From Selenomonadaceae bacterium (GTDB taxonomy: Bacteria > Bacillota > Negativicutes > Selenomonadales > Selenomonadaceae): a stretch of DNA of 58,922 bases. Both the position numbers and the translations under genes were made by a program. How positions within the stretch are numbered: position 1 is the stretch's first letter; each line of letters opens with the position of its first letter. The stretch is from assembly GCA_045616885.1 (NCBI GenBank), contig JAZLHS010000011.1, forward strand, positions 1 through 58,922. The letters are read 5' to 3'. Below the pieces are notes generated by a model. That model did not search any database, had not been told where the DNA came from, and saw only the letters and a list, made by a program, of their open reading frames with translations. This document shows, piece by piece, positions 1 to 58,922 of this stretch.

Positions 1-447
1 CCTGCCCATCTCGAAGCTGCGAACCAGTTCGACAACACAGTCAACATCCTGACCGGCACAGAAGCCTTCGCCAAGTCCGATGGAAAAAGATACGGGCCAG
101 TTGTTCTCGCGAACTGCTCCGTCATTGACAGCGTCAACGAGGATACAGCCTCTCAGCTTGTGAATTACCCGACCGATAGGGTCGACCAGCATGGCTATGC
201 CGTCATCCTTCAGCAGCTGCTGAGCCTCGGCAAAGCTGGCGGCACAGCGGCAGGTCACTCGCTCCACCGTCTTCTCGCCGCTGTATACACAGTCAGCGAA
301 GGATGCCTCGCGGCGAATAGATGAAGGCCGCGCCTGCTCCAATATCAGCACTTTATAGCCGACTCGCCATAGGGTGATGGCAATGCCGGTACTGATATCG
401 CCGCCGCCCCTCAGCACGATAAGGTGCTTCAACAGTTCATTCTTCAT
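1..447 (-). CDS. yqeB: YqeB-family selenium-dependent molybdenum hydroxylase accessory protein (N-terminal part; C-terminus runs off the window)
   Basis: Not in the ORF track because there is no stop in the window. The reverse-strand ATG at 447 gives MKNELLKHLIVLRGGGDISTGIAITLWRVGYKVLILEQARPSSIRREASFADCVYSGEKTVE... and stays open to position 1. This matches my recollection of the YqeB N-terminus (RGGGD loop, then IRR..SF..VY.G). Confidence 0.6.
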   Translation of the reverse strand, partial: MKNELLKHLIVLRGGGDISTGIAITLWRVGYKVLILEQARPSSIRREASFADCVYSGEKTVERVTCRCAASFAEAQQLLKDDGIAMLVDPIGRVIHKLRGCILVDAVNDGAVRENNWPVSFSIGLGEGFCAGQDVDCVVELVRSFEMGR

Positions 448-501
448 GGTGAAGTCCTCTCTTATCTCACTTGCTCATTTATCTCATTACTCTTGCCAGT
501 C

Positions 502-1167
502 TTATTTATCTTCGTAAGGACGAACTCTCAGGCGAACACCCCGCTCGTCACAAATCTTCTGACAGAGTTCTATTTCTTTTTCGTCCTCTACATGGTCGAC
601 CACAGTCAGCACCACATCAGGGACATATTTTTTCATATTCTGGGCGAAGGTCAGCATCGCATCATATGATTTGATTCCAAATTTGCTGCGGGTCAGCTCA
701 AGATAGCGCTCCGCATTGGAGGCATTGAGGCTGATAGAGCAGGTGTCGAGAATATTCCCGGCAAAGTCCGGCGTCGTATCGCGGTCGTACTCCAAATCAC
801 TGAGGCCGTTTGTATTGAGGCGGGTCTTGACTGTGGGATGATTTGCTTTCACCCACTTCAGCAGAGTGATGATGTCTGGCAGACGCATAGTCGGCTCACC
901 GAAGCCGCAGAAGACGACCTCACTGACCAGCTCCCAAGGAACATTCTCCAGTTCTTTCACTACCGTATCCACTGCCGGCTCCCCACCTTTCAGCCAAAGG
1001 GTGGAAGTCTCTGCCATCTCCTTCATCTCGCGCAGACAGAAGGTGCAGGCACAGGTGCAGCGGTTGGTAAGATTTACATAGATACTGCGGCTACCTTCTG
1101 GGTAGCGGCGCAGACTTTCCGGGATAGGGATATACTCCCCGCCGGTATCTACAGCATATACAATCAT
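502..1167 (-). CDS. small radical SAM protein (resembles the TatD-associated radical SAM family)
   Basis: 221 aa. CX3CX2C cluster CTCACTFC follows YVNLTNR. GFGEPT and NTNG motifs are typical of the radical SAM core. The family assignment is from memory only. Confidence 0.6.
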   Translation of the reverse strand: MIVYAVDTGGEYIPIPESLRRYPEGSRSIYVNLTNRCTCACTFCLREMKEMAETSTLWLKGGEPAVDTVVKELENVPWELVSEVVFCGFGEPTMRLPDIITLLKWVKANHPTVKTRLNTNGLSDLEYDRDTTPDFAGNILDTCSISLNASNAERYLELTRSKFGIKSYDAMLTFAQNMKKYVPDVVLTVVDHVEDEKEIELCQKICDERGVRLRVRPYEDK

Positions 1168-1195
1168 TTTTCTTCCCTTTACTTATCTGTTTAGC

Positions 1196-2725
1196 TCACA
1201 TAAGCGGATTCAGGTCAAGATTTTCAAAGCCGCTGAGCAGGCCGCGCAGCTGACAGACGATAGCCTTTACCGAGCCGGGGCGGCGTCCCTCTACATTCAG
1301 CGGCAGCAGCGGATCATGGAGAGAGCGGCGAAGCAGTGCCCAGCCGTCCGGGAACACAAGGCGCACACCTTCATAGGACGGAGCGGCGATTTTTATTCCT
1401 GCTTCCTTCGCTCTGTATTCAAAGGTTTCAAGAACCATCCCGCCGTAGTTGGCGACATTATCAACGCCGGTAATCTTCAGACGGTACTCTTCGGCTTCAG
1501 CGGGATAACCGAGCTTGGCAATCAGGTCGCCGAGGCGTCGTCCTTCCCGACGAGCCTTCGCCGCAGCGATGACCAGCTTCACAGCCAGATAGGCGCCGTC
1601 GTCAAGGTAGTAGTTCTCCAGCAGCGCTCCGTGACCGCTGGTCTCGATAGCCAAGGGACTGACCGTCCCCTCGCCGTTCAGACGGCGGCATTCGTTGATG
1701 ACATTTTTATAGCCGCGCTGGAAACGATGATGGACAAGACCCAGTTCCTTCGTCAGGAATTCGGCCAGCTCATCGCTGGTAACCGAGTCGGTGATGATGG
1801 TGCTGCCGGGATAATCCGGAGCCAATACCGCGGCTATCATAGCAATTAGAGCATTGCGACTTACTTCGGTGCCGTCCTCCAGCACTGCGCTCATGCGGTC
1901 CACATCGGTGTCGAAGATGAGTCCCAAGTCAGCCTTTGCGGCAAGGACACCCTCACGGATAGATTCCATGGCTTTTGCGTTTTCCGGATTTGGCTCATGG
2001 TAGGGGAACATTCCGTCCGGAGCCAGATAGAGGCTGCCGGATACATCTGCTCCCAGAGGCTCCAGCACTCCGCCGGCAAAGAAGCCACCGGCACCGCTGC
2101 CGGCATCGATAACGATGTGCATATCAGCCAGCGGCTGCTCCGTTTCCTCTGCACCAAGTCCCTTGCAGATAACGCCGCGGAGATGGTTGCAGTAGCGCTC
2201 AATAAGTGGATAGCTTATCGTCTCTTTGAGACTGCCGTTCTGGGCGGGAGTGTCGGATGCCTTCATGAGCAGCTCCTTGATGTCACCCTTTTCCAGTCCA
2301 CCATCGGCAGTAAAGAATTTCATGCCGTTGCGATTGAAGGGGAGATGGCTGGCGGTTATCATTATCGAGCCGTCCATCGCCGGGAACTTCGGCTCGGCTG
2401 CTTCGTCAAAGACGATGGACATGAACATGGCCGGAGTGGAGGCCAGACCGCAGTCGTATCCCTCGGCACCCATGCCGATGATCGCCTTCAGCGCCTCGCC
2501 CTTCAGCGCCGGTCCGGTGAGACGAGAGTCAACACCTACAGCAATCTTCAGCTTGTCTGCCGGTTTTCCGGTCTTGCCGGACAGCCAGCCGGTGTAAGCA
2601 GCGGCGATGCGATTTACCGCCTCGCCGGTAAGATTTACGGCTTCACCCGGTCTGCCGTCCATGGCAACACCACGAACGTCACTGCCGTTTTGCAGAGCGA
2701 GAAAATTCTCTATCGATAAACTCAT
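1196..2725 (-). CDS. phosphohexomutase family protein (phosphomannomutase/phosphoglucomutase-like)
   Basis: Active-site loop TASHLPFNRNGMKF and metal loop FDTDVDR. The ORF opens at 2731 (MIM...). The ATG at 2725 has better spacing to the GAGGAAA Shine-Dalgarno. Confidence 0.8.
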   Translation of the reverse strand: MSLSIENFLALQNGSDVRGVAMDGRPGEAVNLTGEAVNRIAAAYTGWLSGKTGKPADKLKIAVGVDSRLTGPALKGEALKAIIGMGAEGYDCGLASTPAMFMSIVFDEAAEPKFPAMDGSIMITASHLPFNRNGMKFFTADGGLEKGDIKELLMKASDTPAQNGSLKETISYPLIERYCNHLRGVICKGLGAEETEQPLADMHIVIDAGSGAGGFFAGGVLEPLGADVSGSLYLAPDGMFPYHEPNPENAKAMESIREGVLAAKADLGLIFDTDVDRMSAVLEDGTEVSRNALIAMIAAVLAPDYPGSTIITDSVTSDELAEFLTKELGLVHHRFQRGYKNVINECRRLNGEGTVSPLAIETSGHGALLENYYLDDGAYLAVKLVIAAAKARREGRRLGDLIAKLGYPAEAEEYRLKITGVDNVANYGGMVLETFEYRAKEAGIKIAAPSYEGVRLVFPDGWALLRRSLHDPLLPLNVEGRRPGSVKAIVCQLRGLLSGFENLDLNPLM

Positions 2726-2753
2726 GATCATTTTCCTCTGTTTCTCAATTTTC

Positions 2754-3410
2754 TTACTTAAATTCCGGACTTTGCAGCTTCAGGTCAGCCGGCGGGATAA
2801 TGCAGGGCTCCATTCCGCCGGTAACAGTCAGCGCCCGATAGTAGGCCGTGCAGATGTCTTCCACATACATCGCCTTCACCAGCGCATCGTCAACGCCCTT
2901 GCTGCTGACAGTCATTACTCCGTGGTGAGCCAGAAGCATAGCGTCACCTTTCGTCAGCGGCAGCCTCACGGAGTCGGCCAAAGCCTGTGAACCCTGCCGT
3001 CCGTATACTGCCACGGGAATGTAGCCCATGTTCTTCTCACAGCCAAGATGTCCGCTCTCGGCCAGTACCGGCGGCACCGGCTTCTCGATTATTGCGAAGG
3101 CTAGAGCGTATGGAGAATGAGTATGAGCCACGGCATTGATGTCCGGTCTTGCCTCATAGGCCGCCACATGCATCAGTGATTCACTGGAAGGCTTCCGGTC
3201 ATTCTTATTCTCAAGGATTTTCAATTCCTTGTCAATGATTATTATATCATCCTCGGTCATCGTCATCCGGTCAAGTCCGGAGGGGGTGATGGCGATACAT
3301 TTCCGCTCATTATCGATGCGGCTGAAATTGCCGGAGCGAGGACGGCACAGACCGGCTTCCTCCGCTCTCTGCGCAGCGGCAATTACCTCCCGTTTCATTT
3401 CTTCGTACAT
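2754..3410 (-). CDS. class II aldolase/adducin-family protein (fuculose-/deoxyribulose-phosphate aldolase-like)
   Basis: 218 aa. GNFS, HTHS and AHHG zinc/active-site motifs of class II aldolases. The start lies 1 nt after the deoB stop, with a GGAG upstream. Confidence 0.75.
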   Translation of the reverse strand: MYEEMKREVIAAAQRAEEAGLCRPRSGNFSRIDNERKCIAITPSGLDRMTMTEDDIIIIDKELKILENKNDRKPSSESLMHVAAYEARPDINAVAHTHSPYALAFAIIEKPVPPVLAESGHLGCEKNMGYIPVAVYGRQGSQALADSVRLPLTKGDAMLLAHHGVMTVSSKGVDDALVKAMYVEDICTAYYRALTVTGGMEPCIIPPADLKLQSPEFK

Positions 3411-3411
3411 T

Positions 3412-4608
3412 TCATTCTCCTGCTATTTGCGGCCAGAAGGACTCGCCCCTGCCGCTGTATTTTTCCTCGACTCTCAGCATCTGAGCCACCGTAGCCCCCA
3501 AATCGGCGAAGCTGCTGCGAGTACCCATATCGGTTCCTGCCTTTACAGCCGCACCGTAAATAAGCACCGGCACATATTCGCGCGTGTGGTCGCTGCCGGC
3601 CCCCTTCGGGTCACAGCCATGGTCAGCCGTAAGAATCACAACATCGTCGGCCTCCATATCACCAATGAACTCCGTCAGCTGTTCGTCGAAATCCTCAAGC
3701 GCCTTGGCATAGCCCTCCGGGTCACGACGGTGACCGAACTTCATATCAAAATCTACCAGATTGACAAAGCAGAGTCCCTGCCAATCTTTCTTCTTCAGCA
3801 TAGCGATTGCCTTGTTCATGCCATCGGCATTGCCGTCCATAGCCAGATGGTCGGTGACAGCCCGTCCAGCAAAGATATCGCGAATCTTTCCGACCGAGAT
3901 GACCTTCTGTCCGTCCGCAGCAACAGCATCCAGTACAGTGGGACCAGTAGGCTCCAGCGCATAGTCATGACGCCCGCTTGTCCGCTCATAGTCGGGAAAT
4001 GTCCCGACGAAAGGACGGGCGATGACTCGGCCTACGCCCCAGGGAGTACCGCCGGCACATATCTTCCGTGCCTTTTCGCAGAGAGCGTACAGCTCCTCGC
4101 GGCTGTATATATCTTCATGGCAGGCTATCTGCAGCACGCTGTCGGCAGAAGTATAGACGATAGGCTTGCGGGTTTTTATATGCTCCTCACCGAAATCATG
4201 GATGACCTCGGTACCGGAGTACGGTCTGTTGCAGAGTACGCCAATGCCGAAGGCTTCTTCCAGTCTGGCGATAAACTCAGGGGGAAATCCCTCGGGGAAT
4301 GTCGGCATCGCCTGTTCGCTCACCACACCGGCAATCTCCCAGTGACCGGTAACCGTATCCTTACCCAAAGATTTCTCTGCCATCCGGCAGTATGCTGCTG
4401 TCGGCTTCTTGCACAGTTCGCCGGTCAGCTTTCCGTTTCCTTCAATATTAAACAAGCCAAAACGGCTCATCTCCGGCACGGCAAATCCCGGCACCTCCGT
4501 TACCGAACGGAGAGTATTCACGTCGCCGTCGCCGAAGGCCGGAGCGTCCGGCAGAGCGCCGCAGCCAAAGCTATCCAATACAATGAGAAATACGCGTTTT
4601 ACATTCAT
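3412..4608 (-). CDS. deoB: phosphopentomutase
   Basis: MNVKRVFLIVLDSFGCG... is a typical DeoB N-terminus, and ADHGCDP is the metal site. The ORF extends to 4677, but the ATG at 4608 follows GGGGTGA and restores the canonical N-terminus. Confidence 0.9.
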   Translation of the reverse strand: MNVKRVFLIVLDSFGCGALPDAPAFGDGDVNTLRSVTEVPGFAVPEMSRFGLFNIEGNGKLTGELCKKPTAAYCRMAEKSLGKDTVTGHWEIAGVVSEQAMPTFPEGFPPEFIARLEEAFGIGVLCNRPYSGTEVIHDFGEEHIKTRKPIVYTSADSVLQIACHEDIYSREELYALCEKARKICAGGTPWGVGRVIARPFVGTFPDYERTSGRHDYALEPTGPTVLDAVAADGQKVISVGKIRDIFAGRAVTDHLAMDGNADGMNKAIAMLKKKDWQGLCFVNLVDFDMKFGHRRDPEGYAKALEDFDEQLTEFIGDMEADDVVILTADHGCDPKGAGSDHTREYVPVLIYGAAVKAGTDMGTRSSFADLGATVAQMLRVEEKYSGRGESFWPQIAGE

Positions 4609-4807
4609 TTTCGTCACCCCACCGCTTCTAAAAATCAACGATAAGTTTACTACTCTAATCAGTATCTTATTCGCCATCCCTGCGAATTATCCTCTATAAA
4701 ATTTATCCGAAAGAAAAACATTATTGTTTCCCCATTTCATAAATTTGATATATAATAGAAGCAATTGATATTTCTGTATATTCTGTAATAACCCGGAGGA
4801 ACACAAA

Positions 4808-5791
4808 ATGAACACCGAAATGCTAAAGGTTCGTCCCCGTCGTCTGAGAGTAAATCCCACGCTCCGCAGCATGGTTCGTGAGACCACCCTCTCCATAACG
4901 GATTTCGTCTATCCCCTCTTCGTCGTTGCCGGCGAAAATGTGCATGAGGAAATCCCCTCCATGCCCGGCGTCTACCATCTGTCTGTTGACAGAGCTGTAG
5001 AGGTAGCGAAGGCTGCCGCCGCGCTTGGCATTCCCTCCGTTGAAATCTTCGGCCTGCCCGAATACAAGGATGAAATCGGCAGCTCGGCCTGGGACATGAC
5101 CAGCCCGGTTCAGCGTGCTATCGCCGCTATCAAGAAGGAAGTCCCCGAGCTGATAATCGTCGGCGATGTCTGCCTCTGCCAGTACACAAGCCACGGCCAC
5201 TGCGGATGTCTGGACGGCAAATATGTAGACAATGATAAGACCCTGCCGCTCCTGGCCAAAGTCGCTGTCAGCCAGGCTGATGCCGGTGCCGACATCATCG
5301 CGCCCTCCGACATGATGGACGGACGCGTAGCTGCTATCCGCGACGGTCTCGACGAAGCCGGTCATCAGAACATCTCCATCATGAGCTATGCCGTCAAGTA
5401 CGCCTCCGGATTCTACGGCCCCTTCCGCGATGCTGCCGACAGCACACCTCAGTTCGGCGACCGCCGCCAGTATCAGATGGATCCGGCCAACATCCGCGAA
5501 GCTCTCAAAGAGACCATGCTGGATGTAGAAGAAGGCGCCGACATCATCATGGTCAAGCCTGCTATGGCTTATCTCGATGTTGTCGCCAAGGTCAAGGAGA
5601 TAACCGACTGCCCCATCGCCTGCTACAATGTCAGCGGCGAATACTCCATGATAAAGGCCGCCGCTGCCAACGGCTGGATTGACGAAAAGCGCATCACCCT
5701 CGAAACTCTCACCTCCATGAAGCGTGCCGGCAGCGACATCATCATCACCTATCACGCTATGGAGGCTGCAAAGTGGCTGGCTGAGGGCTGA
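4808..5791 (+). CDS. hemB: porphobilinogen synthase (delta-aminolevulinate dehydratase), Zn-type
   Basis: 327 aa. RPRRLR N-terminus, Cys triad [14 protein letters not shown], active-site MVKPA. GGAGGA RBS upstream. Confidence 0.95.
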
Positions 5792-5799
5792 TATAACAG

Positions 5800-5845
5800 G
5801 TTTTACCCCTCCGGCCATGCTGCGCTCGGCCACCTCCCCTAAAGG
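5800..5845 (+). repeat. GC-rich hairpin motif, diverged copy 3 (possible hemB terminator)
   Basis: ACCCCTCCGGCC...GGCCACCTCCCCTAAAGGGGAGGCTTCC. The CCTCCCC/GGGGAGG hairpin at 5823-5840 is followed by a T-rich tract. Similarity to the other two copies is weaker. Confidence 0.5.
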
Positions 5846-5850
5846 GGAGG

Positions 5851-5998
5851 CTTCCTATATGTAAATCAGGCTGCCGTATTGCCCGTGAGAAAACCGTTAA
5901 TCAACACCGGTACTTTGCGACTGACAAGCTAGCCAGCGCAGTCAGAGCTTAGTACCGCTGTGTTGATTACCGCGCGAAAGCAGGTTTTCGTCGGGCAA
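5851..5998 (+). repeat. long-hairpin repeat (LHR) copy A
   Basis: Outer arms 5861-5875 CTGCCGTATTGCCCG and 5982-5996 CGGGCAATAGGGCAG. The core GAGAAAACCGTTAATCAACACCGGTACT...AGTACCGCTGTGTTGATTAC...GGTTTTCG is shared with the other copies. Confidence 0.85.
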
Positions 5999-6040
5999 TA
6001 GGGCAGTCTTCAGTCAAATAAAACTTTTGGGAGATACGAT

Positions 6041-7360
6041 ATGCTTAATCTTGAAAAATCCGCGGCCGCTTTTGCCGAAGCCAAAAGCCTCATGCCCGGC
6101 GGCGTCAACAGCCCGGTCCGCTCCTACCGTTCCATGGGCTCCACCCCTCCCTTCATCGCCAAAGCGAAAGGCTCCAAAATCTACGACATCGACGGCAACG
6201 AATACATCGACTACGTTCTCAGCTGGGGGCCAATGGTTGTTGGCCACGCTCACGACGAAGTAATCGCCGCCATCAATGAGGCTGCTGCCCTCGGCACCAG
6301 CTACGGCGCTCCCACGCTTCGTGAGTCCGAGCTTGCCAAGCTCGTCATGACCGTCTACCCGTCCATCCAGCGAATCCGCATGGTCAACAGCGGCACCGAA
6401 GCTACTATGAGCGCGCTTCGTCTGGCTCGCGGCTATACGAAGCGTGACAAGATAATCAAATTTGTCGGCTGCTATCACGGCCACAGCGACAGCCTGCTGG
6501 TAAAAGCCGGCTCCGGCCTCGCCACCTTCGGCGTTCCCGACAGTCCCGGCGTCACCGCCGGTGTCGCCAACGACACCATCACCGTCCCCTACAACGACCC
6601 GGAAGCACTCACCGCTGTGATGAAAGAGCACGGCAGTGAAGTCGCCGCCATCATCGTGGAGCCGGTAGCCGGCAACATGGGCTGCATCCTGCCGAAGCAG
6701 GGCTACCTCGGCTTCCTCCGCAAAATCACCGAGGAATACGGTGCCCTCCTCATTTTCGACGAAGTAATGTGCGGCTTCCGGGCAAGCCTCGGCGGAGCTC
6801 AGGCTGCCTATGGCATCACACCGGATATCACCTGCCTCGGCAAAATAATCGGCGGCGGTCTCCCGGTCGCTGCTTACGGCGGCAAGGCTGAAATCATGGA
6901 CTGCGTCAGCCCGGCCGGCCCTGTCTATCAGGCCGGTACTCTCTCCGGCAACCCGCTGGCTATGGCTGCCGGTATCGCCACTCTGAAAATCCTCACCGCT
7001 GAGCCGGAGCCCGGTCAGCCGGATACTAACAGAATTCTCACTCTGAAGGTCAAGGAAATCCTCGCTGCCGTAGACGCTGCCGCAAAAAAATACGGCGTAG
7101 CCGTCCAGCTCCATCAGGCAGGCTCCATGTTCGGCATCTTCTTCAGCGAAAAAGATGTAGAGAACTACGAGGACGCCGAGGCCTGTGATCAGGAAGCCTT
7201 CAAGGTCTGGTTCCACTCCATGCTGGAGCAGGGCATCTATCTGGCTCCCAGCCAGTTCGAGACAATTTTCATGTCTATGGCTCACAGCGATGAAGATATC
7301 GCCAAGACCATCGCCGCCATCGATGTGGCTATGAAGGCCGTCGCCGACTCAAAAAAGTAA
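6041..7360 (+). CDS. hemL: glutamate-1-semialdehyde 2,1-aminomutase
   Basis: 439 aa. MPGGVNSPVR motif, class-III aminotransferase pattern, PLP-Lys context LGKIIGGG. Confidence 0.95.
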   Translation: MLNLEKSAAAFAEAKSLMPGGVNSPVRSYRSMGSTPPFIAKAKGSKIYDIDGNEYIDYVLSWGPMVVGHAHDEVIAAINEAAALGTSYGAPTLRESELAKLVMTVYPSIQRIRMVNSGTEATMSALRLARGYTKRDKIIKFVGCYHGHSDSLLVKAGSGLATFGVPDSPGVTAGVANDTITVPYNDPEALTAVMKEHGSEVAAIIVEPVAGNMGCILPKQGYLGFLRKITEEYGALLIFDEVMCGFRASLGGAQAAYGITPDITCLGKIIGGGLPVAAYGGKAEIMDCVSPAGPVYQAGTLSGNPLAMAAGIATLKILTAEPEPGQPDTNRILTLKVKEILAAVDAAAKKYGVAVQLHQAGSMFGIFFSEKDVENYEDAEACDQEAFKVWFHSMLEQGIYLAPSQFETIFMSMAHSDEDIAKTIAAIDVAMKAVADSKK

Positions 7361-7390
7361 AATAAGATGGCGAAGCCATCTATACCTCGA

Positions 7391-7540
7391 TTTAAATCCG
7401 CCGTAACATGGTTAATAAGAAAACCGTTTATCCATGCCGGTACTTAGCGATTGACAAGCTGACCAGCGAAGTCAGAGCTTAGTACCGCTGCATGGATAAC
7501 CGAATGAAAATGGGTTTTCGTTTAATCATGTTAGGCGGTA
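7391..7540 (+). repeat. LHR copy B
   Basis: Outer arms 7398-7416 and 7521-7538. Core AAGAAAACCGTTTATCCATGCCGGTACTTAGCGATTGAC...GTCAGAGCTTAGTACCGCTGCATGGATAAC...GGTTTTCG. Confidence 0.85.
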
Positions 7541-7558
7541 CGATTAATTGAACTACTC

Positions 7559-7691
7559 GGAATAACAGTCTGACAGAAACTCGCTCCCGCTCATTTATTC
7601 ACGCAACGGTACTAAGCTCCTGCTTCATATGCTTATTCGCAGGTCGCTAAGTACCGGCGTTCATAATGGTTTCTTTTCAGACAGTTATTCC
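7559..7691 (-). repeat. LHR copy C (inverted relative to B)
   Basis: The reverse complement reads GGAATAACTGTCTGAAAAGAAACCATTATGAACGCCGGTACTTAGCGACCTGC...GCAGGAGCTTAGTACCG...GTTTCTGTCAGACTGTTATTCC. Confidence 0.85.
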
Positions 7692-7737
7692 TTCGTTTTT
7701 TAAGGAAGACCCCCTTGCAAATTAAAGGAGGACAATC

Positions 7738-8919
7738 ATGAATAACTTTACCTTCTATACCCCCACCGAAATCGTCTTCGGCAAGGACACCGAAGCAAAG
7801 GTTGCCGACCTCACCAAAAAGCATGGCGGCACCCGCGTCCTCATCGTCTACGGCGGCGGCTCCGTAAAAAAGAGCGGCCTGCTGGACAGAGTTGAAGAAA
7901 CGCTGAAAGCTGCCAACATTCCCTTTGCCGAATTCGGCGGCGTCCAGCCGAATCCCCGCCTCTCTCACGCCCGTGAAGGTGTAAAGGCTGCCGCTAAGTT
8001 CGGTGCCGACCTCATCCTGGCTGTGGGCGGCGGTTCCGTCATCGACACATCAAAGGCCATCGCTCACGGCGCAGCCGACCTGTCCACCGACATCTGGGAA
8101 TACTGGTCCGGCAGCAAGACCGTGGCTCAGTCCATTCCCGTCGGCGTCATCCTCACCATCAGTGCCGCCGGCAGTGAGACCAGCAGCAGTGCCGTCCTCA
8201 CCAACGAGGAAACCGGCAAAAAGTGCGGCGTCAACACCGACTTCAATCGCCCTGCCTTCGCCATCATGAATCCTGAGCTGACCTACACGATTCCCCGTCG
8301 TCAGCTGGCCGCCGGCATCGCCGACATCATGATGCACACCCTTGACCGCTACATCACCCACGAGGAAGGCAATGAGTTCACCGACAGGGTAGCGGAAGCT
8401 CTCCTTAAGAACCTCATCCGCTTCGCAAAGCTGGCAATGACCAACCATCGTGACTATCAGGCTATGAGTGAAATAATGTGGTGCGGCTCAGTCAGCCACA
8501 ACGGCTTCACTTCCCTTGGCCGCACGATGGACTTCGGCGTTCACAAGCTGGGTCACGAGCTGTCCGGCTTCTACGATGCCATCCACGGTGAGACACTCAC
8601 TACCATGTGGCCGGCCTGGGCCCGCTACGTGATGATGGACAAGCCGGAGCGCTTCGCCCAATATGCTGAGAATGTCTGGGGCGTCTGCGTCGGCACTCCT
8701 ATCGAGCGCGCAAGAGCCGGTATCCGTGAGACCGAGGAATTCTGGCACAGCCTTGGTCTTCCCCTCTCCTTCACCGAGCTGGGCATCGGCATTAAAGACG
8801 ATGCGGAAATCGAGAAGCTTGCCGACAGCCTCTCATCCGGCGGCACAAAAAAAGTGGCCGTCTTCCGCCCGATTGGCAAGGAAGAGGCCATCGCCATCTA
8901 CAAGCTGGCAAATCACTAA
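7738..8919 (+). CDS. iron-containing (group III) alcohol dehydrogenase, YqhD/BdhA-like
   Basis: 393 aa. GGGSVIDTSKAIA nucleotide loop and conserved His residues (HxxxH region HELSGFYDAIHG). AAAGGAGG RBS. Confidence 0.9.
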   Translation: MNNFTFYTPTEIVFGKDTEAKVADLTKKHGGTRVLIVYGGGSVKKSGLLDRVEETLKAANIPFAEFGGVQPNPRLSHAREGVKAAAKFGADLILAVGGGSVIDTSKAIAHGAADLSTDIWEYWSGSKTVAQSIPVGVILTISAAGSETSSSAVLTNEETGKKCGVNTDFNRPAFAIMNPELTYTIPRRQLAAGIADIMMHTLDRYITHEEGNEFTDRVAEALLKNLIRFAKLAMTNHRDYQAMSEIMWCGSVSHNGFTSLGRTMDFGVHKLGHELSGFYDAIHGETLTTMWPAWARYVMMDKPERFAQYAENVWGVCVGTPIERARAGIRETEEFWHSLGLPLSFTELGIGIKDDAEIEKLADSLSSGGTKKVAVFRPIGKEEAIAIYKLANH

Positions 8920-8934
8920 TCATAATTTTGTTAA

Positions 8935-8975
8935 GGGCAGAGAGAATGACAAAGCATTCTCTCTGCCCTTTCCTT
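8935..8975 (+). terminator. intrinsic terminator after the alcohol dehydrogenase gene
   Basis: Perfect 14-bp stem GGGCAGAGAGAATG / CATTCTCTCTGCCC, 6-nt loop, then TTTCCTT. Confidence 0.75.
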
Positions 8976-9122
8976 AATGTAATTGCGCCGAATATAGTCT
9001 GTAAGAAAACAGTTTATCTGCGCCGGTGCTTAGCGACTGACAAACCAGCAGGTGCTGTCAGAGCTTAGCACCGCTGCGCAGATAACCTAGCGCAAGCGTG
9101 TTTTCGGCAGACAATATTCGGC
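8976..9122 (+). repeat. LHR copy D
   Basis: Outer arms 8987-9001 GCCGAATATAGTCTG and 9108-9122 CAGACAATATTCGGC. The upper stem is CGGTGCT/AGCACCG. Confidence 0.85.
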
Positions 9123-9129
9123 AGCTCCG

Positions 9130-9780
9130 TTATAATATCTCTAATGTATCAGTGGTTACCTGACAGGGCAGCCGCCATATTTTTACTCCGGCCTCCTCCG
9201 CCTCTCGCAGAGCGATGCCAAACTCTGGATGCGTCTCCACATTGGGATAGACATCCCGGATTCCATTCATCTGAATGACGAAGGCAATGACAGTCGTGTA
9301 TCCCTGCGCGGCCGCCGCCGTCAGTTCCCGAAGATGCTTCACGCCCCGCTCCGTGGGAGCATCCGGGAAGTAACCCACGCCGTCAATCTCCAAAGTGCAG
9401 CCCTTTACCTCCAGCAGAGTTTTCTCCGCGCCCTTCTCCAGATAGAAGTCAATGCGGGACTGACCGTATTTGTACTCCGGTCTTATCAGGTCATAGTCCT
9501 GCCGCTCCAGCCACTCCTTCACCACCTGATTAGGCGCCTGACTGTCAATATTTATCCAGCCGATATTTGGCTTATTGACCGCCACCAGATCATACTGAGT
9601 CTTTCTGGCCGGATTGTCACTTTTTACCAGCGCTACCTCCCGGCCGGGCAGCAGCAGCTCTTTACAGCGACCGGTATTCTTCACATGGACGGTCTCTCGT
9701 CTGCCCTCTATATCAACTATGGCGATGAAGCGATTGGGCCGCTCTGCAAATGCCCCGATTGTGCAGTTATCGTATCGCAT
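9130..9780 (-). CDS. sfsA: sugar fermentation stimulation protein SfsA (nuclease-fold DNA-binding protein)
   Basis: 216 aa. N-terminus ...RPNRFIAIVDIEGRRETVHVKNTGRCKELL is typical of SfsA. Confidence 0.85.
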   Translation of the reverse strand: MRYDNCTIGAFAERPNRFIAIVDIEGRRETVHVKNTGRCKELLLPGREVALVKSDNPARKTQYDLVAVNKPNIGWINIDSQAPNQVVKEWLERQDYDLIRPEYKYGQSRIDFYLEKGAEKTLLEVKGCTLEIDGVGYFPDAPTERGVKHLRELTAAAAQGYTTVIAFVIQMNGIRDVYPNVETHPEFGIALREAEEAGVKIWRLPCQVTTDTLEIL

Positions 9781-9874
9781 GATGTTCCTCTCTTCCTTAT
9801 TCTCTCTTCATCAGAGTGGTCTCACTATATCACACCGACGGGCCGTTTTCAAATCCCCGCTGTCTTGTCTCACA

Positions 9875-9903
9875 TTGTTCCCCCATCTCAAAGGTGCTAT
9901 AAT
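9875..9903 (+). promoter_or_regulatory. putative promoter of the EamA/YitT genes
   Basis: TTGTTC (9875-9880), 17 nt ending in TGC (an extended -10 TG), TATAAT (9898-9903). Confidence 0.6.
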
Positions 9904-9949
9904 AAACTTTATTCACTATTGAAAAAATACATTCAAAGGTCTTATATAA

Positions 9950-10834
9950 ATGACTACAAAACATAAAGGCATGGCTCTCGCCGCTGCCGGAGCTGCCTTC
10001 TGGGGCTGCGCCGGTGTAGCCGCTCAGTTCGTCCTGCAGAACAGAGGCTTCTCCCCGGAGTGGCTCACTACCGTCAGGATGCTGCTGGCCGGAGCTCTGC
10101 TTCTCGCCTTCTGCCGATTTCGCGGCGAAAATATCACCGCCATCTGGCAGAACTCTCTGGATAAAAAAGAAATCATCATCTTCTCCCTGTTCGGCATGCT
10201 GATGACTCAGTACACCTACTACGCCTGCATCAACGTCAGCAATGCACCTACTGCCACCACGCTCGGCTATCTCATGCCGGTATTCATTGTAATCTATGTC
10301 GCCCTGCGTGACCGGCAGCTGCCCACGAAAACAGAAATGTTCTGCGTCTTTCTCGCCGTAGTCGGCTCCGCTGTGCTGGTGACGAGAGGCGACTTCGGCA
10401 CGCTGGCCATCACGCCCATGGCGCTATGCCTCGGTCTCACCACCGGAGCCTCGCAAGCCGTCTACACCCTGCAGCCCCGTCGGCTGCTTACTCTCTACTC
10501 TCCGGAACTGGTGGTAGGCTGGGGCGTATTGCTGGGCGGTATCTTCTTTACCCCCATTGCTCAGCCATGGCATTTCAGCGGCATCATGGACATGACCGCA
10601 GCTCTGTCCTTTGCTTACATCGTCGTTGGCGGCACAGTCTTCGCCTTCGTCCTCTACATGGCCAGTCTTCGCCTGGTCGGCCCATCCGACGCCGCTATGA
10701 CCAGCTGCATTGAGCCGGCGGCTTCCGTCGTCGTCTCCGGTCTGGTGCTGGGCGTCACCTTCGGCCCGGCTGAGACGCTGGGCATGATGATGATACTGTC
10801 GGCCATCTGCATACTGGCCAGAAAGAACAGCTAA
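9950..10834 (+). CDS. EamA/DMT-family transporter
   Basis: 294 aa, about 10 TM segments arranged as two EamA-like halves. Confidence 0.8.
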   Translation: MTTKHKGMALAAAGAAFWGCAGVAAQFVLQNRGFSPEWLTTVRMLLAGALLLAFCRFRGENITAIWQNSLDKKEIIIFSLFGMLMTQYTYYACINVSNAPTATTLGYLMPVFIVIYVALRDRQLPTKTEMFCVFLAVVGSAVLVTRGDFGTLAITPMALCLGLTTGASQAVYTLQPRRLLTLYSPELVVGWGVLLGGIFFTPIAQPWHFSGIMDMTAALSFAYIVVGGTVFAFVLYMASLRLVGPSDAAMTSCIEPAASVVVSGLVLGVTFGPAETLGMMMILSAICILARKNS

Positions 10835-10843
10835 GGTACCCAC

Positions 10844-11752
10844 ATGATAAAAAAATTCTTCCACTATCTCGGAGTCGTCATCGGCTGCCTCATTGCCGCC
10901 GGCTCCATCAACGTCTTCCTCGTCCAGCACCATCTGCTGTCCGGCGGTCTCGCCGGTCTCGGTATCATCAGCTACTATATGTTCGGCCTGCCGGCCGGTA
11001 CGGTCACGCTGGCCCTCAATGTTCCGCTCCTCGTCGCTGCCTGGCGGACGCTGGGGAAGAAATATGTAGCAGAAATCATCTTCAGCACCGTAATGTTCTC
11101 CGTTTGCCTCGATGCTACAGAGTTCATGAACCATCTGTATGTTACCGATGACATTCTTCTGGCCGCCATCTACGGCGGTGTCTTCAACGGTATCGGCTAC
11201 GGCATACTCTACCGGCTGGGAGCCAACTCCGGCGGCATGGATATCGCTGCCGCCATCGTCAAGAAATATTATTCCTTCAATATGGGCGAGGTCGTATTCG
11301 GCATCAACTGCTGCATCATGCTGCTGGCCGCCTGCCTCTTCGGTCCGGCACCTGCCATGTATACCCTCATTTCCATGTTCATAGCCAGCCGGGTCTCTGA
11401 TATGCTGGCCGCCGGCTTCAATCACCGCAAGGCGGTCATCATCATTTCCCAGTACCCCGAGCAAATCGCAGACGGCATCATCCATCGGCTGGAACGCGGC
11501 GCTACCTTCCTTGACGGTGCCGGTGCTTTCTACGGTGATGAGAAGCGCGTAGTCTTCTCCGTTGTCCGAATGACGGAGATTGCCCGCCTGAAAAATCTCA
11601 TCCACGATGTAGACCCCACAGCTTTCATGATTTTCATCGATGCCAATGAGGTCATGGGGCGAGGCTTCACCCTCTCCCGCCAGACCGTGACCGATGCCCG
11701 AGCCGCCGGTGATAAGAGATTGGTCGGTTCCCGGTTTGATGACGGAGAATAA
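10844..11752 (+). CDS. YitT-family membrane protein (DUF2179 C-terminal domain)
   Basis: 302 aa. Repeated GGxxG membrane motifs (SGGLAGLG, NSGGMD) and a soluble C-terminal DUF2179-like end. Confidence 0.75.
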   Translation: MIKKFFHYLGVVIGCLIAAGSINVFLVQHHLLSGGLAGLGIISYYMFGLPAGTVTLALNVPLLVAAWRTLGKKYVAEIIFSTVMFSVCLDATEFMNHLYVTDDILLAAIYGGVFNGIGYGILYRLGANSGGMDIAAAIVKKYYSFNMGEVVFGINCCIMLLAACLFGPAPAMYTLISMFIASRVSDMLAAGFNHRKAVIIISQYPEQIADGIIHRLERGATFLDGAGAFYGDEKRVVFSVVRMTEIARLKNLIHDVDPTAFMIFIDANEVMGRGFTLSRQTVTDARAAGDKRLVGSRFDDGE

Positions 11753-11795
11753 CGCCGATGTCTTTTCTTTTTCACAGAGACAGACTATATGCACC

Positions 11796-11824
11796 TTGTA
11801 AAATAACCTTTGTCCATTTATAAT
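11796..11824 (+). promoter_or_regulatory. putative promoter of the PAS-GGDEF-like gene
   Basis: TTGTAA (11796-11801), 17 nt, TATAAT (11819-11824). Confidence 0.6.
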
Positions 11825-11936
11825 AGTACATAGTATTGTTTACAATGGTATTTTTATCTCAAACAATCGGCTCGCTTCTCGAACTGAAGCGAACACTGCA
11901 AGAATAATCAACTATCATCTGAAAAAGAGTGATAAC

Positions 11937-13250
11937 ATGTTTACTCCGAAACTAAGCATTGCTATTGCCGCACTGCCGGACAGTGCCGTTGAGCTGCTCC
12001 GTTCCATTGTCCCCAAAGGCACGGAAGTCTCCGTCGCACCGTCACTGAAGGGTTCTACGGATTTGTCCTACGACATCATCATCATGGGAGACAACGCGGG
12101 GATGACCCCCGATGAGATTCACGATATCGCCCCTCAGACAGTCATCTATCTGGTCACCGACCATGAGAAATCTCTCAGTCCGGAAATGTTTTTGGGCGTG
12201 CAGGAAATATGGCCGGCCGATATGACAGAGACCATCTGGACTTATCGCCTCCGCCGTATGCTGGAAGATTTCGTCGCCCGAAAGAACGGCTACTACTACC
12301 GGGCTTCGCTTGATGCCATGATAAATTCCCTGCCGGATCTCATCTGGTTCAAGGATGTTCAGGGCGCTCATCTGAAGGTCAACGATGCGTTCTGCGACTT
12401 TGTCGGCAAAGCCAAATCGGATGTGGAAGGCCGCGGTCACTACTACATCTGGGGGCTCACCGAGGAAATGTACAAGAACGGCGAGTTCGTCTGTCTGGAG
12501 ACGGAGGCCGAGGTTCTTCGCCGTGGTGTCACCTGTCACTTCGACGAACATGTAGAGAATGATTCCGGTGTCCGCAATCTGTCGACCTACAAGACACCTA
12601 TCCGCGATGAAGACGGTACTATCATAGGAACGGTAGGCGTTGCCCATGACGTCACCACCGAGGCTTCACAGAAGCGCCGCATTGAGGACCTTGCTTTCTC
12701 CGATGCCCTCACCGGTCTCTACAATCGCTACGCTTTTTATACTATGCTGTCGCGTCGCCGCGGCACGCTCCGGGTCACTATCATCACCTTTGACCTTGAC
12801 AACTTCCGACTGGTAAACGAATGCTTCGGCCATCAGTCCGGCGATGAAGCACTGCTTCTCTTCTCCAGATTTCTCCGGGACACCTTCCCCGACAACATCT
12901 GTGTCCGCATGAACGGCGACATCTTCGCCGTTGCCCTCTTCGGCGAAGTAGTGCGGGAAGATATAACCGGGAAGCTTGACAGTCTGTTTGCGCTCGTAAA
13001 GCGGTCATTCTCCGCCGAGCGTTCTCACAACTTCCTATCGGTCAGCGTCGGTATCGCCGATACGCCAAATCCCTCGCAATCGGTGGATGATGTCATTCGC
13101 CGCTGCGGCTATGCAGTCGCTCACCTGAAGCGGCGCAACGGCTTCACCATTGCCCTCGATCCCACAAAGCCGCCCAGTCCGCTGCTCCTCGACCTGCTTC
13201 GGACGAAAGCCGACTCGGCTTATTGCTTCTACGACGATATCCAGAAATAA
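11937..13250 (+). CDS. PAS + GGDEF-like signalling protein with a degenerate active-site motif (NGDIF)
   Basis: 437 aa. PAS-like segment (LPDLIWFKD...GTVGVAHDVT). GGDEF-domain landmarks DALTGLYNR and GHQSGDEAL. The GG[DE]EF position reads RMNGDIFAV (about 12912-12926). Confidence 0.75.
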   Translation: MFTPKLSIAIAALPDSAVELLRSIVPKGTEVSVAPSLKGSTDLSYDIIIMGDNAGMTPDEIHDIAPQTVIYLVTDHEKSLSPEMFLGVQEIWPADMTETIWTYRLRRMLEDFVARKNGYYYRASLDAMINSLPDLIWFKDVQGAHLKVNDAFCDFVGKAKSDVEGRGHYYIWGLTEEMYKNGEFVCLETEAEVLRRGVTCHFDEHVENDSGVRNLSTYKTPIRDEDGTIIGTVGVAHDVTTEASQKRRIEDLAFSDALTGLYNRYAFYTMLSRRRGTLRVTIITFDLDNFRLVNECFGHQSGDEALLLFSRFLRDTFPDNICVRMNGDIFAVALFGEVVREDITGKLDSLFALVKRSFSAERSHNFLSVSVGIADTPNPSQSVDDVIRRCGYAVAHLKRRNGFTIALDPTKPPSPLLLDLLRTKADSAYCFYDDIQK

Positions 13251-13279
13251 TAAATGAGACGGCAAAGCCGTCTCGACCA

Positions 13280-13430
13280 TAATATAAAACCAACGGCATA
13301 ACTACCTGTAAAGAAACCATTTATTCACGCCGCCACTTGGCGACCTGCAAGCAAGCATGCGCAGCAGGAGCTTAGTGGCGCTGCGCGAATAACTGAACGC
13401 GAGTGTGTTTCTGTCAGGCAGTTATGCCGT
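13280..13430 (+). repeat. LHR copy E
   Basis: Outer arms 13293-13308 ACGGCATAACTACCTG and 13415-13430 CAGGCAGTTATGCCGT. The upper stem is CGCCACT/AGTGGCG. Followed by TTTTTG. Confidence 0.85.
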
Positions 13431-13466
13431 TTTTGCGTCCATCTCAGCCCGAATAAATGGAGAATA

Positions 13467-13504
13467 CAAAAAATCCCGGCTGCCGCCGAAGCGGTAACCG
13501 GGAC
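13467..13504 (-). terminator. intrinsic terminator after the PRC-barrel gene (end of the long minus-strand envelope block)
   Basis: The minus strand reads AGTCCCGGTTACCGCTTCGGCGGCAGCCGGGATTTTTTG. This is a GC-rich nested stem followed by T6. Confidence 0.7.
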
Positions 13505-13532
13505 TGAACAAGCTTTATTCTATTGATTTTGA

Positions 13533-14402
13533 TTACTGTACATTCATGGAAAGCTCGACAATCTTATTGGCCAGCTTTGCCTTCTGAAGAATTTCCTCGG
13601 TGACGGTAGCGCCTACCTCGGCAATGACGAAACCGGTAGCCGTGGCAACCGGGCGAACTACCTTCTTGCCCAGCAGGAAGCGGCGATGACGCTCCTCCGT
13701 AGCACGGTCAGCCGCAGACTCAGCAGTCTCAGCCGGCTCCTCGATTACGACCGGAATTTCCGGCTCCGGTTCGGGCTCAGGCTCAGCAACGACTTCGACT
13801 TCCTCAGCAGCCGGCTCCTCAACCATCGGAACTTCTGCAACCGGCTCCTCCTCAACGACCGGAGCCTCCTCCACTACGGGAGCAGCCTCAACGACCGGTT
13901 CGGGAGCACTTAATTCTTCAGTTTTTTTTTCCGCTTCTACATCAGCATCGATAACAGTGACCTGCTTACCGAAGATGGAAATCTGGTCAGCGCTGATCTC
14001 AGCAGCACCGCCGTTTTCGTCCACGAGAGCGCACTTCTCAATGCGGCCGCCCTCACCGACGTAAATCTCGGATACCTTGCCCTGAATGGTACCGGTCTTG
14101 GTGATAGCCTTGGTACCGATAATGCGGACATTGGCATCCAGCATGGTCTCATAATCGCTGGCATCCTCGAGGGTGAGGATGTTCTCACTGTTGGTAATGG
14201 TAACAGCGTCTTCACCGATAGCGATGACGGAGGAGTACGGCAGGAGCTTTACTCCGCGATACCAATCTTCGTCCTCAATGGTGATGGCGGCAACAACGCC
14301 ATTCTTTGCATCGATGAGCAGGGATTTGCTGGTGCCCAGCTCACGGCCCTCAGTAATGCTGATAACGGGCAGATTGAGGATTTCTACGCTTTTCTTTAAC
14401 AT
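13533..14402 (-). CDS. PRC-barrel domain protein (two barrels) with an acidic Pro/Val/Glu linker
   Basis: 289 aa. Two YlmC/YmxH-like PRC-barrel segments, then the tract [50 protein letters not shown], then a conserved-looking C-terminal module. Confidence 0.65.
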   Translation of the reverse strand: MLKKSVEILNLPVISITEGRELGTSKSLLIDAKNGVVAAITIEDEDWYRGVKLLPYSSVIAIGEDAVTITNSENILTLEDASDYETMLDANVRIIGTKAITKTGTIQGKVSEIYVGEGGRIEKCALVDENGGAAEISADQISIFGKQVTVIDADVEAEKKTEELSAPEPVVEAAPVVEEAPVVEEEPVAEVPMVEEPAAEEVEVVAEPEPEPEPEIPVVIEEPAETAESAADRATEERHRRFLLGKKVVRPVATATGFVIAEVGATVTEEILQKAKLANKIVELSMNVQ

Positions 14403-14517
14403 TTGGATATTCCTCCTGATAAAATATTTCTAAGATTTAGCAGAATAAAGTTCTTAATAATTGTATCATAAAAAAGACTCTAAGAGTATCCCCTATATTA
14501 TCTTTTTTCCTATCCGG

Positions 14518-16071
14518 TCAGCCTATCTCCCGGAAGTAATCTTCAGGGATATCGGTAAAGGACAGGCGCGGGGTGCCGTGCTTCTCCAGCACCGCCATCA
14601 GCTTCGTCAGGTAGTCCTCAGAACTCCTGAACTGAGCCGCCGTGAACTCATCAGCTGCTACGGCCGGCAGACTGCCTGCGTCGCGATAAGCCTCGATGGC
14701 TCGCTCGTAGTTACCCTGTGCTTTGTAGATATTGGCCAGCTCGATAACGACAAAGGGCGCATAGCTGTTGTCTCCGAATCGTTCTACCGCCTTGCCGAAT
14801 ATTACCGCTGCCAGAGAAAGATTTCCGGCATCCTTCTCGCTGTAAGCGTAGTCCAAAAAATCATCCAAAGTGGACAGAGAGGACAACTTATCGGCGGGAA
14901 TCTCCGGCTGAATCTCCGGCTCTTCCTTAACGTCCTCTGCCGGTTCGGTGTCATTCACCAGCTCCGGTATCATCTCGGGCTCGGGTTCCGGCTCCGGCTC
15001 CGGAATAACTTCAGGTACCGGTTCAGGTATCGGCTCAGGCTCAGGTATGACTTCCGGCTCTGGCTCATCAGCAGGTACTTCTTCCGGCACCACAAAGCTG
15101 AAGCCCTGCGGCCCGATGATGAAAGCTCCGGTTTTCGGCTTCGGTTCAGGTACCGGCTCGGGCTCCGGAATGATTTCCGGCTCAGGCTCAGGTATCGGCT
15201 CGGGCTCCGGAATGATTTCCGGTTCAGGCTCAGGTATCGACTCGGGCTCTGGAATGATTTCCGGCTCAGGCTCAAGTATCGGCCCGGGCTCCGGAACGAT
15301 TTCCGACACAGGCTCGGGTATCGGCTCGGGCTCCGGAATAATTTCCGGTTCAGGCTCGGGTATCGGCTCGGGCTCCGGAATGATTTCCGGCTCAGGATCA
15401 AGTATCGGCTCGGGCTCCGGAATAATTTCCGGTTCAGGTTCGGGTATCGGCTCGGGCTCCGGAACAATTTCCGGCTCAGGCTCGGGCAACGGCTCGGGCT
15501 CCGGAACGATTTCCGGTTCAGGCTCGGGCATCGGCTCGGGCTCCGGAATCATTTCAAAAATTGGTTCAGGTACCGGCGGAACCTGAATTATCGGTTCAGT
15601 AACCGGTGCAGCCACCGGTGTGAGGTCCGGTGCCTTCACTTCGGTGGGAAGCGGCTCCGGTGCAGCGATTGCCGGCTCTTCTACGGTTTCCGGCAAATCC
15701 ACCGTGTCTTCGATCGAGTCCTCAAGGGATATCGTCTCCGGCTCATCCGGATCATCAAGCGAGTGAATCTTCGCCTCCACAGTCTCCAGAGCGGAAATCA
15801 TCGGCTTCCGTTCCGGGTCGTGTTTCAGCAGATATTCGTTGTAGTATGTCACCAGCGCAGCAGAAGCAATAATCAGGGCAAATATCAATGCTACATAGTC
15901 AAAGGTGATGTAAGATGACACCGTCAAGGCGATGAAGTTTGCTATTACTGCCATCACAGCACAGAGTGCCAATGACCGCCACTTCAGGCCGAAACCCAAA
16001 TAATCGGTCACCTTGTGAATCACCAGAATGACCACAGCCATTACAGCGCAGGTGATAAGGAAAAATTCCAT
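14518..16071 (-). CDS. membrane protein: 3 N-terminal TM helices, long tandem Pro-Glu repeat region, C-terminal TPR/FimV-C-like module
   Basis: 517 aa. About 9-10 copies of a 14-aa unit ([14 protein letters not shown]). C-terminal [21 protein letters not shown] is a TPR-like helix pair. Confidence 0.7.
15141..15555 (-). repeat. in-frame tandem repeat, about 10 units of 42 bp (14-aa unit [14 protein letters not shown])
   Basis: The unit CGGCTCGGGCTCCGGAATGATTTCCGGCTCAGGCTCAGGTAT (plus strand) recurs head-to-tail with point differences. A shorter related block lies at about 14950-15075. Confidence 0.9.
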
Positions 16072-16167
16072 ATTTGTATCACCTATACAAAGTTATCTTT
16101 GCTTTATTCGTCATCGCCTTTTATTATTCCTGCAATACATTTTATTTTCCGGTCCATCACGCTGTCA

Positions 16168-16803
16168 TCACTTCGTCCGACGAAGCATCTTTGCTGCATC
16201 AAGCATCATCTGCTGTGTAGCGGCATCCGGTGTCAGGCTGCCTGCCCTGGCTTCCGGTGCAGGCTCCGGGCCGGCATCATCATTTCTCGACACAGCCTCC
16301 GGCGGCTGCTTGCCTTCCGGTACGACTCCCGGAGCAGGAGCACTGCCGACTGCCGACTCCTTTCCGTCTGCCGCCGGCTGACCGGCAGCATATCCTCCAT
16401 CCGCCGGTTTATTATCAGAAGCGGCCGCCGGCTTATCTGCCTTCAGCTTAGTGACCTGAGGCGCTGCCGGTTTCTCAACGACCGGAGGAGTGGGTGGTAC
16501 GGGCTTCACCGGTATCGTCACTGCGGTGAATCTCAGCCACACCGCGGCTACTACCAAAGCTGCCAGCAGCGGGGCTGCCCGCAGAAACTGACGAACCAGC
16601 TTCGATTTGCTGCGAAGTACCGCATCGCCGGCGGGAGAATTCTTCATCTCTCTCGCTCTGGTCAGCTCCGCTTCCGCCAGCATCAGGTCCAGTTCACTCT
16701 TTACATCCTCACGGTTTTCCAAAGCTCCCGAGGCTGACCCGAGCCAGTCTCTAGCTGCATCAAGATGGTCTTTCACCCGGTCTCGCTGCTTATTTTCCGA
16801 CAT
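16168..16803 (-). CDS. hypothetical single-pass membrane protein with a Pro/Ala-rich C-terminal region (possible anti-sigma partner)
   Basis: 211 aa. About 85 aa of charged N-terminus, TM AAPLLAALVVAAVWLRF, Pro-rich tail. It lies 31 nt downstream of the sigma gene. No zf-HC2 motif is visible. Confidence 0.45.
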   Translation of the reverse strand: MSENKQRDRVKDHLDAARDWLGSASGALENREDVKSELDLMLAEAELTRAREMKNSPAGDAVLRSKSKLVRQFLRAAPLLAALVVAAVWLRFTAVTIPVKPVPPTPPVVEKPAAPQVTKLKADKPAAASDNKPADGGYAAGQPAADGKESAVGSAPAPGVVPEGKQPPEAVSRNDDAGPEPAPEARAGSLTPDAATQQMMLDAAKMLRRTK

Positions 16804-16833
16804 ACCACCCCTCCTTTCCTCTTCTTAAATTCG

Positions 16834-17469
16834 TTATTTTGCCATGAAGCGGGACAGCATACCTCTGATACGCTGTATGCCCTTCTTCTGCAAACGATAA
16901 ATACTTCCTGCCGACAGAGACATATTCTCTGCCACAGCGGAAGCAGTTTCCTCTCTCAGGTAAATAGAGTTAATGACCTGCCGCTCTTTCGCCGGCAATC
17001 TGTCAACAGCGCTTCTCAGGCGGCTATGAAGCTCGGCCTGCTCAATCTGCGCTGGGATATCAGCCCCGAAGTCAGGAATGGCCTCCCAGTGCCGCAGCTC
17101 CGTATCCTCTGACAGGAACTCTGTAACCAGCGCGCCCCGTTTTGCCTCAGCCGTCAGCCAGTCCAGCATACGGCCTCGTATCCGGTGCACTGCATAGAGG
17201 CTGAATGCCACGCCCCTTGTGTGGTCATAGCTTTCCGTCGCTTCAATAAGTCCTACCGTTCCCTCCTGTACCACATCCATGACTCCCTCCATGGAAGCAA
17301 ATGGTCTGGCACAGCGGAACACCAGCGGCTGGTAGGAACGGATGAGCCGGCTGCGGGCAGTCTTATCGCCCTGTTCCTTGTAGGCAATCCAGAGTTCTTC
17401 TTCCTCCTGCGAAGTCAGGGGCATTATCCGCTTCAGCTCGGCCAGATAGTCCTGCCATTCCATGCTCAT
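16834..17469 (-). CDS. sigma-70 family RNA polymerase sigma factor (small group-3, SigH/FliA-sized)
   Basis: 211 aa. Region 2 VVQEGTVGLIEATESYDHTRGVAFSLYAVHRIRGRMLDWL. Region 4 HTH ASAVAENMSLSAGSIYRLQKKGIQRIR. Confidence 0.85.
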   Translation of the reverse strand: MSMEWQDYLAELKRIMPLTSQEEEELWIAYKEQGDKTARSRLIRSYQPLVFRCARPFASMEGVMDVVQEGTVGLIEATESYDHTRGVAFSLYAVHRIRGRMLDWLTAEAKRGALVTEFLSEDTELRHWEAIPDFGADIPAQIEQAELHSRLRSAVDRLPAKERQVINSIYLREETASAVAENMSLSAGSIYRLQKKGIQRIRGMLSRFMAK

Positions 17470-17503
17470 CAGCTCCTTTCTTTATATATTCAATAGATAT
17501 TTA

Positions 17504-20500
17504 TCAGAATTTCAGGCGCAGCTCCAGACCGACGCGGGTATCCCGCTTGTGGAAATCCTGCTCCAAAGCCATGCTCAGCCGGTCATCAAAGTCATACCTT
17601 ACACCGACACGGCTTATCTTATTTCCCACTCCGGCTGTATACCGCAGCATTACCTTGTCGCTGATATATTTTCCAATCTGGACATTGTACTCGCTTTCGC
17701 CTTTTCCTCTGTCGTTGTTTCCCCAGTCAAGACCCATTGTATAGTCTCGGCTGGAAATTGTAAACTCATCCAGGAACAGCATATTTCTAATACTGTTCTC
17801 CAGCTGACCAAGGAAGCTCATATGGAGACCCATGTCAAGAATTGAATAAGCCAATTCTCGGCTGTCCCCTTTCTCGCCCTTCTCCTGTCGGAAGGTCAGC
17901 AGCTGCATTATCTCCGTCTGACTCATCTCCGGGTTTGAATTAAGCCGGAAATCCATCGACCCCGGAGAACCCTTAGCCGACAGGAACACTTTCGTCCGGC
18001 CGATGCGGGTATAAGCCAGGAAATCAACGAAGGGAGCATACAGACCCTGCTGGTTGAGGCGAACCTCGCCCTCATAAACGGTAAAGCGATTATGCAGATA
18101 GTAGAAGCTGCCCTTCTTAATAGCAATCTTTCCGTGGTTTACCGGATAGAGCGTCGTTCCGCCGAAGTGGACATCGCCCTCCAGATACATATCATAAAGC
18201 TTTGCGCTGTAGAGATGTACTTTCCGTCCGACCTTCACATCCACATCCATTATCAGCTCCGGCAGTACCGTCTCCTCATCGGAAAGAGGCGGTATGTCCA
18301 GCTGCACATCATGGAAGTCCAGCCAGCCGCTGACCAGCGGCATTTCCCGACCCATGAACATATCCGGCTGAATTGTGACAGATGCACTGAAGGGGCCATT
18401 GTAAAAGGGACACTCTACTTCCAGTGCATTGGCATTAAAGGTAATGTCATAGTCCACCGGACGCAGACCGGATACTGCAGCCGAGCCTGCTACACTTAAA
18501 GTGCCCTTGCCCAGCCGAGCGCTCATCTCCTGTATCTTGACGCTGTTGCCGTTGAAAATCACATCGCTGTTGATATGCGTAAAGGGGATATACAGCAGCT
18601 TAGGCTTCAGCGCACCATCCTTCACCGATGCCCGTCCATAGATGAGCGGAGCTTCCATAGTTCCAGTGATATGGAGTGTACCCTCGGTGGGGCCCATCGC
18701 CCAGTCTATCTCCCGGGAGACAATCGGCAGTAGCGACAGGTCGGCACCATTCAGAACCAGCCGCAAATCAAGCTGACGATTTTCTCCGGCCTTTCTCGGC
18801 GTGAAGCCCAGTGCCTCCAGCGGAACCGTTCCTTCGGCCAGAAGGCGGTACGTATTCCCCTGTTCCTTCTTTTCTGCCACCGCCTGCACAAGATTAATCG
18901 TACCATCGGCGTAGAAGGCCTCTGCATACATTCTGTCAAAGTAGGCTGCACCGAGACCGCCGCCAATAATCTGTACGGTCATATCCGCGCGAGGAGCTGT
19001 TAGAGTTCCGCCAATGCTGGCCGTAATGTCTATCGCTCCCTTCATCAGCGTGTCGGAGTCAGCCAGCTTCGGAATAATCCCGGCATCAATTCCCTGAGCC
19101 GCCAGCCTGATATTAATCGGGCCTTCCAAATCTACCGTACCCGAACCCGAAAATGTTCCGCCGCTCTGAATCCCTTCAAAGCGCTTGAGGGTAATGAGCC
19201 GGTTCAGGAGATTGGCCTCCAGATACATATCGCTGAGGGGCTGACCCTTGATATCGCCCTTCATCAGAGTGCCCATGACAGAAACAGTAGGATTCGACAG
19301 ACTGCCGCTGGCGGTTATCTGACCATCAAGCCGACCATTTACCTTGTCATTCTTGGCGTTAGCCATTGACAGCAACCCGGCCAGATCGGCATTCTTCACA
19401 TCGAAGCGGCCATTAATCTGCTGACTGTTAGTATTCAGAGTAAAGTCTGCCTCATAGCTTCCTCCGTTCTGCTGGAAGCCGCAGGGACGCAGGGTAACTA
19501 TTCCGTCAGCAAAGTGCACATCACCATGGAGCTTTTCTACCACGGCACCGTTCAGCTCAAGCCTGTCGGCTGTCAGCTCACCGTCGAAGATTGGCTTATC
19601 AATGGTTCCGGTAACTCTTCCGGCAAATTTTCCGTGTCCGCTGACCGGATAAGGCAGCCGGTTGTTGAAACGAGCCATATTCACATCGTAAACGGCCGCT
19701 GTCACATTCAATTCTTTTCGCAGGTTGACGGTACCGTTCAGGTCCATGTCCACCATTGGTGAGAAGATATGGAAATCCGTCAGCGTACAAGTATCGCCGC
19801 TGAAAGTGTAGTCACCGTCCATACCGTTCAGGAGATACCCATCGTAGGAGCCGCGATAGAAATGGAGGTAGCCTGTAACGAAAGGCTTGTCCAGCGTGCC
19901 GGTAATGGTAATGACATTATCAAACTCACCGGTAACAGGGACAGGCTCCGCCGGTGAAAGAACCGGGATAAGGTTCTCGATACGTTCATTCATGGTATCG
20001 ATGCGGAGATCAAACTTCTTCTCGCCGGTCAGTCCCATCGTTCCCTGCGCTATCCAGCGCTCCTTGCCCTCACGCTGCAGTGAGAAGCGATCCAGCCGCA
20101 GACCGGACAAGCGACCGGAAAGCAGACCGGAGAAGCTGTCAAAAGGAATGCCCAGCAGCTTGCCCCTGACGCCGGAAATATCGGCTCTGACCTCCGGGTC
20201 TTCCTCCGGCCCTCTGACGGTCGCGGTAATATCCGTGTAGCCGCCCATGAAGAGGTTTTCCCGGAAGCTGTTGATGAGTCCCAAATCAAAATGAGTAGCC
20301 ATCAGAGTCAGGTCATAGCGGCGACCTTCACTGCCGGTGAATACACTGCCTTCTACACCAAGCTCGCCGCGGCCATTATCTTTGCCTAGCAGTAGGCTTA
20401 GGTAGTCAAGGCGAAGCTCGGAAGGCTTCCGGAAGAAGGATACCGACAGACGTTCTCCCGTCAGCCCATCATAGGAAGGTGAGAAAACATCCGTGCTGCC

Positions 20501-21712
20501 GTAAACGGTCAGCCGGTCTGCCGCACCACTGTCAAACCCGCGTCCATCAAAACCGATATCACAGGTTAGCTTACCGCCAAGACCCAGTTCACCTGCCCGC
20601 TCTCTCAAAAGAGGCATAGCAAACAGACCGGACAAATCTATTCCATCGGTGACAAGCCGTCCTATATAGCTCTCAGTATCAAGACCGAGCTCGCCGGTCA
20701 GCTTCAATTTGCCGCCAAGCAGCTCGGCTTCCAGCTTGGGGACAGTAATCATTCCGTCCCAAAGGATAATATCACTGGTGAGTTTCAGGGACTCATCGTC
20801 GACCTTTCCGCTAAGGTTCAGCCGCAGCTTGTCCCGGTGACCGACGTACTCCACCATGCCGTTTATCCCAGCGGCCTTCGCTCCGTAAGCCGTGAAGTCG
20901 GCTCCACTCACCTGAGCCTTGACATCGAATAGCGGCTCATCATCGGTCAGCTCAGCTGATACCTCCGCTTTATCCAGAAAGCCTTTCTCAATGACCACCT
21001 CGGCCGGTAGCTTGTCCGCCGGCAGCAAGTCAAGGAATGCTTTTGCATCAGCGTTTTCCGCAACCGCATTAATGCGTCCCTTAACAGTCTTAGTATCAAT
21101 CTCACCGCTCACCGTCAGGGCTGCGCCCCGTACCTTGGCGGTGATATCCGGCTTCAGCTTCGGATTGCCTCCTAAGTCCAGTCGGCCGTTTATCTCTTCC
21201 ACCAAGACCTGTCTTCCATCATTGAGGGACAGCGCCGTTTCACCTTTCGTGAAGCGGACAGTACCGGCAAACTTGTTCTCCGATTTTTCCTCGCTTATCA
21301 AGTCTTCGTAGTTCCACCGGCCATCTTTTCGCTGGATAATGTCGGCTCGCAGGCGGCTAATCTCCACCTCGCTGACACCGGCAACCGGTTCCCTGAGTAA
21401 AGCAAAGAGGCTGAAGCGCACATCTGCGGCTTCGGCCTCTGCAATTTTCCTGTCATTCTTGTCGAATATGACAATGTCTCTGATGGTAACGCTTCGGAGG
21501 GAAGATACTTCTACCCGTCCGATGGTCACATTTGTCTTTAAGGCAGAGGTCGCCTCTCTGCCAATATAGTCAGCCATCCCTACGATGAAGGACTCGCTTA
21601 GAATGATGTACCAGACGACTGCGCAGGAAAACAGGACCCCTCCGATTCCCAGAGCGGCTATTCTCTTCGGATCACCAAAGATTTTTGCCATGTATTCCTT
21701 GAGCTTCGTCAT
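17504..21712 (-). CDS. tamB: TamB-like translocation and assembly module protein (DUF490 C-terminus)
   Basis: 1402 aa. One N-terminal TM (AALGIGGVLFSCAVVWYIILS), a very long beta-rich repetitive body, and a C-terminal end ...RVGLELRLKF. Confidence 0.8.
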   Translation of the reverse strand: MTKLKEYMAKIFGDPKRIAALGIGGVLFSCAVVWYIILSESFIVGMADYIGREATSALKTNVTIGRVEVSSLRSVTIRDIVIFDKNDRKIAEAEAADVRFSLFALLREPVAGVSEVEISRLRADIIQRKDGRWNYEDLISEEKSENKFAGTVRFTKGETALSLNDGRQVLVEEINGRLDLGGNPKLKPDITAKVRGAALTVSGEIDTKTVKGRINAVAENADAKAFLDLLPADKLPAEVVIEKGFLDKAEVSAELTDDEPLFDVKAQVSGADFTAYGAKAAGINGMVEYVGHRDKLRLNLSGKVDDESLKLTSDIILWDGMITVPKLEAELLGGKLKLTGELGLDTESYIGRLVTDGIDLSGLFAMPLLRERAGELGLGGKLTCDIGFDGRGFDSGAADRLTVYGSTDVFSPSYDGLTGERLSVSFFRKPSELRLDYLSLLLGKDNGRGELGVEGSVFTGSEGRRYDLTLMATHFDLGLINSFRENLFMGGYTDITATVRGPEEDPEVRADISGVRGKLLGIPFDSFSGLLSGRLSGLRLDRFSLQREGKERWIAQGTMGLTGEKKFDLRIDTMNERIENLIPVLSPAEPVPVTGEFDNVITITGTLDKPFVTGYLHFYRGSYDGYLLNGMDGDYTFSGDTCTLTDFHIFSPMVDMDLNGTVNLRKELNVTAAVYDVNMARFNNRLPYPVSGHGKFAGRVTGTIDKPIFDGELTADRLELNGAVVEKLHGDVHFADGIVTLRPCGFQQNGGSYEADFTLNTNSQQINGRFDVKNADLAGLLSMANAKNDKVNGRLDGQITASGSLSNPTVSVMGTLMKGDIKGQPLSDMYLEANLLNRLITLKRFEGIQSGGTFSGSGTVDLEGPINIRLAAQGIDAGIIPKLADSDTLMKGAIDITASIGGTLTAPRADMTVQIIGGGLGAAYFDRMYAEAFYADGTINLVQAVAEKKEQGNTYRLLAEGTVPLEALGFTPRKAGENRQLDLRLVLNGADLSLLPIVSREIDWAMGPTEGTLHITGTMEAPLIYGRASVKDGALKPKLLYIPFTHINSDVIFNGNSVKIQEMSARLGKGTLSVAGSAAVSGLRPVDYDITFNANALEVECPFYNGPFSASVTIQPDMFMGREMPLVSGWLDFHDVQLDIPPLSDEETVLPELIMDVDVKVGRKVHLYSAKLYDMYLEGDVHFGGTTLYPVNHGKIAIKKGSFYYLHNRFTVYEGEVRLNQQGLYAPFVDFLAYTRIGRTKVFLSAKGSPGSMDFRLNSNPEMSQTEIMQLLTFRQEKGEKGDSRELAYSILDMGLHMSFLGQLENSIRNMLFLDEFTISSRDYTMGLDWGNNDRGKGESEYNVQIGKYISDKVMLRYTAGVGNKISRVGVRYDFDDRLSMALEQDFHKRDTRVGLELRLKF

Positions 21713-21743
21713 TCACAACACTTCTTCATTCGCGAACATATTA

Positions 21744-23324
21744 TTAGCCGCGAGGATTTTCATTGGGCGCCGGCTCAGGCCAGCCAATGCTGCGGCCGGA
21801 TACAGGCATTGCTGCCTGCACCTCACCGGTGGGTTTGGCTCCATCCGGCACTTCACCTACTGCACTCTCGTAGCCTTCCTGTTTTTTGGCTTTATTATAC
21901 TTTGTATTCTTCAAGGGCACCGAATGCTTATCCATAATATAGGCATTGATATCCAAATCAACAGCGATACCCATAGCGCGGTCAAGTTCGGCCTTGCCGA
22001 TGTTATAGCTGTAGAGAGCTACCGCGTAGTTTGTACGAGCCTGATTCAGATGATCCTCAGCATCCATTACATCAATGTGCGTACCGATTCCGTTTGCGTA
22101 GCGAAGGCTGGCAATCTTGTAGTCTTCCTTGGCCTGCTCCACTGCTTTACCGGCTGTGACTATGTTCTTCTCGACGGCCAGCATATCCAGGAAGGCTTCA
22201 CGAACCTCAAGCCTTATGCTCTCTTCCTGCTGCTCGGCCTCTTCCAGTGCCTGCTGATACTGAGCCTTTGACTGATGAACCCGCGCGCGGTTTATTCCGT
22301 TGTCAAAGACATCCCAGCTGACGGCCACTCCGGCAAACCAGTTGTCTCCGCTGTCATGATTGTGACGATTGATTTTTTCGCCTGCTGTAGAGCGAGTGGC
22401 CACAGCGGCAATTTCCGGCAGCGCCTCCGCCTTGGTCGCAGACAGGGCATATCTGGCAGCCTTGGCCTTGCGCTGAGCAGCAATTCCGTCTGGACGATGG
22501 GTCAGTGCATACTCCAGGCACTTGTCAAGCTGAAGGTCGTAGCCTTTATATGTCATCTCATCGGTGGGACGGGTATCATTCTCCGTCGGGAGACCGATAA
22601 TATTGTTCAGCTGTGACACGGCTACATAATAATTATTCAGTGCAGTGGTGAATGCCTGCTCTGCGCTGGCCAGCTGAACCTGACTGCGCAGGACATCATT
22701 CTTTGCTACCGTGCCGACGGCGTAAGCAGCATCTACATTCTTCTGATGCTCACGAAGAGTCTCCACAGAATCAGAGTTTACCTTCACCAGATTGAAACAA
22801 TGGAGCACGCCGTAATAAGCAGCCGTGGTCACCTGACGAATGGTCTGCTTCGTAGCCTCCAGCGTCAGATTTGCTGCGTCGTATCTGTAATCTGCTGCCT
22901 TTATGGATTTCTCCAGATTGCCGCCGGTGAAAAGGGGGAATGTAGCGGTAGCGGTGCCGCTGTAGTCATGCTTATAATTCAATCCGCTGAGCGTGCGGGG
23001 TGTTTTATAGGCTCGGCCATCAATGCGGCCGGCCTTTCCCTCAACACTGACAGTGATACCATGCGTGCGGCGCAGCTCTGCCCGCTGCCACTTAGCCAAA
23101 TCCTTGGCGTACTCTGCCAGATGGATGTTGTGGTTGTTCTTCGCCGCCATGGCCAATGCTTCTTCCAAAGTAAGATATACCGTGCTGGCGGATTCTGCTT
23201 CAGCAGCCTTTATCTCCGAGGCAGCTTTCGTCTCAGCGAAAGAAGTCGGGGTAAAACCCATCACTCCGGCAGAAAAAGCCAATGCCAGTGCCAGCTGCTT
23301 GCTGAGCAATTTATAACTCTTCAC
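21744..23324 (-). CDS. tolC: TolC-family outer membrane channel protein
   Basis: 526 aa. Signal peptide ending SFA-ET. Two OEP-type repeats with long helical segments. An extra Lys/Pro-rich C-terminal tail of about 70 aa. Confidence 0.75.
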   Translation of the reverse strand: MKSYKLLSKQLALALAFSAGVMGFTPTSFAETKAASEIKAAEAESASTVYLTLEEALAMAAKNNHNIHLAEYAKDLAKWQRAELRRTHGITVSVEGKAGRIDGRAYKTPRTLSGLNYKHDYSGTATATFPLFTGGNLEKSIKAADYRYDAANLTLEATKQTIRQVTTAAYYGVLHCFNLVKVNSDSVETLREHQKNVDAAYAVGTVAKNDVLRSQVQLASAEQAFTTALNNYYVAVSQLNNIIGLPTENDTRPTDEMTYKGYDLQLDKCLEYALTHRPDGIAAQRKAKAARYALSATKAEALPEIAAVATRSTAGEKINRHNHDSGDNWFAGVAVSWDVFDNGINRARVHQSKAQYQQALEEAEQQEESIRLEVREAFLDMLAVEKNIVTAGKAVEQAKEDYKIASLRYANGIGTHIDVMDAEDHLNQARTNYAVALYSYNIGKAELDRAMGIAVDLDINAYIMDKHSVPLKNTKYNKAKKQEGYESAVGEVPDGAKPTGEVQAAMPVSGRSIGWPEPAPNENPRG

Positions 23325-23374
23325 GATGTAGCCTCCTAATATTTACAGACAAATGCTGTCTATACACGCTTTGC

Positions 23375-24637
23375 TTAGAATTCCTGACGAAGACCGAAGT
23401 AGGAAGTACGATCATGCTTGTGGTTCGTCACATCATCTACGTTCGCATAGATATAAGTCTTTTTCGCCACTCGATACCTCGCTCCGAGACGCAGGCGGAG
23501 GTCATTGACATCGTAGGCATCGGCAGAAAATCTCAAATTCTTATTGGCATCATAGTCGAGCCCCACTCCGAAGTGGTCACGAATCAATCCGCCGCGGGCC
23601 GTTAAGCTGCCGAAGTGCTTGCCGAACTGGGCGGAGAATTTATCTTCGTTGCCGATTCCTTCATCTCTGAACTGCACGAAGCTCTTCTTGCCGCCGAAGG
23701 TAATATCGATATTACCCTGAGCTCGCTTGTGGTTATTATGGCGAGGTGCAGCGATTCCCGCTTCGATACCGACGGTCCCCATAGCCGAAATGTCGCCGCC
23801 CATAATCCGGTTCATTTTCGCGCTTGCCTCTTTGGCATTCCGCACCGTCTCCTTCAGGTTCTGCTGAGTCTCCGGATCGGTCACTGTGCTCTCCATAGCC
23901 GCCGCCATATTGTCGATACGCTTTGCCGCCATGGCGATACTGGCTACGGTAGCCCGCAGGTTTTCCGGTGTTTTACCGCCGTCTCGCGTCTCGGCTACCA
24001 TCTTCGCCACTTCATCGGAAGCATCGGCCAGACGGGCAGAAATCATTTCCATGTTCCGCGACAGCTTCACGAGGTTTTTCTCGCTGCCCTCAGCTGTTCT
24101 AGCGAGAGAAGCAGTGACCCGCTGAATATTGATAGCTGTATCGATGAGTCCCCGTTTCAGCTCGGCGTTTCCGGTTATTTCATTGATGGATGACAGAATG
24201 TCGTGCATCTGCTCGATGAGGACGCCCATATTGGCCATCATTCCGTCCATGGTGGCTTCTTCGCCGCCGTCTATCTCGGTACCGTCTGCGTAATTTTTAG
24301 TGCTGATACCGGGCGCAATATTGACGAACTTTTCCCCCATCAGGCCATCAGCCGCGATGGTAAAGCTCGAATCCTCCGGTACAGGTATATCCTTCTTCAC
24401 GGTGCAGACTACATCCACCTTATAGCCGTTGGGGGTTATACTCTTGACACTGCCTACTACCACGCCGGCGTATCGGACAGTTGACGCTACCTTTAGTCCA
24501 TTAACATTGGCGAAATTCACGGTAAAGGTATTTACTGCCGGCCCGCCGAAGGAAAATCCCGACAGGTGAATGAGGGCTGCCGCAAGAACCGCCAGACCCA
24601 GTAGGGTGAATCCACCCACTTTTGCTTCTGTACTCAT
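23375..24637 (-). CDS. mlaD: MlaD-like MCE-domain protein with a long helical region and a beta-rich C-terminal extension
   Basis: N-terminal TM plus MCE domain (FTVNFANVNGLKVASTVRYAGVVVGSVKSI). The C-terminus ends YFGLRQEF. The ORF opens at 24658. The ATG at 24637 lies 6 nt after the GAGGG that follows the mlaF stop. Confidence 0.75.
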   Translation of the reverse strand: MSTEAKVGGFTLLGLAVLAAALIHLSGFSFGGPAVNTFTVNFANVNGLKVASTVRYAGVVVGSVKSITPNGYKVDVVCTVKKDIPVPEDSSFTIAADGLMGEKFVNIAPGISTKNYADGTEIDGGEEATMDGMMANMGVLIEQMHDILSSINEITGNAELKRGLIDTAINIQRVTASLARTAEGSEKNLVKLSRNMEMISARLADASDEVAKMVAETRDGGKTPENLRATVASIAMAAKRIDNMAAAMESTVTDPETQQNLKETVRNAKEASAKMNRIMGGDISAMGTVGIEAGIAAPRHNNHKRAQGNIDITFGGKKSFVQFRDEGIGNEDKFSAQFGKHFGSLTARGGLIRDHFGVGLDYDANKNLRFSADAYDVNDLRLRLGARYRVAKKTYIYANVDDVTNHKHDRTSYFGLRQEF

Positions 24638-24650
24638 CTTCATCCCTCTT

Positions 24651-25382
24651 TCAGGCAATATGGGCAGCTGTCAGGAATTCCCGGACTCGTTCGTCCTTCA
24701 GCTGCTTAAACTTCTCTACCGGCTCACAGGCCACGACCTCACCTGACACAACCATGGCGATTCGGTCAGCGATTCGGCAGGCGCTGTGCATATCGTGGGT
24801 GACGACAACGCTGGTTACATTCAGCGCTTTCTGAGTATTCATGATGAGCTCGTCTATCTTCATCGTCATTATGGGGTCAAGACCGCTGCTGGGCTCATCA
24901 TAAAATATTGTCTCCGGCCCGAAGGCAATGGCGCGAGCAAGGCTCACCCGCTTCTTCATGCCGCCGGAAAGTGATGTCGGCATCATGCTCTCTGCTCCGG
25001 GCAGTCCCACCAGCTCCAGCTTTTCTGCCACAACTTTTTTTATTTCATCCTCGCTTAGCGAGGTATGCTCCCGGAGACCAAAGGCAACATTATCTCCCAC
25101 GGTCATTGAGTCAAACAGTGCCGAATACTGGAACACCATGCCCATGTGAAGACGAACCTCATCCAGTTCTTCCTCATCCATACCGGATATATTCTTATCC
25201 CCTATCCATATTTCGCCGGAGGTGGGCTGAATAAGTCCGATCATGAGCTTCAGAAGCGTAGATTTGCCGGAGCCGGAGCCGCCGATAATCGCCAGCGTCT
25301 CACCGTCTTCTACGGTAAGGTTTACTCCGCGGATTACTTCTTTTGACCCGAAGGATTTTCGAACATCTACCAATCGTATCAT
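24651..25382 (-). CDS. mlaF: ABC transporter ATP-binding protein, MlaF-like
   Basis: 243 aa. Walker A GGSGSGKST, signature LSGGMKKR, Walker B IFYDEPSSGLD. Confidence 0.9.
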   Translation of the reverse strand: MIRLVDVRKSFGSKEVIRGVNLTVEDGETLAIIGGSGSGKSTLLKLMIGLIQPTSGEIWIGDKNISGMDEEELDEVRLHMGMVFQYSALFDSMTVGDNVAFGLREHTSLSEDEIKKVVAEKLELVGLPGAESMMPTSLSGGMKKRVSLARAIAFGPETIFYDEPSSGLDPIMTMKIDELIMNTQKALNVTSVVVTHDMHSACRIADRIAMVVSGEVVACEPVEKFKQLKDERVREFLTAAHIA

Positions 25383-25392
25383 AGATACTACC

Positions 25393-26166
25393 TTACTTGC
25401 TGAAGAGTATCAGCGACAAGAAGCAGTTCAGCATAAATATCACGATAATGGAAGCCACTACGGAGCGAGTGGTAGCAATACCTACACCCTCTGCGCCATC
25501 AGGAGATTTCAGCCCCATGTGACAGCCGAGAATGGCAATTACCATACCGAAGACACTTGCTTTTATCATACCGCCCACAATATCGTGGGCTTTTGTAAAC
25601 ACATCAATGGAGTTCGTATAAGTCAGGGTGGATATCCCGCTGTAGCCGGTAGCCACCGCCCAGCCGCCGAAAACTCCGATAGCGTCACCGAAAACGGTAA
25701 GGATTGGAACCATCATCATACAGGCCAGCATACGAGGGACGATGAGATAACCGATAGGACTGGTCGCCATAACCCGGAGAGCATCAATCTGCTCCGTGAC
25801 CTTCATCGTACTTATCTCCGCCGTGATAGCTGCGCCTACTCGGCCGGCAGCCACGACACCCACCAGTACCGGCCCCAGCTCACGGCAAATAGCGATTGCC
25901 ACCACGCCGCCAATGGTAGACTGGGCACCGAACCGGATGAATTCCGTAGATATCTGCAGAGTCATAACAGCGCCGGTAAAGAAGAGTGTCAGCGCCACGA
26001 TAGGCAGAGAATCAACGCCAAGATGCGCCATCTGCGATACCACATGACTGATTCTGGGGGGCTTTTTCAGCGCCCGAAAGGTATCAAAAACAAGGAGGAC
26101 AACCTCTCCGATGAGACCAAGCCAGCGAATTACCGCTGCACCGATTTTCTCTAAAAACGATGTCAT
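25393..26166 (-). CDS. mlaE: ABC transporter permease, MlaE-like
   Basis: 257 aa polytopic permease of MlaE/Ttg2B type, immediately upstream of mlaF and mlaD. Confidence 0.8.
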   Translation of the reverse strand: MTSFLEKIGAAVIRWLGLIGEVVLLVFDTFRALKKPPRISHVVSQMAHLGVDSLPIVALTLFFTGAVMTLQISTEFIRFGAQSTIGGVVAIAICRELGPVLVGVVAAGRVGAAITAEISTMKVTEQIDALRVMATSPIGYLIVPRMLACMMMVPILTVFGDAIGVFGGWAVATGYSGISTLTYTNSIDVFTKAHDIVGGMIKASVFGMVIAILGCHMGLKSPDGAEGVGIATTRSVVASIIVIFMLNCFLSLILFSK

Positions 26167-26212
26167 CGTCGATTACTCCTCCTTTCCATAAATTTGTACA
26201 ATTATTTTCTGC

Positions 26213-26860
26213 TCAGTGACCGCAGAAATTCTTATCATACCAGGCCGATAAACAGCAGAGGCAGAAATAAACATCCAATTCCGCCAGTTCTTCCATCGCC
26301 TGTCCTACAGTATGACCTATTCCGAAATATCCCTTCTCCCCCACTCTCGCCACTACCGTACTGAGAATAATCACCAAGAGGAAAATCCAGGGGATATCAT
26401 AATTAAAACTAAAAATCTTGCTCCACGGTACCCATCGCAGCATCATAATGGCCAGCAGAAGGAACAGGACTCCCAACACACCATGAAGAATCATATGCTG
26501 CTGTGGCGTGAAATCAATAAACAGCGGCCCATCCGGGGTCATCCCTGTAACGAAAAATACCCTTCCCCAGCTCAGCTCACGAGCTGTCAGCACGGCAAAG
26601 AACAGCGCCTGCCAAAGGTGCATTTTTTCTCTTTTATACCAAAGAGATTTTTTGCGAAAATATAAAAAACCATTTAGCAGACATCCTGCAAGCAGAATGA
26701 CATTCTGCAGGTTCTCCACCGGTCCATTTTCCCAGGTCATCTCATAGGGAAGATAGAGCGCTATTGGATATACCAAACAAAGATATACAACAGCTATCCA
26801 TTTACACAGGCCAAAAGGAAATGGATGCGATGCTGTAAACCGATTACTCAAAAAAGTCAC
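26213..26860 (-). CDS. hypothetical polytopic membrane protein
   Basis: 215 aa, about 6 hydrophobic segments, no motif I recognise. The ORF opens with GTG at 26860 without a good SD, so the start is uncertain. Confidence 0.45.
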   Translation of the reverse strand: MTFLSNRFTASHPFPFGLCKWIAVVYLCLVYPIALYLPYEMTWENGPVENLQNVILLAGCLLNGFLYFRKKSLWYKREKMHLWQALFFAVLTARELSWGRVFFVTGMTPDGPLFIDFTPQQHMILHGVLGVLFLLLAIMMLRWVPWSKIFSFNYDIPWIFLLVIILSTVVARVGEKGYFGIGHTVGQAMEELAELDVYFCLCCLSAWYDKNFCGH

Positions 26861-27032
26861 CGCTTTCAGGAGAATATGTTCTTGGATAAACTCTTACCCA
26901 CATTATCATCTTATTTTATCAACATTGGTCCGAATAGTAAATAGCTGTTTACTATATAAATGTAAAATTTTAGTAACCGTCTCTTACATCTTATCCGCTT
27001 TACAGCAGCAATAGCATCGTTATCGGTTTTCG

Positions 27033-27066
27033 CAAAAAGTCCCGCCTGTATTAACAGACGGGACTT
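27033..27066 (-). terminator. intrinsic terminator after dctM
   Basis: The minus strand reads GTCCCGTCTGT-TAAT-ACAGGCGGGAC (one mismatch), then TTTTTGCG. Confidence 0.65.
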
Positions 27067-27083
27067 TGAGGTTTGATTATGTT

Positions 27084-28361
27084 TTACTTCAACACCTGAG
27101 GCAGCCAGGTCGCCAGCTCCGGTATGAAGGCCAGCAGCAGAATTTCTCCGGCCATAATAACGACGAAGGGCATTGCACCGGCGATAATGTCTTCGATGCT
27201 TGACTCCTGACTGATACCCTTGATAACAAACAGGTTCATGCCGATAGGCGGCGTGATGAGTGCCAGCTCCATGTTAATGAGCAGGACTACATTGAACCAG
27301 ATAAGGTCAAAGCCAAGATGACGCATAATCGGATAAATCATCGGCAGAGTAATAAGGATGATGGATACCGTCTCCAGGAAGCATCCCAGGAACAGCAGCA
27401 CAATGTTGATGCCCAAGAAGATGACCCAGCGATTTACCTCCGCCTCGGTAACGATAGCCATCAGAGCCTGCGGTACCTGCAGTGCGGTCAGAATAAAACC
27501 GAAGAGCATCGCGCCAATCATGATAGCGAATATCATGGAAGTGGTTCGAACGGTAGCGACGAGAATATCATTCATATCGCCAAGCGAAACCGTCCGATAA
27601 ATGAAGAAGGTAATCACAAGGCTGTATACCGTACCGACAGCCGCAGCCTCCGTCGGCGTGAAGATACCGGAATAGATACCGCCGATAACGATGATTGGCA
27701 GCAGCAGACCCCAGAAGGACTCCTTCAGTATGGCCATGCGCTCCTCTATGGGAGCCAGCGGCTGGAGCTCCATATCCTTCGCCCGATAGACTACATAGCC
27801 GGCGAAGGCCAGTGTCAGCACGAGACCCGGCACAATACCGGACATAAACAGCTTGCCGACCGACTCATCGGTGATTGCACCGTAAAGAATCATCGGAATG
27901 CTTGGCGGAATCAGAATACCCAGCGTACCACCGGCCGCTACGGTACCAAGTACCTGCTTGCGGTCGTAGCCGCGAGAAAGCATTTCCGGTATGGCCATTG
28001 CGCCGATAGTTACCGCCGTAGCGACAGAGCTGCCGGAGATAGCGGCAAAGACAGCGCAGGCAAATACGGTCGCAATGCCAAGGCCGCCCGGCAGATGACC
28101 GAGCCACTTGGCTCCAAGTTCAAACAGATTTGCTCCGACCTTGCCCTTCAGCAATATCTGACTCATGAGTACATAGAGCGGGACAGCGGAAAGGACGAAG
28201 TCATCGAGTGTCTTGTAAGCAATAACCGGAATATGAGTGAGACCCGACAGACCGCCAAGGAACGCCACCATACCCATAGCACCTACGAGAGCCAGAGCAA
28301 AGGCTACCGGCATACCCAGCAGGAGCAGCAACATAAGAATCGCAATAAATCCGAAGAGCAT
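27084..28361 (-). CDS. dctM: TRAP transporter large permease
   Basis: DctM-type 12-TM protein. The ATG at 28361 (MLFGFIAILML...) follows GGGAGG and sits 1 nt after the dctQ stop. The ORF extends to 28400. Confidence 0.9.
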   Translation of the reverse strand: MLFGFIAILMLLLLLGMPVAFALALVGAMGMVAFLGGLSGLTHIPVIAYKTLDDFVLSAVPLYVLMSQILLKGKVGANLFELGAKWLGHLPGGLGIATVFACAVFAAISGSSVATAVTIGAMAIPEMLSRGYDRKQVLGTVAAGGTLGILIPPSIPMILYGAITDESVGKLFMSGIVPGLVLTLAFAGYVVYRAKDMELQPLAPIEERMAILKESFWGLLLPIIVIGGIYSGIFTPTEAAAVGTVYSLVITFFIYRTVSLGDMNDILVATVRTTSMIFAIMIGAMLFGFILTALQVPQALMAIVTEAEVNRWVIFLGINIVLLFLGCFLETVSIILITLPMIYPIMRHLGFDLIWFNVVLLINMELALITPPIGMNLFVIKGISQESSIEDIIAGAMPFVVIMAGEILLLAFIPELATWLPQVLK

Positions 28362-28362
28362 C

Positions 28363-28905
28363 TCAGTGACCTCCCTTCGGAGCCTTGTCACACTCAGCAA
28401 GCTTGCCGGTCACAAGGAAATAGATATCGAGGATAATGCGGCGAATAAGCTCCAGCATCAGGAGAGCCGAGCCCACCACCATAGAAATTTGCGGAATGTA
28501 AAGGGGGAAGCGAAGGATTGAAGGCGACAGCTTATTATACTTATAGGAAGCCATCACCATATCGGTGCTTTCAGTCATGAAGATAAAGAAAAGGAACACC
28601 GCAATAGCTGTCATCAGCAGACGAACCGCCGCACCAAGCCGCGGAGAAAAATGACTGGTGAGGATATCAACGCCAATGTGGGCTCCGTCACGAAAAGCAA
28701 CCGCAAAGCCCAAAAAGCCTGCCACGATAATCAGGTACGTCGATATCTCCAGCACCCACTCTGTGGGGGAGCCCAGAAGACCACGCATGATAATCTCATA
28801 GACTACGATGAAAGCAACAATCAATATACAGAGACCGGCGAGAGTTGCCGCTGTTCTGGTAACGAAGGTCAGAACGCGTTCAAGTCCCGTAAACAATGAT
28901 TTCAT
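28363..28905 (-). CDS. dctQ: TRAP transporter small permease
   Basis: 180 aa, 4 TM, located between dctP and dctM. Confidence 0.85.
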   Translation of the reverse strand: MKSLFTGLERVLTFVTRTAATLAGLCILIVAFIVVYEIIMRGLLGSPTEWVLEISTYLIIVAGFLGFAVAFRDGAHIGVDILTSHFSPRLGAAVRLLMTAIAVFLFFIFMTESTDMVMASYKYNKLSPSILRFPLYIPQISMVVGSALLMLELIRRIILDIYFLVTGKLAECDKAPKGGH

Positions 28906-28973
28906 AATCGGAAAACTCCTAAAAATTCAGCCGGCCTCAGACCGAGGCCGGCTGCAGAACTCAGTTGAACAGA

Positions 28974-30017
28974 TTACTTGTTAGCAGCGAGGCACTGATC
29001 TACAAGAGTCTTGCCAAGCTTCGGATTGTTCTTGATGAAGTCTTCACGAACCTGCTTGGTGGCCTCCTGCCAGAGAGCAACCTCGTTTGCCGGAACCTGA
29101 TATACTTCCATACCGGCCTTGGCCAGATCATCCATAGCCTTCAGGTCAGCAGCCTTGGTCTCGCTGTGAATCTTGGCGCGAGCCTCTTCAGCGCACTCGT
29201 TGATAATCTTCTTCTGGTCGGCGGAGAGCTTCTCATAAGCTTTGCCGTTCATAGCAACAACGAACTCACAGAAAGCGTGGTTGGTCATGGTAAGGTACTT
29301 GGCTACTTCATAAATCTTACGGTTGAAGGTTGCGGTGGTACCGGAAACCTGACCGTCGATAGTGCCGCGCTGGATACCCATGTAAACTTCACTGGAACCC
29401 ATGGTTACCGGAGAAGCGCCGAGAGCCTTAATGGTCTCAGCCGGAATCTGGCCGTAGCCGCGAATCTGGAGGCCCTTGAAATCCTCCGGCTTCTTCAGCG
29501 GACGCTTGTTGTTGCAGACCTGAATGTAACCGTAGTCAGCCCAGATGAGCGGATGAACGCCCTTCTTCTCCATTTCGGCGGAAAGGGTCTTGCCGAACTC
29601 ACCGGTCATCGCCTTAGTAACGGAATCATAGGTAGTCATGAGGAACGGAACGTCGAGGACAGCCAGCTCGGGAACTACAGTAGTCCACATAGCGGTGGAG
29701 TTCAGACCGATATCGAGGCCGCCGTTCATGATGGCATCATTCATGCTCTTGTCATTGTAAAGCTGACCGGCCGGATAAGTGGTAATCTTTATCTGACCCT
29801 TGGACTTCTCATTGACATTCTTGGCGAAAAGCTCAATGTTCTTGGAAAGATAATGCTCGGCAGGCAGCTGATAAGCCAGCTTCAGCTCTACCGGCTTGCC
29901 GGCAGCAGCTTTGTCATCCTTCGGAGCCTCAGACTTGCCAAGACCACAGCCTGCCATCACCATCATGCTGAGAAGCGTAATGGCTGTCAGGAAAAGCTTC
30001 AGAGTTTTCTTCTTCAT
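28974..30017 (-). CDS. dctP: TRAP transporter substrate-binding protein (DctP family lipoprotein)
   Basis: 347 aa. Lipobox MVMAGC. DctP-like KLAYQLPAEHYLSK...YPAGQLYNDKS pattern. Confidence 0.9.
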   Translation of the reverse strand: MKKKTLKLFLTAITLLSMMVMAGCGLGKSEAPKDDKAAAGKPVELKLAYQLPAEHYLSKNIELFAKNVNEKSKGQIKITTYPAGQLYNDKSMNDAIMNGGLDIGLNSTAMWTTVVPELAVLDVPFLMTTYDSVTKAMTGEFGKTLSAEMEKKGVHPLIWADYGYIQVCNNKRPLKKPEDFKGLQIRGYGQIPAETIKALGASPVTMGSSEVYMGIQRGTIDGQVSGTTATFNRKIYEVAKYLTMTNHAFCEFVVAMNGKAYEKLSADQKKIINECAEEARAKIHSETKAADLKAMDDLAKAGMEVYQVPANEVALWQEATKQVREDFIKNNPKLGKTLVDQCLAANK

Positions 30018-30090
30018 TTCTTATTTCCCCCTGTGTAATACTTACAATAGAGCCAGCAAAAAACGAACCGGCTCCGCAGATATACGACAT

Positions 30091-30119
30091 AGTATAACCA
30101 CGCAGCCGGAAAAATGCAA
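30091..30119 (-). promoter_or_regulatory. putative promoter of the TRAP (dctPQM) operon
   Basis: Minus strand TTGCAT (30119-30114), 17 nt, TATACT (30096-30091). Upstream is a TGTAAA(C)...TTTACA inverted repeat (30147-30171) plus an extra TGTAAA (30139), a possible operator. Confidence 0.5.
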
Positions 30120-30223
30120 GAGAAACTTCACAAATAATTGTAAATCTGTAAACAAAGATGACCATTTTACAGCAAAGTGCTCTGTAGTGTTCAGTTTTTT
30201 CTGTCAACTCCTGACTGTTTCTG

Positions 30224-30895
30224 TCAGTCAAGAGTTATTATCTTACGCTTCAAGCAGTAGAGCAATGCCTGAGTACGATCATTTACTCCCAGCTTCCGGA
30301 AAATATTGGTAAGATGGTTCTTGACAGTCTTTTCGCTGACGAAGAGAGCTGCCGCAATGTCCTGATTGGAGAAGCCCTTGGCAATGCAGGTCAGCACATC
30401 CATCTCACGCTCGGTGAGGCGTCCGCCACGGCTGGTTCGCCACAGCTCGGCAATGCGCGGCTCCAGGTCTTCATCATCGGAGATGGTACCGAATATTCTC
30501 TCTACCAATGTAGGATGAATGAAAGTCTGACCGGCAGCTACTGCATGAATGGCCTTCACCAGTGTTGCCGGCTCCACATCCTTCAGCAGATAGCCCGGCG
30601 CACCGATGCGAAGCATCTCCAGTACATAATTGGATGAGTCATGAACAGTAAGAATGATGATGCGGGTCTTTACCTTAGCCGCCAAAATCTGGCGTGTGAC
30701 CTCGATGCCGGAGAGGACAGGCATATTTATATCCAGCAGGAGAACATCCGGCTGAAGAACAAGGGTGCGAGCCAGCGCTTCCTGTCCGTCGGCAGCCTCA
30801 CCGACCACCTCAAGATCGTCTTCAAAGTTGAGGACTCGTTTGATTCCATGGCGAAGCAGCGCATGGTCATCGGCAATCAAAACTTTTATCGACAT
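30224..30895 (-). CDS. NarL/FixJ-family response regulator, DegU-like
   Basis: 223 aa. REC domain (ADDH...DINMP) plus LuxR HTH. The pattern VHDSSNYVLEMLRIGAPGYLLK and FVSEKTVKNHLTNIFRKLGVNDRTQA parallels Bacillus DegU as I remember it. Confidence 0.85.
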   Translation of the reverse strand: MSIKVLIADDHALLRHGIKRVLNFEDDLEVVGEAADGQEALARTLVLQPDVLLLDINMPVLSGIEVTRQILAAKVKTRIIILTVHDSSNYVLEMLRIGAPGYLLKDVEPATLVKAIHAVAAGQTFIHPTLVERIFGTISDDEDLEPRIAELWRTSRGGRLTEREMDVLTCIAKGFSNQDIAAALFVSEKTVKNHLTNIFRKLGVNDRTQALLYCLKRKIITLD

Positions 30896-30905
30896 ACTAC
30901 CAGCC

Positions 30906-32360
30906 TCACTTTTTCTCTTTCGCTGCCATCAGCCCCGGACCCATAATGCGTTTATAGGCTTCAACTCCCGGCTGATTGAACGCATCAACATCCGCCAGCT
31001 CGCCCTCATAGGCTACAGACAGAGCCAGCATATACATCAGCTCACCGAGGTGATATTCGTTCAGCTTCGGCAATGTATAAACGGCACTGTAGCGGCCGCC
31101 CTCCTTCAACGCCTGAGCATTGGCTGCCCGGGCTACTTCCAGAGCATCACTCATGGTAACACCGGCTATATCACTCAGCTTCGGTGCCGAGGGGAAAACA
31201 TCGGGAACTACATAATCATCTTCCCAATCGGCCACCCGGATAAACTGGACGACTTTGTTCAGCTTTCCTTCCTGATGCTGCTGAGTCTGAGCATGCATAT
31301 CGGTGGTGCCTACCGCTACGATAGGAGTACGTCCGTAAGGGGTCTTCTCGCCGCTGCGGCGCTCCCCCTTGCCAAGCGATTCAGCCAGCAGCTGAATGTA
31401 CCACTCAGACAGAGACTTCAGATAATCGCCGTATGGCATCATGACCTCCAGGTCACGACCATGCTTCTCTCCCGCAAGGTATTTCAATGCCGCATTCATC
31501 AGGGCCGGATTTTTCGTCACATCATCGGTGATACAGGCCTCATCCATTGCTTTGGCTCCAGCCAGGAACTGTCGAATGTCGAAGCCGACGCAGGCTGCCA
31601 ATGTCAAACCAACATCACAGAATACACTGAAGCGCCCGCCGACTCCATCGGGAACCGAATACTGCGGCCAGCCCTGCTCCATAGCCAGCTTTTTCAGCAG
31701 CGTAGGCTTCTCGGTGTTGGGATCGGTTACGGCTACGACCTCAGTCTTTATGCCCTGACTTTTCTTCAGCTCATCGTACAGCACCATGAAATTTGACATG
31801 GTGTCCAGCGTACCGCCAGACTTGCTGATGACCAGCAGCAGCACCGTCAGCTCACGCTTTCGGTGGCTGTTGCTTATTGCCGCTTTATGCTTAAGGTGGT
31901 TTATTAGATCTCTTGTACGGCGCGGGTCAATATTCTGCCCGGAGAAGTATATCTCCGGCAGGCCGTCACGCTCTTCCGCCGTCTTGCTGTTCCAGAACTC
32001 TCCGCACTTCACATCGAAGAGCACCTTGTTTCCCAGATAAGAGCCACCGATACCAAGACTAACCACGACGTCGACACGATTTCTTACCGAATCTGTAAGT
32101 TCGTCCAGACGAGCCAGACTGGCTTCACTGTTCAGATGGTCATCGGCTATATAGGGAAGCTGAGAGAAAAGAACCTTTTCCGGCGTTCCGTCCTTGGAAA
32201 GATGACCTCGGATAACTCCCGTTTCCCGCATGACAGCAATCGCCTCACAGGCTTTCTTTATCTCCGGCGCCAAACCGGCCAGCTCTGAGGGCGTAACAGA
32301 ATTGTCACCGTATAGATTTTCAAAATCAAAGGAAAACCCGGAGGGCAAAGTAATCGACAT
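30906..32360 (-). CDS. pgi: glucose-6-phosphate isomerase
   Basis: 484 aa. SIS/PGI motifs (LGIGGSYLG, ISKSGGTLDT). Confidence 0.85.
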   Translation of the reverse strand: MSITLPSGFSFDFENLYGDNSVTPSELAGLAPEIKKACEAIAVMRETGVIRGHLSKDGTPEKVLFSQLPYIADDHLNSEASLARLDELTDSVRNRVDVVVSLGIGGSYLGNKVLFDVKCGEFWNSKTAEERDGLPEIYFSGQNIDPRRTRDLINHLKHKAAISNSHRKRELTVLLLVISKSGGTLDTMSNFMVLYDELKKSQGIKTEVVAVTDPNTEKPTLLKKLAMEQGWPQYSVPDGVGGRFSVFCDVGLTLAACVGFDIRQFLAGAKAMDEACITDDVTKNPALMNAALKYLAGEKHGRDLEVMMPYGDYLKSLSEWYIQLLAESLGKGERRSGEKTPYGRTPIVAVGTTDMHAQTQQHQEGKLNKVVQFIRVADWEDDYVVPDVFPSAPKLSDIAGVTMSDALEVARAANAQALKEGGRYSAVYTLPKLNEYHLGELMYMLALSVAYEGELADVDAFNQPGVEAYKRIMGPGLMAAKEKK

Positions 32361-32389
32361 AAGTCATCTCTCCTTCCCATTAATACTTT

Positions 32390-33274
32390 TTACTTCACAA
32401 ACGTAGGCAGTGTCCTGCTAAGGTACTCAATAAATCTTTCCCGAAGGTCGGGGCGCTTTAGAGCCTGCTCCACCGTAGCCTCCAGAAAGCCTTCCTTATC
32501 GCCGATATCATAGCGGCGGCCGGAGAAGCTGTACGCAAAGACAGAATCCTTTGCTGCCAGCACTTTCAGCGCATCGGTGAGCTGTATCTCGCCGCCTTTT
32601 CCCGGCGGTGTAGTTTCCAATATATCGAAAATCTCCGGAGCAAGGATGTAGCGTCCAAGGACAGCCAGACGGGAGGGAGCCTCCTCTACCGCCGGCTTCT
32701 CAATCATATCCTTCGCCTGCCAGATATTTTCTTTTTTCTTCACGCCATCCACGATACCGTAGGCACTGACCTTGTCCTGCGGAACTTCCTGACAGCCAAG
32801 TATCGTCCCGCCTACATCACGCCAGGCGGATACCAGCTGCTTCAGGCAGGGTACCTCAGCATCCACCAGATCATCGCCAAGAAGAACGGCAAAGGGCTCG
32901 TTGCCGATGAACTGCTTTGCACAGAGGACAGCATGGCCAAGTCCCTTCGTTTCTTTCTGACGGATAAAGTGGATAGGAACATCGCTTATCTCCCGGATAG
33001 TCTCCAGAAGATCATACTTGCCGCTCTCTTCCAGCTGAAGCTCCAGCTCAATATTCCGGTCAAAGTGATCCTCAATGGCGCGCTTATTACGGCCGGTTAT
33101 GATGAGTATCTCATCTATTCCGCTGTTCAGTGCTTCTTCGATAATGAATTGGATGGCAGGCTTATCCACAATAGGAAGCATTTCCTTCGGCTGCGCCTTG
33201 GTGGCGGGAAGGAAACGAGTTCCCAATCCGGCTGCCGGAATAACAGCCTTATGAATGTGAAAGTTTTTCTTCAT
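32390..33274 (-). CDS. galU: UTP--glucose-1-phosphate uridylyltransferase
   Basis: 294 aa. N-terminal KAVIPAAGLGTRFLPATKAQPKEMLPIVDKP. Confidence 0.95.
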   Translation of the reverse strand: MKKNFHIHKAVIPAAGLGTRFLPATKAQPKEMLPIVDKPAIQFIIEEALNSGIDEILIITGRNKRAIEDHFDRNIELELQLEESGKYDLLETIREISDVPIHFIRQKETKGLGHAVLCAKQFIGNEPFAVLLGDDLVDAEVPCLKQLVSAWRDVGGTILGCQEVPQDKVSAYGIVDGVKKKENIWQAKDMIEKPAVEEAPSRLAVLGRYILAPEIFDILETTPPGKGGEIQLTDALKVLAAKDSVFAYSFSGRRYDIGDKEGFLEATVEQALKRPDLRERFIEYLSRTLPTFVK

Positions 33275-33280
33275 TTCTGC

Positions 33281-34648
33281 TCACTTACGAATCTTCGCCA
33301 GCAGTTCCTCAGTCTTCTCTGCCAGCAGCCTCTTGTCACCCTTTGTCTCAACATTCAGTCGAATGACCGGCTCGGTGTTGGACATGCGGAGATTGAAGCG
33401 CCAAGTATCAAAGGTCACGGATATGCCGTCAATCTTGACGACCTCAGCTCCCGGCATAGCACCGTACTCAGCCTCAAGGGCATCAAGGATAGGCTTTGCG
33501 TCGGCGACAGTGCTGTTTATCTCGCCGGAGCAGGGGAACATCTCCATGCGCTCTTCAATCTGCGCAGAGAAAGGAGCATCCGCCTCGGAAAGGAGAGAAA
33601 GAACGATAAGGAAGGGCAGCATGCCGCTGTCGCAGTAGCTGAAATCACGGAAGTAATGATGAGCACTCATCTCACCGCCGTAAACAGCATCCTCTTTCCT
33701 CATTCTTTCCTTAATAAATGCATGACCGCTCTTGGAAAGTATCGGCTTACCGCCGGCCTTCTTTACGATATCCAGAGTGTTCCAGATGACCCGGGGATCG
33801 TAGATAACTCCGCCGCCTGGATTCTTCTTCAGGAAGTTCTGCGCCAGATATCCGACCATATAGTAGCCTTCAAGGAAGGTTCCCTTCTCATCAAAGAAGA
33901 AGCAGCGGTCAAAATCGCCATCCCAAGCAACGCCCAGGTCGGCCTTGTTATCAATGACGGCCTTTCTGGTAACATCACGATTTTCAACAAGAATCGGATT
34001 CGGTACACCGTTGGGGAACGTTCCGTCAGGCTCATTGAAAACCTTGATGAGCTTGACCGGCAGTTTCTTTTCGACCAAATCGAGGAAAGGCCCTACTGCG
34101 CCGTTGCCGGCATTGGCCACAACAGTAAGAGGCTTCAGCTTCGTCACATCGATGTAGCTGAGTACATGGTCAATATAGTCTGCGGTGACATCAACCTGCT
34201 TTATCTCACCTGGCACAGCCGCCATAGCCGGCAGTTCTTCATTGATAGCTGCCGCCAAATCCTTCAGGCCGGTATCGGCAGAGATAGGACGAGCGCCTTC
34301 TCTCACCAGCTTCATACCGTTGTAGTCCTTCGGATTGTGGCTGGCCGTAATCATCACACCGCCGCCAGCCTTCAGGTGAGCCGTAGCAAAGTATATCATT
34401 TCCGTACCGCACTGTCCGATATCGCTGACCTCAACGCCGCTCTCTGACAGACCTTTTGCAAGTGCCGCCTTTATGGACGGACCGGAGAGACGGATATCAT
34501 TACCTACTACAACCTTCTCGGCACCGAACAATGCCTTGAAGCAGCGGCCGATGCGATAAGCCATCTCCTCATTAATCTCACCGGGATAAATACCACGGAG
34601 GTCGTAGGCTCCGAAAGCCTTTGTCGAAATTTTCTCCATTTGCTCCAC
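33281..34648 (-). CDS. phosphomannomutase/phosphoglucomutase
   Basis: 455 aa. Active-site ITASHNPKDYNGMK, metal loop WDGDFDR. Confidence 0.9.
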   Translation of the reverse strand: MEQMEKISTKAFGAYDLRGIYPGEINEEMAYRIGRCFKALFGAEKVVVGNDIRLSGPSIKAALAKGLSESGVEVSDIGQCGTEMIYFATAHLKAGGGVMITASHNPKDYNGMKLVREGARPISADTGLKDLAAAINEELPAMAAVPGEIKQVDVTADYIDHVLSYIDVTKLKPLTVVANAGNGAVGPFLDLVEKKLPVKLIKVFNEPDGTFPNGVPNPILVENRDVTRKAVIDNKADLGVAWDGDFDRCFFFDEKGTFLEGYYMVGYLAQNFLKKNPGGGVIYDPRVIWNTLDIVKKAGGKPILSKSGHAFIKERMRKEDAVYGGEMSAHHYFRDFSYCDSGMLPFLIVLSLLSEADAPFSAQIEERMEMFPCSGEINSTVADAKPILDALEAEYGAMPGAEVVKIDGISVTFDTWRFNLRMSNTEPVIRLNVETKGDKRLLAEKTEELLAKIRK

Positions 34649-34716
34649 CTCAAATCTTAAAAACAGCCTAATCTACGAGTCTCGCGCCCAATTTAAGTGT
34701 AAAAATAATAAGTCCC

Positions 34717-34760
34717 ATAAAAATAATCCTATAGGTAAATATACCTAATAGGATTATTTT
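34717..34760 (-). terminator. intrinsic terminator after the MATE gene
   Basis: The minus strand has an AT-rich long stem AATAATCCTATTAGGTAT / TACCTATAGGATTATT, then TTTTATGGG. Confidence 0.55.
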
Positions 34761-34762
34761 TG

Positions 34763-36109
34763 TCAAGTTATATTCTGCTGTCTGAAAAAGGTCCTACGCG
34801 TGAAGTAATACGCAACCGCCAAGGGCAGTAGCGAACCTACCCACGCCATTGGACTGGCCCAGCAGGCACCGAGGTAGCCATAAATATCGCACAGCCAAAA
34901 TGCCGCTACGCTTCGCATTATCAGCTCCATCACACCGGCAATCGTCGGAACGACAGTCTGGCCAAGACCCTGCAGCGTGTTTCTCAGGATGAACAGCAGA
35001 CTAAGTATAAAGTAGCAGCAGCCGTTCACAGTCAGAAAAATTCTGCCGTACTCCACAACTTCGGCCGCACTTTCACCCTCCACAAAAATCTCCATGAAGA
35101 AGCTGCCGCAGGTATAGAGCAAAATTCCCACAGCTATGCTGAAGCCGCCGGACATCTTCACGGCCTCCTTCACTCCCTGACTGATTCGCTCCAGCTTCCC
35201 CGCTCCATAATTCTGCGCCGAAAATGCCGCCATAGCCAGACCGAAGGAAATCATGGGCATGATTGCAATAGTCTCTACCTTCATAGCAGCCGCATAGCTG
35301 GCTACCGGAATCGGGCCGAGGCGATTCAGTGCCACCTGCAGTACGATAGTGCCCATTGCAATGATAGTCATCTGGAAGCCCATAGGCAGCCCGAGCCGCA
35401 GATGAGCATAGAGGTCACTCCAGGTCACCCGCCAATCATCGCCTTGAGGAATAACAATCGGCAGACGGCGGCGAATGTGGATAAGGCAGGCAGCAATGCT
35501 GAACACCTGACCGCAGGCAGTAGCCAAGGCAGCACCGGCAACGCCCCACTTCAGCCAGAGGATGAACACCGGTTCAAAGGCGATGTTCAGTCCCAGCGAC
35601 AGAGCCAGCATAATTGTCGCTGTCCGACTGTCGCCAAGCACCCGGATAACATTCGTCAGAAGACCAAACAAAACCCCAAGGGGAGTCGCTCCCGCAAAGA
35701 CCATAATGAAGGTCCTTGCATCTTCATATATCTCCGGCGGAGTCTCCATGACCATCAATATTTTTGGTATAGACAGCACGGATACAGTGGTAAGGACCGC
35801 AGCAAAAATCAGGCTGGCCACCAGACAGGTAGCCGAGCTACGGCGAACGCCTTTCTCATCTCCCGCGCCGAAACGCTGACCCATAACCAAAGCCAGTCCG
35901 TTTGTCGTCCCCAGTATAAGACCGATAAGGAGAAACATCAGGCAGCCGGTACAGCCTACCGCCGCCAAAGCATGAACCCCCAGCCAGCGGCCGACGATGA
36001 GAGTATCCACGAAGGCGTAGAGCTGCTGGAAAATATTTCCGGCGATAAGCGGCAGTGTAAAATGCCAGATAAGACTCGCCGGATCTCCCTCGGTAAGATT
36101 TTTTGTCAT
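34763..36109 (-). CDS. MATE-family efflux transporter
   Basis: 448 aa, 12 TM. N-terminal ...TLPLIAGNIFQQLYAFVDTLIVGRWLG is a typical MATE start. Confidence 0.85.
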   Translation of the reverse strand: MTKNLTEGDPASLIWHFTLPLIAGNIFQQLYAFVDTLIVGRWLGVHALAAVGCTGCLMFLLIGLILGTTNGLALVMGQRFGAGDEKGVRRSSATCLVASLIFAAVLTTVSVLSIPKILMVMETPPEIYEDARTFIMVFAGATPLGVLFGLLTNVIRVLGDSRTATIMLALSLGLNIAFEPVFILWLKWGVAGAALATACGQVFSIAACLIHIRRRLPIVIPQGDDWRVTWSDLYAHLRLGLPMGFQMTIIAMGTIVLQVALNRLGPIPVASYAAAMKVETIAIMPMISFGLAMAAFSAQNYGAGKLERISQGVKEAVKMSGGFSIAVGILLYTCGSFFMEIFVEGESAAEVVEYGRIFLTVNGCCYFILSLLFILRNTLQGLGQTVVPTIAGVMELIMRSVAAFWLCDIYGYLGACWASPMAWVGSLLPLAVAYYFTRRTFFRQQNIT

Positions 36110-36121
36110 AGTCTTGCTTTC

Positions 36122-36889
36122 TTATTCAATATACTTCGTCACCATCGTCCGCAGTCGTTCCCTCAGGACAACCGTGGTGTCATAAAGAGCCTCTGCCGAA
36201 GGTGCAAGATAATTGTAATGGAATGTCGTCATCTTGCTGGCAAGGTAATCCGTGGGATAAGCTGTGACTTCAATGCCGTTTTTTGCAAAATTCATTACAG
36301 CTCGCTCCATGTGGGTAGCACTGGTAACGAGGATAGGATGAAGCAGTCCGTTCTCGCGGAGTATTTCCGCCGAGAAGCGGGCATTCTGCCCGGTAGTCTG
36401 ACTTTTGTTTTCTACTAGGATTTTTTCTGTCGGCACGCCGAGAGACAGCAGAATTCTTCGGGCGATATCCGCTTCATTTCCCGTGTTCTGATAGACCTGT
36501 CCTCCGGAAAGAAGGATAGGCAGTCCCAGCTTCTTATGGAGCCGCAGTGCCGTCAGCAAACGACTGGAAGGTATGCTGGTAAGGACACCCATGCCGTCCA
36601 TGTCCGGAACATCGCCGAAGGCACCGCCGCCCAGCATGATGATGACATCTCCCGTCGGATTTTCCGGCGGTGTATAAGTGCTTTCCAGCTCCTTCACCAG
36701 CAGCGATGAAATAAGCGGCGTCGACAGCAGATACATGATGAGCGCCAACGAGGACACGAAGGCCGCAAGTCTTCGTTTCGCCGCCTTCCACAGACGCCTT
36801 ACGAGATAAATGAGCGCCAGCAGAAATATTCCCGGCGGCAGCAGCCAGGCCGCACCGAATTTACAAAGAAAGATAACGTTGTCTAGCAT
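36122..36889 (-). CDS. YdcF/ElyC-family (DUF218) protein
   Basis: 255 aa. N-terminal TMs, GDVIIMLGGG and LLSGGQ motifs of DUF218. Confidence 0.75.
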   Translation of the reverse strand: MLDNVIFLCKFGAAWLLPPGIFLLALIYLVRRLWKAAKRRLAAFVSSLALIMYLLSTPLISSLLVKELESTYTPPENPTGDVIIMLGGGAFGDVPDMDGMGVLTSIPSSRLLTALRLHKKLGLPILLSGGQVYQNTGNEADIARRILLSLGVPTEKILVENKSQTTGQNARFSAEILRENGLLHPILVTSATHMERAVMNFAKNGIEVTAYPTDYLASKMTTFHYNYLAPSAEALYDTTVVLRERLRTMVTKYIE

Positions 36890-37671
36890 AGCTTTACAGC
36901 TTTCCTGTTGCGGAAGGTCACCGGCACCAGCTCCATGCTCTCGGCAAAATCGATTGCCGTCCTGATATCCAGTCCGATTCGATCCGGTGTATGGGCATCG
37001 GAGCCTACCGTCACCATCTGTCCACCCAGCTGACGGAAGCGGCGATACACCGGAGCCAGCTCCTCGAGAACAGCCTTGTCGGCAAATCGGCGGGTATTTA
37101 TCTCCATAGCCGTATCAGTCTCTATCAAAGCTCTGAGTATCTCGTCGATATATTCATGATATCGCTGATACTCAATACCCGGGTCAGCATAAGGAGCGAC
37201 CCGGCAAATGTAGTCGATGTGACCGAGAGTATTGATGAAGGGATTTTCCCGCACCATCTCAGCCATCACGGTGTAGTAGCGAGTGAACACGCTGTCCTTA
37301 TCTCGACTGGGATAGTACTCCGGCTCATAGATATCTCCGTTGTCCAGAATATGAATGGAACCGATGACCTGATCAAAGGGCGCTCTGGCAATGAAATCCT
37401 GCAGAACCTTGGCATGTCCCGGCATCATGCCGCACTCTACGCCAAGAGAGAGTCCGCTGTTCAGCTCATCGTCACGACCCCGCAAATGCTCATAGGCAGT
37501 CCAGTAATCCTCCGGAGAAAACTCAAAGACCCAGTCCCCGGGATAATCCGGGTCATAGTGCTCGGTCAAAACCAGTCCGACACCCTGAGCCTTTGCTGCC
37601 GTCAGAGCATCGGCTATTTTCATCTCCGAATCCGCCGAGAACTCGGTATGAATGTGGCTGTCATAAATCAT
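36883..37671 (-). CDS. PHP-family histidinol-phosphatase-like hydrolase
   Basis: 262 aa. MIYDSHIHTEFSADS PHP N-terminus with distributed His/Asp metal ligands. Confidence 0.8.
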   Translation of the reverse strand: MIYDSHIHTEFSADSEMKIADALTAAKAQGVGLVLTEHYDPDYPGDWVFEFSPEDYWTAYEHLRGRDDELNSGLSLGVECGMMPGHAKVLQDFIARAPFDQVIGSIHILDNGDIYEPEYYPSRDKDSVFTRYYTVMAEMVRENPFINTLGHIDYICRVAPYADPGIEYQRYHEYIDEILRALIETDTAMEINTRRFADKAVLEELAPVYRRFRQLGGQMVTVGSDAHTPDRIGLDIRTAIDFAESMELVPVTFRNRKAVKLC

Positions 37672-37935
37672 TTACTTATTTGCCTCATACGCGTCTTCCA
37701 ATGCATAGGTAAGCTGGTCGGCACAGGAAGTCCCGCGGTTACCGCAGTCATTTCCCCGCCACACTTCTATTACCTTGTCCTTGTCCATGCCGACGACGAT
37801 TTTAGAAATGGCAGCGAGATTGCCGGGGCAGCCCCCCTGAAAGCTTACGCTCTTAATGATATTGCCGTCCAGTTCCACATTTATTTCTCTGGAACAGGTT
37901 CCCTTCGTCTTATAAGTATACATACTCATGGTCAT
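37672..37935 (-). CDS. TSCPD-domain small protein (TIGR03905-like 4-Cys protein)
   Basis: 87 aa. ...KGTCSREI...FQGGCPGNLAAISK...GNDCGNRGTSCADQL. Confidence 0.7.
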   Translation of the reverse strand: MTMSMYTYKTKGTCSREINVELDGNIIKSVSFQGGCPGNLAAISKIVVGMDKDKVIEVWRGNDCGNRGTSCADQLTYALEDAYEANK

Positions 37936-38798
37936 TCTCCTTTCATAAATCCGTCTGCCAGTCCGGCAAACTCCTCAAGTGACAGTGTCTCTCCCCGACG
38001 CCCGGTATCGATGCCGGCATAGGCCACTGCCCTTTCAATATCTTCTTTCAGAAAGCCGGCACCCTTCAGGGCATTTACCAGCGTCTTGCGGCGCTGCCCA
38101 AAGGAAGCCCGGGCTACCCGGAAAAACATCTTCTCATCCTGACACTCGACTGCCGGCTTCTCACGACGACGACAGCGGATGACCACCGAGTCAACCTCCG
38201 GTGCCGGATGGAACGACTTAGGCGGGACAGTGAGAACAATGTCCGGCTCCGTATGGTACTGCACAGCTACGGAAAGCGCGCCGTAATCCTTTCCTCCCGG
38301 CTCAGCCACCATTCGCTCAGCAACTTCCTTCTGCACCATGGTGACGATAAGCGAAATGTTCAGCTTCTTCTCCAACAGCTCCAGCAAAATCGGAGTCGTA
38401 ATATAATAAGGAAGGTTTGCTACAACTTTAAACGGCTCTTCCCCCATAAGTGACTTTATATCCACCTTTAGGATGTCGCCGGGCACAATAGTAACATTGT
38501 CGTAGCCCTTCAGCGTCTCTGCTAAAACTGCCGGCAGCTTTTTGTCCAGCTCTACCGCTGTGACCTGCGCTCCCGCCTCAGCCAATGCCTGAGTGAGCGT
38601 GCCGATACCGGGGCCTATTTCGAGGACTCTGTCCCCCGGCTCTATCTCCGCCGCCAGAACAATACCATCTACAATCGCCGGGGCAATGAGGAAGTTCTGT
38701 CCCAGACGATGGCTTGCCTTCAGTCCGAAGTGCTTTAAGATTCGATGCGTTACCTCCGGAAGAACTATCCGGGGCATTATCGTATTTTTCTCTGTCAT
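37932..38798 (-). CDS. rsmA: 16S rRNA (adenine1518/1519-N6)-dimethyltransferase
   Basis: 288 aa. HRLGQNFL N-terminal motif, SAM loop LEIGPGIGTLT, NLPYYI. Confidence 0.95.
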   Translation of the reverse strand: MTEKNTIMPRIVLPEVTHRILKHFGLKASHRLGQNFLIAPAIVDGIVLAAEIEPGDRVLEIGPGIGTLTQALAEAGAQVTAVELDKKLPAVLAETLKGYDNVTIVPGDILKVDIKSLMGEEPFKVVANLPYYITTPILLELLEKKLNISLIVTMVQKEVAERMVAEPGGKDYGALSVAVQYHTEPDIVLTVPPKSFHPAPEVDSVVIRCRRREKPAVECQDEKMFFRVARASFGQRRKTLVNALKGAGFLKEDIERAVAYAGIDTGRRGETLSLEEFAGLADGFMKGE

Positions 38799-38832
38799 AT
38801 TGCTCCTTATTTTTTAATATTATGGAAATCTT

Positions 38833-39369
38833 TTACAGTTCGGCAACGGCCTGCTCAAACTCCTCGCGGGTTATCCCGTAGTGATTGAGCCGCTTCAGGA
38901 ACACCTTTGCATTTGCGTAGCCGAGTCCCAATGCCGCCCCCAGCCGCGCTCTCCGGGAGCTGGCCTCCGCTGCTCCGGAAAGATTGTTGACGATAAGATC
39001 CGACGAGGTAAAGATTTCTTCTTCCAATTCGATTGGGGTATGAACCTTCTCCAGCGCCTTTCTGATTGATTCCGGGCTGGCATCTTCGATGCCTACATCC
39101 CCATCCGCCGGATTTGTTGCCTCCTCACGAGGTACGTAGGCATGCTTTGCCTTTGGAAAACGCTTTTCCAAATGACGGCGTATCCGCTCACCTGCCCCGT
39201 CAGGGTCAGTGAGGATAATAATCCCCCGTTTCTCGTAGGCTGCTTTTATATCATTCATCGCCCGCTTGGAAAGGCCAAAGCCTCCGGTAATTAGGCAGTC
39301 GGCCTCCAATGCCCGGCTGATAGCGGCCACATCGGACTTCCCCTCTACCACAATCACTTCTTTTATCAC
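38833..39369 (-). CDS. rnmV: ribonuclease M5 (TOPRIM)
   Basis: 178 aa. VVEGKSD...ILTDPDGAGERIR TOPRIM motifs. Upstream neighbour of rsmA, as in Bacillus. Confidence 0.9.
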   Translation of the reverse strand: MIKEVIVVEGKSDVAAISRALEADCLITGGFGLSKRAMNDIKAAYEKRGIIILTDPDGAGERIRRHLEKRFPKAKHAYVPREEATNPADGDVGIEDASPESIRKALEKVHTPIELEEEIFTSSDLIVNNLSGAAEASSRRARLGAALGLGYANAKVFLKRLNHYGITREEFEQAVAEL

Positions 39370-40037
39370 GCCAAGATTCCTTTCACTATCCCGTAAATTT
39401 CCTCCGAGATTTCTTCTATACTCCGTGGTTTTTCTCCGTCATCACAGCTGACGGTCTTCCAGCCTTCTCTCTTTGCCAGTGCTGCATATGCCTCATGGCA
39501 GCGGACAAGATACGCTTCGTCCCGCTCGTGGATATCCTTTTCCCGTCCGGCTTCCGCTCGCTGAGCGATGAGCTTCGCCGAGACCTCCGGTATCATATCA
39601 AGAAAAATTACTCCATCCGGGGCCGGGAGTCCGAGCTTGCCGTACTCAAAGTCCGTCAGCCAGTCGAAGTAAGCCTCTCTCTCCTTCTCATCGGTTATCT
39701 TCACCGCCTGATGAACGAGATTGCTGGTAGTATACCGGTCAGCCAAAATGACGGTGCCATCCTCGTAATCCTTCCCCCACTTCATCCGATAGGAAGCAAA
39801 GCGGTCGACAGCAAAGAAGGTGGATGCCGCATAGGCATTTACAGCATCGGCCGTACTGCCGAACTCTCCCCCTAAATACATTTTTACCGGCATGGCGGCC
39901 GGACTGTCGTAATCGGGGAACTCTATCTTCTTTACCCTGTATCCTTCCGCCTGCAGCCGGGCAAACAGCGCCGCCGTCTGAGTCGCCTTGCCGCAGCCAT
40001 CCCCAGCCTCTATAACGATAAGCTTTCCTTTAGCCAT
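39366..40037 (-). CDS. tmk: thymidylate kinase family protein
   Basis: 223 aa. P-loop EAGDGCGKATQ. Follows an Orn/Lys/Arg decarboxylase-like gene, as in the Bacillus yaaO-tmk arrangement. Confidence 0.75.
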   Translation of the reverse strand: MAKGKLIVIEAGDGCGKATQTAALFARLQAEGYRVKKIEFPDYDSPAAMPVKMYLGGEFGSTADAVNAYAASTFFAVDRFASYRMKWGKDYEDGTVILADRYTTSNLVHQAVKITDEKEREAYFDWLTDFEYGKLGLPAPDGVIFLDMIPEVSAKLIAQRAEAGREKDIHERDEAYLVRCHEAYAALAKREGWKTVSCDDGEKPRSIEEISEEIYGIVKGILA

Positions 40038-40062
40038 TTTCCTTCACCTTTCACACAGGTGG

Positions 40063-41562
40063 TCAATCTTTCACGACTCGCACCGTCTTCAGTTCCGCAT
40101 CCTCGGCGTGCGGAACAAGTCCCGCGGCCTTTCCTGCCCTCAGATATTCTATCGACTCAGCCGTGATAATCTCACCCGGATAGAAAATCGGTATCCCCGG
40201 CGGATAAAACATCGGTGCCTCTGCCGCAATCTTCCCGACGGCATCTTCGATATCCACCGCTGCCGCCCCGGCAAAATACGCTTCTCTCGGCGTCATGGCC
40301 GGCCGGCCTTCCGGTGGCTTCGGCAACCGGGGAATCTTCAATATTTGTCGCTGCCCACGGCCGCAAAATTCCGCTGAGAGGGCAGCCAGTGCCTCGTACA
40401 GTCGTCCAAGGGACTCATCATCATCGGCATAGCTGATGATGAACAGCACCCGTCGAGCATCACTGAGCTCCGGCTGAATCAAGTGCTTCTCCCGAAGATA
40501 TATCCATGCCTCCGGGCCGGTGATGCCCAGACCGGAAACATCAACGGTAAGCTTTAACATATCCTGCCCAAACTCAGCCCGTCGGTTCTCCGACAACGAG
40601 TAGACCGCGAGCCCCGGCAATTCGTCCACTCGTGACCGCAGCTTCCTGGCCAGCTCATATACTCTGCCCAGACTCTCTTCACCCTGCTCTTCCATCTGGG
40701 CTCTGGCGATATCCAGCGACGCCAGCAGCAGGTAGTCGGGACTTGTGGTCTGAATCACGCCATAAGCTCGATAGACCTTTTCTCTCATGTTCGCCGGCGC
40801 GCTTTTGCCGATGTGGAGCATCGAGGTCTGCGTCAGAGAGCCAAGCAGCTTGTGTGTACTCTGCGCTGCCAAATCGGCTCCTGATTCCAGAGCCGCCTTG
40901 GGAAATTCTTTTCCGGCTGTCCCAATATGCTTACCGGCCATCGCCAAAGTCGTCAGGTGCGCTCCGTGAGCCTCATCCACCAAGAGCAGCATACCTGCAC
41001 TATGAAGTATTTCGGCGATACGCTCCAAATCGGCGGAAACTCCGTAATAATTTGGCGACACCACCAGCAGAGCTTTCGCAGCCGGATATTTTTTTACCGC
41101 CGCCGCCACCTTATCGGGCGTTACATTGAGCGAAAGCTCCGCTTCCTCATCGTAATCCGGCTCAATATATACCGGAACAGCTCCGGCCAATACCAGTCCG
41201 CTCATCACTGAGCGATGAACACTGCGGCTCACAAGAACAATATCTCCCGGTGTCAACGAAGCCAGAATCATTATATGAATTGCGCCGGTAGTTCCGCTGA
41301 CCGAGAATACAGTTTCTCTGGCTCCGAAGTATTTCGCCGCCGCCTGCTGTGCCATGTCGACAGCTCCCGCCGGTGCAAACGGGTCATCCAGTTCGTCAGC
41401 CAAAGATACTTCCCCTCGAAGTCCCTGCTCGGTTATCAGTGACTTCAGGCGCGCATCTGCACCCAGTCCCATCTTATGGCCGGGAGTATGCCAGGCACTG
41501 CAGCCTGAGTCGGCATATTTTGCAACAGCCTCATATAGAGGCGCTGCTGTTTTTTCTGTCAT
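40063..41562 (-). CDS. Orn/Lys/Arg decarboxylase-family PLP enzyme
   Basis: 499 aa. HTPGHKMG N-terminal motif and PLP-Lys context STHKLLGSLTQTS. Confidence 0.85.
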   Translation of the reverse strand: MTEKTAAPLYEAVAKYADSGCSAWHTPGHKMGLGADARLKSLITEQGLRGEVSLADELDDPFAPAGAVDMAQQAAAKYFGARETVFSVSGTTGAIHIMILASLTPGDIVLVSRSVHRSVMSGLVLAGAVPVYIEPDYDEEAELSLNVTPDKVAAAVKKYPAAKALLVVSPNYYGVSADLERIAEILHSAGMLLLVDEAHGAHLTTLAMAGKHIGTAGKEFPKAALESGADLAAQSTHKLLGSLTQTSMLHIGKSAPANMREKVYRAYGVIQTTSPDYLLLASLDIARAQMEEQGEESLGRVYELARKLRSRVDELPGLAVYSLSENRRAEFGQDMLKLTVDVSGLGITGPEAWIYLREKHLIQPELSDARRVLFIISYADDDESLGRLYEALAALSAEFCGRGQRQILKIPRLPKPPEGRPAMTPREAYFAGAAAVDIEDAVGKIAAEAPMFYPPGIPIFYPGEIITAESIEYLRAGKAAGLVPHAEDAELKTVRVVKD

Positions 41563-41596
41563 TTTTTATTCCTCAGTCCCTAAGCCGCCAATTTTT

Positions 41597-44500
41597 TCAG
41601 TGGCTTACGCTCAGACCGTTAAGACGATTTTTCCGTTTCAGCAGCTCGTCGAATTCATCCTCCGGCATGGGACGGGCATTCAGGTAGCCCTGACCGTACT
41701 TGCAGCCCAGATCGACCAGCATCTGCTCCTGACCGGTGGTCTCGATTCCCTCGCAGATAACGGTCATCTCCAGCTTCTCACCCATGTCCACGATACCGGC
41801 GATGACAGTCTGCATCTGGGTATTTGTTTCCGCCGCAATGAGCAAAGATTTGTCAATCTTTATTGCATGGAAAGGCAGCATGGACAGAAGTCGGAAAGAG
41901 GAGTAGCCGGAGCCAAAATCATCTATCGAGAAGACGAAGCCCAGTTCGCGCAGTTCACGGAATGTCTTGAGAGCATCCTTCTGCCGCTTCATCTGGTCAA
42001 AGGCTCCGAAGACGGTCTCCGTCAGCTCAAGCTCTATCGCCCCGGCCGGAAGATGATACTTCTTTGCCGCCTCAGCCATTCGCTGCAGATAGCCGGGCTC
42101 CGTTAGGTGGAGACGAGACTGATTTACGCTTATCGGCACGATGGGCAGTCCCAGATTTATCCGGCGGCGCTGATAGGCCATTACCATATCCAGCATGTAA
42201 TGGTCAAGCCATACCGCAAAGCCATTCTTCTCAAACAGTTCAATAAAGCTGCCGGGATTAAGGAAGCCCAATTCATCGCTCTGCCAGCGGACAAGGGATT
42301 CTGCTCCGATGATGCGACCGGTTCGAAGCTCGTACTTAGGCTGATAGAAAACAAGGAATTCCTTTTTCTCCAGCGCCTTTTCCATTAAAGCCTCTATCTT
42401 CGTCTGAAGCTTCATCTGCCGACTGTAATTGCTGTCATAGAAGGAGACCATTTCTGCGCTGGAGAATATCGTGTTGTAGGCGGCTGTAGCCTTTATTATT
42501 GATTCGGATATCGCCTCCGGGAAGGCCGTTCCGCTGTTGACCGGTGCAATACCGGCCTTCAGCTCCGGGTGGATAACTCCGTGGGCTATTTCCAGACTGT
42601 CGTGATTATGAATTATCCCGGTTATCTCCGAAACTATCATATCTTTTTCCGGGAAGCTGCACACGACAAATATCTGACCTACTGCGGTGGAAGTAACGCC
42701 GACCACTGCCCATTTATTCTCAGCCAGAATTACATCAAGAATTCCCTTCAGCTTGTCTGCGATGACCTGCCGTCCAGTCATTTCCAATATGGAACGGACC
42801 CGAGCCATGCCGATAGTAAGAATATACAGGTGCCCATTAAGGAAAGCTTCCTCCATGGAGACCTTGAATTCGCCCGGCATTACTTCTTCCAGCCAGCGTC
42901 GATTGTGATAGCCGGTGAGCGGGTCTACTCGCAGGTCTTCCCGCTCATGGTAGTAGCGATAAGCGCAGGCTGCCATCATCGCTGTGATGAGCAGGACAAA
43001 AATAACGAAAGCAATGAAGCCCTTCCTGTCGCCGAGAGTCTCCCGATAGCCGGTGGTAGTCTCCAAATCCTGCTCCATATAGCGATTGGATATCCGATAG
43101 GCTACACCCGGCGACAGTCGGCTTATAGCCTTGTTCAGCACCCTGAAGAGCATCGGGTCTTCGTTTTCCCAGACACCGAAGGAAACCGGATAGGCAAAGA
43201 CATTCATCTGCCTGATATAGAGATTGTGGTGATTGTCCTGAGCCAGTGTCCGGTGCGCTGTTATACCCTTTACATAGGCGATATCCGCATGACCGTCCGA
43301 TACAGCGTCAAGGGTACTCTCCACATTATCGAAATACACCAGATTGCCGTTTCGATGGAGCGGCTCTACAAACCGCTGCGTGAAGAAGTGGAAGCGGGGA
43401 GCCGCCACCACCGGATTTTCCGGCACATTATTGCCACGGCGGGCAATCTGTGCATAGTAGACATTCATATAGGGGATGGTCAGATTCATCTTCAGGCGGC
43501 GAGCCCAAGTGAAATCCGTATTGAGGTCAGCCAGAAAGTCTGCCTTGCCGGAGGCTATATTGGCCACTGTATCCTCCGGCCCCCGGGTAGGAATCATCTC
43601 GATGGTAACACCAAGATCATCGGCCATCAGCTTCAGAATATCCGCCAGAACGCCTTTGTATTCTGTGCCCTCCATATAGCTGAATGGCTCCTGATCCGTC
43701 ATCGCCGAAGCCCGCAGCACAGGATGTTCCTTCAGATATTTCAGCTCGGCCGCAGTATAGGCCGGACGGACAAAGCTCTCCGGGCCGCCGTAAAAGGTCT
43801 TGGCGGTATCCTTTTTTATATTGGCATTGACCGCCTGAAGTCTAATCACTGCCGCATTGACAATATCGATAAGATTTTTTCTGTCCTTGCGGAGAAGCAG
43901 ACGGCATTCATAGGAATCAAAGTGATAAGCATTCTGACCCCAGGTCTGATTAGTTCGCAGGTTGTTATCCAGATAAGCGTCGATTCGTCCCTGATGGAAG
44001 GCCCGCTTCATCGCCTCCATACTGGGAAACTCCCGCAGATTCCAGTCAATTCCTCCGGAAAGAGCCCGATCCGGAACCCGGCGGCCGGGATAAATATTTT
44101 CTACATAGCCGACCGTATACCGGCGGCCGGTCAGAACATTTGCCGCCTCGCGCATTTCATCCAGCGTAGTATATTCCCGTCCGTTGCTTATCAGGCTGCG
44201 GTTTATCTGCTTCACCGGAGCCTTTCCGCCCGCATCTATGCGGCGGTTCGTCTCCGTTTCTACCGCTTCGCTGCTAATGACTATCTTGCCGATGACCGTG
44301 GCAATGCCATAATCCGTCCCCACGATATCCGGGTATCCCTCAGCACGGCCCGGAGTCTCCGGGAAAAAGTCGATTTCGCCGGAACGAAGGCGGGCAATGT
44401 TTTCCTCCCAGGTTCCCGGCACATAAGTTACCTCCCAGCCGTTGTTGGCCGCCAGCGTCTGAATGATGGCATAGGCATAGCCGTCAAAGAGGCTTGGGTC

Positions 44501-44830
44501 GCTGTCATTGGTGGTAAGGAAGCCCGGTGATGGCACAAAGCCAACCCTGAGCGGCAGAAATTTTCCGCTGGCATCGTATTGAGCCCGCAGCTTGATAGAG
44601 TCGTCACCGAAGCCGGACATCACCTTGTCTTCCAGCGTCTGTGCCCGCTCCCCCGGTTTTTCACCGGCCGCAGCAGGAGACACTTCGCCCATAATCAGGC
44701 TGAATATACCGAAGGCAAACAGCACAAACAAACCCATAAACCAAGTATGAGCCGCTTTCCTGCAATGGGCTTTGCCGCCTACTGCCTGACAATGTTTTTG
44801 CTGATTCAGCATTTTTATCGCCTCCGGCAA
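41597..44830 (-). CDS. multi-domain c-di-GMP phosphodiesterase: periplasmic solute-binding (SBP_bac_3-like) repeats, TM, degenerate GGDEF, intact-looking EAL
   Basis: 1077 aa. EAL landmarks QPKYE...AESLVRW, ELELTE, DDFGSGYSS, KIDKS, EGIET, QGY. The GGDEF domain begins DPLTGYHNRR but lacks the metal Asp and the GGDEF motif. The start codon is uncertain (M1, M7 or M32). Confidence 0.8.
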   Translation of the reverse strand: MPEAIKMLNQQKHCQAVGGKAHCRKAAHTWFMGLFVLFAFGIFSLIMGEVSPAAAGEKPGERAQTLEDKVMSGFGDDSIKLRAQYDASGKFLPLRVGFVPSPGFLTTNDSDPSLFDGYAYAIIQTLAANNGWEVTYVPGTWEENIARLRSGEIDFFPETPGRAEGYPDIVGTDYGIATVIGKIVISSEAVETETNRRIDAGGKAPVKQINRSLISNGREYTTLDEMREAANVLTGRRYTVGYVENIYPGRRVPDRALSGGIDWNLREFPSMEAMKRAFHQGRIDAYLDNNLRTNQTWGQNAYHFDSYECRLLLRKDRKNLIDIVNAAVIRLQAVNANIKKDTAKTFYGGPESFVRPAYTAAELKYLKEHPVLRASAMTDQEPFSYMEGTEYKGVLADILKLMADDLGVTIEMIPTRGPEDTVANIASGKADFLADLNTDFTWARRLKMNLTIPYMNVYYAQIARRGNNVPENPVVAAPRFHFFTQRFVEPLHRNGNLVYFDNVESTLDAVSDGHADIAYVKGITAHRTLAQDNHHNLYIRQMNVFAYPVSFGVWENEDPMLFRVLNKAISRLSPGVAYRISNRYMEQDLETTTGYRETLGDRKGFIAFVIFVLLITAMMAACAYRYYHEREDLRVDPLTGYHNRRWLEEVMPGEFKVSMEEAFLNGHLYILTIGMARVRSILEMTGRQVIADKLKGILDVILAENKWAVVGVTSTAVGQIFVVCSFPEKDMIVSEITGIIHNHDSLEIAHGVIHPELKAGIAPVNSGTAFPEAISESIIKATAAYNTIFSSAEMVSFYDSNYSRQMKLQTKIEALMEKALEKKEFLVFYQPKYELRTGRIIGAESLVRWQSDELGFLNPGSFIELFEKNGFAVWLDHYMLDMVMAYQRRRINLGLPIVPISVNQSRLHLTEPGYLQRMAEAAKKYHLPAGAIELELTETVFGAFDQMKRQKDALKTFRELRELGFVFSIDDFGSGYSSFRLLSMLPFHAIKIDKSLLIAAETNTQMQTVIAGIVDMGEKLEMTVICEGIETTGQEQMLVDLGCKYGQGYLNARPMPEDEFDELLKRKNRLNGLSVSH

Positions 44831-44836
44831 AATATA

Positions 44837-45784
44837 TCAGAGATAGCCGGCTGCCGCGAAAAACAACAGCCAGATAAAGAGCGTGACGCAGGAGAGCGCC
44901 GAAGTAAAGACGACGCAGTTGCCTGCCAAATCGGCATCACTGTCCATAAGCTGAGCCATCGAGAAGCTCGCTACCGCACATGGTGTACCGAAGATGGCCA
45001 GCAGCGTTACCAGCTCCTGCCCGCGGAAGCCCCAATAGATGGCTGCGGCGAAAACCAGCGCCGGAACGATGATGAGTCGAGCCAGCACCACCGATACAAG
45101 ATAGCGGGGATTTTCGCTGACAGAGGAAAAGCGGAAGGATGCGCCGAGAATAATGAGCGCCAGCGGACTGGTCATCGCCGACATCTGACCCAGCGGCTTC
45201 AAAATCGGCTTCGGCAGCTGAACTCCCAAAAGCAGGAATACACAGCCAACGATGGCACCGATTATCATAGGATTTCTCAGCACTCCGCCTGCCACGTGAA
45301 GCAGGTCGAACTTTCCACCGCGGAAGGTCTCCAGCGTAAAGACCGCCAGTACATTGTAGAGCGGAATGATAATGGCTATCATCATGGTAGTGAGGGCGAT
45401 ATTATTCTCGCCGAAGATGTTTCCCACCAGCGGCACACCCATCAGGACGAAATTTGAGCGGTAAATAGCCTGTATCATTGCGCCCCGCTGCTTCGGACCG
45501 GGAACGACTCGGCATACCAGAAAGAACGAGACGGCATAGACTATGGCCAGCGCCGTGATAGAGAATATTATCAGGTCAAGCCGCAGGGTCTCCTTCAGGT
45601 TCGTGGTATACATGTTGTAGAACATCATTACCGAGAAGAAGGTCTTGAAGACCATGCCGTTTACATGGTTTATCTCTACATCCGTCAACAGCTTATTACG
45701 GTGGACGAGAAGTCCGGTAAACATGAGGATAAACAGCGGAACAACCGCCCCGACTGCCACAAAGAACTGCTCAGAGCTTATCAA
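44837..45784 (-). CDS. AEC-family (auxin efflux carrier-like) transporter
   Basis: 315 aa, about 10 TM with a two-halves membrane-transport pattern. Confidence 0.75.
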   Translation of the reverse strand: MISSEQFFVAVGAVVPLFILMFTGLLVHRNKLLTDVEINHVNGMVFKTFFSVMMFYNMYTTNLKETLRLDLIIFSITALAIVYAVSFFLVCRVVPGPKQRGAMIQAIYRSNFVLMGVPLVGNIFGENNIALTTMMIAIIIPLYNVLAVFTLETFRGGKFDLLHVAGGVLRNPMIIGAIVGCVFLLLGVQLPKPILKPLGQMSAMTSPLALIILGASFRFSSVSENPRYLVSVVLARLIIVPALVFAAAIYWGFRGQELVTLLAIFGTPCAVASFSMAQLMDSDADLAGNCVVFTSALSCVTLFIWLLFFAAAGYL

Positions 45785-45844
45785 GATTTATCACCAGCAT
45801 TTTTTATATTGCCCATATTCCTCTATAAAAGTTGCGAAGAAAAA

Positions 45845-45950
45845 GGTCTGTAAGAAAACCGTTTATCACCTCACCCACCGGCTGCGCCGGTCCCCCTCCC
45901 CAGAGGGGAAGGTGGCTCGCGAAGCAAGACGGATGAGTTCTATGTCAGAC
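45845..45950 (+). repeat. LHR copy H (chimeric: basal tiers only, apex replaced by a GC-rich double hairpin)
   Basis: GGTCTGTAAGAAAACCGTTTATCACC at the 5' side and CGCGAAGCAAG...TATGTCAGAC at the 3' side match the LHR base. The centre (45866-45916) matches the motif at 58009-58055. Confidence 0.7.
45866..45916 (+). repeat. GC-rich double-hairpin motif, copy 2 (inside LHR copy H)
   Basis: CACCTCACCCACCGGCTGCGCCGGTCCCCCTCCCCAGAGGGGAAGGTGG. It matches copy 1 position for position, with compensatory loop-proximal changes (ACCGGC/GCCGGT). Confidence 0.75.
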
Positions 45951-45955
45951 TTTTT

Positions 45956-47113
45956 TCAAAGCCTATTTTTATCAAACGCGGTCTTAGCCTGACGGCTGCC
46001 CCATTCGTCATCTTCCGCAATGCCTTCTACATACCAGTCCATCCGGGAGATGATTGCCTGATCGCTGAGATTATGCCCGACGGGAATTCTTATATTTCCC
46101 CGGTTGTCCTTCACCGGGCCATAGAAAACATCCCGGTTTGTGTAGCGCAGCTGCCGTCCGACATTCTCGATTCGGGAGCGGCTGTCTCCCTTCACCGTCA
46201 GATTTATCAGCAGCCGCATATTCTCATCGATGGAGGCGAAGCGACAGCCGGGGGTAAATCGTCCTTCCAGCGCATCTTCAAGCAGACTGCGAATAAATGG
46301 CTCACTCTTCCAGATGACCGTGCCCAGCAGTACATCTCCATAATGTGCCTGCTGGTCGAGACACATACCTATAGCTTTTATGCCTCGGCGACGGCAGATG
46401 CTCAGCACCTCACGATATGGATTGACCTGCGTCACCACATCGACGGGATGCGCGGAGAGTACTCTCTCACAGGCGGCTGCCACCTTTGCTTCATCGTTAA
46501 AGGTATTCGTCCAGATTATATGTATCTTTGCATCAGGGCGAATTTTCCTTATACCCAGTGCCAGAGCATTGACCGACGTATTGATGACCGGCTGTGGCAC
46601 CGGTGCTACGATTGCTATATCTCCGGTCTTAGACTCGGAGGCGGCCAGCATACCGGCCTGATACTGAGCCTGATACATTCGGACGAAGAGCCCGCAGACA
46701 TTTGGAAACGTCCTCTCACCATAGCCGGTGTAAAACTTTACGTTTGGGTAGGCATCACTGACCTGAGCCATATCGATTGGCTGACGGACTCCCATACTGA
46801 AGATTATATCCGCCTGATCCTGATTAACCATCTTGTCCACAGCCGCCCCAAAGGAGCCATCATTGCTGTGCGCGTAATCCATAAAGACAAAGCGGCAGTT
46901 CATGTCGCTTATCTCCTCGAAGGTCTTCATCAGGGTCTCATTCCAGCCCCCATCATGACGACTTCCTTCAAAGATGACTCCGACCACTGTCTCGCGCTTC
47001 CGGAACATTTCCATCAGCCCGCCGCTGTTATTCAGCCAGTAGTAGGAGCAGGCAAAAGCCGCTGCACAGAAGGCAATGAGCAGCAGGGAGATTCCCGCCA
47101 TTATCTTCTTCAC
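45956..47113 (-). CDS. membrane-anchored BMP-family (PnrA/Med-like) periplasmic binding protein
   Basis: 385 aa. N-terminal TM anchor, then a BMP-like fold pattern (VGVIFEGSRHDGGWNE...). The GTG start overlaps the stop of the upstream sensor gene (GTGA at 47110-47113). An alternative ATG lies at 47101. Confidence 0.65.
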   Translation of the reverse strand: MKKIMAGISLLLIAFCAAAFACSYYWLNNSGGLMEMFRKRETVVGVIFEGSRHDGGWNETLMKTFEEISDMNCRFVFMDYAHSNDGSFGAAVDKMVNQDQADIIFSMGVRQPIDMAQVSDAYPNVKFYTGYGERTFPNVCGLFVRMYQAQYQAGMLAASESKTGDIAIVAPVPQPVINTSVNALALGIRKIRPDAKIHIIWTNTFNDEAKVAAACERVLSAHPVDVVTQVNPYREVLSICRRRGIKAIGMCLDQQAHYGDVLLGTVIWKSEPFIRSLLEDALEGRFTPGCRFASIDENMRLLINLTVKGDSRSRIENVGRQLRYTNRDVFYGPVKDNRGNIRIPVGHNLSDQAIISRMDWYVEGIAEDDEWGSRQAKTAFDKNRL

Positions 47114-49377
47114 TGACGGTCACCTCCGTATACGATTTCCTCGTACTCCAGCACCGTCACCGGTCTGGAGCAGCAGAAGCCCTGCACCATAGCGCAGTTC
47201 GTCGCCTTCAGCACATTTCGCTCGGCATTCGTGTCTACCCCGTTGACGATTATCTGTATGTCCATGTGCCCTGCCATCTCTACCAGATCCGACAGCAGCT
47301 GTATGGATTTTTCCGTCTCCGGATCCACGGTGGTCGGTGACGCCTGCAATACCTGACCGGTTTCCACCGTATTCATCACCGTCAGCCGGCCGAAAGCGGA
47401 TTTATCTACCTTCAGGCGTGATACCGGCAGGTCTTTCAGCTCCGGCAGCAAACCACCGTCAAAGCCGAAGTCTGAAACGGTGACGGCAAAGCCGGCCGCC
47501 CCCAGCTTCCGGACTGCTTCCTTTACCGTCTCCGACTGGAGCAGGAAAGCGGACTCTTTCACGTCTATCATCAGGTACGACGGCTCCACTTCGTAGAGCT
47601 TCATTATCCTGGTAATCTCCTCAATGAGATTGCTCCGTACCAGCAGTGCATGGGACAGTCTTACTGCTATCGGATGTACCCGGCGGCCGTCATTCAGCCA
47701 GCGTCTTATAATATGGCAGGCGGAGTCCAGCATAAACTTATCCAGCCTCGTCTGCCGCTTGCTTTCCTCCGGGTTGTCCAGCAATGCCTGAACATCGAGG
47801 ATTCCGTACTTTGAGTGATTCCAGCGCATCATCAGTTCGCTGCCGGCCCACTCGCCTGTAGCCATTGCTTGCATGGGCTGGAGAAGCGGCTGAAATTCTC
47901 TCTGAATGAACGCCTCCTCAAAATCGTCTCGAAGCGTCCGCTTTCTGGTGAGCTCGGCACTTACATTGCTGTCGAACATCACTACCAGATTTCTGTCAGC
48001 AGTCCGGTTCTTCTTTTGACGGCGAGCTGCCTCGCAGGCGGCGACTGCCCGGCTGTACCCCTCGTCCATTGTCAGATTCTCTGCCATACTGGCCGCACCG
48101 CCGGTAACGGTAAGAGGATACTTGCTGGAGGTCTCGGTGATAAGCTTGCAGAGAGCCATCAGCTTCGCCTGCGTGCCGGAATGCTCATAGGTATACAGCA
48201 GGAATCGGTCGCCGGAAGCTCTGGCCAGACTGTCTTCTGCATCTACGGCCTGCTCCAAGGCTATCGCTATCTTTCGCAGCAGGCTGTCACCGTATTCGAT
48301 GCCCATGATTGAATTCACTGCGCCGAAGGAATCAATATCAAAGAGCGCCAGCACAGCATTTCGCTTATTCGGATCCTTTTCCTTTTCCTGTCTGAGCTTC
48401 TCCCATTTCGGCAAGCCGGTGAAAGAATCTATGTAGGCTACCTTCAGCAGCTCTTCCCGTCGATGCTCTTCTACCCGGATGATGTAGAAGAATGCCACGA
48501 TGAACAGGAGCGCCAGCATGATAAATGTTCCCGCTGTGAAGAGTATCACTACGGTCATAGTTTCCCGCATGGCAGACTGCGGTACCAGCAGACCGGTGTA
48601 CCAGCCGCGAAGTATCCGGAAGGGGGCCGCCGCAAAATACTGAGTCTCACCGCCGCAGTCTACGCGGGCGATGGCTCGCTGCCCACGATACAGTGACCAA
48701 TAAAGGCGACCTATCTCATCAGCATTCTCTATGAGCCGCAGTTCTCTCACCACCGCCGCATCTTCCGGCGTCATCTTCATGGGGAATATATAGGTATGAC
48801 GGTCTTCCGACACCATCATGGTCTGTCCGAGCAGCGGCAGCGTGCTGGCGAAGAGAGCCTCGTCCAGCTCCTGTCCGGAGAGTAAGCCGTATACAACACC
48901 GGCTACATTGTCGCCCCGGATGATGGGCACCGCCAGCAGTAGCGAAGTAGTCTGACTCGCCTCTCCGGCTCGTACATACTCGGCAACGCGATGACCGTGG
49001 AAAGCATCCTGCAGGAAAGTCCTGGCGGTCTCCGGCAGCTGCGCACCGAATATCTCCCGGCCATCAATTGAAGCTGCTCCGATGTATCCCATGCGGGAGA
49101 GATGATCATCCTGACTGATGTAAACCTCCATAGCGCGATGGGAATTCTCAGCCAGCAGGAAGGAAGCCAGAGCCCGAAGGTGGACGAAATATGTTTCCAG
49201 TCGTCCGTTGATAACATCCTCCTGCTGGGCTGCCATATCAGCCAGCCGGTCATCTATCTCTTTGCGAACCACATTCACCAGAAGAATCTGCAGCAGCATG
49301 ATACTGACGAAAACAACCGCAGCAAGAGCCGCCAGCGGCTTGAATATATGAGAACGTCCGGTTGCCCACAGTCTCAT
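47110..49377 (-). CDS. sensor protein: TM, Cache-like periplasmic domain, TM, GGDEF (SGDRF), EAL-like (degenerate)
   Basis: 755 aa. GGDEF landmarks DSFTGLPKW and GIEYGDSLL, with the motif position reading ASGDRFLLY. The EAL region reads GSELMMRW, DVKES, SDFGFDGG, KVDKS, so several catalytic positions differ from consensus. Confidence 0.75.
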   Translation of the reverse strand: MRLWATGRSHIFKPLAALAAVVFVSIMLLQILLVNVVRKEIDDRLADMAAQQEDVINGRLETYFVHLRALASFLLAENSHRAMEVYISQDDHLSRMGYIGAASIDGREIFGAQLPETARTFLQDAFHGHRVAEYVRAGEASQTTSLLLAVPIIRGDNVAGVVYGLLSGQELDEALFASTLPLLGQTMMVSEDRHTYIFPMKMTPEDAAVVRELRLIENADEIGRLYWSLYRGQRAIARVDCGGETQYFAAAPFRILRGWYTGLLVPQSAMRETMTVVILFTAGTFIMLALLFIVAFFYIIRVEEHRREELLKVAYIDSFTGLPKWEKLRQEKEKDPNKRNAVLALFDIDSFGAVNSIMGIEYGDSLLRKIAIALEQAVDAEDSLARASGDRFLLYTYEHSGTQAKLMALCKLITETSSKYPLTVTGGAASMAENLTMDEGYSRAVAACEAARRQKKNRTADRNLVVMFDSNVSAELTRKRTLRDDFEEAFIQREFQPLLQPMQAMATGEWAGSELMMRWNHSKYGILDVQALLDNPEESKRQTRLDKFMLDSACHIIRRWLNDGRRVHPIAVRLSHALLVRSNLIEEITRIMKLYEVEPSYLMIDVKESAFLLQSETVKEAVRKLGAAGFAVTVSDFGFDGGLLPELKDLPVSRLKVDKSAFGRLTVMNTVETGQVLQASPTTVDPETEKSIQLLSDLVEMAGHMDIQIIVNGVDTNAERNVLKATNCAMVQGFCCSRPVTVLEYEEIVYGGDRQ

Positions 49378-49431
49378 GCGGTCATCCCCTTTCCTCTGTG
49401 CGAAATCAAAATGAACACAGTTATTTACAAT

Positions 49432-49459
49432 ATTATACTACGAAAAAACTATTTCACAA
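49432..49459 (-). promoter_or_regulatory. putative promoter of the Cache-GGDEF-EAL/BMP operon
   Basis: Minus strand TTGTGA (49459-49454), 16 nt, TATAAT (49437-49432). About 55 nt upstream of the ATG at 49377. Confidence 0.5.
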
Positions 49460-49501
49460 AAAGAAATTTAGCCTTTCAATTTCTTTTTCTGTACATAAAG
49501 T

Positions 49502-49531
49502 AGAGCGGCTCATCTCGCAATGAGCCGCTCT
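49502..49531 (-). terminator. perfect 12-bp hairpin, possible terminator of the MetH-activation-like gene
   Basis: AGAGCGGCTCAT-CTCGCA-ATGAGCCGCTCT. On the minus strand it is followed only by ACTTTATG, a weak U-tract. It lies 172 nt past the stop at 49704 and upstream of the 49432-49459 promoter. Confidence 0.4.
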
Positions 49532-49703
49532 GCTTCAGAAAGGGGGATGTTATGATGGGATAGTTTAAAAGGTTAGTGCTTTCAGGTTAGTACCTAAGGA
49601 GAAGTTATCTCTCTTTCGCCACTTTTTTCGCTGCTGATGTCATTGTAGTCGGGAAAACTAAAAATAAGCGGGAAAAAGCATTAGAGAATCATTAAGATTT
49701 TAT

Positions 49704-50366
49704 TCAGCCGCGTCTGGCCGGACAATCGAGTCTGTTACATTCGCTGCAGTTGTGTTCCGTCTTCTTGCAGTCCTCCGTCCTCAGTCCCAGTCCGACGACG
49801 GCCGTGACAGACTTTCGAGGAAGAAGCATTAGACTCTCGGTGAGTGATACTCCGATTTTTTCGCAGCCGGCATACCGCACGATATCACGCTGAGCTGTCA
49901 GCGGCCAATCGCCGTAGCCGGGTGAGAATCGCCAGCGAGGCGCCATGCCCATCCTTTCCGCCAGACGGTCTATCTCCTTCTCCATTGCATCTGCCGTCTG
50001 CTCCACCGCCTGAGTCGCTGCCGCATCCAGCAGCACCGAGTAGGCGTAGCGGCCGGCGGCAAAGCTCTCCGTCACCGCCTGCTCGATACCGCCGCCGACT
50101 GTCACCGTCATCAGTACCAGACGACAGCAGCCCTTCAGATGATTGCGAATACTGCTGCCTTCCAGCACCAGCTTACCGTCATCGGCAGTTCCCGTCGAAT
50201 CATCGTATTCATATATCTCGTAGTTGCCCTTCGGCAAAGCCAGCAGCTGCGCCCCATCGCAGGCCTCCTGTATCAGCTTCGGGTCAAAGGGGCTTTGGCG
50301 AAGTCCCGCATACCGGCGAACCTCGTCGGCGTTTATCTCACCCAAGGGCGGATTGAATATCGGCAT
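49704..50366 (-). CDS. stand-alone methionine synthase (MetH) activation-domain-like protein
   Basis: 220 aa. RFSPGYGDWPL resembles the AdoMet-binding RxxxGY motif of the MetH reactivation module. C-terminal CKKTEHNCSECNRLDCPARRG. Confidence 0.55.
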   Translation of the reverse strand: MPIFNPPLGEINADEVRRYAGLRQSPFDPKLIQEACDGAQLLALPKGNYEIYEYDDSTGTADDGKLVLEGSSIRNHLKGCCRLVLMTVTVGGGIEQAVTESFAAGRYAYSVLLDAAATQAVEQTADAMEKEIDRLAERMGMAPRWRFSPGYGDWPLTAQRDIVRYAGCEKIGVSLTESLMLLPRKSVTAVVGLGLRTEDCKKTEHNCSECNRLDCPARRG

Positions 50367-50431
50367 AGCAGCCCTACCTCATGCGAATTTGTTTCTGACA
50401 GATTTACTCACGGTCTGTAAAAACTATATAC

Positions 50432-50471
50432 AAAAAGCGTAGAATAAATCTTTTGGGATCTACTCTACGCT
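50432..50471 (-). terminator. intrinsic terminator after the DegS-like kinase gene
   Basis: The minus strand reads AGCGTAGA...TCTACGCT, an 8-bp stem with possible inner extension, followed by TTTTTG. Confidence 0.5.
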
Positions 50472-50500
50472 TTATTCATCATTTCTTACTCAGGCATTTC

Positions 50501-51766
50501 TTAGGCCTTAGCCTCACGGTCGGCCTTCGCTTCTCTTGCCTTCGTCAGCGAAGAGCTTCCCTTATCCTCTACCTTCAGCGGCAGACGCAAATGGACTCTC
50601 GTGCCGCGTCCCGGCGTACTGGCAACCGATATCTGAGCACCGATTATCTTCGCCCGCTCACGCATACCCGTAATGCCGAAGAAGCCCTCGCCGTCCGATA
50701 CCTTCATCCGCTCCTCGGCTTCACCGATATCGAAGCCGGCGCCCTGATCCTCGATGAGGACCGAGACGGCTGCCGTCGTAAAGAGCATCCGCACCTGAGC
50801 TACATTCTGCCCGCTGTGCCGCTCTACATTGTTAAGAGCCTCCTGAATGATACGGAAAATTCCCGTATTCACATGACTGGGCAGTGACACCTCCGTGCCC
50901 TCCACCGTAAAGTCGGCCTTCAGCATGTGACGCTCATCCATCTTCGCCACCAGCTGACGGACAGCGGCCACCAGACCAAGGTCATCCAGCGACATAGGAC
51001 GCATATCGAAGATTATCTGACGAATGTCGCCGAGGCAGCTCTTCAGCTGGCGACGAAGCTCCTGTATTCCCGCTCTTGCCTCTTCCGGGTCAATGGGAAT
51101 GAGGCGCTCGCAGATGGACGCCTGAAACAGCAGATTGGCCACATCCTGAGCCGGGCCATCGTGAATCTCTCGGGATACCCGATAGCGCTCATCCTCCTGA
51201 GCCTTGATTATAACAGCCGACAGGAAACGATTGTTGGACGCTTTCTCCATCTGGGCCACTACATCGGATATCTGAGAAGACAGATAACCAAGCACAGAGG
51301 ATATCCTCATGGCCAGCTGCTCTGCTCCGATGATGGTCTTCTGCATGTGATAGAGGCGAATCTCGCAGTCGTCACGCTTGCGGCGGAGCTGACGCTCCTC
51401 CTCACGAGCCACTCCGAGACGAACCTGAACATCTTTTACGGCATCATAAGTCGCTTTGATTTTTTCTTCGCTGAAGTTCCGGAAGTTTGATGACACTCGG
51501 ACGAGATTCTGCTTCTCCAGCTGCTCGGCTTTCTCCAGCTTATCGACTCGCTCTATGGTCTCCGCCGTTTCTCTGCGAATAGTCTCCAGCTCGGCTCTGG
51601 TATTTTCTACCTCGCGGCGAGCCGCTTCATACACTTCAAATATCTGGCCCTTGCTATCCTCTATTGTGTTGACCGTATTACGAAGGATGTCATTCAGCAT
51701 CCCTACGCTGGGCTTGCCATCCTCTACCGGTGCTGTCTCCGGTTTGCTGTTTTTCAATTCGGCCAT
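50501..51766 (-). CDS. cytoplasmic sensor histidine kinase, DegS-like (HisKA_3 + HATPase)
   Basis: No TM segment. Long coiled-coil N-terminus. H-box VSREIHDGPAQDVANL. HATPase N/G boxes (QEALNNVERH, DQGAGF). The ATG at 51766 follows GAGGAAACC. The ORF opens at 51811. Confidence 0.85.
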   Translation of the reverse strand: MAELKNSKPETAPVEDGKPSVGMLNDILRNTVNTIEDSKGQIFEVYEAARREVENTRAELETIRRETAETIERVDKLEKAEQLEKQNLVRVSSNFRNFSEEKIKATYDAVKDVQVRLGVAREEERQLRRKRDDCEIRLYHMQKTIIGAEQLAMRISSVLGYLSSQISDVVAQMEKASNNRFLSAVIIKAQEDERYRVSREIHDGPAQDVANLLFQASICERLIPIDPEEARAGIQELRRQLKSCLGDIRQIIFDMRPMSLDDLGLVAAVRQLVAKMDERHMLKADFTVEGTEVSLPSHVNTGIFRIIQEALNNVERHSGQNVAQVRMLFTTAAVSVLIEDQGAGFDIGEAEERMKVSDGEGFFGITGMRERAKIIGAQISVASTPGRGTRVHLRLPLKVEDKGSSSLTKAREAKADREAKA

Positions 51767-51840
51767 GGTTTCCTCGATTCCTCGGCAGTCTCTTGCGCCG
51801 CCGCCAGACAATATCTCCTACATATAGTAGGTCAGCTTTT

Positions 51841-51868
51841 ATTATAGCGTAAACCTATGATTTTTCAA
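51841..51868 (-). promoter_or_regulatory. putative promoter of the DegS-like kinase gene
   Basis: Minus strand TTGAAA (51868-51863), 16 nt, TATAAT (51846-51841). About 75 nt upstream of the ATG at 51766. Confidence 0.55.
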
Positions 51869-51962
51869 CACCCCATTTATCGCATATTGGATAGAAAATT
51901 AGTCCATGATTAGGAGAATTGTCCCCACATATATGAGACTATTTGCATTTGCCGGAAACGCA

Positions 51963-51991
51963 TTGACAAATCTATCCAATCTCCCTATAAT
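51963..51991 (+). promoter_or_regulatory. consensus sigma-70 promoter for the radical SAM gene cluster
   Basis: TTGACA (51963-51968), 17-nt spacer, TATAAT (51986-51991). It lies about 60 nt upstream of the rSAM start. Confidence 0.7.
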
Positions 51992-52049
51992 TGTAACGTT
52001 AGTTTATAGAACAGTTTTTGTGGTATGAGTGGTAAAAGAGGTTTTTTTC

Positions 52050-53141
52050 GTGGAATACAATGTTTACATGACAAACGACTGCAATCTCAACTGCGCCTAT
52101 TGCTCAGTTCTGCTTGATTGCGAGAAGAATGGCATCCCCATCCATCCAACTTATGAAGTTGAGAAGCTGGCTGCCTACATAGATAAAACCCAGCAGAAGT
52201 ACAACGACAACGAAGTTGTCATTTTCTTCTTCGGCGGCGAACCCTCTATGGAGTACGACCGTATCCGCAAGTATATGGAATGCTTCGACAAGACACTCCG
52301 TCCGAAATATGACCTGAAGTACATTCTTCACACCAACGGACTTCTCCTGAACGAAATCCCCGATGATGTGCTGGCCAAGCTTGACCTCTCCATGTATTCT
52401 CTCAACTATGAGATGTTCCCCCATGTAGGTCTGGCTGACTCCTACTTCCAGCGAGTCATGGACAACGCCCTCGAAGCGAAGGAGAAGAAGCCTTCCTTTG
52501 AAATCGTTGCTCGTCTCACCATCACTGAGAAGACCAGCTTCTTCAATGAGATAATGCAGGTCTATCCCTTCTTCGACATGGTCTACTGGCAGCTGGAGAA
52601 CACCCCGGCCTGGAAAGACCCGGAGTACTTCATCAAAACCTACAACTACGAGGTAAGCCTCGTCTTCCGTCACTGGCTGAAGGAGCTGAAGGCCGGACGC
52701 ATGCTGAAGTTCATTCCCTTCATGGCTGTCCTGAAGTTCATGTTCTTCCACGACAGAGACGACAATGAATTCCTCTGCGGCTACGACACTCACATGCTCT
52801 ATGTTCAGACCAACGGTAAGTGCTATGCCTGCTGTGACGCCATGGAGTCTCCCACCCACTACGTCGGTGACATCGAGAAGGGCTCCGAGTTCCGCGGCCT
52901 GAAGCTCTCCGACTTTGTCTGCAAGGACTGCGACTACCGCCGCATCTGCATGGGCCGCTGCGGCCGCATGCACCGCGAATTCACGCCGGAGCATATCGAC
53001 CACTATTGCCGGATGAACAAGCACACCTTCGACCTCTTCATCGAGCGCAAGGATGAGCTGGCACAGATTCTCAAGGAACATCCCGAATACGAGGCCATGC
53101 TCAGCGGCTGGGATCTGGACATCATGGAGTACACCTCCTGA
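52050..53141 (+). CDS. radical SAM enzyme with C-terminal SPASM-type auxiliary cluster motif
   Basis: CNLNCAYC (52080-52103). GGEP. C-terminal GKCYACC plus CKDCDYRRICMGRC (CX2CX5CX3C, 52920-52961). The GTG at 52050 lies 8 nt after AAAGAGG. The ORF opens at 52029, and an alternative ATG lies at 52068. Confidence 0.8.
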   Translation: MEYNVYMTNDCNLNCAYCSVLLDCEKNGIPIHPTYEVEKLAAYIDKTQQKYNDNEVVIFFFGGEPSMEYDRIRKYMECFDKTLRPKYDLKYILHTNGLLLNEIPDDVLAKLDLSMYSLNYEMFPHVGLADSYFQRVMDNALEAKEKKPSFEIVARLTITEKTSFFNEIMQVYPFFDMVYWQLENTPAWKDPEYFIKTYNYEVSLVFRHWLKELKAGRMLKFIPFMAVLKFMFFHDRDDNEFLCGYDTHMLYVQTNGKCYACCDAMESPTHYVGDIEKGSEFRGLKLSDFVCKDCDYRRICMGRCGRMHREFTPEHIDHYCRMNKHTFDLFIERKDELAQILKEHPEYEAMLSGWDLDIMEYTS

Positions 53142-53160
53142 TCAACACATAAAATTTAGC

Positions 53161-53192
53161 CCCCGATCCAGACAACGGATTGGGGACTTTTT
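53161..53192 (+). terminator. terminator-like hairpin between the rSAM and condensation genes
   Basis: CCCCGATCC-AGACAAC-GGATTGGGG (9 bp including one G-U), then ACTTTTTAT. Confidence 0.5.
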
Positions 53193-53237
53193 ATAGAACA
53201 GCGAAAACAGTAAAACTTAAAAGGATGAACGATAAGT

Positions 53238-54536
53238 ATGGAGCAGAAATATTATCCCCTCTCAAGAACCCAGAAGGAAATCATCTTCTTCGAGGATGAA
53301 TGCCCCGGCACAGCCATCAACAGTATCTGCGCCCTCTACCAGTGCGAGGGTGACTTCGCCGACACCATGGAAAAGGTCGTCAACAGTCTTGTCGAGCACG
53401 AGCAGTCTTTCCGCCTCCGGATGCACAAGACCGAAGAAGGCGAATGGGTACAGTATGAAGTCCCCTATGAATACTTTGCTGTCCCTCGCTATCCGGAGGC
53501 CGTGACCTACGAAAAGATGCAGGAGATAGCTCAGGCAAAGTCCGAAGAGCCCTTCGAGGTGGCCGACAGCCCCCTGTATAAGTTCGAAATATTCCAGGGA
53601 GAAGGCATCACCTACATCTGCTGCACTCTCCATCATATCATTAACGACGGCTGCGGCATGGCTCTGCTTGGTATCATGCTCACCTACGGCTGGCGTGCCG
53701 TCGAGGGCATCGCTCCCTACGAATGGGTACATCATCGCTTCACCGACTTCATCGAGAAGGAAAACTCCCCGGCTAAGCAAAAGCGTCGGGAAAAGGACGC
53801 CGCCTACTGGCAGGAAAAATTTGCCGACTGGAACGGCCCTGCCTGCATCAAGCCCGGCTTTGAAGCTCCGGATGATGCCTACGACGGCACCCGCATTGAA
53901 CGCCAGCTCACCGACGAAGAGGACGAGGAAGTCAACGCCTTCTTCGAAAAGCACGGCATCTCCTCCGCCGTCCTCTTCCAAACTGCTCTCATCATTTATC
54001 TTTTCACGAAGAATCCTGACCGCCGCCGCATCGACATCGGCAACATGATAATGAACCGTCCCACTGCCGCCGACAAGGCTGCTATCGGCAACTATGCCGC
54101 CGAAGTCATGCTCTGCGTCCCGGTAGCTCCCGACATGACCGTCATGGAGCTCATCGACGCTGTCGGTCAGGCCAATAAGGACTCCTATCGCCACAGCAGC
54201 TATCTCCACGACGATATCGTAGAATATCTGTCTGAAAAGTGCGGTGAAGAAGTCTCTATCTGCGACATCGAGTTCGGCTTCATGCCTTCTATGGTTGAGC
54301 AGCTGCTGGAAGATGTAGGCGGCGAGCTCCCGCTCACCGGTGAAGCCTTCAGTGCCGGAATCCCGGAGACTACCATGGAATACATGATATACAACCTTAC
54401 CGAAGGGCCCCTGCTTCTGAAGATGGACTACCGTCTCAATATGTTCTCCGCCGAAGAAGCCCAGCAGCTGTTTGATGACATCTGGAGCATTGCTCAGCGC
54501 TGTACCAGGGAGAACTGCACCCTGAAGGAATTCTAA
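53238..54536 (+). CDS. free-standing condensation (NRPS C-type) domain protein
   Basis: 432 aa. N-terminal YPLSRTQKEI and an intact HHxxxDG (HHIINDG, 53631-53651). No A, T or TE domains in the same ORF. Confidence 0.8.
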   Translation: MEQKYYPLSRTQKEIIFFEDECPGTAINSICALYQCEGDFADTMEKVVNSLVEHEQSFRLRMHKTEEGEWVQYEVPYEYFAVPRYPEAVTYEKMQEIAQAKSEEPFEVADSPLYKFEIFQGEGITYICCTLHHIINDGCGMALLGIMLTYGWRAVEGIAPYEWVHHRFTDFIEKENSPAKQKRREKDAAYWQEKFADWNGPACIKPGFEAPDDAYDGTRIERQLTDEEDEEVNAFFEKHGISSAVLFQTALIIYLFTKNPDRRRIDIGNMIMNRPTAADKAAIGNYAAEVMLCVPVAPDMTVMELIDAVGQANKDSYRHSSYLHDDIVEYLSEKCGEEVSICDIEFGFMPSMVEQLLEDVGGELPLTGEAFSAGIPETTMEYMIYNLTEGPLLLKMDYRLNMFSAEEAQQLFDDIWSIAQRCTRENCTLKEF

Positions 54537-54560
54537 AAAGACGGTGTAACCGTCTTTTCC
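54536..54560 (+). terminator. intrinsic terminator after the condensation-domain gene
   Basis: AAAGACGG-TGTAA-CCGTCTTT followed by TCC, with the T-tract partly within the stem. Confidence 0.6.
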
Positions 54561-54561
54561 C

Positions 54562-54710
54562 TAATGTAAAAGCAGGGTATTACTGTCTGTAAAGAAACTA
54601 TTATGAACGCCGGCACTTGACGACTGACGAGCAAGCATGCGAAGTCAGAGTCTATGTGCCGCTGCGTGAATAAATAAACGCAAGTGAGTTTCTGTCAGAC
54701 AGTAATCCCG
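54562..54710 (+). repeat. LHR copy F
   Basis: Outer arms 54575-54589 GGGTATTACTGTCTG and 54696-54709 CAGACAGTAATCCC. The upper stem is CGGCAC/GTGCCG. Confidence 0.85.
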
Positions 54711-54735
54711 AAAGGATACATACATCGGATAAAAT

Positions 54736-56424
54736 ATGGCTTTGTTTTCCGAAAAATGCTATGTCTGGGAGAAGTTTAAGGGCATCTTCCTCGCCGCCAC
54801 CATGGCCATGCTCTGCGAGTACCTTGTATTGCTTTCCGATGAAATCATCATCGGAAACATCTGGGGCGAGCTGGCCATTTCCGGCGTAGCTCTGGCCACT
54901 CCCTTCTTCTCAGTCATCGTCTTCGTCTCCTACATGATTGCCGGTGGCACCGGTGTCCTCATGTCCGCCGCCGACGGCCGGGGAGACAGACCCCTGTCCG
55001 ACCGCTATATCAGTCAGGCCATCCAGCTGACAGCCATATCATCTTTGGTTCTTTTCGTCCTGTACATCACAGCTGGCTCCGGCATACTGCGCCTGCTCGG
55101 CTCAGATGAGGCTGTCATCTCCTACGCTCAGCAATATTTTTCCTGTCTGGCCTGGCTGCCATTAGTTCAGATATTTATCGCCGTCCTCTATACGGTCGTC
55201 CTCTATCGAGGCGGTGAGACAGCCTGCAACATCAGTACCGCCGTCATGGTAGTCCTGAACATCTCCCTCTCCGTTTACCTCGGTCTGGAGATGGGACTTG
55301 CCGGCGTCAGTCTTGCCACCGTAATCGCCAATCTGGCGGGACTTGTCCCTCTCCTGTGGTTTCTGACCACAAAGCAGGGACATATCCGCTTTACTTTCGG
55401 CCTCATTAAAAAGGACGTCATTGAAATATTCCGACTGAGCTTCGCTGAGTCGGTCGTCTTTCTCCTTATCGCCGGTCAGCAGTTCGTCCTCAACTGGTAC
55501 CTGCTGGCCAATTACTCGGTAGATGCCGTCGTCACCTGTACGGTAGTCCTCTATTTGGTCGTCCTTCTGATGACTCTCTTTGAGGGACTATGCGAAATAC
55601 TCATCCCGGTGGTCAGCGTCTACTGGGCCGAGAAGAACTACATCGGCAATGTTAAGGTTCTCCGCCTGCTGGAGCGGGTAGGATTGGCCGAAACAGTCGT
55701 CATCACGGTGGTGCTTCTGGCCGGAGCCGATTTCCTGCCGCTGCTCTTTGGTGTTCGCTCACCGGAGCTGCTGACCGACACTGCCGCGGCCATTCGCCTT
55801 TTTGTTCCGGCTGTCTGGTTCTTCTGCATCGTAAAGCTCTACGCAGTCTACTATATCTGCATCGAGAGGATAAACCTCTCTGTATGGTTTTCCCTCTGGC
55901 AGCTCTTCCTTGTCCCGGTACTGTTTACCATCGTCGGCTGTGAAGCCTTCGGTCTCTATGGCGGGTGGGCTGGAATGACTCTGGCTCAGATAGTCACCTG
56001 GGCGATGCTGAAGTTTTACTGTCGGCAGCACTATCCCGGCACGGCAGGTCTCTCCCATCTATCTCTTGCTGCTCTGAACAGGCAGTTCTTACGAAACATC
56101 CCGGCCGACGAATTACACTGGCGAGCCGTCTGCGGCGAAATCTCCAACCTTGATTTCCTGACCGGACTTTCTCTCGCTGCAAGGCAGGAGCTGAACGATA
56201 CGCTGTCAGCCGCCAACCGCCTCATCAACGACTTTTTCCGCAGCGATGACATGGCAGAGGTAAGTCTCCTCTGTCTTGAGGACAAGATATCCCTCATCCT
56301 CCGCTGCCACGGCATGAAGCCCGACAGTCAGGAAAATGATTTTCACCCCTTCATCTATTCCCCGGCTGCCGGCGATGACCGTTTCATCGCCACAATTTTC
56401 ACCCAGTCTAAACCGAACAATTAA
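54736..56424 (+). CDS. MATE/MOP-superfamily exporter with a C-terminal soluble extension of about 115 aa
   Basis: 562 aa. About 12 TM over the first 440 aa or so, with MATE-like pairs of 6 TM. A hydrophilic tail follows from about 56068. Confidence 0.7.
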   Translation: MALFSEKCYVWEKFKGIFLAATMAMLCEYLVLLSDEIIIGNIWGELAISGVALATPFFSVIVFVSYMIAGGTGVLMSAADGRGDRPLSDRYISQAIQLTAISSLVLFVLYITAGSGILRLLGSDEAVISYAQQYFSCLAWLPLVQIFIAVLYTVVLYRGGETACNISTAVMVVLNISLSVYLGLEMGLAGVSLATVIANLAGLVPLLWFLTTKQGHIRFTFGLIKKDVIEIFRLSFAESVVFLLIAGQQFVLNWYLLANYSVDAVVTCTVVLYLVVLLMTLFEGLCEILIPVVSVYWAEKNYIGNVKVLRLLERVGLAETVVITVVLLAGADFLPLLFGVRSPELLTDTAAAIRLFVPAVWFFCIVKLYAVYYICIERINLSVWFSLWQLFLVPVLFTIVGCEAFGLYGGWAGMTLAQIVTWAMLKFYCRQHYPGTAGLSHLSLAALNRQFLRNIPADELHWRAVCGEISNLDFLTGLSLAARQELNDTLSAANRLINDFFRSDDMAEVSLLCLEDKISLILRCHGMKPDSQENDFHPFIYSPAAGDDRFIATIFTQSKPNN

Positions 56425-56460
56425 TTTCTAAAAATATTAGCTCCGAGAGAAGGCATAAGA

Positions 56461-58008
56461 ATGACCCCCAGAAGACGCAAGAAAAAGCAGCGTAATCCGC
56501 TGCGCTTGGTTCTTCCCCTCTTTGTTATCATCCTGCTGGCCGCTACCGGCTACGCCTACCACTTCCTCTTCGGCTCCATCACGCCCGACCGGCAGGTGAG
56601 TCAGGCTGACAAAGGCAAAATACTGGAAGGCGGCTCTGCTGTAAACATCCTCCTCATGGGTATCGACCATCGAGCCAATGACGTAGGTCGCAGCGATACC
56701 CTCGTCCTTCTCACCGTCGACATGAAGAACGAAAAGGCCGCCATCCTCTCCATTCCCCGCGACACTCGCGTGAACATTGCCGGCAACGGCTACGACAAAA
56801 TAAACCACACCTACGCCTTCGGCGGTCACGAGCTCACCTGCTCCACCGTCAAAGAGCTTCTGGGGGCACCCATCGACTACTACGCGCTCCTCGATACAGG
56901 AGCCTTCGTAGATGTCATTGACACCCTCGGCGGTGTTGATATCACTGTGGAGCGTCCCATGCACTATGAAGACCCCTGGGACGACAACGGCGGTCTCGTC
57001 ATCGACTTCCAGCCCGGCCGTCAGCACTTAGACGGACAGAAATCAATAGAGTATGTCCGCTATCGTGACGAGCAGGGTGATTTGGGTCGCATCGGCCGTC
57101 AGCAAAATTTCGCCCGGGAGCTCATCTCTCAGACCAAGCTGACCGAGCTTCTCGCCAAGCTCCCCGCCCTGCTGAAAACAGCCGACGGTGCCGTCGTCAC
57201 CAACCTGACTGTCAGCGAGCGCTGCCGTCTGGCAACTTTCCTTGCCGGACTTAAGAAGGAATCCTTCAATTCCTCCATGCTCCCCGGTCGCCCCGCCTAT
57301 CTGGACTCCATCAGCTACTGGCTACCGGATATAAAGCGAGCCCGTCTCCAGCTGGCTGACGCTATGGGCATTGAGCCGAGCGCCACATACATTTCCCACG
57401 CTGCTACCGACTCTGCTGACTACGAGGCAGAGCTGCCCAGAGGCTTCTCCGTGCCCGATATCATGTCGGCGGTTCAGCCCGGCGGATACGGCAAAAAGGA
57501 TAAGAAAAAAGAAAACAAGGGCAAAGCCCCCGACAACAAACCGAAGGAAGCCAAGCCTGCCGACAAGGAAAAGGACAAGGCAAAGGCAGCCGATAAAAAG
57601 AAAAATGACGGCGTAATGGCGAAGAACAATCCTGAAACAAAGCCCTCCGCCATGGAGAACACCACCAAGAACGACCGCCGCAGTGAAGACACCCTAGCCG
57701 CACAGACGGAAAAGAGTCAGACAGCAGCAGCCACTAAGGCAGCAGCTAAAACACCGGTAAAAATAACCGTTGTGAACTCCACCGATATTAACGGTGCCGG
57801 TGCCCGAGTCGCCGCCATTCTGGCTGAGCGGGGCTTTGAGGTCGTGGAAGTATCCACCGGCAAAAACAAGCTGCAGGAGACTCGCATCGTTGTTCCCGAC
57901 GCCAATGTCAGCGAATTCTACGGCCTGCCCTTCCCCTGCATCATCATCGGCGGCGGCGAGCCGGGAGAAGCCTTTGTGAATATTGGCGCTGATTTTAAGA
58001 TGCAGTAA
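56461..58008 (+). CDS. LCP (LytR-CpsA-Psr) family protein with a Lys-rich linker and LytR_C-like end
   Basis: 515 aa. N-terminal TM. LCP core (NILLMGIDHR...RSDTLVLL...SIPRDT...INHTYAFGG). KKDKKKENKGK low-complexity linker. C-terminal VKITVVNSTDINGAGARVAAILAERGF. Confidence 0.85.
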   Translation: MTPRRRKKKQRNPLRLVLPLFVIILLAATGYAYHFLFGSITPDRQVSQADKGKILEGGSAVNILLMGIDHRANDVGRSDTLVLLTVDMKNEKAAILSIPRDTRVNIAGNGYDKINHTYAFGGHELTCSTVKELLGAPIDYYALLDTGAFVDVIDTLGGVDITVERPMHYEDPWDDNGGLVIDFQPGRQHLDGQKSIEYVRYRDEQGDLGRIGRQQNFARELISQTKLTELLAKLPALLKTADGAVVTNLTVSERCRLATFLAGLKKESFNSSMLPGRPAYLDSISYWLPDIKRARLQLADAMGIEPSATYISHAATDSADYEAELPRGFSVPDIMSAVQPGGYGKKDKKKENKGKAPDNKPKEAKPADKEKDKAKAADKKKNDGVMAKNNPETKPSAMENTTKNDRRSEDTLAAQTEKSQTAAATKAAAKTPVKITVVNSTDINGAGARVAAILAERGFEVVEVSTGKNKLQETRIVVPDANVSEFYGLPFPCIIIGGGEPGEAFVNIGADFKMQ

Positions 58009-58055
58009 CCTCACCCACCGCCTTCGGCGGTCCCCCTTCCCCAAGGGGGAAGCCT
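58009..58055 (+). repeat. GC-rich double-hairpin motif (REP-like), copy 1
   Basis: CCTCACCCACCGCCTTCGGCGGTCCCCCTTCCCCAAGGGGGAAGCC. Hairpins are ACCGCC/GGCGGT and CTTCCCC/GGGGAAG. It starts 1 nt after the LCP stop codon. Confidence 0.75.
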
Positions 58056-58059
58056 TCTT

Positions 58060-58225
58060 TAATGTAAATCCTCGTGAATAATGTCTGTAAGAAAACCGTT
58101 AATCAACATCGGTACTTAACGAACTGCGAGTAAGCATACGACGCAGGAGTTTAGTACCGCTATGTTGATTACCGAGCGAAAGCGGGTTTTCGTCAGACAA
58201 TATTCACGAGGTCAGTCAAATAATA
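58060..58225 (+). repeat. LHR copy G
   Basis: Outer arms 58070-58087 CCTCGTGAATAATGTCTG and 58194-58211 CAGACAATATTCACGAGG. It shares the right flank TCAGTCAAATAA with copy A. Confidence 0.85.
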
Positions 58226-58255
58226 AGTGACTTCTTCCCACAGAAAGGCCAAAAT

Positions 58256-58922
58256 ATGACCACACTACGAGCCAATGGACTCGCGAAATCATACGGCATC
58301 CACACTCTCTTTGAAAATGTCTCCTTTACCGTATCCACCGGTGAAGTCGTCGGCTTCGTCGGTGCCAACGGTGCCGGCAAGACCACCTTCCTCCGCTGCC
58401 TTCTCGGCATCGAAGAATTCGACAGCGGCACCATCACCTACGACGGCCCTGTCACCATCGGCTACGTAGAGCAGCAGGCGGAGCTTCACGGCCCCACCAT
58501 CTACGATGATTTCCTTGTAGCCTTCGCCGTCATCCGCCGCCTTGAAGCAAAGAAAGCGGAGCTGGAAGCCCGCCTCCATCATCAGGGCAGCGGCACTTCC
58601 GATTATGCTGACGCGCTCTCAGTGGAAGAGCTCCTTGCCGAATACGAGCGTATCCTTCTCCGCTTCGAGCAGCTCTCCGGCTACGACTACGAATCCCGTA
58701 TCCGGAAGGTCGCCTTCGGCCTCGGCTTCAGCGACGCGGATTTCTCCCGCCGCACCGACGAGCTCTCCGGCGGTCAGAAGACCCGCGTCCTCTTGGCTCG
58801 TGCCCTGCTCAGGGAGCCGGACTTGCTATACCTGGACGAGCCTACCAACCATCTTGACATCGAGATGATAGAGTGGCTGGAAACCTATCTGAAAAACTAC
58901 CGCGGCGCCGTCCTCATCATCT
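58256..58922 (+). CDS. ABC-F family ATPase (N-terminal part; continues beyond the window)
   Basis: Not in the ORF track because there is no stop. The ATG at 58256 lies 7 nt after AGAAAGG. Walker A GANGAGKTT, signature LSGGQKTR, Walker B LLYLDEPTNHLD. No TM segment. Confidence 0.85.
   Translation, partial: MTTLRANGLAKSYGIHTLFENVSFTVSTGEVVGFVGANGAGKTTFLRCLLGIEEFDSGTITYDGPVTIGYVEQQAELHGPTIYDDFLVAFAVIRRLEAKKAELEARLHHQGSGTSDYADALSVEELLAEYERILLRFEQLSGYDYESRIRKVAFGLGFSDADFSRRTDELSGGQKTRVLLARALLREPDLLYLDEPTNHLDIEMIEWLETYLKNYRGAVLII

What the first reader, a model, noticed from the sequence alone, without database searches (positions are those of the whole stretch)
5851..5998. Long-hairpin intergenic repeat family (8 copies in 59 kb) whose two arms change together
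Copies lie at 5851-5998, 7391-7540, 7559-7691 (inverted), 8976-9122, 13280-13430, 45845-45950 (chimeric), 54562-54710 and 58060-58225.

Each copy folds on paper into one imperfect hairpin with the same tiers:
- An outer stem that is different in every copy yet self-complementary. Examples are A CTGCCGTATTGCCCG/CGGGCAATAGGGCAG, D GCCGAATATAGTCTG/CAGACAATATTCGGC, E ACGGCATAACTACCTG/CAGGCAGTTATGCCGT and G CCTCGTGAATAATGTCTG/CAGACAATATTCACGAGG. In several copies a single mismatch sits at the same depth in this stem.
- A conserved CTG-TAA-GAAAAC(C) // (G)GTTTTC-G-CAG tier with an asymmetric bulge.
- A middle stem: A TTAATCAACAC/GTGTTGATTAC, G ..CAACAT/ATGTTG.., B TTTATCCATG/CATGGATAAC, D TTTATCTGCG/CGCAGATAAC.
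- An upper stem: CGGTACT/AGTACCG in A, B, C and G; CGGTGCT/AGCACCG in D; CGCCACT/AGTGGCG in E; CGGCAC/GTGCCG in F.
- A cap of CTGAC..GTCAG or CCTGC..GCAGG.

These are double, pair-preserving substitutions. That points to selection or repair acting on the folded form (RNA or ssDNA), not simple decay of a dead MITE. I cannot match the element to an Rfam or IS family from memory. The density here (about 1 per 7 kb) would imply hundreds of copies per genome if it is typical.
Basis: seen in the sequence. Interest (0 to 1): 0.75.

Follow-up and report, generated by a model that had tools for sequence, protein, structure and literature searches.

The report
Structured hairpin repeat of gut Bacillota
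The window carries seven full copies and one broken copy of a roughly 140-base intergenic repeat that folds into a long hairpin with a conserved core; it belongs to an apparently uncatalogued family spread through gut and rumen Bacillota, of the same general kind as ERIC and REPIN repeats, and its fold is kept by selection.

Summary
A covariance model finds exactly seven full copies (138-152 bits, strand-specific) plus the chimeric remnant F. In the seven copies, 95.7% of stem cells pair and 34 of 51 pairs show double substitutions; register-slid controls give 30-40% and at most 6.

The family is much wider than the window. A pattern scan and the model recovered about 140 copies in Selenomonadaceae, Anaerovibrio, Lachnospiraceae, Oscillospiraceae, Mogibacterium and others. 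All share a roughly 142-nt rod: a variable basal stem, a UAA/GU loop, a junction bearing a 2-bp mini-hairpin with a GNRA loop (114/117), and the core CGGUACU-U-AGC-GA//A-GCU-U-AGUACCG.

One strand is the folded one: G·U 236 versus A·C 73, and it is more stable in 112/122 copies. Copies are intergenic, multicopy, gained, lost and flipped between related species, with no target duplication and no linked transposase. Orthologous copies are nevertheless often more conserved than flanking genes.

There is no match in Rfam 15, phages, plasmids, IMG/VR, E. coli genomes or the searchable literature.

Verdict: a new member of the ERIC/REPIN/"mobile-repeat candidate" kind. Whether RNA or single-stranded DNA is the selected form, and what mobilises it, remain unresolved.

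The parts
5869..6008 (+). Copy A: long hairpin between hemB (4808-5791) and hemL (6041-7360). P1 arms are 5870-5885 and 5992-6006.
   Evidence: Model hit of 141.5 bits. MFE -71.9 kcal/mol, z -8.0. The relative L121 has hemB and hemL only 23 nt apart, so it serves as an empty site.
5828..5869 (+). Copy A 5' module: small hairpin GGCCACCTCCCCTAAAGGGGAGGC (5828-5851, part of a second repeat at 5801-5850) plus the linker TTCCTATATGTAAATCAG. The 3' tail TCTTCAGTCAAATAA lies at 6007-6021.
7399..7538 (+). Copy B: long hairpin downstream of hemL. Its 5' small hairpin is at 7365-7381 and its linker at 7382-7398.
   Evidence: Model hit of 141.7 bits. An orthologous copy sits at the same site in Schwartzia sp. 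RGIG250 (L090), with a conserved inner part and both outer arms replaced.
7556..7694 (-). Copy C: inverted copy lying tail-to-tail with B. The tail is at 7539-7555, the linker at 7695-7709 and the small hairpin at 7710-7731, all on the minus strand.
   Evidence: Model hit of 139.6 bits on the minus strand. It is absent from the syntenic L090 locus.
8985..9124 (+). Copy D: long hairpin between the convergent genes Fe-ADH (7738-8919, +) and sfsA (9130-9780, -). The 5' small hairpin is at 8935-8968 and the linker at 8969-8984.
   Evidence: Model hit of 152 bits. Gene identities come from Pfam. At this locus L090 carries the whole unit in the opposite orientation.
13292..13431 (+). Copy E: long hairpin after the PAS-GGDEF gene (11937-13250). 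The 5' small hairpin GAGACGGCAAAGCCGTCTC is at 13256-13274 and the linker at 13275-13291.
   Evidence: Model hit of 145.2 bits. L090 has only a 5' remnant at this locus.
45834..45962 (+). Copy F: remnant. The arms are 45834-45867 and 45935-45962. The core is replaced by a 48-nt unit of a second repeat family at 45868-45915.
   Evidence: D7, D8; 11-15 bits.
54573..54712 (+). Copy G: long hairpin between a condensation-domain gene (53238-54536) and a MatE gene (54736-56424). The 5' small hairpin is at 54537-54557 and the linker at 54558-54572.
   Evidence: Model hit of 138.5 bits. Gene identities come from Pfam.
58071..58210 (+). Copy H: long hairpin after the LytR_cpsA_psr gene (56461-58008). 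The 5' small hairpin is at 58032-58052 (within the second repeat, 58008-58052), the linker at 58053-58070 and the tail GTCAGTCAAATAA at 58211-58223.
   Evidence: Model hit of 148.9 bits. The syntenic locus L112 has a copy of another subfamily in the opposite orientation. This places H's right boundary after ...GTCAGTCAA.

Best explanation
**What it is.** This is a previously uncatalogued family of roughly 142-nt structured interspersed repeats. It works like ERIC, REPIN and the Breaker laboratory's "mobile/repeat sequence candidates". It occurs in gut and rumen Bacillota, in both Negativicutes and Clostridia.

**Shown.**
- One defined strand of each copy folds into a rod. From the base upward it has: a lineage-specific basal stem P1; a conserved UAA/GU internal loop; P2; a three-way junction carrying a 2-bp mini-hairpin with a GNRA loop; P3; a near-invariant core helix CGGUACU-U-AGC-GA // A-GCU-U-AGUACCG with a U·U mismatch and a GA/A bulge; and a variable cap.
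- Copies are strictly intergenic and multicopy.
- They occur in near-identical bursts in some genomes.
- They are gained, lost, nested and flipped between related species.
- They make no target-site duplication and have no linked transposase, integrase or reverse transcriptase.
- Resident orthologous copies evolve under purifying selection on the fold.

**Inferred.**
- The family spreads as a non-autonomous element that relies on a factor encoded elsewhere. That factor reads the conserved apical junction rather than the ends.
- In Selenomonadaceae the element lands immediately 3' of terminator-like hairpins.
- Once resident, it is transcribed with its neighbours (for example inside the hemB-hemL spacer). 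The RNA hairpin is the form under selection, acting on the flanking mRNA by 3'-end protection, endonucleolytic processing or insulation, as proposed for ERIC and Correia elements.
- I put RNA versus single-stranded or cruciform DNA as the selected form at roughly 55:45.
For: **Structure and covariation.**
- Window copies: 95.7% of cells paired and 34/51 pairs with double changes.
- About 124 distinct copies: 92.8% paired, 48/51 pairs with double changes, covariation score 0.664 against 0.168 in shuffles and at most 0.083 when slid.

**Strand specificity.**
- The model scores 138-152 bits on one strand and 17-30 bits on the other.
- G·U 236 versus A·C 73 overall, and G·U exceeds A·C in every helix.
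- The modelled strand is more stable in 112/122 copies, by 7.7 kcal/mol on average.

**RNA-like features.**
- The mini-hairpin loop fits GNRA in 114 of 117 copies, with N and R varying: GAGA 54, GGGA 16, GCAA 14, GAAA 13, GCGA 13, GGAA 4.
- Its 2-bp stem covaries (GC/GC, AC/GU, AU/AU) among the window copies.
- Some copies carry an extra covarying 160-nt helix inserted at the junction.
- Rod length is constant, median 142 nt, in all lineages.

**Repeat and mobile behaviour.**
- Near-identical copies and tandem arrangements occur within MAGs JAMPGX and JAAZLU.
- Only 6 of 143 copies overlap a called gene.
- Against the syntenic Schwartzia locus L090: copy C is absent, the D unit is inverted, and E is reduced to a remnant.
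- hemB-hemL is an empty site in L121.
- L005 and L092 are 95.5% identical genomes, yet the element is precisely flipped in situ.

**Placement after hairpins.**
- 24 of 31 Selenomonadaceae copies have a small hairpin of at least 7 bp ending 12-19 nt 5' of the rod, against 2 of 31 on the 3' side.
- These small hairpins fall into at least three unrelated types that also occur alone as A-tract/hairpin/T-tract terminators.
- In that lineage the upstream gene is co-oriented in 22 cases against 8.

**Selection in situ.**
- Orthologous copies are 98.6-100% identical where the flanking genome is 85.5-92.7% identical and the adjacent 100 nt about 67%.
- Other pairs: 92.5% versus 79.2%, 90.5% versus 78.7%, 95.9% versus 87.4%.
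- Across 16 orthologous comparisons, 49 of 841 stem pairs changed by a double substitution and 28 by a WC<->G·U change. Unpaired positions differ at 136 of 657.
Against: - Outside Selenomonadaceae, orientation relative to flanking genes is random. Over all lineages, tandem intergenic regions hold 43 sense and 40 antisense copies. Read-through transcription would therefore make the "wrong" strand in half the cases.
- I saw no conserved promoter in or next to the element (and reading the flanks).
- A clean in-situ flip also argues against a strictly sense-strand cis role.
- d(GCGAAAGC)-type mini-hairpins and G·T pairs are also stable in DNA (own knowledge), so none of the RNA-like features excludes ssDNA.
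- No trans-acting mobilising gene was identified, and no recent insertion with a clean empty site was captured. Mobility is therefore inferred from distribution, not shown.
- Invariance of the core among L001-L114 is partly circular, because those loci were fetched with a pattern that fixes the core. The independent evidence is the window copies (which vary in CGGTACT but keep CUU..CGA / AG..UAG) and the roughly 30 unseeded copies found by the model.
- The orthologue substitution counts used an alifold structure from each pair. That method cannot report pairs broken in one member, although 49-58 pairs were recovered in all but one comparison (41 for L036/L093).
Confidence: 0.5

Rival explanations
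1. The selected form is single-stranded or cruciform DNA. The top-strand hairpin, with its three-way junction and hyperstable mini-hairpin, would be the substrate of a structure-specific enzyme encoded elsewhere. Candidates are an HUH/Y1 transposase (as for IS200/IS605 and REP-RAYT), a tyrosine recombinase (as for attC or Xer-folded sites), or a nucleoid or replication protein that binds junction DNA. Because a cruciform extrudes both strands at once, the orientation of the element would not matter.
For: - There is no orientation bias relative to genes (43:40).
- A precise in-situ flip occurs between close relatives.
- No target-site duplication appears at any offset in two young subfamilies.
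- In Selenomonadaceae the element sits at a fixed 12-19 nt from a pre-existing hairpin, on the hairpin's 3' side. One hairpin in L101 is flanked by two diverging copies.
- The spacing between the two core half-sites varies, which fits a folded rather than a B-form target.
- G·T exceeding A·C and a GCGAAAGC-type mini-hairpin are both compatible with DNA (plus own knowledge of Hirao's DNA mini-hairpins).
Against: - Individual orthologous copies are under purifying selection in situ. A purely selfish DNA substrate does not predict this.
- The loop variation follows the RNA GNRA rule, with position 3 always a purine.
- No Y1 transposase, integrase or recombinase gene is present in the window.
- None is recurrent among 148 neighbouring genes in other genomes.
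- The element is absent from plasmid, phage and IMG/VR collections.
Confidence: 0.3
2. The copies are independent small-RNA genes. They would form a multicopy family of roughly 140-nt structured RNAs, each with its own promoter and a trans-acting function such as protein sequestration or scaffolding.
For: - The core is strongly conserved across two classes of Bacillota.
- The architecture combines a GNRA loop with a three-way junction.
- Orthologues are conserved in situ.
- Independence from the orientation of neighbouring genes is what stand-alone genes would show.
Against: - I saw no conserved -35/-10 motif upstream and no consistent T-tract terminator downstream.
- A density of about one per 10 kb, tandem and nested copies, and truncated or chimeric remnants are not typical of sRNA genes.
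- Several copies sit 2-30 nt from flanking coding sequences, inside operon spacers.
Confidence: 0.08
3. There is no selection on structure. The arms would stay complementary for mutational reasons, such as hairpin-templated correction of quasi-palindromes or nested gene conversion between copies. On this view the family is an ordinary decaying palindromic MITE.
For: - Blocks of adjacent pairs switch together, for example CUGAC/GUCAG versus CCUGC/GCAGG.
- Orthologous copy B has had both outer arms swapped while its interior is retained. This shows that recombination between copies contributes to the pattern.
Against: - Arm-to-arm correction would erase asymmetries. Yet the U·U mismatch, the GA/A bulge, the UAA/GU loop and the 3'-arm mini-hairpin persist in all seven window copies and in the unseeded copies.
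- It predicts G·T roughly equal to A·C, but 236:73 is observed.
- It predicts stems diverging at about the neutral rate. Yet a locus-specific P1 is 100% identical between species whose adjacent intergenic DNA is about 67% identical.
- Paralogues in the same genomes have different P1 stems, so conversion from paralogues cannot explain that conservation.
Confidence: 0.04
4. The copies are integron attC sites or another cassette-type recombination site, with the genes between them acting as cassettes.
For: - attC sites are likewise conserved in structure more than in sequence, with extrahelical bases (own knowledge).
- In the window, copies follow successive same-strand genes (hemB, hemL, ADH).
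Against: - The conserved sequence is apical, not basal, and there are no RYYYAAC/GTTRRRY core sites at the foot.
- No integrase is present in the window.
- The flanking genes are housekeeping genes that are syntenic in relatives lacking the element.
- Copies occur in both orientations.
Confidence: 0.01

Closest known systems
ERIC / IRU (enterobacterial repetitive intergenic consensus) elements
   Same: Both are imperfect palindromes of about 130-140 bp. Both are confined to intergenic, often co-transcribed DNA and occur in either orientation. Both are highly conserved between species while their locations differ, and some copies of both carry extra sequence inserted at an internal site. Neither has an identified transposase. 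ERIC is proposed to act as an RNA hairpin on flanking mRNAs. (The ERIC properties are from my own knowledge of Hulton 1991, Sharp 1997, Wilson & Sharp 2006 and De Gregorio 2005.)
   Different: There is no sequence homology: blastn of copy H against 5,426 E. coli genomes found nothing. The host range is different (gut and rumen Bacillota). Here only the apical junction core is conserved across lineages, while the basal stem is lineage-specific. A mini-hairpin with a GNRA loop forms a three-way junction. No TA-type target duplication was found.
REPINs (REP doublets forming hairpins) mobilised by RAYT transposases (PMC3116915, PMC3337134)
   Same: Both are non-autonomous, hairpin-forming, multicopy intergenic elements without a classical transposon structure. 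Both form clusters by insertion next to or into existing copies, and in both the enzyme is encoded in trans. The two inverted core half-sites here (CGGTACTTAGC ... GCTTAGTACCG) can be read as a doublet.
   Different: In a REPIN the two roughly 25-nt REPs are the conserved part and the spacer is free. Here complementarity runs through the whole 142 nt and the conserved part is near the apex. No RAYT/Y1 gene was seen in the window or among recurrent neighbours.
"Mobile/repeat sequence candidates", e.g. the MRSC-65-2 motif (Narunsky et al. 2024, PMC11109978)
   Same: Both are a single long stem with strong covariation, present in dozens of copies per genome with inconsistent orientation relative to genes. 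Those authors also leave open whether RNA or DNA is the relevant form.
   Different: MRSC-65-2 is defined by a UYCCGG sequence repeat and is sometimes found near transposase genes. This family has a different conserved core, a three-way junction with a GNRA loop, and no transposase association.
Correia/NEMIS elements of Neisseria and bcr1 of the Bacillus cereus group (own knowledge)
   Same: These are 100-160-bp intergenic inverted-repeat elements that are transcribed into hairpins and, for Correia, processed by RNase III. bcr1 shows compensatory changes consistent with an RNA structure.
   Different: Both have conserved terminal inverted repeats and defined target duplications (TA for Correia, TTTAT for bcr1). 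Neither feature is present here.
Bacterial group IIC introns, as an analogy for target choice only (own knowledge: Robart, Seo & Zimmerly 2007)
   Same: Both insert immediately downstream of intrinsic-terminator stem-loops, with orientation set by the hairpin strand. Here, 24 of 31 Selenomonadaceae copies lie 12-19 nt 3' of a small hairpin.
   Different: A 142-nt rod has no ribozyme domains and no reverse transcriptase. The association with small hairpins is seen only in the Selenomonadaceae subfamily. The small hairpin could instead be part of a mosaic unit, as in E. coli BIMEs.

Membership tests
Classical MITE (deletion derivative of a DDE-transposase IS) | Conserved terminal inverted repeats at the element ends | tested here: inconclusive
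   The arms are inverted repeats along their whole length. The termini are conserved only within sublineages, for example TAGGCAATTGCGAAA...TTTCGCAAACGCCTA in MAG JAMPGX. Across the family the ends are the least conserved part.
Classical MITE (deletion derivative of a DDE-transposase IS) | Direct target-site duplication flanking each copy | tested here: not met
   I scanned all offsets for k = 2-8 in two young subfamilies, JAMPGX (9 copies) and JAAZLU (6 copies). No offset gave a repeat in more than 2 copies. The Selenomonadaceae flanks (TAATGTAAAT and TAAGTCAAAT) each have their own consensus, so they are not duplications.
Classical MITE (deletion derivative of a DDE-transposase IS) | A parent IS with the same ends and a transposase gene | tested here: not met
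   None of the 47 window genes has a transposase, integrase or RT domain. No such family recurs among neighbours of copies elsewhere. A genome-wide search for a parent IS was not possible.
REP / REPIN-RAYT system | A 20-40-nt REP palindrome, singly or as an inverted doublet with a free spacer; REP clusters flanking a single-copy RAYT (Y1 transposase) gene | tested here: not met
   The unit is a continuous 142-nt rod. No Y1_Tnp-type gene is present in the window or recurrent near other copies. Presence of a RAYT elsewhere in these genomes could not be tested.
ERIC | Sequence homology to the ERIC consensus | tested here: not met
   blastn (word size 11, E <= 0.01) of copy H with flanks against all complete E. 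coli genomes found no match. That those genomes carry ERIC copies is my own knowledge.
ERIC | An imperfect palindrome of about 127 bp in intergenic DNA, in either orientation, conserved between species | tested here: met
   This supports "works like", not membership.
IS200/IS605-derived PATE | Two distinct subterminal hairpins, no TIR or TSD, insertion 3' of a fixed 4-5-nt target, and a Y1 transposase | tested here: not met
   No TSD was found, which is compatible. However, there is one rod rather than two end hairpins. The bases preceding the unit are the 3' ends of unrelated hairpins (..GCCC..GTCTC..GGAGG) and share no tetranucleotide. No Y1 gene was seen.
Integron attC site | R''/R' core sites (RYYYAAC / GTTRRRY) at the foot of the hairpin, a nearby intI, and arrays of promoterless cassettes | tested here: not met
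   The foot of the stem is variable and the conserved sequence is apical. There is no integrase. The flanking genes are syntenic housekeeping genes.
Any Rfam 15 family | A covariance-model match at or near the gathering score | tested here: not met
   There were 0 hits at the gathering threshold in the whole window. Nothing overlapped a copy at E <= 10 in 5700-13600. On one copy alone, only generic miRNA-precursor or hairpin noise appeared, with a best score of 23.6 bits against a cut-off of 52.7. The junction insert of L100 also had no hit.
Mobile/repeat sequence candidate (descriptive category, PMC11109978) | Multiple copies per genome, inconsistent orientation relative to genes, and a structure supported by covariation | tested here: met
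   The frequent transposase association mentioned for that category is not seen here.
Intrinsic transcription terminator | A G+C-rich hairpin followed directly by a T-tract | tested here: not met
   The terminator scan of 5700-13600 flags none of the long hairpins. It flags only the small 5' hairpins, and on the opposite strand. Among the window copies only E is followed by a T-run.

The most novel reading that the evidence does not exclude
The element is not merely selfish DNA. On this reading it is a host-maintained structured nucleic-acid module. Its conserved apical three-way junction (a U·U/GA-bulged helix plus a mini-hairpin with a GNRA loop) would be the docking site for a still unknown factor shared by Clostridia and Negativicutes. 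It would be installed next to terminator hairpins without target duplication, and its orientation could be flipped in situ through its own arms. That would make it either a new class of hairpin-targeted, trans-mobilised element or a new widespread RNA- or DNA-based insulator or switch acting between genes.
Probability: 0.22. Interest if true: 0.8.

Novelty: new member of a known kind. Interest (0 to 1): 0.56.

Why it matters
If the reading holds, gut and rumen Bacillota carry their own counterpart of ERIC and REPIN elements. These organisms are under-studied for non-coding elements.

- **Abundance and reach.** The element is an abundant, strongly structured module sitting between housekeeping genes and even inside operons such as hemB-hemL.
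- **An unusual combination.** Selection on the fold in situ, a core conserved across two bacterial classes, no linked enzyme, no target duplication and flippable orientation together make it a tractable case for a long-standing question: are such repeats parasites, domesticated regulators, or both?
- **Practical uses.** The covariance model gives an annotation tool for MAGs, where these rods probably break assemblies and seed spurious ORFs. It also gives a handle for strain typing, and a defined bait (the 50-nt core) for finding the partner protein.

Tried and rejected
1. **Rfam at three stringencies**: nothing found.
2. **Other collections.** Similarity searches against plasmids, phages and E. 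coli genomes and a pattern scan of IMG/VR: nothing found.
3. **Literature.** Searching for the core sequence as a text string and by topic gave no description of this family. I found only the generic MRSC category and the REPIN papers.
4. **Exact-protein look-up** of HemL to identify the source genome: not on record.
5. **Recurrent neighbouring genes.** An apparent uvrA association (8 loci) and a histidine-kinase association (7 loci) were artefacts of clustering ABC-ATPase and HK superfamily members. A Pfam scan of 148 neighbours shows only housekeeping families recurring.
6. **Target-site duplication scan:** negative.
7. **Tetraloop receptor.** I looked for covariation between tetraloop identity and any helix column: no signal.
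8. **Promoter or terminator signals associated with the rods:** none were consistent. One hybrid promoter-like match lies at the 3' end of copy D.
9. **Ideas considered from memory and dropped.**
   - ssoA single-strand origins, because CS-6 TAGCGA occurs in the core. Those are plasmid-borne with the motif in the terminal loop, whereas here copies are chromosomal, dispersed and the motif lies in a stem.
   - Retron msr-msd, because of the UUAGC context. There is no reverse transcriptase and the element is multicopy.
   - A dif/Xer half-site in the linker TTAATGTAAAT. It shares only a 7-mer with the XerD arm and has no partner arm.
   - An ATG-TAA start-stop mini-ORF in the linker. A Shine-Dalgarno-like sequence is present only with one hairpin type.
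   - parS. The flanking TGTTCAC...GTGAACA is simply a continuation of the hairpin.
10. **First attempt to measure hairpin length** from the outermost RNAfold pair over-extended the hairpin. I replaced it with a stepwise extension.
Full report

Yes. The repeat finder groups the reported sites. All eight sequences align. Each of the seven full copies folds into one long imperfect hairpin far more stable than shuffled sequence: MFE -58.7 to -76.3 kcal/mol, z -6.8 to -11.5.

RNAalifold on the seven copies gives 51 pairs, of which 34 have at least one copy changed on both sides. Counting that structure directly:
- 95.7% of cells are paired.
- 69 cells carry double changes and only 3 carry one-sided changes.
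- 0 of 500 shuffles reach these values.
- Sliding the 3' partner by 1-3 columns gives 30-40% pairing and 2-6 such pairs.

A covariance model built from the seven copies, run over the window with filters off, finds exactly those seven sites at 138.5-152 bits. The reverse strand of the same sites scores 17-30 bits, and the chimeric remnant F scores 11-15 bits.

Two points need adjusting:
- The outer stems are diverged versions of a few subfamily consensus sequences, not unrelated sequences.
One is a 2-bp mini-hairpin on the 3' arm with a GNRA loop and a covarying stem (GC-GAAA-GC, GC-GCAA-GC, GC-GGGA-GC, AC-GCAA-GU, AC-GCGA-GU, AU-GAAA-AU). The second is a 3-bp covarying apical stem. The third is conserved flanking modules.

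**2. Anatomy in the window**

Each unit reads, 5' to 3':
- a small terminator-like hairpin;
- a 14-18-nt linker, consensus YnCCTTAATGTAAAT;
- the rod, which from the base upward has P1 of about 15-17 bp, a UAA/GU internal loop, P2 GAAAAC/GUUUUC, a three-way junction with the GNRA mini-hairpin, P3, the core CGGUACU-U-AGC-GA // A-GCU-U-AGUACCG, a 5-bp cap, an internal loop, and a 3-bp stem with an AGCA-type loop;
- a tail resembling TAAGTCAAATAA.

All copies are intergenic:
- A lies between hemB and hemL.
- B and C lie tail-to-tail between hemL and an Fe-ADH gene.
- D lies between the convergent ADH and sfsA genes.
- E follows a PAS-GGDEF gene.
- G and H lie in a cell-envelope gene region (Pfam).

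None of the 47 called genes in the window has a transposase, integrase or reverse-transcriptase domain.

**3. The family is far wider than this genome**

The hosts include:
- Selenomonadaceae, Schwartzia, Anaerovibrio and Veillonellaceae MAGs;
- Lachnospiraceae, Oscillospiraceae, Anaerovoracaceae, Mogibacterium, Eubacterium, Coprococcus, Butyrivibrio and Christensenellales;
- one contig binned as Bacteroides.

Almost all come from rumen or gut samples.

Every hit has the same architecture with entirely different outer stems. The window-derived model recovers them, plus about 30 unseeded extra copies in the same loci.

On the 125-row model alignment:
- 92.8% of 5,952 cells are paired, against 32-40% when slid.
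- 48 of 51 pairs carry double changes.
- The covariation score is 0.664, against 0.168 for shuffles and at most 0.083 when slid.

With a stepwise extension of the basal stem, the rod has a median length of 142 nt (mostly 125-155) both in Selenomonadaceae and elsewhere. Some lineages continue pairing beyond an internal loop, to more than 200 nt.

Caveat: the invariance of the core in the fetched loci is partly imposed by the search pattern. The independent evidence is the window copies, where CGGUACU covaries (UGC/GCA, CCAC/GUGG, GCAC/GUGC) while CUU..CGA / AG..UAG is kept, together with the unseeded copies.

**4. One strand is the folded one**

- Among non-Watson-Crick cells, G·U outnumbers A·C 236 to 73.
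- This holds in every helix, for example P1 75:33, P3 38:12 and the cap 62:8.
- The modelled strand is more stable than its complement in 112 of 122 copies, by 7.7 kcal/mol on average, p about 1e-20.
- The mini-hairpin loop is GNRA in 114 of 117 copies, with N and R varying.
- Two copies in one MAG (L100, L111) carry an additional 160-nt hairpin inserted at the junction. Its own stem shows compensated differences between the two copies.

These features are typical of structured RNA. However, G·T pairs and GCGAAAGC-type mini-hairpins are also stable in DNA (own knowledge), so single-stranded DNA is not excluded.

**5. It behaves like an interspersed, turning-over repeat**

Position and orientation:
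- Only 6 of 143 copies overlap a called gene.
- Between tandem genes, 43 copies are sense and 40 antisense.
- 24 copies lie between convergent genes and 14 between divergent genes. The background in the same loci is 58 convergent and 59 divergent.

Copy-number behaviour:
- Some MAGs hold many near-identical copies, sometimes in tandem.

Comparison with the syntenic Schwartzia sp. RGIG250 contig, which is 87% identical in hemL:
- A and B are present at the same sites.
- C is absent.
- At the D locus the whole unit is inverted and most resembles C.
- At the E locus only a 5' remnant survives.

Comparison with more distant relatives:
- They lack the element around the ADH gene altogether.
- In L121, hemB and hemL are only 23 nt apart, against 250 nt in the window.

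In-situ flip:
- Two Lachnospiraceae MAGs that are 95.5% identical carry the element precisely flipped in situ, with breakpoints in the outer arms. Recombination between the arms would produce this, and it helps explain the lack of orientation bias.

Negative results:
- No target-site duplication was found.
- No mobile-element gene recurs near copies.
- Apparent uvrA and histidine-kinase associations were clustering artefacts.
- The element is absent from the plasmid, phage and IMG/VR collections and from E. coli genomes.

**6. Placement in Selenomonadaceae**

- 24 of 31 copies have a small hairpin of at least 7 bp ending 12-19 nt upstream of the rod. Only 2 of 31 have one at the mirror position downstream.
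- These small hairpins belong to at least three unrelated sequence types. The same types occur elsewhere without the rod, as A-tract/hairpin/T-tract terminators.
- In L101 a single hairpin is flanked by two copies diverging from it.
- In this lineage the upstream gene is co-oriented in 22 cases against 8.

There are two readings. Either the element, starting with its linker, inserts at the 3' foot of pre-existing hairpins, which would be analogous to the target choice of group IIC introns. Or hairpin, linker and rod form a BIME-like mosaic. I could not decide between them. The double "hairpin plus linker" remnant at the E locus of L090 remains unexplained.

**7. Resident copies are under selection**

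I found orthologous copies between species through flanking synteny.
- L002, L019 and L083 are 98.6-100% identical over 137 nt, including a locus-specific P1. Their flanking genomes are 85.5-92.7% identical and the adjacent 100 nt about 67%.
- Other pairs give 92.5% versus 79.2%, 90.5% versus 78.7% and 95.9% versus 87.4%.
- Over 16 comparisons, 49 of 841 stem pairs changed by a double substitution and 28 by a WC<->G·U change. Unpaired positions differ at 136 of 657.
- Reading L018 against L024 by eye shows one A-U to G-C double change, two U·G/C-G changes and two loop changes, with nothing that breaks a pair.

Paralogues in the same genomes have different P1 stems, so conversion between copies cannot explain this conservation. 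Arm-to-arm correction would predict stems diverging at about the neutral rate and the loss of the conserved asymmetries. The Selenomonadaceae copies turn over faster: B against its orthologue is 62% identical, with both outer arms exchanged.

**8. What it most likely is and does**

The best-supported reading is a structured interspersed repeat of selfish origin, spread by a function encoded elsewhere. That function probably recognises the conserved apical junction rather than the ends. Resident copies are retained because the fold of one strand matters to the cell.

I favour the transcript as that form. The reasons are the GNRA rule, helix insertions at the junction, location inside transcription units, and the sense bias in Selenomonadaceae. 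On this view it acts on neighbouring mRNAs, as proposed for ERIC and Correia elements.

The random orientation elsewhere, the in-situ flip, the absence of target duplication and the hairpin-adjacent placement keep a single-stranded or cruciform DNA mechanism a serious rival (about 0.3). Stand-alone sRNA genes, neutral palindromes and attC sites are unlikely.

**9. Comparison with known families, and novelty**

Functionally and architecturally the closest are ERIC, REPINs and the Breaker laboratory's "mobile/repeat sequence candidates" (PMC11109978, PMC3116915). Membership in each named family fails on at least one defining feature that I tested:
- no ERIC homology;
- not a REP doublet, and no RAYT seen;
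- no TSD and no parent IS;
- no attC core sites and no integrase;
- no Rfam match.

I found no description of the sequence in the searchable literature. It is therefore a new member of a known kind. What sets it apart is that the apex rather than the termini is conserved across two bacterial classes, and that individual copies are demonstrably under purifying selection.

Noticed in passing
window 5801-5850, 45868-45915, 58008-58052; also L025 ~5205, L051 ~180, L066, L107 ~4260, L121 ~4700: There is a second repeat family of about 50 nt: ACC(C/T)C(A/T)CCCACCGG..GC..CCGGTCCCCCT-N2-4-AGGGG(G)A(A)GG, forming two small hairpins. It sits directly 5' of copies A and H and replaces the core of remnant F. 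It is also present in relatives that lack the long hairpin at that spot.
   Followed up: partly
window 8935-8968; L006 ~7712, L025 ~6030, L028 ~7056, L061 ~1358 and ~4490, L071 ~5542, L090 ~4980, L107 ~5755: A recurrent terminator-like hairpin has a conserved inner part (GAAAAATGA-N4-6-TCATTTTTC) and a covarying G+C-rich outer stem. It appears at unrelated loci in several Selenomonadaceae genomes, both with and without the long hairpin beside it. It may be a small repeat family in its own right.
   Followed up: partly
window 14518-16071 (-), repeats at 14974-15635: This ORF encodes a protein with an N-terminal membrane segment and about 15 tandem 14-residue [14 protein letters not shown] repeats (42-nt period). 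It has no Pfam match.
   Followed up: no
L090 1-340 (reverse complement), syntenic with window 13250-13470: A remnant here consists of a small hairpin, the linker TTCCTTAATGTAAAAATC and one P1 arm (AGTGAATATGGTCTGTAA). It is followed immediately by the reverse complement of a second linker (TCCATCATTAAGGAT) and a second small hairpin with a T-tract. So two inverted "hairpin plus linker" modules lie 18 nt apart. I cannot explain this arrangement.
   Followed up: partly
L005 2005-2145 versus L092 1078-1218: Two Lachnospiraceae MAGs that are 95.5% identical carry the same copy in opposite orientation relative to identical flanks. The inversion has its breakpoints in the outer arms. I did not test whether both orientations coexist within one population.
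   Followed up: partly
L100 2267-2430 and L111 (reverse complement) ~4685-4848: A structured insert of about 160 nt sits at the three-way junction of two copies in one Veillonellaceae MAG. Its own stem shows compensated differences between the two copies. It has no Rfam match.
   Followed up: partly
window 9108-9136 (+): A promoter-like match (CAGACA-17-TATAAT, 10 of 12 positions) spans the 3' arm of copy D and its flank. However, the next gene downstream (sfsA, 9130-9780) is on the other strand.
   Followed up: no
window 17504-26166 (-): TamB/AsmA, an outer-membrane efflux protein and MlaD/MlaE/ABC genes are present. This fits a diderm Negativicutes host, in line with 81-88% nucleotide identity to contigs of a Schwartzia MAG.
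   Followed up: no

Follow-up and report, generated by a model that had tools for sequence, protein, structure and literature searches.

A radical SAM/SPASM enzyme, a free-standing condensation domain and a MATE transporter form a stripped-down copy of a gene cluster that recurs across bacterial phyla and probably makes an acylated small molecule

What could a radical SAM/SPASM enzyme, a free-standing condensation (C) domain and a MATE-type exporter do together when neither a precursor peptide nor a carrier protein is seen beside them? Three neighbouring genes on the Selenomonadaceae contig JAZLHS010000011.1 raised this question, and we addressed it by analysing the 58,922-nucleotide stretch that contains them (the window) and its relatives. 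The three genes are a functional unit. They represent a pared-down version of a so far undescribed gene cluster that is found in at least three bacterial phyla and whose probable role is to produce and export an acylated small molecule. The features of the locus are as follows.

50501..51811, minus strand: divergent DegS-like histidine kinase (Pfam DegS, HisKA_3 and HATPase_c all match)
51963..51991, plus strand: sigma-70-type promoter TTGACA-17-TATAAT upstream of the radical SAM gene (12/12 consensus)
52050-56424, plus strand: the neighbouring radical SAM/SPASM, C-domain and MATE genes
52050..53141, plus strand: radical SAM/SPASM enzyme, 363 aa (Pfam Radical_SAM, 38.7 bits vs a cut-off of 29.5)
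52080..52103, plus strand: CX3CX2C radical-SAM cluster motif CNLNCAYC, C11/C15/C18 (sequence reading)
52776..53009, plus strand: SPASM cysteines C243-X12-G256-X4-C261, C291-X2-C294-X5-C300-X3-C304 and C320 (alignment)
52920-52961, plus strand: CX2CX5CX3C, C291-C304, numbered from ATG 52050 (sequence reading)
53161..53195, plus strand: terminator-like hairpin and T run after the radical SAM gene (stem of 9 pairs, 6 of them G-C)
53238..54536, plus strand: free-standing NRPS-type C domain, 432 aa (Pfam Condensation 1.7e-41, residues 3-416)
53631..53651, plus strand: HHxxxDG active-site motif HHIINDG, H132-G138 (sequence reading)
54536..54558, plus strand: terminator-like hairpin after the C-domain gene (perfect 10-nt inverted-repeat arms)
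54575..54710, no strand assigned: long hairpin, copy of a dispersed intergenic repeat (RNA fold z = -7.4)
54736..56040, plus strand: MATE/MOP-type transporter core, residues 1 to ~435, ~12 hydrophobic segments (Pfam MatE 2e-14)
56041..56424, plus strand: soluble C-terminal domain of the transporter, ~127 aa (no hydrophobic segment after residue 435)

The promoter, the three open reading frames and the motifs quoted in the original prediction were all found where it had placed them. The promoter is the sole perfect TTGACA-17-TATAAT within 51700-56600, and in L171, a Selenomonadaceae MAG locus with the same trio order and flanks, both hexamers and the 17-nt spacing were kept while the spacer and flanks had diverged. 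The trio was also correctly described as fitting no named biosynthetic class: an NCBIfam search of its proteins gave zero matches above cut-off, PADLOC recognized a generic pVip core only, and literature searches returned nothing on a radical SAM-C-MATE cassette or on an arrangement of a radical SAM enzyme with a TIR/GNAT-like protein.

The radical SAM reading frame is open from a GTG at 52029 (52029-53141), and its conserved start is the ATG at 52050 (MEYN...), common to all 24 aligned homologues and to L171. With the CX3CX2C motif at residues 11-18 and a Pfam score above cut-off, the protein belongs to the radical SAM superfamily (PF04055); across 25 aligned sequences C11, C15 and C18 are invariant or nearly so, and all seven SPASM cysteines are invariant, placing it in the SPASM subfamily, with the NCBIfam SPASM domain model TIGR04085 at 25.4 bits, just under its cut-off of 27. 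A homologue search returned 275 proteins, and the 120 listed were mostly of ~361 aa with 42-57% identity. The best NCBIfam model was TIGR04084 (rSAM_AF0577), which aligned over the full length (1.5e-45) at 155.7 bits, below the 225 required for membership. In an AF2 model (pLDDT 89.8) the predicted partial TIM barrel superposes on the anaerobic sulfatase maturase anSME and on CteB, and anSME was the nearest Foldseek match (TM 0.66-0.69, E 3e-12, identity 17-20%). By its predicted structure the enzyme is thus nearest to anSME, yet it lies outside that family. A grouping with sulfatase maturases, which the original prediction had raised against itself, did not emerge: TIGR03942 scored 47.2 bits, far below its cut-off of 349, and no sulfatase was seen in any locus examined.

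The second protein is a true member of PF00668 (142.8 bits vs a cut-off of 30.6), with the HHxxxDG motif and the C fold. Among 17 family members, the second His of HHIINDG is retained in at least 90% and the Asp in all. Its AF2 model (pLDDT 90.7) shows a canonical NRPS C fold, matching SrfA-C, CDA-C1, LgrA and RzmA starter C domains in Foldseek at TM 0.80-0.84; lipo-initiation C domains (CDA-C1, RzmA) are among these top matches. At the sequence level the protein is only 21-25% identical to NRPS C domains, and the best 150 hits from 1.84 billion representatives searched included 13 stand-alone relatives at 28-36% identity.

The transporter (54736-56424, plus strand, 562 aa) is a MATE protein (PF01554, 53.9 bits vs a cut-off of 24.9; 11-12 segments by hydropathy). 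The NCBIfam MATE efflux model aligns to residues 18-423, below equivalog cut-offs, and orthologues of 556-577 aa were present in every relative cluster. Its C-terminal domain, presumably cytoplasmic, is conserved in cluster-associated MATE proteins, which share the motifs ...IECT...ILRDSG...NR. A GHKL/HATPase_c_2-like fold was weakly indicated there (hhalign P 0.0035, probability 9%; Pfam HATPase_c_2 E 0.054 in 1/7 members; HtpG N-domain E 0.14).

Were the trio a chance neighbourhood, its homologues should not be co-localised in other genomes, a point on which the original prediction had staked itself. The trio does recur, with no fewer than 10 independent loci spread over three phyla or more: in a Selenomonadaceae MAG, Desulfobulbus, Christensenellaceae and Alphaproteobacteria MAGs and several metagenome contigs, with gene orders shuffled. 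The C and MATE genes run divergently from the radical SAM gene in L001/L023 and in L006 (Desulfobulbus); the order is C-ACP-rSAM-MATE in L024 (Alphaproteobacteria) and C-rSAM-MATE in L025 (Christensenellaceae). Searches from the C-domain side added L165 (rSAM-C), L166/L167, L169 and L170, as well as C-MATE pairs on short contigs (L173-L175). Neighbouring genes are frequently contiguous or overlapping (L024, L025 and L166 are examples). Between the window and L171 (dS 0.6-0.8), dN/dS was 0.016 for the radical SAM enzyme and 0.020 for the C domain, tighter than for the flanking kinase (0.064) and LCP gene (0.12). Both enzymes are under strong purifying selection.

The relatives also revealed a fuller form of the cluster. 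In L166/L167 and L169 a MenE/FadD-like acyl-AMP/CoA ligase and a 78-88 aa ACP-like carrier accompany the trio, here a free-standing C domain, a 361-aa radical SAM/SPASM enzyme and a ~565 aa MATE protein with the soluble C-terminal domain. A partner-switching set (STAS, RsbW-like and PP2C genes) often joins the full cluster, being absent from L169, and supplies the recurrent regulators outside Selenomonadaceae. For the AMP-binding proteins encoded in the clusters, models of MenE and of long-chain fatty-acid CoA ligases gave the best scores, rather than amino-acid A domains; the carriers were recognized as ACPs, that of L024 matching Pfam PP-binding at 7e-12; and every relative lacked an amino-acid adenylation domain, a second carrier and a thioesterase. 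The window lacks, as originally noted, any gene for an adenylation domain, a carrier or a thioesterase: a search of its whole six-frame translation for NRPS A-T modules and carrier proteins matched nothing except the C domain itself. The dedicated ligase and carrier are absent from both the window and L171. The claim that there is no carrier protein therefore stands for the window's reduced copy and fails for the relatives, which encode an ACP-like carrier and a ligase in the cluster. Since these lie inside the relatives' clusters, the C domain is not an oddity lacking a thioester donor. An NRPS assembly line was rejected on the same gene content, namely a window without A or carrier domains and relatives with a MenE/FadD-like ligase, one ACP-like carrier and no amino-acid A domain.

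We therefore propose, at a probability of roughly 45%, that the locus represents, in reduced form, a conserved and hitherto undescribed cassette for making and exporting a small molecule, in which the C domain would pass an acyl thioester to a free amine, the radical SAM enzyme would tailor by radical chemistry and the exporter would remove the product. A carboxylic acid would be activated to a thioester, the donor in the window and L171 being assumed to be a housekeeping acyl-ACP or acyl-CoA or the product of genes at other sites in the genome. The C domain would then move the acyl group to a free amine acceptor; because each full cluster has one carrier, this chemistry would resemble that of VibH or a starter C domain. 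The radical SAM/SPASM enzyme may catalyse a single radical reaction, be it a dehydrogenation, a decarboxylation or a cross-link, with either the acceptor or the N-acyl product as its substrate, and the MATE protein would export the product. Sequence alone cannot name the product, substrate or acceptor, and an exported acyl-amino compound, suggested at the outset, is still the best guess for the product.

SPASM enzymes had been expected to be peptide maturases, and this expectation bears on the strongest rival reading, in which the substrate of the radical SAM enzyme is a ribosomal peptide or a protein from a gene elsewhere (or a partner protein), which the C domain goes on to N-acylate, and a lipopeptide-like RiPP hybrid leaves the cell through the MATE protein. 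The nearest solved structures and profiles (anSME, ChlB in the ChlB-ChlA complex, CteB, TigE and PapB) all act on peptides or proteins, anSME likewise has no RRE, and the radical SAM family conserves a C-terminal E-x-T-P tail. Against this, the alignment showed no N-terminal RRE, for which there is no room because the Cys motif begins at residue 11, and every maturase family scored far below cut-off. No precursor ORF was conserved in the window, in L171 or in the compact relatives, as the original prediction had read the window: the 40-codon ORF at 51906-52028, which extends over the promoter, is not conserved in L171, and across ~10 compact relatives the sole small gene is the ACP. A RiPP-type maturase was rejected on the absent RRE, the absent adjacent precursor and the maturase scores; the peptide-maturase expectation found no support in any tightly packed relative, and we regard the wider maturation reading as unlikely.

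A different partner dominates the radical SAM family as a whole. Most members are found in an invertible cassette of two genes, the second of which runs convergently and encodes a TIR/GNAT-like protein, accompanied by a tyrosine recombinase. In approximately 28 related loci the enzyme's partner contains a TIR domain (profile match to AbTIR/TcpB at 1e-30), and in L002-L004 the pair sits among AAA_21/RloB, GmrSD and reverse-transcriptase genes. Inverted repeats flank 16/16 tested cassettes beside the recombinase, one cassette being found in both orientations, which suggests that these cassettes are phase-variable; the convergent arrangement could mean that the two genes are expressed alternately rather than jointly. 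The GNAT-like domain gave sub-threshold matches only. In one lineage the partner is a GSP-synthase-like ATP-grasp enzyme, and both kinds of partner are amide-forming enzymes, parallel to the C domain. It is possible, if doubtful, that this radical SAM/SPASM family and an N-acyltransferase together carry out an undescribed two-enzyme chemistry that bacteria put to two uses: an acylated signal or antibiotic made and exported by a partner-switching-regulated cassette of the window's type, and a new conflict system in which a phase-variable, recombinase-inverted cassette of two genes links the chemistry to a TIR NADase-like domain.

These TIR loci would also fit a role in defence, the radical SAM enzyme being the core of an immunity module that in the window carries an acyltransferase and exporter instead of a TIR effector. 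The window cassette, however, has no TIR, recombinase or flanking inverted repeats, is chromosomal and is syntenic between species; the ligase, ACP and C domain of its closest relatives point to biosynthesis; and PADLOC-DB v2 matched only the generic radical SAM core of pVip (1e-10, residues 11-138), with no match for the C domain or MATE protein among its anti-phage systems. We give this reading little credence. The least probable reading, in our estimate, places the cassette in the envelope: the C domain would acylate a lipid-linked or wall-bound polymer, the transporter would act as a MOP-superfamily flippase and the product would be handled by the adjacent LCP (LytR-CpsA-Psr) ligase. An LCP gene does lie directly 3' of the MATE gene in the window, L005, L171 and L172, the transporters weakly match MurJ models, and the ligase and carrier pair recalls DltA/DltC. 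That adjacency is confined to Selenomonadaceae and absent in L006, L024, L025, L166, L169 and L170, the best transporter matches are MATE efflux models, the ligase is nearest to MenE/FadD and not DltA, and no glycosyltransferase or polymerase gene is linked.

Pfam confirmed the divergent DegS-like kinase that had been noted beside the cassette. It is syntenic in L171 and absent from cassette relatives of other lineages. Linkage to the kinase and LCP gene is conserved only within Selenomonadaceae, and the kinase is a neighbour that may or may not be connected with the cassette. Co-transcription carries a caveat, as terminator-like hairpins lie 3' of both the radical SAM and C genes. The stem of the former spans 53161-53185, and L171 has a different hairpin in the equivalent intergenic region; in the latter, a compensatory G-C to A-T change in L005 preserves the stem. 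The long-hairpin repeat reported between the second and third genes is real, with other copies near 7568-7685 (minus strand) and 13306-13422 (plus strand) and no Rfam match. It does not belong to the cassette: it is an unrelated dispersed repeat, and its core lies elsewhere in L171, between the radical SAM and C genes, which places it outside the system.

If the small-molecule reading is correct, the cassette is a compact, tractable pathway of 3-5 genes in gut and sediment anaerobes that combines acyl transfer of the NRPS type with the radical chemistry of a SPASM enzyme and needs no peptide precursor, widening the roles expected of SPASM enzymes and directing genome-mining tools to a cluster type probably misfiled or missed. 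Its transporter carries a fused, regulatory-looking domain and is tied to partner-switching signalling. The related arrangement, in which a conserved inverton carries the radical SAM enzyme and a TIR/GNAT-like protein, would count as a new phase-variable system in gut bacteria, and the window cassette, as its constitutive chromosomal relative, is a place where the shared enzyme could be studied.

Compared with known systems, the radical SAM enzyme shares with anSME a similar size, a radical-SAM motif at the extreme N-terminus, the full seven-Cys SPASM set and the lack of an RRE; it differs in its low identity, its TIGR03942 score, the missing sulfatase and wholly different genomic partners. 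Its best-scoring curated model describes AF0577-type proteins (TIGR04084); the archaeal relatives (23-27% identity) have, by contrast, a different conserved neighbour, a URO-D-like protein. The C domain is like VibH of vibriobactin synthesis, CDA-C1 with its ACP and the RzmA starter C domain in fold and HHxxxDG motif. Those enzymes acylate an amine, drawing on a carrier-protein or CoA thioester as donor, and the cassette relatives bring a dedicated acyl ligase and ACP. Unlike them, the cassette C domain is distant in sequence, comes without amino-acid A domain, second carrier or thioesterase, and is always paired with a SPASM enzyme and a MATE protein bearing an extra domain. In the mycobacterial FAAL/FadD-carrier-PapA-MmpL systems the carrier is charged by an acyl-AMP ligase, acyl transfer falls to a C-superfamily enzyme that stands alone, and the gene set includes its own membrane exporter. 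By analogy, the cassette would follow the same division of labour, with a MATE instead of an RND exporter, no PKS, an added radical SAM enzyme and a C domain that appears to resemble true NRPS C domains more than it does enzymes of the PapA type.

Inspection of the sequence together with Pfam searches confirmed the promoter, the three plus-strand ORFs and the motif positions of the original prediction. The genes encode a radical SAM/SPASM enzyme (rSAM), a free-standing NRPS-type condensation domain (C domain) and a MATE exporter, hereafter the trio.

Features of the trio locus
51963-51991, plus strand: promoter TTGACA-17-TATAAT, 12/12 match, the only perfect one in 51700-56600
52029-53141, plus strand: rSAM ORF, Pfam Radical_SAM match
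52080-52103, plus strand: rSAM motif CNLNCAYC
52920-52961, plus strand: rSAM motif CX2CX5CX3C
53161-53185: terminator-like hairpin 3' of the rSAM gene
53238-54536, plus strand: C-domain ORF, Pfam Condensation 1.7e-41
53631-53651, plus strand: C-domain motif HHIINDG
54536-54558: terminator-like hairpin 3' of the C gene, its stem kept in the related locus L005 by a compensatory change
54575-54710: long hairpin repeat
54736-56424, plus strand: MATE ORF, Pfam MatE match

The true rSAM start is ATG 52050 (MEYN..., 363 aa), which is common to all aligned homologues. A Selenomonadaceae MAG (GCA_030523645.1) supplies the closest named MATE homologue (80% identity); its contig, L171, is syntenic with the window and carries an rSAM orthologue with the same start. 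Its genes run GGDEF/EAL, a 220-aa protein and a DegS-like kinase, followed divergently by rSAM, C domain, MATE and LCP. The promoter hexamers and their 17-nt spacing are kept in L171, while the surrounding bases are not.

Window proteins compared with their L171 orthologues (amino-acid identity; dN/dS)
rSAM: 98.1%; 0.016
C domain: 97.0%; 0.020
DegS-like kinase: 88.1%; 0.064
LCP: 82.0%; 0.120
MATE: 79.6%; 0.139

Because the low dN/dS values of the first two genes accompany a synonymous divergence of 0.60 (rSAM gene) and 0.82 (C gene), the rSAM and the C domain are functional and unusually constrained. On the kinase side of the window, no response regulator was seen 3' of the DegS-like gene. In its place lies a gene for a 220-aa protein (49704-50366, minus strand) that weakly matches the B12 activation domain of methionine synthase, followed by a 755-aa ORF (47110-49377, minus strand), whose syntenic 755-aa counterpart in L171 is the GGDEF/EAL gene.

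The long hairpin folds strongly (RNA fold, z = -7.4) and is one of three copies in the window of a repeat of about 135 nt that is dispersed over intergenic regions; the other two lie at ~7568-7685 (minus strand) and ~13306-13422 (plus strand). Since its core in L171 (8300-8380) occupies a different gap, between the rSAM and C genes, the repeat acts as a small mobile element of the MITE/REP kind would. Rfam gave no match at gathering thresholds over the whole window and none at E<=1 on 51800-54800, so that the long hairpin corresponds to no known RNA family.

The original prediction had named a lack of co-localisation in other genomes as evidence against a functional unit; the genes were instead found together in at least three phyla and several orders, the stop codon of one gene frequently overlapping the start codon of the next. 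A search with the rSAM returned 275 proteins, the 120 listed being mostly of ~361 aa with 42-57% identity. About 40 rSAM-family loci, taken from representative genomes, metagenomes and exact-protein look-ups, were screened by phmmer and all-against-all clustering. From the other side, a word-index search had found one close homologue of the C domain and made it look like an orphan, a view overturned when 1.84 billion representatives were searched exhaustively with HMMER. Among its best 150 matches were 13 stand-alone relatives (416-446 aa, 28-36% identity), the others listed being nearly all multi-modular NRPSs at 18-25%. Contigs reached from the rSAM side and from the C-domain side show the same partners, which is why the absence of linkage can be set aside.

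Gene orders in related loci
L001/L023 and L006, Desulfobulbus MAGs: C<-MATE<-, divergent from ->rSAM
L024, Alphaproteobacteria MAG: C - carrier - rSAM - MATE
L025, Christensenellaceae MAG: C - rSAM - MATE
L165: rSAM - C
L166/L167: STAS - dCache/HAMP/PP2C - HATPase_c_2 - C - AMP-binding - PP-binding - rSAM - MATE
L169: MATE - C - PP-binding - AMP-binding - rSAM
L170: PP2C - rSAM - HATPase_c_2 - STAS - MATE - C
L173-L175, short contigs: C adjoins MATE

Pairwise identities between the window and Desulfobulbus proteins are 57% (rSAM), 32% (C domain) and 33% (MATE), and the Desulfobulbus loci carry PP2C, RsbW-like and STAS genes directly downstream. GyrA/GyrB near some loci was dismissed as a coincidence between housekeeping genes.

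Some of these clusters are fuller than others. Models of MenE and of long-chain fatty-acid CoA ligases give the top scores for the AMP-binding proteins encoded in the clusters (474-496 aa), which are unlike amino-acid adenylation domains. By score, the carriers are acyl carrier proteins; that of L024 has 74 aa, an LGLDSL serine motif and a Pfam PP-binding match of 7e-12. These identities make the full cluster one of acyl ligase, ACP, C domain, rSAM and MATE. The window, L171, Desulfobulbus and L025 have the reduced form, without ligase and carrier. The earlier view that the window holds no adenylation-thiolation module or carrier was upheld by six-frame translation, which matched the C domain alone, and phmmer detected no carrier or adenylation genes in the window or in the other reduced loci.

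Most members of the rSAM family (~28 loci) occur in another setting, a conserved two-gene invertible cassette in which the rSAM gene adjoins a convergent gene for a ~490-aa protein, with a tyrosine recombinase on either side (among them L002:7899-11241; L003, L004, L007, L011-L017, L019-L022, L087, L091, L097, L098). The hosts include Lachnospiraceae, Oscillospiraceae, Acutalibacteraceae, Anaeroplasmataceae, Bacteroidota and Heliobacterium, among others. In the convergent protein, an N-terminal TIR domain (1e-30 to AbTIR/TcpB) precedes a C-terminal domain that matches GNAT models below threshold in 8 of the 16 members (the best at 9e-4); a profile search of the latter against PDB sequences gave an N-myristoyltransferase at best (E ~0.3). 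In all 16 loci tested, the cassette is flanked by inverted repeats of 22-207 bp, perfect or nearly so, whose ends lie between a few and ~100 bp upstream of the two start codons, and one cassette was found in both orientations in near-identical (99.9%) gut contigs. In a neighbour-joining tree, the trio-type rSAMs form two adjacent groups nested among the cassette-type diversity. The window itself has neither recombinase nor flanking repeats; the inverted repeats within 51500-56900 are short and imperfect and lie inside genes, and no inverton is present.

Some members of the rSAM family have yet other neighbours. An APH-like kinase and a xylose-isomerase-like TIM barrel lie between the rSAM and TIR genes in L007 (11083-12744) and L008, and a glutathionylspermidine-synthase-like ATP-grasp enzyme and a saccharopine-dehydrogenase-like protein lie near the rSAM in L018 (2884-7733; = L093). 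A polyamine role drawn from the latter pair was abandoned, its basis being a single lineage. Archaeal rSAM/SPASM relatives (L026-L030, L100-L113; 23-27% identity, mostly Bathyarchaeia), presumably TIGR04084 proper, have a different conserved neighbourhood, in which 11 of 19 loci combine a convergent URO-D-like protein (359 aa) with a small ORF (75-120 aa).

The most economical reading of the observed domain identities, linkage and selection is a four-step scheme of acylation, tailoring and export, in which we infer how the steps are ordered, what the acceptor is and which radical reaction takes place. An acyl thioester would serve as donor, made by the ligase and ACP in full clusters and supplied by housekeeping metabolism or genes elsewhere in reduced ones. 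The C domain may N-acylate a free amine, the rSAM would carry out a radical tailoring step and the MATE protein would export the product, with partner-switching proteins regulating the system in many lineages. The MATE protein has ~12 hydrophobic segments and then a soluble tail of ~127 aa (56041-56424); all cluster-associated orthologues (also L006, L024, L025, L166, L169, L170) carry it as a conserved domain of ~130 aa with IECT...ILRDSG...NR motifs. Three weak, independent signals hint at a possible degenerate GHKL/HATPase_c_2-like fold for the tail. Trio clusters often encode separate RsbW-like, STAS and PP2C proteins besides.

A rival to acylation and export is that the rSAM matures a peptide or protein encoded at a distance. 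All cysteines of the full SPASM set are invariant in the alignment, and the confident AF2 model (pLDDT 89.8) has anSME (TM 0.66-0.69), ChlB, CteB and TigE as nearest solved structures, a result in line with the sequence search. The enzyme has no N-terminal RRE, since its radical-SAM motif starts at residue 11, and, as the original prediction had it, precursor peptides were not found in the intergenic regions of the window, nor was one in the 764-bp gap of L169. The rSAM is a member of no curated family, its scores lying below cut-off (TIGR04084 155.7/225, anSME 47/349, PapB 66/340). A conflict system is another rival, for which the TIR domain of the cassette partner speaks; against it, PADLOC gave only generic pVip core matches. 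Alternatively, the trio could modify the envelope in connection with the adjacent LCP gene, which follows MATE in L171 too; the trio itself recurs across phyla.

Neither the trio nor the inverton cassette was described in the curated families, PADLOC models or full-text literature searched. While the parts are all known kinds of protein, no description was met there of their combination or of the two settings in which it occurs. The C domain, whose catalytic His and Asp are conserved across the family, matches in its AF2 model (pLDDT 90.7) the C domains of SrfA-C, CDA-C1 and LgrA and the starter C domain of RzmA at TM 0.80-0.84.
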